The position numbers and the translations under genes are program-made. The notes below the pieces were generated by a model. It had not been told where the DNA came from and searched no databases. It worked only from the letters and a program-made list of their open reading frames with translations. Shown piece by piece: positions 1 through 20,000 of a stretch of DNA of 20,000 nucleotides. Each line of letters opens with the position of its first letter. Position 1 is the first letter of the stretch. The stretch spans positions 114,746 through 134,745 of the forward strand of contig PEAD01000004.1 of the NCBI GenBank assembly GCA_002753335.1. Direction: 5' to 3'. The DNA comes from Nitrospirae bacterium MYbin3 (lineage in GTDB: Bacteria > Nitrospirota > Thermodesulfovibrionia > Thermodesulfovibrionales > Dissulfurispiraceae).

Positions 1-789
1 TACAAAAACAGCAGCATGGCCGAAAAAGAAACTCTTCTTATGAACACACGCTTGGCAATTAGAAAAATTGGAGAGCCGGACCAGTCGATATTTGTGTTCT
101 CTTTCTATCCGGATGTGCTCACATTAAAAGAGGTTGGGGACCCGCTCGAAGTGGCAGAATTTTTCGGCCTCGACAAAGACAATATCAAAGCAAAGATTAT
201 TTTAGCGCAGGGAAGGCAGAACACAAACTACGCCATCTACCTGTACGCCTGCCATCCTTTTTTCATTCAAGGTTACTGTACGATGACAAACGGCGAAAAT
301 ACAGCCTTCGTGCCTATACGCGAGTTCCTCTCTGGCCGGGGCTTTCCCGGATACATGGGATACAACAGCGATAGCGAGGTCTTTACTCATATACTTCACT
401 ACACAGCAAGGCAGCTGAATTTCCCGCTCAAATATTATAAGGATGTAATAACCCCGATGAAGGATGCCGAAATCGCAAAACGCAGCGATGCCGAGGCTGT
501 AAGGCTTATAAAGAAAACCATGCGGCCGCTCTGTATTGACGGCCCCAACATGGTGATAGGCTTTACCCCTGACGGAACCTGCTTTATGGTTCAGGACTCG
601 AAAAAACTCAGGCCCGGCGTAGTGGGCGGAGTAAAAGGCAAATATGCGCTGATGTCCGAAGAATGCGGGGTTGACAGCGCAGTGCCTAAGCGGGACAGGG
701 CAACAGATATATTCCCGATGAAATACGACATGGTTATAATTTCCCCGCAGGCAAAGGAGGTCAAGGTATGGAATCAGCTGCACGGTTAG
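1..789 (+). CDS. Glutamate synthase-like class II glutamine amidotransferase subunit (5'-partial; frame is open from base 1)
   Basis: Frame 1 is open from position 1 to TAG 787-789. Motifs AQGRQNTN, HPFF, TNGEN, SDSEVF, DGP, DSKKLRP and SEECG are typical of the GltB GATase domain. The N-terminal catalytic Cys lies outside the window. Overlaps the next glt gene. Confidence 0.85.
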   Translation, partial: YKNSSMAEKETLLMNTRLAIRKIGEPDQSIFVFSFYPDVLTLKEVGDPLEVAEFFGLDKDNIKAKIILAQGRQNTNYAIYLYACHPFFIQGYCTMTNGENTAFVPIREFLSGRGFPGYMGYNSDSEVFTHILHYTARQLNFPLKYYKDVITPMKDAEIAKRSDAEAVRLIKKTMRPLCIDGPNMVIGFTPDGTCFMVQDSKKLRPGVVGGVKGKYALMSEECGVDSAVPKRDRATDIFPMKYDMVIISPQAKEVKVWNQLHG

Positions 790-2429
790 ACAGCAACCAT
801 AAGCTCACCCTAAAAGAGCTTCCATATATAATCCGCTGGCGCGACGACAGGTGCAAACGCTGCGGCAGATGTACTGCGGTGTGTCCTGTAAAAGCGATCG
901 CCCCGGCAGTAAGAGTGCAGCGCTCTGTGCGCTCAGAAGGCGCAGTTCCCACACCGACAGCAAAAAGGACGATAGTGCATGTAGTGGAACAGGTTGCGGA
1001 TATAGAAAAATACTGCACCGGCTGCGGAACCTGCAGCCTTGTCTGCCCAAACGAAGCCATAGAACCGGAATACAATCCTAATAATAAATTCCTTCATTTT
1101 AAAAACAAAGGCGGCGACGCCTACAAAAGAGGCGGCAGAAGAAACGACCCGCTGGTCTCAACGCTGGACAAACTCAAGTTTACAAGAATATCTATGCTTA
1201 CAGACCCTGCTCTTGATGCTGGCAGGCATGAGTTCAGAGTAAGGACACTTCTCGGCAGGGTTCTACCTCCGGAAGAAATGCCGCTGACCCTCGTTAACGG
1301 AGAGCTTGTTGTGGATAAAAACAGCGGGAAGTTCATTCCTCCTGTGCGCGAGATTTATCCGATAATGATAGGCAGCATGTCGGTCGGCGCGCTTTCGCCT
1401 CCGATGTGGGAAGGGCTCGCAATGGGCATCTCATATCTGAACGAGGTTGAGGGCATGCCTGTTGTGATGTGCTCGGGCGAAGGCGGAATGCCGCCGAGAC
1501 TTCTTAGATCAAAGTATCTTAAATATTTCATCATACAGATCGCGTCGGGCTATTTCGGCTGGGACGAAATAATCCATTCGCTTCCGCACATGGTCGAAGA
1601 CCCGGCAGCCATAGAGATAAAATACGGACAGGGTGCAAAGCCGGGAGACGGCGGACTGCTTATGGCGCAAAAAGTGCTTAAGCTCATATCCGGAATCCGC
1701 GGTGTGCCGCAGTTTGTGGATTTGGCATCGCCACCTACGCACCAGACCAAATACTCGATCGAAGAAGCGGTTGCCAAGATGATACAGTCCATGTCTATGG
1801 CATGGGGCTTCAGGGTTCCGGTCTATCCGAAAATTTCGGGCACAAAAACAGCAAAGGCTGTTCTGAACAACCTTGCCAGAAACCCTTATGCAGCGGCGCT
1901 TTCGATTGACGGAGAAGACGGCGGAACAGGCGCGGCCTATAATGTTTCTATGGACAAGATGGGACATCCGATAGCATCAAACCTGCGCGAATGCTACCTT
2001 GACCTAGTAAAGCAGGGCAAGCAGAACGAACTTCCTCTAATCGCGGCAGGCGGTGTGGGCAAAAAAGGGAATCTCGCTGCTAATGCGGCGGCGCTCATAA
2101 TGCTCGGCGCATCTGCGGTATCGATCGGGAAATACATAATGCAGGCGGCGGCTGATTGCTTAGGCGACGAGCACAACCGCTGCAACCTCTGCAATACAGG
2201 CAAATGTCCGCGCGGCATAACCACTCAGGATTCGAAACTTTACAGAAGGCTTGACAGCGACAAAGTGGCCGAGCGGGTAGTAGAAGTGTTCAAGTCCGCA
2301 GACGTTGAGCTTAAAAAAATATTCGCTCCTATGGGTAGAAGCACCGAACTGCCTATAGGCATGTCAGACGGCCTGAGTATTGACGACAAGGCCATAGCGG
2401 AAAGGTTGGGTATAAGCTATGCCTGCTAA
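768..2429 (+). CDS. gltB: Glutamate synthase FMN-binding subunit with N-terminal 2x[4Fe-4S] ferredoxin domain (GltB2-like)
   Basis: SD AAGGAGGT at 754-761. Two CxxCxxCxxxCP motifs, MSVGALS, SGEGG, QIASGYFG, EIKYGQGAKPGDGG, DGEDGGTGAA, and the C-terminal Fe-S motif CNLCNTGKCPRGITTQD. Confidence 0.9.
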   Translation: MESAARLDSNHKLTLKELPYIIRWRDDRCKRCGRCTAVCPVKAIAPAVRVQRSVRSEGAVPTPTAKRTIVHVVEQVADIEKYCTGCGTCSLVCPNEAIEPEYNPNNKFLHFKNKGGDAYKRGGRRNDPLVSTLDKLKFTRISMLTDPALDAGRHEFRVRTLLGRVLPPEEMPLTLVNGELVVDKNSGKFIPPVREIYPIMIGSMSVGALSPPMWEGLAMGISYLNEVEGMPVVMCSGEGGMPPRLLRSKYLKYFIIQIASGYFGWDEIIHSLPHMVEDPAAIEIKYGQGAKPGDGGLLMAQKVLKLISGIRGVPQFVDLASPPTHQTKYSIEEAVAKMIQSMSMAWGFRVPVYPKISGTKTAKAVLNNLARNPYAAALSIDGEDGGTGAAYNVSMDKMGHPIASNLRECYLDLVKQGKQNELPLIAAGGVGKKGNLAANAAALIMLGASAVSIGKYIMQAAADCLGDEHNRCNLCNTGKCPRGITTQDSKLYRRLDSDKVAERVVEVFKSADVELKKIFAPMGRSTELPIGMSDGLSIDDKAIAERLGISYAC

Positions 2430-4827
2430 GAAAAAACAAGTCAGAAGTCAAAAAGCGGCAGTGAAAACTAAAAAGAAAGAAGAACAGATTATAGAGATAA
2501 CTGGAACAAAGGCTGTTATTCGCGGAAATGTCAACGGCAGCAGAGTGCCGTCTCGCATACTTGAAGAGCATATTCAACTGGCTGTGCAGGAAGGCGCAAG
2601 AGAGCTTCACATTCAGGCTGCCGGACAGCACGGGATAGGCGGAAGAATATGGCCTAAAGATGAAACCGTAAAATTTTATGTTGAAGGCCCTGCAGGGCAG
2701 AGGCTCGGAAGCATGGGCATGCCCGGAACCGAGATTATACTGAAGAACAGCGCTTCGGACGATGTGGGCTGGATAAACTGCGGGGCAAAGATAACAGTTT
2801 TGGGAGATGTCACAAACGGCGCCTTCAACGCGGCAGCTCAGGGAACCCTTTATGTTCAGGGCGGCGGCGGCGCAAGATGCGAAACAATGACAAAAAGAAA
2901 CCCTCGCTTTGAACCGCCTCAGTCATGGTATTTCAGAAACGTGGGCGATTCTTTCGCTGAGTTCAAAGCTGGTGGCATCGCGGTTGTATGCGGTGTTGAT
3001 TCTAGAAACCCCGAAAATATCCTCGGTTATCGTCCTTGCGTCGGAATGGTCGGCGGCACAATATATTTCAGGGGACCGATTCAGGGCTACAGCGAGCGCG
3101 ACGTAAAACTGCTCGAACTCACTCCTCAGGATTGGGAATGGCTCACAACTAATATGAAGCCGTACCTCGAAGCAATAGACAGAATGTCCTATTACAAAGA
3201 GCTTACACGCTCCATGGACGACTGGAAGAAGCTCATAGCATACACGCCGCAGGAAAAAGCAAAGAAAAAACCTTTAAAGATAAGCGCGACAGAGTTCAGG
3301 AAGAACCACTGGGAAAAGGCTGTAGGCCAAGGCGGTATATTTGCAGAATACCTTGACCATGACCTGACTGTGCTTCCATATATCACGACCGGCAAATTCA
3401 GAAGAAACAAGCCGGTATGGGCGAATGAAAAATATGCACCCCCCTGCGCTTACGCCTGTCCGACATATATACCGTCGCACAAACGAGCAACGCTTATCAG
3501 GGAAGGCAAGCTGAATGAGGCGCTCGAACTTGTGCTTCAGTACAGCCCGCTTCCTGCAACGGTTTGCGGAGAGATATGCCCCAACCTCTGCATGAATAGC
3601 TGCACGAGAGGTCAGCTCGACAGGCCCCTTGCGATAGACAAATTAGGAAAGCTCTCGTTAGATATGCCCGCCCCTAAAAAAGCAGCAGCAACAAACCATA
3701 AAATCGCCGTAATCGGAGGCGGCCCCGGCGGCATGAGCGCTGCGTGGCAGTTGGCGATAAAAGGACACACCGTAAATCTTTACGAGGCATCAGCCAAACT
3801 CGGAGGCAAGCTCGAACTCTGCATCCCGCATGAGAGGTTGCCTAGAGAAATTATAGACAAAGAAACCGAAAGGTTCCGGCAGCTAGGAATTAATCTTCAT
3901 CTGAACACAAAGGTCACAAAAGAGCTGTTCGATAAAATATACAAAGACCATGAAGTGGTTGTTCTTGCCTGCGGCGCGCACCAGCCAAGAAAGGTTTCGT
4001 TCCCCGGCTCGGACGAGATAGCTTCAGCTTACGAGTTCCTCAGAGACATAAACCTCGGCAAACACCCGGATTTAAAGGGCAAGAAGGTTGTAATTATCGG
4101 GGCAGGTAATGTGGGCATGGATGTCGCATCAGAAGCGTACAACTACGGCGCCGAATCTGTGACTGCGGTGGATATTCAGAAACCGGCCGCCTTCGGCAAA
4201 GAGATGGATATAGCAAAGGCAAAGGGCACACAGATAGCTTGGCCTAAATTCACAGACAGGTTCGACAAAAAAGAAAGAAAGATCATCTTTAAAGATGGAT
4301 CATTCCTCGATGCGGATGTGGTGATAATGTCGATAGGCGATGTGCCGCAGCTCGATTTTCTTCCGGCAAGTGTGCATAGCGAGCGCGGCTGGCTGACTGT
4401 AAATGACGAATTCCAGACCTCCGACGTAAAGGTTTATGCGATAGGCGATGTCACTGGACTCGGACTTGTAACGCATGCTATCGGACATGGGCGATTGATG
4501 GCCGAAAACATACATTATCAGTTGATGCACGCGCCGAGACAGCCCGAAGCAAAACAGGTTGTGCCCTACGAAAAAATAAAGACCGAATACTACGAGGCCT
4601 GCAAAACAGCCTTTACTCCACAGGAAGAAGGCAACAGATGCATGTCCTGCGCAACTTGCCGCGATTGCCATATGTGCGAAGTCAGTTGCTATTGGGGGGC
4701 AATAACCCGCAATGATCTCGGCAACGGCAGGTACGAGTATGTTACTGACGATGAGAAATGCATCGGCTGCGGCTTCTGCGCCGGAATCTGTCCTTGCGGT
4801 GTTTGGGAGATGACAGAGAATATTTAA
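2419..4827 (+). CDS. gltD: Fusion of GltB C-terminal GXGXG beta-helix domain + GltD-like FAD/NAD(P)H oxidoreductase + C-terminal 4Fe-4S dicluster
   Basis: N-terminal GQHGIGG/GQRLG/GDSFAEFKAGG/GMVGG repeats (GXGXG domain). PPCAYACP and CGEICPNLCMNSC Fe-S motifs, Rossmann motifs GGGPGG and GAGNVG, YAIGD, and C-terminal CxxCxxCxxC and CIGCGFCAGICP. Confidence 0.88.
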   Translation: MPAKKKQVRSQKAAVKTKKKEEQIIEITGTKAVIRGNVNGSRVPSRILEEHIQLAVQEGARELHIQAAGQHGIGGRIWPKDETVKFYVEGPAGQRLGSMGMPGTEIILKNSASDDVGWINCGAKITVLGDVTNGAFNAAAQGTLYVQGGGGARCETMTKRNPRFEPPQSWYFRNVGDSFAEFKAGGIAVVCGVDSRNPENILGYRPCVGMVGGTIYFRGPIQGYSERDVKLLELTPQDWEWLTTNMKPYLEAIDRMSYYKELTRSMDDWKKLIAYTPQEKAKKKPLKISATEFRKNHWEKAVGQGGIFAEYLDHDLTVLPYITTGKFRRNKPVWANEKYAPPCAYACPTYIPSHKRATLIREGKLNEALELVLQYSPLPATVCGEICPNLCMNSCTRGQLDRPLAIDKLGKLSLDMPAPKKAAATNHKIAVIGGGPGGMSAAWQLAIKGHTVNLYEASAKLGGKLELCIPHERLPREIIDKETERFRQLGINLHLNTKVTKELFDKIYKDHEVVVLACGAHQPRKVSFPGSDEIASAYEFLRDINLGKHPDLKGKKVVIIGAGNVGMDVASEAYNYGAESVTAVDIQKPAAFGKEMDIAKAKGTQIAWPKFTDRFDKKERKIIFKDGSFLDADVVIMSIGDVPQLDFLPASVHSERGWLTVNDEFQTSDVKVYAIGDVTGLGLVTHAIGHGRLMAENIHYQLMHAPRQPEAKQVVPYEKIKTEYYEACKTAFTPQEEGNRCMSCATCRDCHMCEVSCYWGAITRNDLGNGRYEYVTDDEKCIGCGFCAGICPCGVWEMTENI

Positions 4828-4848
4828 TTTTAAAGCGATTTGATTTTA

Positions 4849-4890
4849 AATGGGCGGTGAATTGGATATTCACCGCCCATTGTTTATTAT
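4849..4890 (+). terminator. 14-bp perfect hairpin after the glt operon (likely intrinsic terminator, also downstream of the displaced tRNA 3' end on the minus strand)
   Basis: AATGGGCGGTGAAT (4849-4862), loop TGGAT, ATTCACCGCCCATT (4868-4881), followed by GTTTATTAT. The U-tract is imperfect. Confidence 0.7.
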
Positions 4891-4922
4891 GGTGCCGGTG
4901 GGGAGGGTCGAACTCCCACGAG
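4889..4922 (-). repeat. att site: 34-bp exact duplicate of the tRNA-Leu 3' end
   Basis: ATGGTGCCGGTGGGGAGGGTCGAACTCCCACGAG at 4889-4922 is identical to 6055-6088. Confidence 0.95.
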
Positions 4923-5165
4923 AGAGGTGTCCGGGTTTGTTTGGATACTTTGAAACGATTTTTAAGTGGTAAACTGCTCTGCCTCATGCCGCTACCTCTA
5001 TCTTCGGTAGTGTAGTCCAGTAAATCTCATTCGGCGTTCTGCCGTCAAGTCCTTGATGCCGTCGCCGACTGTTGTAAAACTCAAAATAAGTTGCAAGCCC
5101 AATTCTGGCCTCTGATATAGAAACATAAGCCTTTAGATAAATATCTTCGTACTTCACACTACGCG
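4923..5165 (-). pseudogene. IS3-family transposase C-terminal fragment plus probable right terminal repeat
   Basis: RSVKYEDIYLKAY...EARIGLATYFEFYNSRRRHQGLDGRTPNEIY is the IS3 OrfB C-terminal signature (stop at 4984). There is no DDE core upstream. The sequence 4923-4949 (AGAGGTGTCCGGGTTTGTTTGGATAC) resembles an IS3-type end. Confidence 0.8.
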
Positions 5166-5169
5166 AAGT

Positions 5170-6005
5170 AACAGAAAGTCTCTCGACCGCGCTGAACTTA
5201 GTGTTGATCATTTAAAACTATGCTTTGCGGGATGGCGACAAATGAAATAACAACAAATAATATTAACAAATACATCGACAACAGGCAGAAAAATGGGGCA
5301 AATGCCACAATAAACCGTGAACTTGCTGCACTCAAAAGGATGTTTTCTATAGGTTTTAACCAGACACCACACAAAATAATACGAATTCCTTCTTTAACTG
5401 AACACAATGTTCGCACAGGCTATTTTGAGCATCATGAATATCTTAAAATGTGTGATGTTTTGCCTAGCCATATTAAACCGGTATTTATTATGGGTTATCG
5501 CACAGGTATGAGGATTTCAGAAATTCTTTCTCTTAATTGGGAAACAGTAAATATATTTGATCGGAGGATAACGTTGGTGAATACAAAAAATAATGAGCCA
5601 CGGATTATACCTCTTGTTGGGGAATTGTTTGATACGATTCTGAAGCAGAAGGTTCTCTGTGATAGTAGTTATTCAAAATTTCCATATGTTTTTTCCAGAA
5701 ATCGAAAGCAGATTAAAGATTTCCGAGGGGTTTGGAACGCTGCATTTGAGAAAGCCGCGATAGAGCGCAAATTGTTTCATGACTTGAGGAGGACTGCTGT
5801 TAGAAATATGGTAAGGGCTGGGGTTGCTGAGAAGGTGTCAATGCAAATCTCAGGACACAAAACCCGTGATGTTTTTGAGCGATACCATATTGTAAACGAA
5901 GATGATTTGAAGCTTGCTTTTCAAAAAGTTGACAGCATGCATGCTGAAACTGAAAAAGCTGTTGAGAAAGAAAACAGCGGGCACAAAACAGGCACAATCG
6001 GATAA
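5170..6005 (+). pseudogene. Tyrosine recombinase/phage-type integrase, N-terminally truncated, with probable frameshift near 5224-5226
   Basis: Catalytic residues are present: TGMRISE (R), TKNNE (K), FHDLRR (HxxR), SGHKT (H), FERY (Y); also ATINREL. Integrase-like NRKSLDRAELSVDHLKLCF is encoded in another frame at 5170-5226, upstream of the 5220 ORF. The arm-binding N-terminal domain is absent. Confidence 0.85.
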
Positions 6006-6055
6006 AGGAGGAAATTTATGAAAAAAACAAAACAAGCCAAGTCTCTGTTTTTCAA

Positions 6056-6142
6056 TGGTGCCGGTGGGGAGGGTCGAACTCCCACGAGGTTGCCCTCACC
6101 GGATTTTGAGTCCGGCGCGTCTGCCAGTTCCACCACACCGGC
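6056..6142 (-). tRNA. tRNA-Leu(CAA)
   Basis: Minus strand GCCGGTG...CACCGGC-A-CCA acceptor stem, anticodon arm CCGGA-CT-CAA-AA-TCCGG, long variable arm, T arm GGGAG-TTCGACC-CTCCC. CCA is encoded. Confidence 0.97.
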
Positions 6143-6292
6143 TGTGGAAATTATCTTAGAGCATCAACGAGTTGCAGAATATTGTAGCCTATCACAAAGT
6201 ATTCGTTAGTGTCAAAACTAGCGGTATGCTTTAATCTCTGACAATGCTTATTAATCAAAAACGTACTTGACAAGAATCAAAAACTTACTTGC

Positions 6293-6321
6293 TTGACAAG
6301 AAAATAATTTTGTTTTATCGT
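6293..6321 (+). promoter_or_regulatory. Sigma70-type promoter for the yeiH-rhodanese unit
   Basis: TTGACA (6293-6298), 17-bp spacer, TATCGT (6316-6321). Confidence 0.65.
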
Positions 6322-6409
6322 TTTAGTCAAAGGGGGTTAGCTGTAACGTTTAATAATTTTTACACATCCATTAAAGCTGGAAAAAAATACTATTGCGGAG
6401 GTGTTTTAT

Positions 6410-7942
6410 ATGGCCCCAAAAGGAAGTAGCCTGTCGGATTTGTGGAAAAATGAGGACTGGCTTGCTGTCTGGATAGGTTTTTTCATAATCGCTATGGTAC
6501 TCATTTTTAACCAGTGGAGCATAATAGACTTAAAAAAGGTGTCGCCCGGGCACAAATGGGCAACTGATGGTCAGATAGCCTCGCGTGTTGAAAAATGGAA
6601 TGCCGCTATAGACCCTCTAATGAAAGATGCCGAGGCAAAAGGTGAACAGGGAGCTGTGGTGCGCTTGCAGGGCTTGAAAGAGACATTGCAGAAAGGCGAT
6701 AGGAAATCGATTGCTGAAGCTGCAGGCAGAGTTGAGCGTATGGGCGGATTGGTTGGTGAGCTTGGCAAGGAGGTTGGTGCACACGCAAAGGCAGAGCCGG
6801 CTAAGCTATTTACTGCTGACAATCTAACAAGAGGTTTTAAAATATGCGTGGCTTTTATGATTATAGCTACGATTGGCCTCAAGATGATGGGTAGTGTGAA
6901 CCTAGGCAAGTTTGTTTTAGGTTTCCCAATTGTATTTATTCTTGCATGGCTTGCCCGTTTAATTGCAGGCAATGCAGCTCCGGGTGATTGGGGCATAGAA
7001 TATGTGGTATTTTCACTTGCAATAGGCCTGATACTCAGCAATCTCATAGGGCTTCCAGCATGGCTTATGGAGGCTGTGAGAACCGAATATTACATCAAAT
7101 CAGGGCTTGTTATTCTTGGCGCCGGGCTTCTTTTTTTCGAGATATTGCAGGCTGGCGCGCTTGGTATAATGCAGGCCATAGGTGTAGTTTTTGTGGTGTG
7201 GTATGCCTGTTATTGGCTTGCAAAGAAGCTTAAGGTTGATGATGAATTTGCGGTTATGCTGTCAAGCGCAGTGTCGATATGCGGAGTTTCAGCCGCAATC
7301 GCAACATGCGGAGCAATTGAGGGCGACAAGAAAAAACTGTCTTATGTTACTTCACTCGTTCTGATAGTGGCTGTGCCTATGATGGTGATAATGCCTTGGG
7401 CTGTAAAGGCCTTTGGAATTCCGGATATAGTCGGCGGGGCATGGCTGGGCGGCACGCTCGATACGAGCGGTTCTGTTGTTGCTGCAGGCGCGCTGATAAG
7501 CGAGGCTGCGATGAAAACAGGGGTTATCGTTAAGTTTTCGCAAAATGCGCTCATCGGTGTTGCTGCATTTATACTTTCGATATGGTGGACATGCAAAAAA
7601 GGAGCTGAATGCGGCGAAAAGCCTACTGCTCGTATAATATGGGATCGTTTCCCCAAATTCGTGCTTGGCTTTATAGTCGCTTCGGTCTTTTTCTCTTTCT
7701 TTCTGCATATAGATACGGTAAACGCCACTAAAAGTCTTCTCGGAGACTTAAGGACATGGTGGTTCGCACTTGCTTTCGTATCTATCGGCCTCGAAACGCG
7801 CTTTGTAGATATAGCTAAGATGGAGGGCGGCAGGCCCGCACTGGCCTTTATTGCTGCGCAGACGTTTAATGTTATATGGACTCTGATTTTAGCGTACATA
7901 CTGTTTGGAGGGTATATATTCCCGGTGCCTGATATAAAATAA
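6410..7942 (+). CDS. yeiH: YeiH/PSE-family (putative sulfate exporter) membrane transporter, long form
   Basis: SD GGAGGTG at 6397-6403 favours ATG 6410 over GTG 6401. Motifs EDWLAVWIG, EYYIKSGLVILGA, SICGVSAAIA, GAWLGGTLDTSGSVVAAG, VKFSQN, RFPKFVLGF and LAFVSIGLET, with many transmembrane segments. Confidence 0.88.
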   Translation: MAPKGSSLSDLWKNEDWLAVWIGFFIIAMVLIFNQWSIIDLKKVSPGHKWATDGQIASRVEKWNAAIDPLMKDAEAKGEQGAVVRLQGLKETLQKGDRKSIAEAAGRVERMGGLVGELGKEVGAHAKAEPAKLFTADNLTRGFKICVAFMIIATIGLKMMGSVNLGKFVLGFPIVFILAWLARLIAGNAAPGDWGIEYVVFSLAIGLILSNLIGLPAWLMEAVRTEYYIKSGLVILGAGLLFFEILQAGALGIMQAIGVVFVVWYACYWLAKKLKVDDEFAVMLSSAVSICGVSAAIATCGAIEGDKKKLSYVTSLVLIVAVPMMVIMPWAVKAFGIPDIVGGAWLGGTLDTSGSVVAAGALISEAAMKTGVIVKFSQNALIGVAAFILSIWWTCKKGAECGEKPTARIIWDRFPKFVLGFIVASVFFSFFLHIDTVNATKSLLGDLRTWWFALAFVSIGLETRFVDIAKMEGGRPALAFIAAQTFNVIWTLILAYILFGGYIFPVPDIK

Positions 7943-7994
7943 CAGGACCCCGGCAGAAAAAAATAAATACTATCTGGAAGGAGGTGAACTATCG

Positions 7995-8495
7995 ATGAGT
8001 AAACGTTTAATCGCTTTTGTTGTGGTTGTTTTCTTCATCGCAAGCGGCAGTATAGTTTTGGCTCAACAGTACTCTGCCAATGCTATGAAAAAAATCGAAG
8101 AGCTTAAGATTATGAGCAGAGATAAAAAAGATATGCCCGAGAGCATGCCTGGAGTCAAAAAGATCACTGCTGAAGAGCTAAAGAAATGGCTAGAAACAAA
8201 CAAGAAGTTTGTGTTTCTCGACAACAGAGTGCCTGCTGATTTTGAAAAGGAACGGATTGCTAAGGCTGTTCGGCTTTCTCCGGATGACCTGCTTGAAAAA
8301 GGGCCTAAAGCAGCAGAACAACTCGGGCTTAAAAAAGACGATACGATTGTCTTTTACTGAAACGGCATTAAATGCTGGAGGTCTTCCGGCGCAATAATTC
8401 TGCTTCAGGATCTTGGGTATAAAAACATTTACTGGTATCGCGAAGGTATTCCGGATTGGATAAAGAAAGGCTATCCGACTACCGAGGGCAAATAA
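7995..8495 (+). CDS. Exported single-domain rhodanese/sulfurtransferase, predicted selenoprotein (Sec at TGA 8358-8360; 166 aa with readthrough)
   Basis: SD GGAGGTGA and signal peptide MSKRLIAFVVVVFFIASGSIVLA. Rhodanese N-half (ITAEELKKWL..FLDNR..DFEKERIAKA). After TGA the same frame continues NGIKCWRSSGAIILLQDLGYKNIYWYREGIPDWIKKGYP to TAA 8493-8495, completing the fold. The TGA sits at the catalytic Cys position (IVFY-U-NG). Confidence 0.88.
8373..8391 (+). promoter_or_regulatory. Putative bacterial SECIS element
   Basis: Stem GCUGGA (8374-8379) / UCCGGC (8385-8390), with one U-G wobble, and apical loop GGUCU (8380-8384) starting 20 nt after the UGA. Confidence 0.75.
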
Positions 8496-8511
8496 GCAGC
8501 AATCGGAATCG

Positions 8512-8562
8512 CATAAGAGGGGTATGTCTTACACACATACCCCTCTTATGTATCTATTTTTT
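8512..8562 (+). terminator. Intrinsic terminator after the rhodanese gene
   Basis: 16-bp perfect stem CATAAGAGGGGTATGT (8512-8527) / ACATACCCCTCTTATG (8535-8550), 7-nt loop, then TATCTATTTTTT. Confidence 0.8.
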
Positions 8563-8622
8563 ATTTGCGAGGGAGACGATGTTTTTGATTGAGAATTATA
8601 TAATGATAAGACAGGAACAGGC

Positions 8623-9366
8623 ATGGATTTAGGAATACTCGGCACTATAACTCTTGACTGGAATTTTGCATCGGCATTATTCAGCATAATTATTATAGAC
8701 CTGATTCTTGCAGGCGATAATGCTGTTGTAATCGCTATGGCGGTGCGCTCTCTGCCCCATGAACAGCGAAAGAAAGGCATACTTTTTGGTGCCGGAGCCG
8801 CGGTGTTGTTGAGAGTTATTCTGACCTTTTTTGTTGCTCAATTGCTTCAGGTAAGCTTTATCAAGCTTGTCGGAGGCATTTTGATAACATGGATCGCGGT
8901 GAAACTTTTTATGGAAGGCGTGCCGGATGAGAGTATTGACAAAGAAGCCACAACCATCGGGCAGGCTATTAAGCTGATTGTTATCGCGGATATAACGATG
9001 GCTACAGACAACATGCTTGCTGTGGGCGGGGCTTCGCAAGGCAACCTTTTTCTTTTGTTGTTTGGACTAGGGCTCAGCATTCCGTTTGTCGTATTCACAA
9101 GCAACCTGCTTTCTATGCTTATGGATAAATATCCGGCGATAATATATATAGGCGCTGCAATTCTCGGTAAGGTGGGCGGAGAGATGATAATTACGGACCC
9201 TTTTACCGAAAGACTGCTGGCTCCGGGCAAGGCTACTATTTATATGGTTGAAGCTGTTTTTGCAGCAGGAGTTATCGTTACCGGAAAACTTTTGCTTAAG
9301 TGGAAAATTGTAAGGGCTGCGAAAAAAGAACATATCCATGATGCTGATAAGCCGGAGGAGGATTAA
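8623..9366 (+). CDS. terC: TerC-family (YjbE-like) integral membrane protein
   Basis: IIIIDLILAGDNAVVIAMA, GAGAAVLLR, IVIADITMATDNMLAVGGA and FGLGLSIP are TerC signature motifs. Confidence 0.9.
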   Translation: MDLGILGTITLDWNFASALFSIIIIDLILAGDNAVVIAMAVRSLPHEQRKKGILFGAGAAVLLRVILTFFVAQLLQVSFIKLVGGILITWIAVKLFMEGVPDESIDKEATTIGQAIKLIVIADITMATDNMLAVGGASQGNLFLLLFGLGLSIPFVVFTSNLLSMLMDKYPAIIYIGAAILGKVGGEMIITDPFTERLLAPGKATIYMVEAVFAAGVIVTGKLLLKWKIVRAAKKEHIHDADKPEED

Positions 9367-10169
9367 TGGCTATTTTAACCATATCGAGAGAGATCGGAAG
9401 CGGCGGGCGTGAAATAGGATATAAAATTGCCGACCTCATGGGATACGAGCTTATAACCAAAGAAAGGCTTCTTTCAGATATTAAAGAGTGGGGCGCTAAA
9501 TGGGAAAACTGGGGAAAGATTCTGGATGAGCACCATCCCACAGTATGGGAAAAATACGACTGGTCTTTTAAAGGTTTTTGTGCACTTATGCAAAACCAGA
9601 TGCTGCAATACGCATTAAAAGACAAAGTTGTCTTGTTGGGAAGAGGCGGCAACTTTCTGTTTAACGACATACCTTATGCTCTCAGAATACGCATAATTGC
9701 GCCTGTAAAATATCGAGCAGAAAGAATAATGAAGCGTGATTCTGTTGATATAGAGACGGCCCGATGGATTATAGAAAAAACCGACAAGGAAAGGTCGGGG
9801 TTTATCAGAGCCCTTTACGGAGAAGATTTGAATGCTCTGTCCGAATATGATATTACATTCGATACAAGCACGCGTCCGCTTGAAGGGATAATAGCTTCGG
9901 TTAAAGCTGCGCTAGCAGACAAAGAAAGGTTTAATACACCTAATAACTGTGAAAAACTGCGCCTGCACGCACTCGCTGCAAAGATAAAGGCGGTGATACT
10001 TACGGATCCGACATTCTTTATTCCCACGCTTGATATTGACGATGACGGAGAAGGCTTGATTCTTAAGGGCGTGATACACAATCCGAAAGAACACAAGCGC
10101 ATCGAAGATACTGTGCAAAAACTGGCCGGAGATACAAAGGTTAGGTGCAAACTCCATTACAGGAGTTAA
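9366..10169 (+). CDS. Cytidylate-kinase-like family protein with C-terminal BON-like domain
   Basis: ILTISREIGSGGREIG, VLLGRGG, LRIRIIAP, DKERSGF and YDITFDT match the Cytidylate_kin2-type family. The C-terminal ~70 aa (LAAKIKAVIL...LILKGVI...LAGDTKVRCKL) resembles BON. Start overlaps the terC stop (TAATG). Confidence 0.75.
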   Translation: MAILTISREIGSGGREIGYKIADLMGYELITKERLLSDIKEWGAKWENWGKILDEHHPTVWEKYDWSFKGFCALMQNQMLQYALKDKVVLLGRGGNFLFNDIPYALRIRIIAPVKYRAERIMKRDSVDIETARWIIEKTDKERSGFIRALYGEDLNALSEYDITFDTSTRPLEGIIASVKAALADKERFNTPNNCEKLRLHALAAKIKAVILTDPTFFIPTLDIDDDGEGLILKGVIHNPKEHKRIEDTVQKLAGDTKVRCKLHYRS

Positions 10170-10173
10170 GTTT

Positions 10174-10689
10174 TTATCCGTTTTTTTCGATTGCGCGCAG
10201 TATCCCATTCAATATGGCTGCAGGATTGGGCGGACAGCCTGAAATGAAAACATCAACAGGAATTACCCTATCTACTCCCCCGAGGGAAGCATAGCTTTCT
10301 CCAAAGATGCCGCCGTTGCAGCCGCAATCGCCAACAGCCACCACAAGCTTGGGGGCTGGGGTTGCATTGTAAGTCCTCTTTAACGCTACCTCCATATTTC
10401 TTGATACCGGGCCGGTTACAAGAAGCATATCAGCAAAGCGGGGCGATGCGGTGAATTGAACGCCGAAGCGCTCGCAATCATATATAGGGTTGTTTATCGC
10501 ATGTATTTCAAGTTCACAGCCATTGCAGGAGCCTGCATCCACTTCCCTAATGGTAAGGCTCCCGCGAAAATATTTCTTTACAGCTTCTTCCAGTTTTGCG
10601 CCGACAACTGTTATTTCATCTTTAACCACCTTAGGCAGCGGCTCAGTAACAATGCCGGTTCTGAATATCTGATGCAATATTCTCATCAT
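10174..10689 (-). CDS. hyfI: Ehr/hydrogenase-4-like small Fe-S subunit (NuoB/HycG/HyfI family)
   Basis: DAGSCNGCELE, ASPRFADMLLVTG, AVGDCG and GCPP supply four Cys ligands for one [4Fe-4S] cluster. Confidence 0.9.
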   Translation of the reverse strand: MMRILHQIFRTGIVTEPLPKVVKDEITVVGAKLEEAVKKYFRGSLTIREVDAGSCNGCELEIHAINNPIYDCERFGVQFTASPRFADMLLVTGPVSRNMEVALKRTYNATPAPKLVVAVGDCGCNGGIFGESYASLGGVDRVIPVDVFISGCPPNPAAILNGILRAIEKNG

Positions 10690-12251
10690 AGGTCATGCCC
10701 CGAATACGATTGATTGAAACTTTTGTTGCACAACGGGAAGTCGGGGACAATGTTTCCGGGAATCGCCTGTTCGAGTCCCAACCAATTAAGGCTGGAGGGG
10801 TCTCGAACCATGCAGCGGTTTATTTCGCCTTTAATGCCGGCCTGAACCCAATAGATAATTTCGCCTCGCCAACCTTCAACTGCAGCAAACCCGGAGGTGT
10901 CGGAAGCTGGGCGGCCAATAGCAATAGAAATTTCTCCTTCAGGGATATTTTCAAGGATAAAGCGGATAATACGAATCGACTCTCTTATCTCTTCCACCCT
11001 AACCCATGCACGCGCATGCACGTCTCCTGAAATAAGCACAGGCACTTTTATCTCAAAACGGTCATACGGAGGGAATGGATTCTGGAGCCTGCAGTCAAGG
11101 TTTAATCCGCTTGCACGGGCGACTATGCCCACAGCACATAGACTCCTCGCTTTTTCAGGACTAAGCTCACCCGCATCCCTTACCCTATCTTCTAGCGATG
11201 CGCTTTCATCATAAATAGTTGCGAGTTTTTCAAATTCGGCGGATAGAATATCAAGCTCTGCTTTTATTTCTTCTTTGCCTTTTTCGTCTATATCAACAGT
11301 TACTCCGCCAGGAAGCACTCTGTCCATAATGAACCTATGTCCAAAAAGCTTTAGGTTTGTGCGAACGAGCATCTCCTTAAGTCTTGTTGTCTGATAGAGC
11401 ATGAATGCAAAGGCCACATCGTTGCAGATTGCGCCTATGTCGCCAAGATGGTTTGCTATGCGCTCTCTTTCAAGGAACAAAGCTCTTAGCCAGTGCGCGC
11501 GCTCAGTAATGACAGCTTGGGTTACAGATTCGACCGCCAGAGAATACGCTATGCTGTGGGCTACGGTGGTATCTCCCGAAACCCGCCCTGCAAGCTTTGC
11601 GCCTTCTTGCCACGAGAGGGATTCAAAGCGCTTTTCTATTCCTTTGTGCACATATCCAAGGCGTTCTTCAAGATTTATTATCATTTCTCCAACAGCCTGA
11701 AAACGGAAATGTCCGGGCTCGATTATTCCTGCATGGACAGGCCCTACCGGTATCTCGTAAACCCCCTCGCCTTCAGCCTTTATCCATTTATACTTTCCAT
11801 TTACATGCGGCAAAGGTTTAGAGGAGGCAAAACTTTTTCTCAAAGGCCATGAGTCTTCGGGCCAATCTTCAAATTTTATCCACGGCCTCAAGTCTGGGTG
11901 TCCTTCAGGAACGAGCCCCATTAAACTATGTATCTGTCGTTCAAAGCGATAAGCGGGTACGAATTTTTTTGTGAGACTCGGAAAGGTCGGATCGTCAATC
12001 GGAATCTCGGTCCTTACAATCAGGTATTCGTTCGCAAAGCGATAGCAGGCATACACCGCAAACCCTCCTCCGAACGGTGTTTCGTCAACAGCCCATTCTG
12101 CGGCAAGCAGTGCATAAGCTTTTTTCATAATTTTTGCCGCGTCAGCAAATCTGTTTCTCGGCACGGTGCAAGAAACCACCGAAGCCGGAAACTGCCGTTT
12201 GTTGTAAGTCGCCGACGTGCCTAAAACATTGTCTATAGCCTCTTTGAGCAT
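10686..12251 (-). CDS. hyfG: Ehr/hydrogenase-4-like large subunit (NuoC+NuoD/HycE/HyfG family) lacking Ni-binding Cys motifs
   Basis: FERQIHSLMG..GHPD, PVGPVHAGIIEPGHFRF, LGYVHKGIEK, ERERIANHLGD, VEGWRGE and RDPS. The L1 motif reads RVSGDTTVAH and the C-terminus reads DFPLCNKSFNQSYSGHDL. Confidence 0.9.
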   Translation of the reverse strand: MLKEAIDNVLGTSATYNKRQFPASVVSCTVPRNRFADAAKIMKKAYALLAAEWAVDETPFGGGFAVYACYRFANEYLIVRTEIPIDDPTFPSLTKKFVPAYRFERQIHSLMGLVPEGHPDLRPWIKFEDWPEDSWPLRKSFASSKPLPHVNGKYKWIKAEGEGVYEIPVGPVHAGIIEPGHFRFQAVGEMIINLEERLGYVHKGIEKRFESLSWQEGAKLAGRVSGDTTVAHSIAYSLAVESVTQAVITERAHWLRALFLERERIANHLGDIGAICNDVAFAFMLYQTTRLKEMLVRTNLKLFGHRFIMDRVLPGGVTVDIDEKGKEEIKAELDILSAEFEKLATIYDESASLEDRVRDAGELSPEKARSLCAVGIVARASGLNLDCRLQNPFPPYDRFEIKVPVLISGDVHARAWVRVEEIRESIRIIRFILENIPEGEISIAIGRPASDTSGFAAVEGWRGEIIYWVQAGIKGEINRCMVRDPSSLNWLGLEQAIPGNIVPDFPLCNKSFNQSYSGHDL

Positions 12252-12253
12252 CT

Positions 12254-13714
12254 CTATTTAATCAACTCCGCTGCGGTGATAAACCACTTGCTTAAAAAAT
12301 CGGGCAGATAAATCCCGATTGCGAGCACTATCGCCATATGAAGCATAACCGGAACATGAGCCGCTTTAAGCGGTTTCTGGTAGTCAGGAATCTCTCCCGA
12401 AACCATCGCCTGCACCTTTCTGAATATGGCCGCAAACGCCACTCCAAGCCCCAAGAGAAGAAAGGGTGTCATAAGGGGAGCGCTTTTCATTGTTGCTGTA
12501 AGAATAAGAAACTCGCTGGTAAAGACTCCGAAAGGAGGCATTCCGACAATAGCCATAGCGCCGAACATAAGCCCCCAGCCCACAAGGGGATTGCCTTTGA
12601 AAAGGCCTTTTATCCTGTCCATTTCCTGAGTGCGGTGCATTTGAGAGGCATGACCTACAGTAAAAAATATTGCAGACTTTGCAAGGCTGTGAACAAGCAT
12701 ATGCAGAAGGGCCCCGAAAGTTGCGACCGGCCCGCCGAGCCCGAAGGCGAAGGTTGCGATGCCCATATGCTCTATTGAAGAATATGAAAACATTCGTTTT
12801 ATGTCTTTCTGCCTAAGCAATGAAAAGGCTGCTACTAATATTGAAATTATTCCGAAGCCCATCATTATATTGCCTGCATGATGTGAATGTGTTGCGCCGT
12901 CAACAAGGACTTTGCATCTTACAAGGGCATAAAGCGCGATATTGAGCAGCAGGCCCGAAAGCACCGCCGATATTGGAGTAGGGCCTTCGCTGTGAGCGTC
13001 CGGCAGCCAGTTGTGGAGAGGCACAAGCCCCACCTTTGTACCGTAGCCCACCATCAAAAAGACAAATGCAAGCGAAAGTATTGTGGGTTCAAGTTTGTCG
13101 CTTACAAGGCTCAGATTTGTCCAGAGAAGGGCTTGCCCGCCTTCTCCTAAAACTCTTTCTGCCGCAAAATAAAGAAGCACCGTTCCAAAAAGCGCTTGCG
13201 CTATCCCGACGCCGCAGAGTATAAAATATTTCCAAGCAGCCTCGATTGCTGTGGGAGTTCTGTAAAGTGACACAAGAAGCACTGTGGATAAAGTTGCAAG
13301 CTCCATCGCAATCCATAATACGCCTATATTATTGGTCAGCAGGCAAAGAAGCATCGCAAAGATGAATAGCTGGAACATAGCGTGGTAGAAGCGCATGCCC
13401 CAATGTCCGACCCTTCCGTGCTCCCGCTCTCTCCGCATGTAAGGGCGGCTGAAGATCGCGGTGGTCATAGAAACAAAGGATGTTAGAACCGCGAGATAGA
13501 CGTTGAATGCATCAACAAAAAAGAAGTTTTCACCGGCCAACATAGAACCCTGCTCATATACCTCTAAGGCAAGACCGATGCCTGCCACAAAGGTTGCGGC
13601 AGAGCCGGTGATGTTGACTTCGGGCGCGAACCGCCTGTCTCCCACAAAGGCGAGGACAGCCGCAGCAAAAAGAGGCGTCCCTAGCAGGATAAGCAGTACA
13701 GCGCTGTTTTGCAT
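12254..13714 (-). CDS. hyfF: HyfF-like antiporter-type membrane subunit
   Basis: WIAMELATL, EAAWKYFILC, GYGTKVGLVPLHNWLPDAHSEGPTPISAVLSG and KRMFSYSSIEHMG. Confidence 0.9.
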   Translation of the reverse strand: MQNSAVLLILLGTPLFAAAVLAFVGDRRFAPEVNITGSAATFVAGIGLALEVYEQGSMLAGENFFFVDAFNVYLAVLTSFVSMTTAIFSRPYMRREREHGRVGHWGMRFYHAMFQLFIFAMLLCLLTNNIGVLWIAMELATLSTVLLVSLYRTPTAIEAAWKYFILCGVGIAQALFGTVLLYFAAERVLGEGGQALLWTNLSLVSDKLEPTILSLAFVFLMVGYGTKVGLVPLHNWLPDAHSEGPTPISAVLSGLLLNIALYALVRCKVLVDGATHSHHAGNIMMGFGIISILVAAFSLLRQKDIKRMFSYSSIEHMGIATFAFGLGGPVATFGALLHMLVHSLAKSAIFFTVGHASQMHRTQEMDRIKGLFKGNPLVGWGLMFGAMAIVGMPPFGVFTSEFLILTATMKSAPLMTPFLLLGLGVAFAAIFRKVQAMVSGEIPDYQKPLKAAHVPVMLHMAIVLAIGIYLPDFLSKWFITAAELIK

Positions 13715-13718
13715 TAGC

Positions 13719-14378
13719 TCAACTCTCCTCTTTCAGACGCGCCATTTGGTCTACATCGAGGCTGTCAAAGGTTGTGTGTATCTGAAAGAAAAACATGCCG
13801 AATATAAACGCGGCTATAAGCACATCAAGCGCAACACCTAGCTCAACAACGAGAGGCATGCCATATGTTGTACTTGTGGCAGCGAAGAAAAGGCCGTTTT
13901 CCATCGCAAGAAATCCTATTATTTGTGTAACAGCATGTCTGCGCGTAATCATCATCAAAAGGCCTATCATGACGGTAGCAAGAGCTATCGCAAGGGTCGA
14001 GCGTGTTATAAAAGTGGAGAGTTCTCTCACAGGAGCGGTAAGGTGATAAGAGAATATTACGAGGACGATGCCTATGAGCATTGTTGTAGGTATGTTGACA
14101 ACTGTTTCTACATCTTTGCGATGTTTTAAACGAGCAATAAGGACATGAAGTATATAGGGCAAAAGAATAACTTTTAGAGACAGGGTAAGTATTGACGATA
14201 TGTAAAGGTGGTGTCTGCCGGCCACATAACCAACAATTGCTGTGTTTATCGAAAGGAAAAGCCCCTGCCATGTAAAAAGGTGAATAAGGCTGCTTATCCT
14301 TTTTTGTGAGAGCATGCCAAAAGCTGTAAGAAGCACCAAGGCGGCAAGAAAGCTGTTTATCTGTGTTATGGTTTCCAT
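13719..14378 (-). CDS. hyfE: HyfE-like membrane subunit
   Basis: Hydrophobic 219-aa protein with QIIGFLAMENG and MPLVVELGVALD, located between hyfC and hyfF. Confidence 0.88.
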   Translation of the reverse strand: METITQINSFLAALVLLTAFGMLSQKRISSLIHLFTWQGLFLSINTAIVGYVAGRHHLYISSILTLSLKVILLPYILHVLIARLKHRKDVETVVNIPTTMLIGIVLVIFSYHLTAPVRELSTFITRSTLAIALATVMIGLLMMITRRHAVTQIIGFLAMENGLFFAATSTTYGMPLVVELGVALDVLIAAFIFGMFFFQIHTTFDSLDVDQMARLKEES

Positions 14379-14388
14379 ATTTATAAAA

Positions 14389-15330
14389 TCACTCCAGCAT
14401 AAAAAACGACAACATCCCCAACGTGGCCATTAAAAAAGCCGCCCCAAGAAATTCGGTAAGCCTGAACAGCCGCATCTTGGCAAAACCGGTCTCTATTAAA
14501 ACTATTACAATGCCCGAGAATCCGAGCTTGAGCAGTAAATAAATAAATGCGAGCGAAATACCTGCCGGGGTTGCATAAACAGCAATCCCCATCGGCGCAA
14601 ACAGGGCAACTCCCAATGAAATATAAAGAAATAATTTCATCATTCCGGCCCACTCTATAAGCGCCAAATGTCTTCCTGAGTATTCGAGAATCATCGCTTC
14701 ATGAACCATTGTAAGCTCGAGGTGCGTGGCTGGATTATCGACCGGCACCCTTCCTGTTTCGGCCAAGGTGATAAGGACAAAAGCGATGAAGGCAAAAACC
14801 AAAGAAGGCTTGATTACGCTTGCGGGGCTGTAAATGGTCTCGACGATTCTCGCAAGGGAGGTTGACCCGCAGGATAGTGATACCGTAAATATCGCCATGA
14901 GCATGGCAGGTTCGGCAATGGATGCGATCATCATCTCACGGCTTGAACCCATTCCGCCGAAGGCCGTGCCTATATCCATTCCCGCCAGAGCCGTGAAAAA
15001 ACGTGCGGTGGCGAATAATGCCACCAAAACTATTACATCCGCGGTAAGAGACAGCGGCAGGTCTGTGGACAAGATAGGAATAATAGCGCTGACCATCGCT
15101 CCTGTGCCGAACACCAAATATGGCATGAAACGGAATATCCAAGAGGCGTTTTCTGCCAAAATAATATCTTTCGAAAACAACTTCAGCAGATTTCTGTAGG
15201 GCTGCAATATGCTCGGAGACGAGCGCCCCTGAGACCAGCATTTCAGCATCTTGACCCATCCAGCAAAAATAGGGGCAAGCCCGATTACGAGCGTAATCTG
15301 TAATAGTTCTATAATAAATCCTGCCACCAT
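14389..15330 (-). CDS. hyfC: HyfC/HycD (NuoH-like) membrane subunit
   Basis: QGRSSPSILQPYRNLLKLFSK, GMDIGTAFGGMGSSRE and AETGRVPVDNPATHLELTMVHEAMILEYSG. The true start is probably ATG 15330, overlapping the hyfB stop (TGATG), rather than 15432. Confidence 0.88.
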   Translation of the reverse strand: MVAGFIIELLQITLVIGLAPIFAGWVKMLKCWSQGRSSPSILQPYRNLLKLFSKDIILAENASWIFRFMPYLVFGTGAMVSAIIPILSTDLPLSLTADVIVLVALFATARFFTALAGMDIGTAFGGMGSSREMMIASIAEPAMLMAIFTVSLSCGSTSLARIVETIYSPASVIKPSLVFAFIAFVLITLAETGRVPVDNPATHLELTMVHEAMILEYSGRHLALIEWAGMMKLFLYISLGVALFAPMGIAVYATPAGISLAFIYLLLKLGFSGIVIVLIETGFAKMRLFRLTEFLGAAFLMATLGMLSFFMLE

Positions 15331-17384
15331 CACCTCACGAAGAGCAAAAGAAATATGATAGTTATGAAAGAATATATGAGATAAGTATTTATGCGGCCTT
15401 GCTGCAATCTGCCAACCTTTCTCGAAATCCAAAAGCTTGTGCTCGCAATAGGCTTGTAAATCCAGTTCCAGAAGCGATCTCTTATCCTTAGAGAATAAAT
15501 CAATTTTTTCGGGAAGGCAGAATGGGCTTGTTGAGGAACGAGCCTGACTTCCTCTTTCAGGTTGAATATAAAGCCGAATATTCTCCGCAGCGGCATCGAA
15601 AAAGAGGTGGCGTTATACTGCATCCTGTTAGTAAGTTTTTCAAACCCGCAATCCCAAATAGGTCCTCGATGTATCTTGCCCGGGTTAACATGGAGGATTA
15701 TATAGACGATTGCATAAATCGCAATGGTGCCTAAAAAAACCACAAGCCCGGAATAAGATGCACGCTCAGGCGCTATAGGCGTGAGCCATATCCAGCCTAG
15801 CGCGTTGGCCGAAGTCGTGAGCTTTCCGCCTGTCAAATGCTCTGCTACAACATCCATACAGTTTATAAATACGGTAGGCAGTATGCCGAGAAGCAGACAT
15901 GAGAGTGCAGCCATTCCCATCCCGATACGCATAGACCAGCATACCTCATGAACTTGTGGCCGGTTATGGCCTCTCCATTGGCCGAGAAAAGTTACGCCAA
16001 AGGCCTTAACAAAGCAGGCAGCGGCCAAGGCCGCAGTCAGGGCAAGGAGTGCGGCACCCAAAGGCATAAGGAGCTTCATCATCGGACTTGGAAGTGATGG
16101 GGAAAGAAGAAACGCCTGAAAGGTCAGCCATTCAGAAACAAAACCGTTAAAGGGCGGCAGCGCAGAGATTGAAATACAGCCGACTAAAAAAAACACTGCG
16201 GTCCATGGCATTTTATGTATCAGGCCGCCCATTTCCTCCATGTTTCTTTCATGGGTGGCGTGGAGCACAGCGCCGGCCCCCATGAATAACAGGCCTTTAA
16301 AAAGGGCATGGTTCATAGCGTGATACAAAGCGGCGATAAGGGACAGTGCTGCCAAAATTTCCTGACCGAATGCCTTGAAAACCATAGTCATACCGATTCC
16401 AATCATTATAATGCCGATATTTTCGACCGACGAATACGCAAGAAGGCGCTTTATATCTTTCTCCATCATTGCATAGAGGATGCCTATCAAAGCAGATATG
16501 ATGCCAATTACAATTACAAGCGCGCCCCACCACCACGGAATGTTTTTTATAAGGTCAAAAGCAACTCTCAGTAGCCCGTATATTGCGGTCTTAAGCATAA
16601 CGCCGCTCATAAGCGCAGAGATATTGGATGGGGCAACAGGGTGTGCTTCCGGAAGCCAGACATGCAAGGGAACAATACCCGCCTTGGCCCCAAAGCCAAA
16701 GAAAGCGAGTAGAAAGGCAACTGTAGCCCATTCAGCCGGGAATTCAGCCTGACGCATCGCATCAAAGGTAAAGCCGCTGAAATCGTCAAATCCTGCTGCA
16801 AGGCCTGCCATAACACCGAATGCAAGAAGGATTGCCACCGCGCCAACATGCGCTACGACAATATAAAGGAATGCCGCGCGTCTGTTTTCAACTTGCTCAT
16901 CTTCAAACATGACAAGGAAATAGGATGCTGCCGCCATAGTCTCCCACGATATTAGAAAGAACAAGGCATCGTCCGCAAGCACCACCATAAACATTCCAGC
17001 GAGGAACAAGTTATAAAAAACACAAAGCCGAGCTACAGGTCTGCGTCCGAGAAATCCCTTTACATACCCTATCGAATATATCGAAACAAAGAAAGATAAA
17101 AGGCCTATGAGTACAAGAAAATATCCTGAGAGCGGGTCTAACCGCAAATGAAAAGGCAGGCCCGGCAGGCCGAGTTCCATGATCGCACTGCGTGCGGTGC
17201 CGAGGCTTACCGTCCATACACCGGCTGCTGTTGCTGCAAAAGAGGCTATCGCTGACAAGCAAAAACAGACTGTTGTCATCAGTTTTTCGTTTTTTATTAA
17301 TATGGATACTACGGCAGTCTGCGCTATCAACAGGATAACGGCAAAAGAGGCAAGACTTAATGGGGTCAAAGTCACCTGTGTCAT
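15330..17384 (-). CDS. hyfB: HyfB/HycC (NuoL/MrpA-like) antiporter-type membrane subunit
   Basis: FLISWETM, GFGAKAGIVPLHVWLPEAHPVAPSNISALMSGVMLK, KRLLAYSSVENIG, ALPPFNGFVSEW, WDCGF and RMQYNATSFS. Confidence 0.9.
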   Translation of the reverse strand: MTQVTLTPLSLASFAVILLIAQTAVVSILIKNEKLMTTVCFCLSAIASFAATAAGVWTVSLGTARSAIMELGLPGLPFHLRLDPLSGYFLVLIGLLSFFVSIYSIGYVKGFLGRRPVARLCVFYNLFLAGMFMVVLADDALFFLISWETMAAASYFLVMFEDEQVENRRAAFLYIVVAHVGAVAILLAFGVMAGLAAGFDDFSGFTFDAMRQAEFPAEWATVAFLLAFFGFGAKAGIVPLHVWLPEAHPVAPSNISALMSGVMLKTAIYGLLRVAFDLIKNIPWWWGALVIVIGIISALIGILYAMMEKDIKRLLAYSSVENIGIIMIGIGMTMVFKAFGQEILAALSLIAALYHAMNHALFKGLLFMGAGAVLHATHERNMEEMGGLIHKMPWTAVFFLVGCISISALPPFNGFVSEWLTFQAFLLSPSLPSPMMKLLMPLGAALLALTAALAAACFVKAFGVTFLGQWRGHNRPQVHEVCWSMRIGMGMAALSCLLLGILPTVFINCMDVVAEHLTGGKLTTSANALGWIWLTPIAPERASYSGLVVFLGTIAIYAIVYIILHVNPGKIHRGPIWDCGFEKLTNRMQYNATSFSMPLRRIFGFIFNLKEEVRLVPQQAHSAFPKKLIYSLRIRDRFWNWIYKPIASTSFWISRKVGRLQQGRINTYLIYSFITIIFLLLFVR

Positions 17385-17427
17385 TAAAGAACGTTTTTCA
17401 TGCTTAGAAAGTTTATTCGGATTTTGG

Positions 17428-17456
17428 ATAATAATTCATTGGGGCTTTTTTGTCAA
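17428..17456 (-). promoter_or_regulatory. Sigma70-type promoter of the ehr/hyf operon
   Basis: Minus strand TTGACA (17456-17451), 17-bp spacer, TATTAT (17433-17428). Confidence 0.7.
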
Positions 17457-17530
17457 ATATGCTCTTTTAACTACTCATCTCTATAATTCGCTTGCTTTTC
17501 ATCCGGCAATTTGCAGAAAATAAAGCTTCT

Positions 17531-18055
17531 ATGAAACATTTGCTAAGAGGGATTGTCCTAAAAATTTTTTACCCGCTGCTTATGCTGCTCGGAGCATTTT
17601 TTAAAGATAAAAAAGAGAGCCTGCAGAGATTCGTAATTAATCTTAACAATAGCCTTGTTAAGGCTGATATAGCCCGCCTGAAAACAAAACGAATTATGCT
17701 TCTGCTTCCGCACTGCCTTCAAATCAATGACTGCGATGTGAGAATTACAAATGATATTTACAACTGCAAACGCTGCGGCCGCTGCGAGATAAAAGATTTA
17801 ATACAGATAGCGGATGACAATCAGCTTAAGATGTTTGTTGCAACCGGCGGCAACTTGGCAAGGAAAATCGTAAAAGATGCACGGCCCGAAGCGATTGTTG
17901 CGGTCGCATGCGAACGGGATCTTAGCAGCGGCCTTGTTGATACATACCCTTTGCCCGCAATCGGCATACAAAATGAGCGGCCTTTCGGCCCATGCGTCAA
18001 TACCCGCGTTGATCTGCAAAAGGTTAGGGAAGCAATAGAGCTGTTCGGGAAATAG
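17531..18055 (+). CDS. DUF116-family Cys-rich protein
   Basis: LLLPHCLQ, CKRCGRC, VATGG..AR, AVACERDL.SG and GPCVNT. ATG 17531 is preferred over TTG 17492 because a TATAAT lies at 17482-17487. Confidence 0.8.
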   Translation: MKHLLRGIVLKIFYPLLMLLGAFFKDKKESLQRFVINLNNSLVKADIARLKTKRIMLLLPHCLQINDCDVRITNDIYNCKRCGRCEIKDLIQIADDNQLKMFVATGGNLARKIVKDARPEAIVAVACERDLSSGLVDTYPLPAIGIQNERPFGPCVNTRVDLQKVREAIELFGK

Positions 18056-18074
18056 AACAAAGCATATAAGGCTT

Positions 18075-18992
18075 TCAGAATTTGTAACCGGCCCCGCAGA
18101 AAGTTATCACGCTGCGGCTGTCGAAAAATTTTATGGTGGAGCCTGTTTTGGAGGCTATAGCTCCGGCGGTTGCAAAGTAGTTTTTCATTCCAAGTGGATT
18201 GAGAAACGTTGCAATAGCGGAGCCTTCATATGTTTTGTCTTCGCGGGTTTGCTGATAGAGCGGGTGGGTTTTAGCGAACTCCGAGATTTTTGCCGAAATT
18301 TTTGCGTTAAGAAAAATATCTTGCTTCATATAGTCAAAGCCTAAAAAGGCTTCATATCTTTCGTAGCTGCTGCTTTTGCCATCATATGCGCCTTTTTCAT
18401 AAACCATTCCGGGAGTTACACCGTATGTTTTATTGATCATCTGCTGATAGCTTAGGCCAGCCGTATGTGCTCTGCCGCTTCGTTTCAGCTCCGAGAAGAG
18501 TGCGCCTATATCGTCGTTTTTAAAATCGGTTTGCGTTATTTTGTAGGACAACGAAAGGTTCTTGTACTCAAATATGAATTTTGCGCCGTACTCTCTGATA
18601 TCGGTTGTTTCGCGGTTAAGCGCGTAAGGATTTTTCCATCCGCTCTCTTTTAGCGAATAAAAACCATATATCTCGAGATAGGTATCATTATCGAAATCTT
18701 TGCCTCTGCCGAGCGTAAGCGAGCCGGGCTCGTCCTTGGATGTGCCGAAAAAATATTCTGTGCCGGATGCATTATCAATATGCCTTATGTCCAGAATCGG
18801 GAATGGCAAAATCTTGGTTGCAGCTTTCGGTCTCTCGTAGATGCTCTGAATCTGAGGCTTTCCTCCTGTCCAGAGATTGTCCGCCCTGTTAATCACCACA
18901 ACCGCCCCGCCTGCTTTGGCTGAGAGTTCCCCTGAATAGGCCGGCATAGCGTAGATGGATATTAATAAAAATATGAAGATAAATAGTCGCAT
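18075..18992 (-). CDS. Outer-membrane beta-barrel protein, DUF2860-like
   Basis: Signal peptide, amphipathic beta-strand pattern, and C-terminal GAGYKF (BAM-type terminal Phe). WKNPY...R..TD, HPLYQQTRED and SxIxFFD recall DUF2860; this is from memory and was not searched. Confidence 0.6.
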   Translation of the reverse strand: MRLFIFIFLLISIYAMPAYSGELSAKAGGAVVVINRADNLWTGGKPQIQSIYERPKAATKILPFPILDIRHIDNASGTEYFFGTSKDEPGSLTLGRGKDFDNDTYLEIYGFYSLKESGWKNPYALNRETTDIREYGAKFIFEYKNLSLSYKITQTDFKNDDIGALFSELKRSGRAHTAGLSYQQMINKTYGVTPGMVYEKGAYDGKSSSYERYEAFLGFDYMKQDIFLNAKISAKISEFAKTHPLYQQTREDKTYEGSAIATFLNPLGMKNYFATAGAIASKTGSTIKFFDSRSVITFCGAGYKF

Positions 18993-18996
18993 TTTC

Positions 18997-19845
18997 CTAG
19001 AGCATCTTAAATGGTGATGGGATAAAGGTTATTATGAATATTACAAGAGACGATAAGGCCGTAATTTTTCTCCTGCGGTCGATCATGTCCCAGTATATCA
19101 CAGGCGGGTGTTTAATCCCGAGCACCAGCAGGATTGCTGCCCACAACGCCCATCCTTCCCATCCGCCAAAACCCAGTATTGAGGATATGCCGAGCAGCGC
19201 CAGCGTTGAGACAAGCAAAATCGAAATGCGTTTGTGCTTGTCTCCGAAAACAGCATAGGTTATATGCCCGCCGTCAAGCTGCCCTATCGGCAGCAGGTTC
19301 ATCGATGTGACGAAAAGCCCTATCCATCCTGCAAAGGCAACCGGATGAAGAAGTATATCAACATGGTCAGGCAGGGACCCAAACATAATCCATGCAAGAA
19401 ACGAAAAGAGCAGAGAGTCTCCGAATATAATCACGTCCGCAGTTTTAGGTATTGCGGTTACTACTGACATGCTAAGGCCAGCTATCGAGGCGATTACGGA
19501 TATGATAAAACCTGCTATGGGCCCTGATGCTCCGATGTCTATAAGCGCAGTGCGTGTTATTATTGGCGACTTCATTTTTATAAATGCGCCGAAAGTGCCT
19601 ATAAAAGATGGCGCAGGTATGAAATACGGCAGCGTAGCGATGGTATGATGTTTTTTTGATGCGATATAGTGAGCCAGTTCATGGCAAAGCAGTATGGTCA
19701 TTAAAGTCCCTGCAAACGGCAAACCCTCTATAACCCTCGCCGGAGAGGAGATTATATCAATACCTTTTTGAAACGCCCCCGCAATCAGGGTGGTTAAAAA
19801 AGTTGCTGCAAAAAGAATTATATGAAGATAAGGGATTTTTCTCAT
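18997..19845 (-). CDS. Site-2 protease family (peptidase M50) intramembrane zinc metalloprotease
   Basis: HELAH zinc motif, LPYFIP, GTFGAFI, DIGASGPIAG and NLLPIGQLDGGH. Confidence 0.92.
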   Translation of the reverse strand: MRKIPYLHIILFAATFLTTLIAGAFQKGIDIISSPARVIEGLPFAGTLMTILLCHELAHYIASKKHHTIATLPYFIPAPSFIGTFGAFIKMKSPIITRTALIDIGASGPIAGFIISVIASIAGLSMSVVTAIPKTADVIIFGDSLLFSFLAWIMFGSLPDHVDILLHPVAFAGWIGLFVTSMNLLPIGQLDGGHITYAVFGDKHKRISILLVSTLALLGISSILGFGGWEGWALWAAILLVLGIKHPPVIYWDMIDRRRKITALSSLVIFIITFIPSPFKML

Positions 19846-20000
19846 GATAGAGGATTATTTTACATTATACGTCATCAGCACGGCGAATTTGCAGGGCAAA
19901 CGCACTATGTCGTTCCCTGAAGGTTAAGAATTTCAGATCTGTAATTGTCATCGTAGCCAGCCCTTAACCTTTTGTTTTTAACTCCAAGCTTGCAAGATTT

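Follow-up and report, generated by a model that had tools for sequence, protein, structure and literature searches.

What is the role of a locus in which a gene for a YeiH-type membrane carrier is followed by a gene for an exported rhodanese with an in-frame UGA codon at its active site? These two plus-strand genes lie at positions 6293-8562 of the window, i.e. the whole stretch of 20,000 nucleotides that was analysed. A preliminary description had proposed a sulfur or selenium oxyanion handling system, in which a YeiH exporter is coupled to an extracytoplasmic selenocysteine (Sec)-dependent sulfurtransferase or reductase. Our comparisons indicate that the locus is real and conserved, that its two genes of known families probably form an operon, and that the rhodanese likely serves to capture a reactive sulfur species outside the cell for transfer to a transporter or a sensor.

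The probable operon and its two products

The features of the locus are collected in Table 1. With regard to the promoter of the preliminary description, a match is present, but sites of this type are not in excess in the region, where a scan found 5 against 6.1 expected by chance. A further copy of CTTGACAAGAA can be read in the sequence 26 bp upstream of the promoter candidate, and the upstream regions of 13 loci showed, by eye, no motif in common. The hairpin-free spacer and the terminator, also described previously, were both recovered: the spacer shows no stable fold compared with shuffled sequences (z 0.32), and the terminator-like hairpin has a z of -7.56, with none of 200 shuffles being equally stable. 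A long hairpin also follows the rhodanese stop codon in most of 23 orthologous loci, as judged by eye. The only Rfam family found within the window is tRNA-Leu. The operon is located 5' of this tRNA and the integrase 3' of it, and membership of the operon in an integrase island was therefore rejected.

Table 1 Coordinates of the features of the yeiH-rhodanese locus in the window
Feature	Positions	Strand	Details
Sigma70-like promoter candidate	6293..6321	+	TTGACA-17-TATCGT, matches 10/12
Long-form YeiH/PSE-family secondary carrier, 510 aa	6410..7942	+	ATG 6410, TAA 7942; PF03601
Intergenic spacer, 52 bp	7943..7994	+	Strong Shine-Dalgarno GGAAGGAGGTGA, hairpin-free
Rhodanese-fold protein, exported, single-domain, 166 aa	7995..8495	+	Needs readthrough of TGA 8358-8360; PF00581
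UGA (Sec) codon and bacterial SECIS-like hairpin	8358..8407	+	Apical loop GGUCU, 19 nt past UGA
Intrinsic terminator-like hairpin, then T-rich tail	8511..8551	+	17 pairs (scan)

Under the standard code, the rhodanese reading frame stops at codon 122, and the full length is only obtained with TGA read as Sec; gene callers that halt at UGA truncate the protein right before its active site. The UGA aligns with a cysteine of the homologues, as in other selenoproteins, and selA, selB, selD and tRNA-Sec are all found in the host genome, which upholds the earlier reading of this codon. Bacterial SECIS elements consist of a hairpin immediately downstream of the UGA, in which a G occurs early in the apical loop. 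The hairpin of the single sequence does not exceed chance expectation (z -1.3 to -1.55), and the element is recognised by comparison of alleles: the apical hairpin occupies an identical position in 11 UGA alleles, and a G is present at base 24 in 11/11 UGA alleles versus 18/53 Cys alleles, a contrast inflated by the relatedness of the alleles. A pseudogene created by a nonsense mutation was rejected, since 12 UGA alleles share this one codon and the downstream frame and hairpin are conserved. Over all loci fetched, the 105 distinct motif contexts comprise 12 with Sec and 93 with Cys at the first position, and none with Sec at the second. The Sec alleles are dispersed among Cys alleles on the rhodanese tree, and Cys alleles also occur in selA-positive genomes; the Sec is thus real but exchangeable. 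On this allele distribution, the Sec is best described as an optional replacement of Cys, and not as a sign of selenium handling.

The rhodanese scores 62.2 bits with PF00581 (cut-off 22.2), and its N-terminus resembles a cleavable signal peptide by eye. Its structural model (pLDDT 87.5) matches single-domain rhodaneses, including Wolinella Sud, so that profile and model agree on a rhodanese fold with the catalytic Cys position, here occupied by Sec. The active site reads U122-N-G-I-K-C127-W-R-S, and the consensus of the orthologues is C-N-G-x-x-C-W-[RK]-S, with positions 122 (as Cys) and 127 invariant across 46 Cys orthologues. Classical sulfurtransferases of the GlpE/PspE type are defined by a six-residue active-site loop, which this rhodanese does not have: compared with the best solved homologue (6mxv), its loop is two residues longer and contains a second cysteine. 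The PspE models score 23.3 and 18.9 bits, against cut-offs of 102 and 126. As the loop is non-canonical, sulfurtransferase chemistry is not assured, and of the sulfurtransferase initially described, the fold stands but not the classical loop.

The carrier belongs to the PSE/YeiH family according to PF03601 (148.9 bits, cut-off 24.5, E 2e-43), as initially described, although the word exporter is just the name of the family; with 73.2 bits, it falls below the 232.6 cut-off of the TIGR00698 subfamily. No solved structure matches it by sequence, and Foldseek returned zero matches at E <= 0.001. Its model (pLDDT 86.6) aligns with KefC (8bxg; Z 14.8, rmsd 4.0, 255 aligned residues), AspT (Z 13.7) and NhaP (Z 13.6), with an rmsd of 4.0-4.4 across the carrier matches, and the core is accordingly predicted to adopt an NhaA-like (CPA/AT) antiporter-like fold. 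Carriers of this kind can run in either direction. The model contains an additional four-helix bundle between the first two membrane helices (residues 52-135), which probably faces outward. This bundle was rejected as a dedicated docking site for the rhodanese, as window-type YeiH proteins that have no rhodanese also contain it and the remaining partner types do not conserve it.

Conservation of the pair and change of carrier

The conservation of the pair was examined in a scan of species-representative genomes, in which the best 80 of 111 pattern matches were used as loci. Among these 80, the window rhodanese and 39 loci form one clade on the tree (support 88/82), in which yeiH lies at most 2.5 kb from the rhodanese gene in 35 of the 39 loci; at L030 and L036, where ORF labelling had missed it, yeiH was scored by tblastn. 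In the remaining four, a contig edge is reached 2-713 bp upstream. The pair is thus kept, as the preliminary description required. The nearest named relatives among the same best 80 are mostly Nitrospirota MAGs. When the host phylum was sampled evenly, own genome included, 28 matches were obtained from 26 of the 251 genomes, of which 20 adjoin yeiH, 7 lie immediately upstream of a chemoreceptor gene, and 1 is truncated. As a control, neither yeiH nor a chemoreceptor gene is found within approximately 1.5 kb of other rhodanese types in 18 loci, a set that excludes L020 and L286, where a protein of the present family type occurs with a receptor.

In 23 window-type loci, the order is yeiH followed by the rhodanese gene, with a spacer of 17-226 bp that mostly ends in a strong Shine-Dalgarno sequence. 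A search for longer proteins, a weak test with two found, revealed no YeiH-rhodanese fusion, and plasmids gave no match to one betaproteobacterial member. No MauE/DoxX-type recycling partner is present in the window, and one is present at 11 of the 23 orthologous loci; genes of this type also accompany unrelated rhodaneses. Some loci carry a universal stress protein (USP) gene between yeiH and the rhodanese gene, and tandem rhodanese, YeeE and sat genes also cluster in yeiH-rhodanese loci.

Seen from the carrier, the association is much looser. Only 9 of 74 metagenome loci with a window-type yeiH carry the rhodanese, or 9 of 60 after removal of 14 loci with less than 600 bp downstream; the carrier thus does not need the rhodanese, and the proposed survey of yeiH neighbourhoods shows the link to be one-sided. 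Identity is at least 73% in eight of the nine. The other window-type yeiH loci lie near dsrA or dsrAB (10/74), cytochrome bd, or TraB/radical-SAM genes, and two of the 74 directly precede sat-apr. In the one genome of the same genus that was searched, the window-type YeiH finds no match, the best being 39% identical over partial length.

The YeiH partners are of four types of 510, 530, 441 and 587 aa, the last three being approximately 21-27% identical to the window YeiH. A 100/100 branch of the YeiH tree splits the window type from the other three. In contrast, the rhodanese tree nests the window type with the 530- and 441-aa types, on inner branches of moderate support (88/80 and 88/82), and the rhodaneses of the 587-aa type lie far outside. 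As the YeiH partners straddle the 100/100 split and the window-type rhodaneses are nested within the partners of the distant YeiH lineage, the partner has changed and the pairing has persisted. This disagreement between the two trees suggests that the pairing has been under selection and is more than inherited gene order. An AU test also rejects window-type and 530-aa YeiH as one group (p 7.4e-5), but this group omitted the 600-aa type, which is the sister of the window type, and the 100/100 split is therefore the preferred evidence. Universal stress proteins, a sigma54 regulator and a histidine kinase with a Tll0287 domain are also encoded in the clusters of the 441- and 530-aa YeiH types.

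Chemoreceptor partners and sulfur metabolism of the carriers

We observed relatives of the rhodanese that are adjacent to chemoreceptors, fused to them (Sulfurimonas) or fused to binding proteins, and these are new. Among the best 80 of 111 matches, a sister clade comprises 16 loci; in 15 of them, the next gene downstream encodes a chemoreceptor, and the last is truncated. In addition, 7 further loci adjoin receptors, and 14 loci of Sulfurimonas and its kin show long frames of the fusion type. The fusions read, by eye, as signal peptide, rhodanese, membrane helix and normal receptor, and the single fusion scanned comprises a rhodanese, a four-helix sensor and signalling domains; the HHalign probability is 99.3 for one fusion. 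This layout would place the rhodanese next to the sensor domain. The aligned periplasmic domains of the receptor partners have no conserved cysteine, which suggests signalling by contact.

An independent betaproteobacterial sample gave 29 matches in 24 of 301 genomes. The single-domain copies precede yeiH (5) or four-helix-bundle receptors (8, of which one is cut by a contig end), and the remainder comprises one copy near a receptor, one with neither partner, and 14 proteins of approximately 400 aa; all ten of the latter that were tested carry a fused periplasmic binding domain of PF12974. The rhodanese family nearly always adjoins, or is fused to, one of two membrane partners. As the sister proteins serve chemoreceptors, the likely role of the rhodanese shifts toward that of a capture or binding protein.

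With regard to sulfur metabolism, dsrA is present in 19 of 24 rhodanese carriers versus 46 of 277 other genomes of one betaproteobacterial order, and in 26/26 carriers versus 114/225 non-carriers of the host phylum, counts that are inflated by kinship, so that p-values overstate the contrast. The expected correlation with dsr genes is thus found. In the six Sulfurimonas-family fusion genomes tested, dsrA is present in none and soxB in two. The host genome has dsrA, dsrB, sat and a 72-aa ORF of the size of DsrD, which, from its likeness, we take to be DsrD, and soxB was not found in it at 93.7% completeness. On the basis of dsrAB, the DsrD-sized ORF and the lack of a detectable soxB, the host looks like a sulfate reducer.

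Published data link the carrier family to sulfite. In Salmonella (bioRxiv 10.1101/2025.07.27.662810) and in Bordetella (PMC13689094), yeiH mutants are sulfite-sensitive according to the available parts of these sources, and sulfite is thus a probable YeiH substrate. These phenotypes fit export, with sulfite transport itself deduced from the phenotype. In Desulfovibrio vulgaris, disruption of the PSE gene DVU0543 aids growth in molybdate, and the authors assign no clear role to it in the text available (PMC10102598).

Proposed role and relation to known systems

We favour a model in which the two genes form one unit: on the outer side of the YeiH-type carrier, the Sec rhodanese would capture thiosulfate or sulfane sulfur, and the carrier would move sulfite inward; we give this model a probability of approximately 0.42. 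In this model, Sec122 would attack the sulfane sulfur of thiosulfate, reversibly yielding a bound Se-S adduct and free sulfite. Cys127 would then resolve the adduct, releasing sulfide and leaving an Se-S bond, which would be re-reduced by a membrane partner. Finally, the ion-coupled, NhaA-fold YeiH would bring the sulfite to the cytoplasmic DsrAB. In the relatives, the same captured state may be read by the helical sensor domain of the chemoreceptor. The thiosulfate/sulfite couple is the likely chemistry because of the rhodanese fold, the reactive Sec/Cys pair, the dsrA-rich hosts and the sulfite-linked carrier, and the inward direction is supported by the yeiH loci near dsrA/dsrAB or before sat-apr and by the effect of the loss of DVU0543. 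As one periplasmic protein occurs with both carriers and receptors, a capture protein is the simplest account. By extension, the members of the family as a whole could tentatively be regarded as periplasmic proteins that bind thiosulfate or sulfane sulfur covalently and are shared by YeiH carriers and helical-bundle chemoreceptors, a reading that we consider somewhat less probable than the model for the locus itself.

The same parts and chemistry could also run in the reverse direction, with YeiH exporting toxic sulfite and the sulfane-loaded rhodanese making thiosulfate in the periplasm; this is the reading nearest to the preliminary description. It accords with the sulfite-sensitive yeiH mutants and with the 526-fold induction of the Hyphomicrobium yeiH by thiosulfate, whose product is proposed to be a sulfite exporter in the available text of PMC11582611. 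Furthermore, all five genomes of the betaproteobacterial sample with the rhodanese-yeiH pair carry dsrA and soxB, as expected of oxidisers that produce sulfite internally. Nevertheless, in a host that looks like a reducer, sulfite is an electron acceptor, and a detoxifying enzyme leaves the fusions to chemoreceptors and binding proteins unexplained. We consider this reversed direction unlikely, if reasonable.

Slightly more doubtful is a low-turnover rhodanese whose Sec/Cys switch reports periplasmic sulfur species and either gates YeiH or signals through YeiH to a neighbouring kinase. The chemoreceptors served by the sister clades and the kinase, sigma54 regulator and universal stress proteins of the 441- and 530-aa YeiH clusters would suit such a switch, and SoxT1B is a precedent of a transporter acting in signalling (PMC11582611, available text). 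However, no kinase, regulator or USP gene adjoins the pair in the window, and all 12 Sec alleles fall in the yeiH-linked clade, with none among the receptor-linked copies, as would be expected if turnover were in demand alongside the transporter. It is improbable that the two genes merely share a promoter and a response to a sulfur signal while acting separately: the one-sided association, the USP gene between the pair in some loci and the other sulfur genes gathered there are compatible with this, but the family nearly always adjoins or is fused to one of two membrane partners, and the pairing outlasted a change of YeiH lineage. Finally, the selenium side of the preliminary description, i.e. 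uptake, reduction or export of selenite, is very improbable despite the active-site Sec and a neighbouring tandem rhodanese that is weakly ExtH-like (39.8 bits, cut-off 200), since the Sec is optional, Cys forms also occur in selA-carrying genomes, none of the recurrent annotated neighbours was recognised as a sel gene, and carriage follows dsrA; together with the sulfite phenotypes of yeiH mutants, the latter retains the sulfur side.

Inward transport of sulfite in a reducer host thus remains the favoured reading. The interest of the locus comes mainly from the use of one rhodanese family for both transport and chemotaxis. Both the passage of sulfite across the membrane in Dsr-using bacteria and the sensing behind thiosulfate and sulfur taxis are poorly defined, and a small soluble protein that occurs naturally in Cys and Sec forms offers a direct handle on both. 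An adduct of the rhodanese would reveal the ligand of both a carrier family and a group of orphan chemoreceptors. If the wider reading of the family is true, a covalent-binding front end would span sulfate reducers and sulfur oxidisers in at least four phyla.

No description of a rhodanese-YeiH unit or of a rhodanese-chemoreceptor link was found in the literature searched, mainly open-access main texts, and the available texts of PMC5840216, PMC12998232, PMC9751629 and PMC13510729 do not mention the yeiH-rhodanese pairing. The characterised YeiH/PSE carriers (PF03601, TC 2.A.98) comprise Salmonella YeiH, Bordetella BP2808, Paracoccus SuyZ and Hyphomicrobium Hden_0834. The window YeiH shares with them the PF03601 core and the predicted Na+/H+-antiporter-like fold, which is also stated for Salmonella YeiH in the part of the preprint available (bioRxiv 10.1101/2025.07.27.662810). 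In contrast, it has approximately 170 more N-terminal residues, which include the four-helix bundle, and lies below the TIGR00698 cut-off; compared with the known genes, as far as the available descriptions go, the window gene has no LysR regulator beside it and has an exported rhodanese as a partner. In D. vulgaris, DVU0539-DVU0545 encode a kinase, a regulator, a USP, the PSE carrier, a small membrane protein and a USP, and the layout of kinase, regulator, USP and PSE carrier recurs around the 441- and 530-aa YeiH partners. This cluster, in the available part of its description, has no rhodanese, whereas the window has no USP or kinase.

Rhodanese-like selenoproteins were catalogued as forms 1-5 in a 2026 review, none with the motif UxGxxC in the available text (PMC13188914), and those catalogued in PMC9312934, in the part available, also do not have it. 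UxGxxC would thus add a Sec motif to the five forms. As here, the catalogued proteins carry Sec at the catalytic position, and the spacing in TsoB (UxxxxU) is also of five residues. Forms 1, 2 and 4, which have PF00581 only, exhibit UxxS or UxxG as described there, from which the motif here differs. Unlike the Sec rhodaneses catalogued in NCBIfam, the window rhodanese is single-domain and not fused to DsbD, and it scores far below the cut-offs of TsoB NF045694 (65.8/805), NF041203 (51.4/115) and TIGR03865 (50.9/128), the last comprising PQQ-linked CXXCW proteins and being compared by score.

The exported single-domain rhodanese Sud of Wolinella succinogenes (1qxn) matches the fold with an E of 3e-6 at 17% identity. 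Sud is a periplasmic transferase of polysulfide sulfur that feeds a membrane molybdoenzyme. The partner of the window rhodanese, in contrast, is a carrier, replaced by a chemoreceptor in the relatives. MBP-Tar, TorT-TorS and the TRAP carriers are binding-protein-dependent systems, and the present family resembles them in that one periplasmic protein family occurs with both transporters and helical-bundle receptors. The difference lies in the protein itself: instead of the two-lobed solute-binding partner typical of TRAP systems, the partner here has a rhodanese fold with a reactive Cys/Sec pair, and the carrier has a predicted NhaA fold.

Surroundings of the carrier-rhodanese pair

The truncated integrase and the transposase-like fragment lying upstream of the pair (Table) are the remnant of an integrated element. 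Closer to the pair, the direct repeat that runs into the TTGACA of the promoter match could be a regulator site or a tandem promoter. With regard to the downstream side, a TerC gene follows in 8 of the 23 orthologous loci, and TerC is also found behind long YeiH genes that have no rhodanese. Beyond it, the translations of the minus-strand operon resemble a hydrogenase-4/Hyf-type membrane complex.

Table. Features of the window and of other loci
Feature	Location	Remarks
Tyrosine integrase (truncated) and transposase-like fragment	window 4984-6142	3' side of tRNA-Leu(CAA)
Direct repeat CTTGACAAGAA	window 6266-6302	two copies 26 bp apart; overlaps -35 candidate
YjbE/TerC-family gene and cytidylate-kinase-like/BON gene	window 8623-10169	behind terminator
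Hydrogenase-4/Hyf-like membrane complex operon (candidate)	window 10174-17384	minus strand; from look of translations
Rhodanese-chemoreceptor fusion	L093:6941-9154	Sulfurimonas-type; exported rhodanese N-terminal
PF12974 periplasmic binding domain fused to family rhodanese	L270, L273, L275-L278, L280, L284, L285, L287	Betaproteobacterial
YeeE/YedE (PF04143) transporter	L220:1501-2469 (MYbin3 contig C46)	two in-frame TGA codons
Two further rhodanese-like genes	L215 (C57), L217 (C12), MYbin3	in-frame TGA in CxxxxU-type loops

Neighbours of long YeiH genes and rhodanese fusions

Window-type long YeiH genes lacking the rhodanese lie near dsrAB (L174-L176, L178, L179, L181, L187, L191, L210, L211) or directly before sat-aprBA (L149, L202). 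In a betaproteobacteria-like branch, a TraB/PrgY/GumN-family gene is located downstream of long YeiH (L151-L154, L159, L160, L162, L034, L036), and it is often accompanied by a radical SAM/SPASM gene.

The L093 fusion is resembled by 13 loci (L086, L088, L094-L103, L108). In fusions of this type, an extra membrane helix would tether the exported rhodanese beside a four-helix sensor domain; they are candidate sulfur-compound chemoreceptors. In the Betaproteobacterial set, a small response-regulator gene lies downstream in L280-L282.

Other in-frame TGA genes of MYbin3

The rhodanese-like gene of L215 was found again in many relatives. Both TGA codons of the YeeE/YedE gene fall at GGC-type motifs, and this transporter is likely a double selenoprotein. 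YeeE/YedE selenoproteins have been catalogued before (PMC9312934).

Follow-up and report, generated by a model that had tools for sequence, protein, structure and literature searches.

The 20,000-nucleotide stretch of DNA analysed here (the window) encodes a small rhodanese whose catalytic residue is very likely selenocysteine (Sec), specified by an in-frame TGA. The gene (positions 7995 to 8495, forward strand), delimited from its open reading frame, a Pfam match and an AlphaFold model, yields a single-domain protein of 166 residues when read through this TGA. Its start codon, ATG 7995, is preceded by a strong ribosome-binding site, AAGGAGGTG (7978 to 7986, forward strand). The frame reaches the TGA as codon 122 (8358 to 8360, forward strand), continues for 44 sense codons and ends with TAA at 8493 to 8495. 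Translation across the TGA gives IVFY*NGIKCWRSS...GYKNIYWYREGIPDWIKKGYPTTEGK, and alignment with homologues places codon 122 in the rhodanese active-site Cys column, as an earlier note on this DNA had proposed. At the level of sequence, what decides for Sec is this Cys/TGA alignment, and not the hairpin downstream alone. The earlier note had also foreseen a mis-annotation, and the public protein collection indeed holds a 121-residue truncation of the product (entry P0013); the annotated protein is very likely cut short at the Sec codon in databases. Taken as a whole, the product is probably a periplasmic Sec rhodanese acting as a sulfurtransferase, which would transfer sulfane sulfur either onto sulfite or away from it, next to a YeiH-type transporter that is probably a sulfite exporter. 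Judging from the names of the closest homologues, which are mostly Nitrospirota, the host would belong to the Nitrospirota.

The read-through protein matches the Pfam Rhodanese domain PF00581 over residues 58 to 157 (model positions 1 to 101 of 102; 62.2 bits with a cut-off of 22.2). An AlphaFold model based on 64 sequences, with Cys in place of U122, has a mean pLDDT of 90.1. Residue 122 directly follows the strand formed by residues 118 to 121, and residue 127 is located at the start of the helix spanning residues 128 to 139, which corresponds to the rhodanese active-site loop. Fold searches (Foldseek, VIA) returned rhodanese-fold proteins on top (6MXV, GlpE, RhdA, Sud) and Cdc25 lower, with Z scores of 12 to 14.7 for sulfurtransferases and 10.8 to 11.0 for Cdc25A and As/Sb reductase. 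The latter matches, and a loop longer than the canonical one, could point to a long-loop phosphatase or arsenate reductase of the Cdc25/ACR2 kind. This is very improbable, since these folds rank below the sulfurtransferases and the protein is predicted to be exported and lies in a sulfur neighbourhood. Moreover, phosphatases and arsenate reductases of this kind carry a C-x5-R motif, whereas the Arg of the window's rhodanese stands at C-x6-R and is replaced by Lys in some homologues.

A Sec-pathway signal peptide (7995 to 8063, forward strand) is predicted, with MSKR followed by a hydrophobic core and a V-L-A cleavage site; hydropathy and the A-x-A-like site support it as a prediction. An N-terminal hydrophobic stretch (11-mer) is present in 119 of 121 family proteins. 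Neither a lipobox nor a Tat motif was found in any of the 121, which rules out export as a lipoprotein or by the Tat route. The rhodanese is thus predicted to be periplasmic.

Tyr121, Cys/Sec122, Asn123, Gly124, Cys127, Trp128 and Ser130 are invariant in the 64 aligned proteins. The Cys127 codon (8373 to 8375, forward strand) would provide the second chalcogen of a U-x4-C loop, and is TGC in 17 of 17 TGA forms. The loop is two residues longer than that of 6MXV and contains a second Cys, in place of the six-residue, single-Cys loop of the canonical GlpE/PspE type (PspE model, 23.3 versus 102 bits). Given this lengthening relative to canonical rhodaneses, the protein need not have classical sulfurtransferase activity. 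Within this loop type the combinations C-x4-C, U-x4-C, C-x4-U and U-x4-U all exist, which argues that both positions do chemistry. U122 and C127 may form a selenenylsulfide, an idea that gains support from the invariance of Cys127 (64/64) and from the presence of Sec in the same column in TsoB and in two other rhodaneses of the source genome, C57 and C12.

The loops of Sud and GlpE/PspE are shorter than that of the window's rhodanese. The Sud polysulfide-sulfur transferase from Wolinella succinogenes (PDB 1QXN) and E. coli GlpE/PspE share the single-domain rhodanese fold (Z of 10.7 for Sud and 12.5 for GlpE) but have one Cys and no Sec, with 15 to 24% identity. Sud has an N-terminal helical extension that is linked to its periplasmic location according to PMC10925157.

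Homologues with Cys and homologues with TGA at the column were both found, whereas the earlier note had pointed out that a TGA restricted to this gene among Cys-bearing relatives would indicate a simple nonsense mutation. Among the 120 listed of 134 protein matches, 65 have Cys at column 122 and 53, known from their protein records and not from their DNA, end exactly before it; the other two are the window's own 121-residue truncation and a protein ending elsewhere, and no other residue was seen. Mis-truncated versions of this rhodanese appear to account for at least 53 public protein clusters. At the DNA level, 64 matches at E 1e-25 or better cover the codon and, after removal of 8 identical contexts, leave 56 distinct sites with TGA in 17, TGC in 25, TGT in 14 and TAA or TAG in none, counts in which Cys is over-sampled by the use of a Cys-containing seed in the collection scans. 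A TAA flagged at first sight in genome G238 is the terminal stop of that frame. A class-wide search gave matches at 58 places in 54 of 390 genomes, 11 of them with TGA; in a sample of another phylum, 3 of 351 genomes matched, 2 of the 3 with TGA.

In a tree built with the site masked, 9 Sec/Cys changes are needed, at least 7 of which are forced by well-supported branches. A single Sec clade is rejected (p-AU 5e-104) and TGA forms lie on several branches, although 12 of the 17 TGA sites belong to one clade. Close natural Sec/Cys pairs are about 70% identical and share the same gene neighbourhood. Over the 40 codons after the TGA, comparison with the window gives pS of 0.58 to 0.86 and pN of 0.08 to 0.20 in 16 of 16 comparisons, indicating purifying selection. 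It is therefore extremely improbable that the TGA reflects a nonsense mutation, a pseudogene, an assembly error, or a UGA read as Trp or Cys: the same codon is shared by 17 distinct sites from several branches, with TAA or TAG at none, the tail beyond it is constrained, TGA is a normal stop in the source genome, and the column is Cys, never Trp, in the 65 full-length homologues among those listed.

The source genome (G000; 93.7% complete) encodes the full Sec machinery that the proposal calls for, with selA, selB and selD above curated cut-offs and a tRNA-Sec with anticodon UCA. Its other genes with an in-frame TGA are selD, the rhodaneses C57 and C12, and a MccSep/ExtKL homologue. TGA terminates 455 of 1424 frames of at least 300 codons in this genome and, in the window, the hyfB-, hyfC-, hyfE- and hyfG-like ORFs, the first, second and last of which had been named earlier as ending in a genuine TGA stop. 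TGA being an ordinary stop in both window and genome, genome-wide recoding is excluded. These ORFs are part of what is presumably, from the gene names, a hyfB/C/E/F/G/I-like membrane complex cluster (10174 to 17384 of the window, reverse strand). The hyf-like large subunit has the C-terminus FNQSYSGHDL and no obvious NiFe CxxC motif.

Among family-bearing genomes tested, 57 of 60 have selA whichever codon is used, so that co-occurrence discriminates little; two Burkholderiales genomes lacking selA carry the Cys form. One TGA carrier (G217; assembly 95% complete, in 310 contigs) has selB, but searches for selA and tRNA-Sec gave no match, which either counts mildly against recoding or reflects the fragmented assembly. 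A possible further selenoprotein of the source genome is located near 91660 of C11 (reverse strand), where a 267-codon frame ends in a TGA, with 44 sense codons and a 9-bp hairpin beyond it (KKIEELTG*CLEKAV).

A predicted bacterial SECIS core, with the stem GCTGGA/TCCGGC and the loop GGTCT, lies downstream of the UGA (8374 to 8390, forward strand; model scan and comparison), the loop beginning at a distance of 19 nt. The bSECIS model given in Fig 2A of PMC13188914 has a loop of 3 to 9 nt, G in the first two loop positions, a spacing of 16 to 37, a stem of at least 4 bp and an MFE of -7.5 or below. As assessed with our own script coding that model, and not with bSECISearch, the window's hairpin agrees with it (spacing 19, stem 6 to 7 bp, -10.4 kcal/mol). 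All 17 TGA sites pass the model, each with spacing 19; so do 22 of the 39 Cys sites, 118 of 500 synonymous shuffles, 36 of 576 ordinary TGA stops and the selD, C57 and C12 TGA sites of the source genome. The 576 stops, which end frames of at least 250 codons, serve as chance background: 71 are followed by at least 44 sense codons, and 6 both have such a tail and pass the model. In a stricter helix-only hairpin scan the window's own site fails, and folding of the single sequence gave z of -0.1 to -1.6, without significant stability.

Comparison between forms is more informative. In 11 TGA forms spread over the tree, synonymous codons are identical in 167 of 211 cases in codons +5 to +10 versus 450 of 1021 further downstream (0.79 versus 0.44); in 11 Cys forms the corresponding figures are 97 of 207 in the hairpin and 410 of 928 downstream, and the excess of the TGA type is absent. 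A fixed 6-bp structure in one register showed no covariation over the 17 TGA sites, because Ser-Ser and Ser-Pro forms pair one base apart. Among the five Ser-Pro forms, whose register is shifted by one base, there is one compensatory, doubly synonymous change from A-U to C-G. The hairpin overlaps constrained codons. A SECIS-model hairpin is thus conserved, as expected if the codon is recoded; as read from the sequences, it argues weakly for recoding in a lone sequence and strongly when forms are compared.

Five rhodanese selenoprotein forms are listed in Table 1 of PMC13188914: UxxS, UxxG, CxU, UxxG and UxxxxU. The stand-alone exported U-x4-C form belongs to PF00581 and, from its sequence features, appears to fit none of the five. 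This rhodanese-type selenoprotein form is absent from that 2026 inventory as tabulated, and no NCBIfam model reaches its cut-off with the window's protein. A motif search of the deep-Sep supplements (PMC12013277) did not find a U-x4-C loop, and the reference sequences of forms 1 to 3 are without it. Our literature searches did not find the U-x4-C stand-alone form; BSepDB or Haft and Tolstoy 2025 may already record one. The earlier claim that Sec occupies the catalytic Cys position, Sec-rhodaneses being known, holds as far as recoding is concerned, but its novelty was overrated, form 2 and TsoB having already been listed.

Form 2 (MBM9537886.1, YUAIGGRS) and form 4 (UxxG) also have Sec in place of the catalytic Cys of a PF00581 domain. 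In form 2, however, the loop is of the canonical short type and lacks a second Cys; the protein shows no evident signal peptide and is extended at length at its C-terminus. The window's loop U-N-G-I differs from UxxG, form 4 being set apart here by its motif in the table of PMC13188914 only. Form 3, rhodanese_LYCAU (NF041203; YCAUPNE), is likewise a small single-domain (seleno)rhodanese (E 7.8e-14), but its CxU motif is absent from the window's protein, which reaches 51.4 bits with a cut-off of 115. Form 1 (WP_010941598.1, Geobacter; loop CGGVTUVLS, PMC12013277 supplement) has the same x4 loop with two chalcogens. It is the mirror image of the window's form, with Cys at the catalytic column and Sec at the second position, and its reference protein is multi-domain. 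Two C-x4-U rhodaneses with an in-frame TGA and a model-passing hairpin are present in the source genome: a small one with a hydrophobic N-terminus (C57, about 52790 to 53180, forward strand) and a multi-domain one resembling the Geobacter form (C12, about 1830 to 3190, forward strand).

TsoB (NF045694; form 5) is the best NCBIfam match of the window's rhodanese (E 2e-18; 65.8 bits versus a cut-off of 805). Its loop U-A-G-L-T-U-V-R-S aligns gaplessly with U-N-G-I-K-C-W-R-S and is the same, column for column, in 10 of 10 loci examined; NF045694 matches above the cut-off occur at 25 places in 21 of 301 genomes, each with 2 TGA. The two proteins have in common an N-terminal hydrophobic segment and Sec at the first loop position, and are 27 to 43% identical in the matched stretch. 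TsoB, however, comprises about 570 residues with a membrane/DsbD-like part and two Sec, whereas the window's protein is stand-alone, with 166 residues and one Sec. The rhodanese-like family TIGR03865 (PQQ-dependent catabolism-associated CXXCW protein) also has two Cys and then Trp in its loop (E 1.6e-13), but with a spacing of x3 instead of x4 and a score of 50.9 bits versus a cut-off of 128.05. A CXXCW-like loop sequence, RALVFYCRADCWLSW, was found in locus L114, and no PQQ enzyme is among the recurring neighbours of the rhodanese.

The fusion of a U-x4-U domain to a DsbD-like part in TsoB (NF045694) suggests another function for the same selenoprotein, that of a thiol/disulfide-type oxidoreductase on a rhodanese fold, which, supplied by a membrane electron carrier, would cycle through a U122/C127 selenenylsulfide and serve to reduce S-S bonds (in protein disulfides, polysulfide or thiosulfate) without sulfur transfer. 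The weak match to the two-cysteine CXXCW family and the occurrence of only Cys or Sec, in all four combinations, at positions 122 and 127 agree with such a role, as does a MauE/DoxX-family membrane protein with a CxC motif (DCGC) in 12 of the 17 TGA loci. We nevertheless consider it unlikely, since no MauE/DoxX match was found in the 93.7% complete source genome and the constant neighbour is a sulfite-related transporter, often accompanied by a canonical tandem sulfurtransferase.

In the window, this neighbour is a membrane transporter of the YeiH/PSE family (PF03601; probable sulfite exporter) of 513 residues (6401 to 7942, forward strand; Pfam), which ends 52 nt before the rhodanese gene. 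A terminator-like hairpin of 17 pairs follows the rhodanese gene (8511 to 8551, forward strand; consensus scan, 5 sites versus 3.1 expected). The 52-nt gap and this hairpin suggest that YeiH and the rhodanese constitute a two-gene unit. An Rfam scan of positions 4800 to 10300 found only one tRNA and no riboswitch. The window's YeiH is a long form with about 110 extra hydrophilic residues between the first two hydrophobic segments, and scores 73 bits versus the TIGR00698 cut-off of 233. The YeiH family is proposed in PMC11582611 to export sulfite into the periplasm, and PMC12880088 describes YeiH as the main driver of sulfite resistance in Salmonella, transport itself being unproven.

A YeiH gene is present in 15 of the 17 TGA loci, and the other two have less than 200 bases of upstream sequence. 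Among Cys-form loci, it accompanies 17 of the 22 that are at least 45% identical and 2 of the 17 with lower identity. At least two YeiH subfamilies adjoin the rhodanese gene, of the 60-85% and 26-30% identical types. Each of the 13 best YeiH matches in the class directly precedes a small rhodanese gene; the small rhodanese is absent from all of the next 19 long-form YeiH loci, 7 of which have an exported tandem rhodanese upstream of YeiH. This tandem rhodanese was considered as a second selenoprotein and is a Cys form. Long-form YeiH genes are often preceded by genes for an exported tandem rhodanese and for a two-component system. What is newly seen here is the association of TGA rhodanese loci with YeiH-family and MauE/DoxX CxC proteins; the recoding mechanism itself is not new.

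In the sulfurtransferase account that we prefer, SelB and tRNA-Sec would very probably read the UGA by means of the hairpin 19 nt downstream. The predicted signal peptide would be cleaved after Ala23, and the enzyme would fold in the periplasm. By analogy with the rhodanese family, the Sec122 selenolate would accept sulfur from polysulfide or thiosulfate, hold it in a Se-S adduct and pass it on. With YeiH-exported sulfite as the acceptor, thiosulfate would form, and an intermediate of Dsr/Apr metabolism that is toxic would be cleared. Cys127 may resolve or protect the adduct by forming a selenenylsulfide; in most relatives, the adjacent MauE/DoxX-family CxC membrane protein could re-reduce this bond. 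The host genome encodes dsrA, dsrD and aprA together with the TGA-bearing MccSep; MccSep is a Sec-dependent polysulfide reductase according to PMC13510729. The MccSep/ExtKL multiheme cytochrome homologue with the in-frame TGA (L193) is located on C11 of the source genome at 71223 to 72422 (reverse strand; 538 bits, cut-off 250).

It is conceivable, if rather doubtful, that the two proteins form a selenium-dependent sulfite-capture unit, in which the Sec rhodanese, docked on the periplasmic face of the long-form YeiH, would convert outgoing sulfite directly to thiosulfate (or feed YeiH with sulfite from thiosulfate) by means of a U-x4-C redox loop. Such a unit would be a transporter-coupled selenoenzyme, of a kind not found in the literature searched, and one member of a natural CC/UC/CU/UU series. 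We modelled the complex with natural Cys forms from one locus (YeiH residues 10 to 516 and rhodanese residues 24 to 166, each with its alignment). The docking score was 0.54, versus 0.00 for the best control, with 100% of contacts agreeing between runs and a partner pLDDT of at least 84. In calibration, 116 of 157 solved complexes and 2 of 215 mismatched pairs attained the mark; only 18 of the 157 solved complexes, but both passing mismatches, did so with scores of 0.60 or less. The model thus weakly supports docking of the rhodanese on YeiH, and our guess is that the extra YeiH domain would be the site. Among 5 matches in a search for fused forms, there was no YeiH or MauE fusion, which is weak evidence. 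The YeiH link provides a concrete hypothesis for a poorly understood transporter and for periplasmic sulfite handling in Dsr-bearing Nitrospirota-type bacteria. The Sec/Cys pairs and the four C/U loop combinations lend themselves to a direct test of a long-standing question, namely what selenium contributes to the chemistry of sulfur transfer and in which loop position.

Downstream of the rhodanese gene, profile matches identify a TerC/YjbE-family membrane protein, a frequent neighbour (8623 to 9366, forward strand), and a cytidylate-kinase-like and BON protein that travels with TerC (9366 to 10169, forward strand). The recurrence nearby of TerC/YjbE, a P-type ATPase and a radical SAM metalloenzyme maturase could indicate that the selenoprotein handles selenium, tellurium or metals (selenite/tellurite reduction or Se trafficking) with TerC, in the manner of Geobacter ExtH, a rhodanese that lies in a selenite/tellurite-linked cluster according to PMC5877670. 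This is quite improbable: the window's rhodanese has no ExtH match and one homologue is marginal (E 9e-4), the recurring neighbours include no recognised sel gene, and TerC with the kinase-like/BON protein, or the P-type ATPase, is found after YeiH whether the rhodanese is present or not, as a constant neighbour of YeiH. In the long-form YeiH loci (window and L160 to L178), the partners are TerC with the cytidylate-kinase-like/BON protein (fused in L051 and L087) or a Ca-type P-ATPase.

Several other features were observed in these loci. In one subclade (L150, L151, L153, L154, L157 and L060), a conserved protein of about 200 residues with no Pfam or NCBIfam match is encoded downstream of the rhodanese, and in the L150-type subclade a universal-stress protein is often found upstream. 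The window also contains a phage-integrase-family ORF of 261 residues with an apparently shortened N-terminus (5220 to 6005, forward strand), which adjoins a tRNA-Leu(CAA) (6059 to 6142, reverse strand) and is likely the remnant of an integrated element. Distant Cys paralogues (38 to 43%; L062, L063, L094 to L096, L098 and L099) are flanked by genes for a periplasmic-binding protein on one side and for a methyl-accepting chemotaxis protein (MCP) on the other, most of them in cheA/cheW/cheZ clusters. MCP-rhodanese fusions with a CNGIKCW loop exist as well (proteins P0125 and P0126), which suggests that chemotaxis may use this loop to sense sulfur or redox state.
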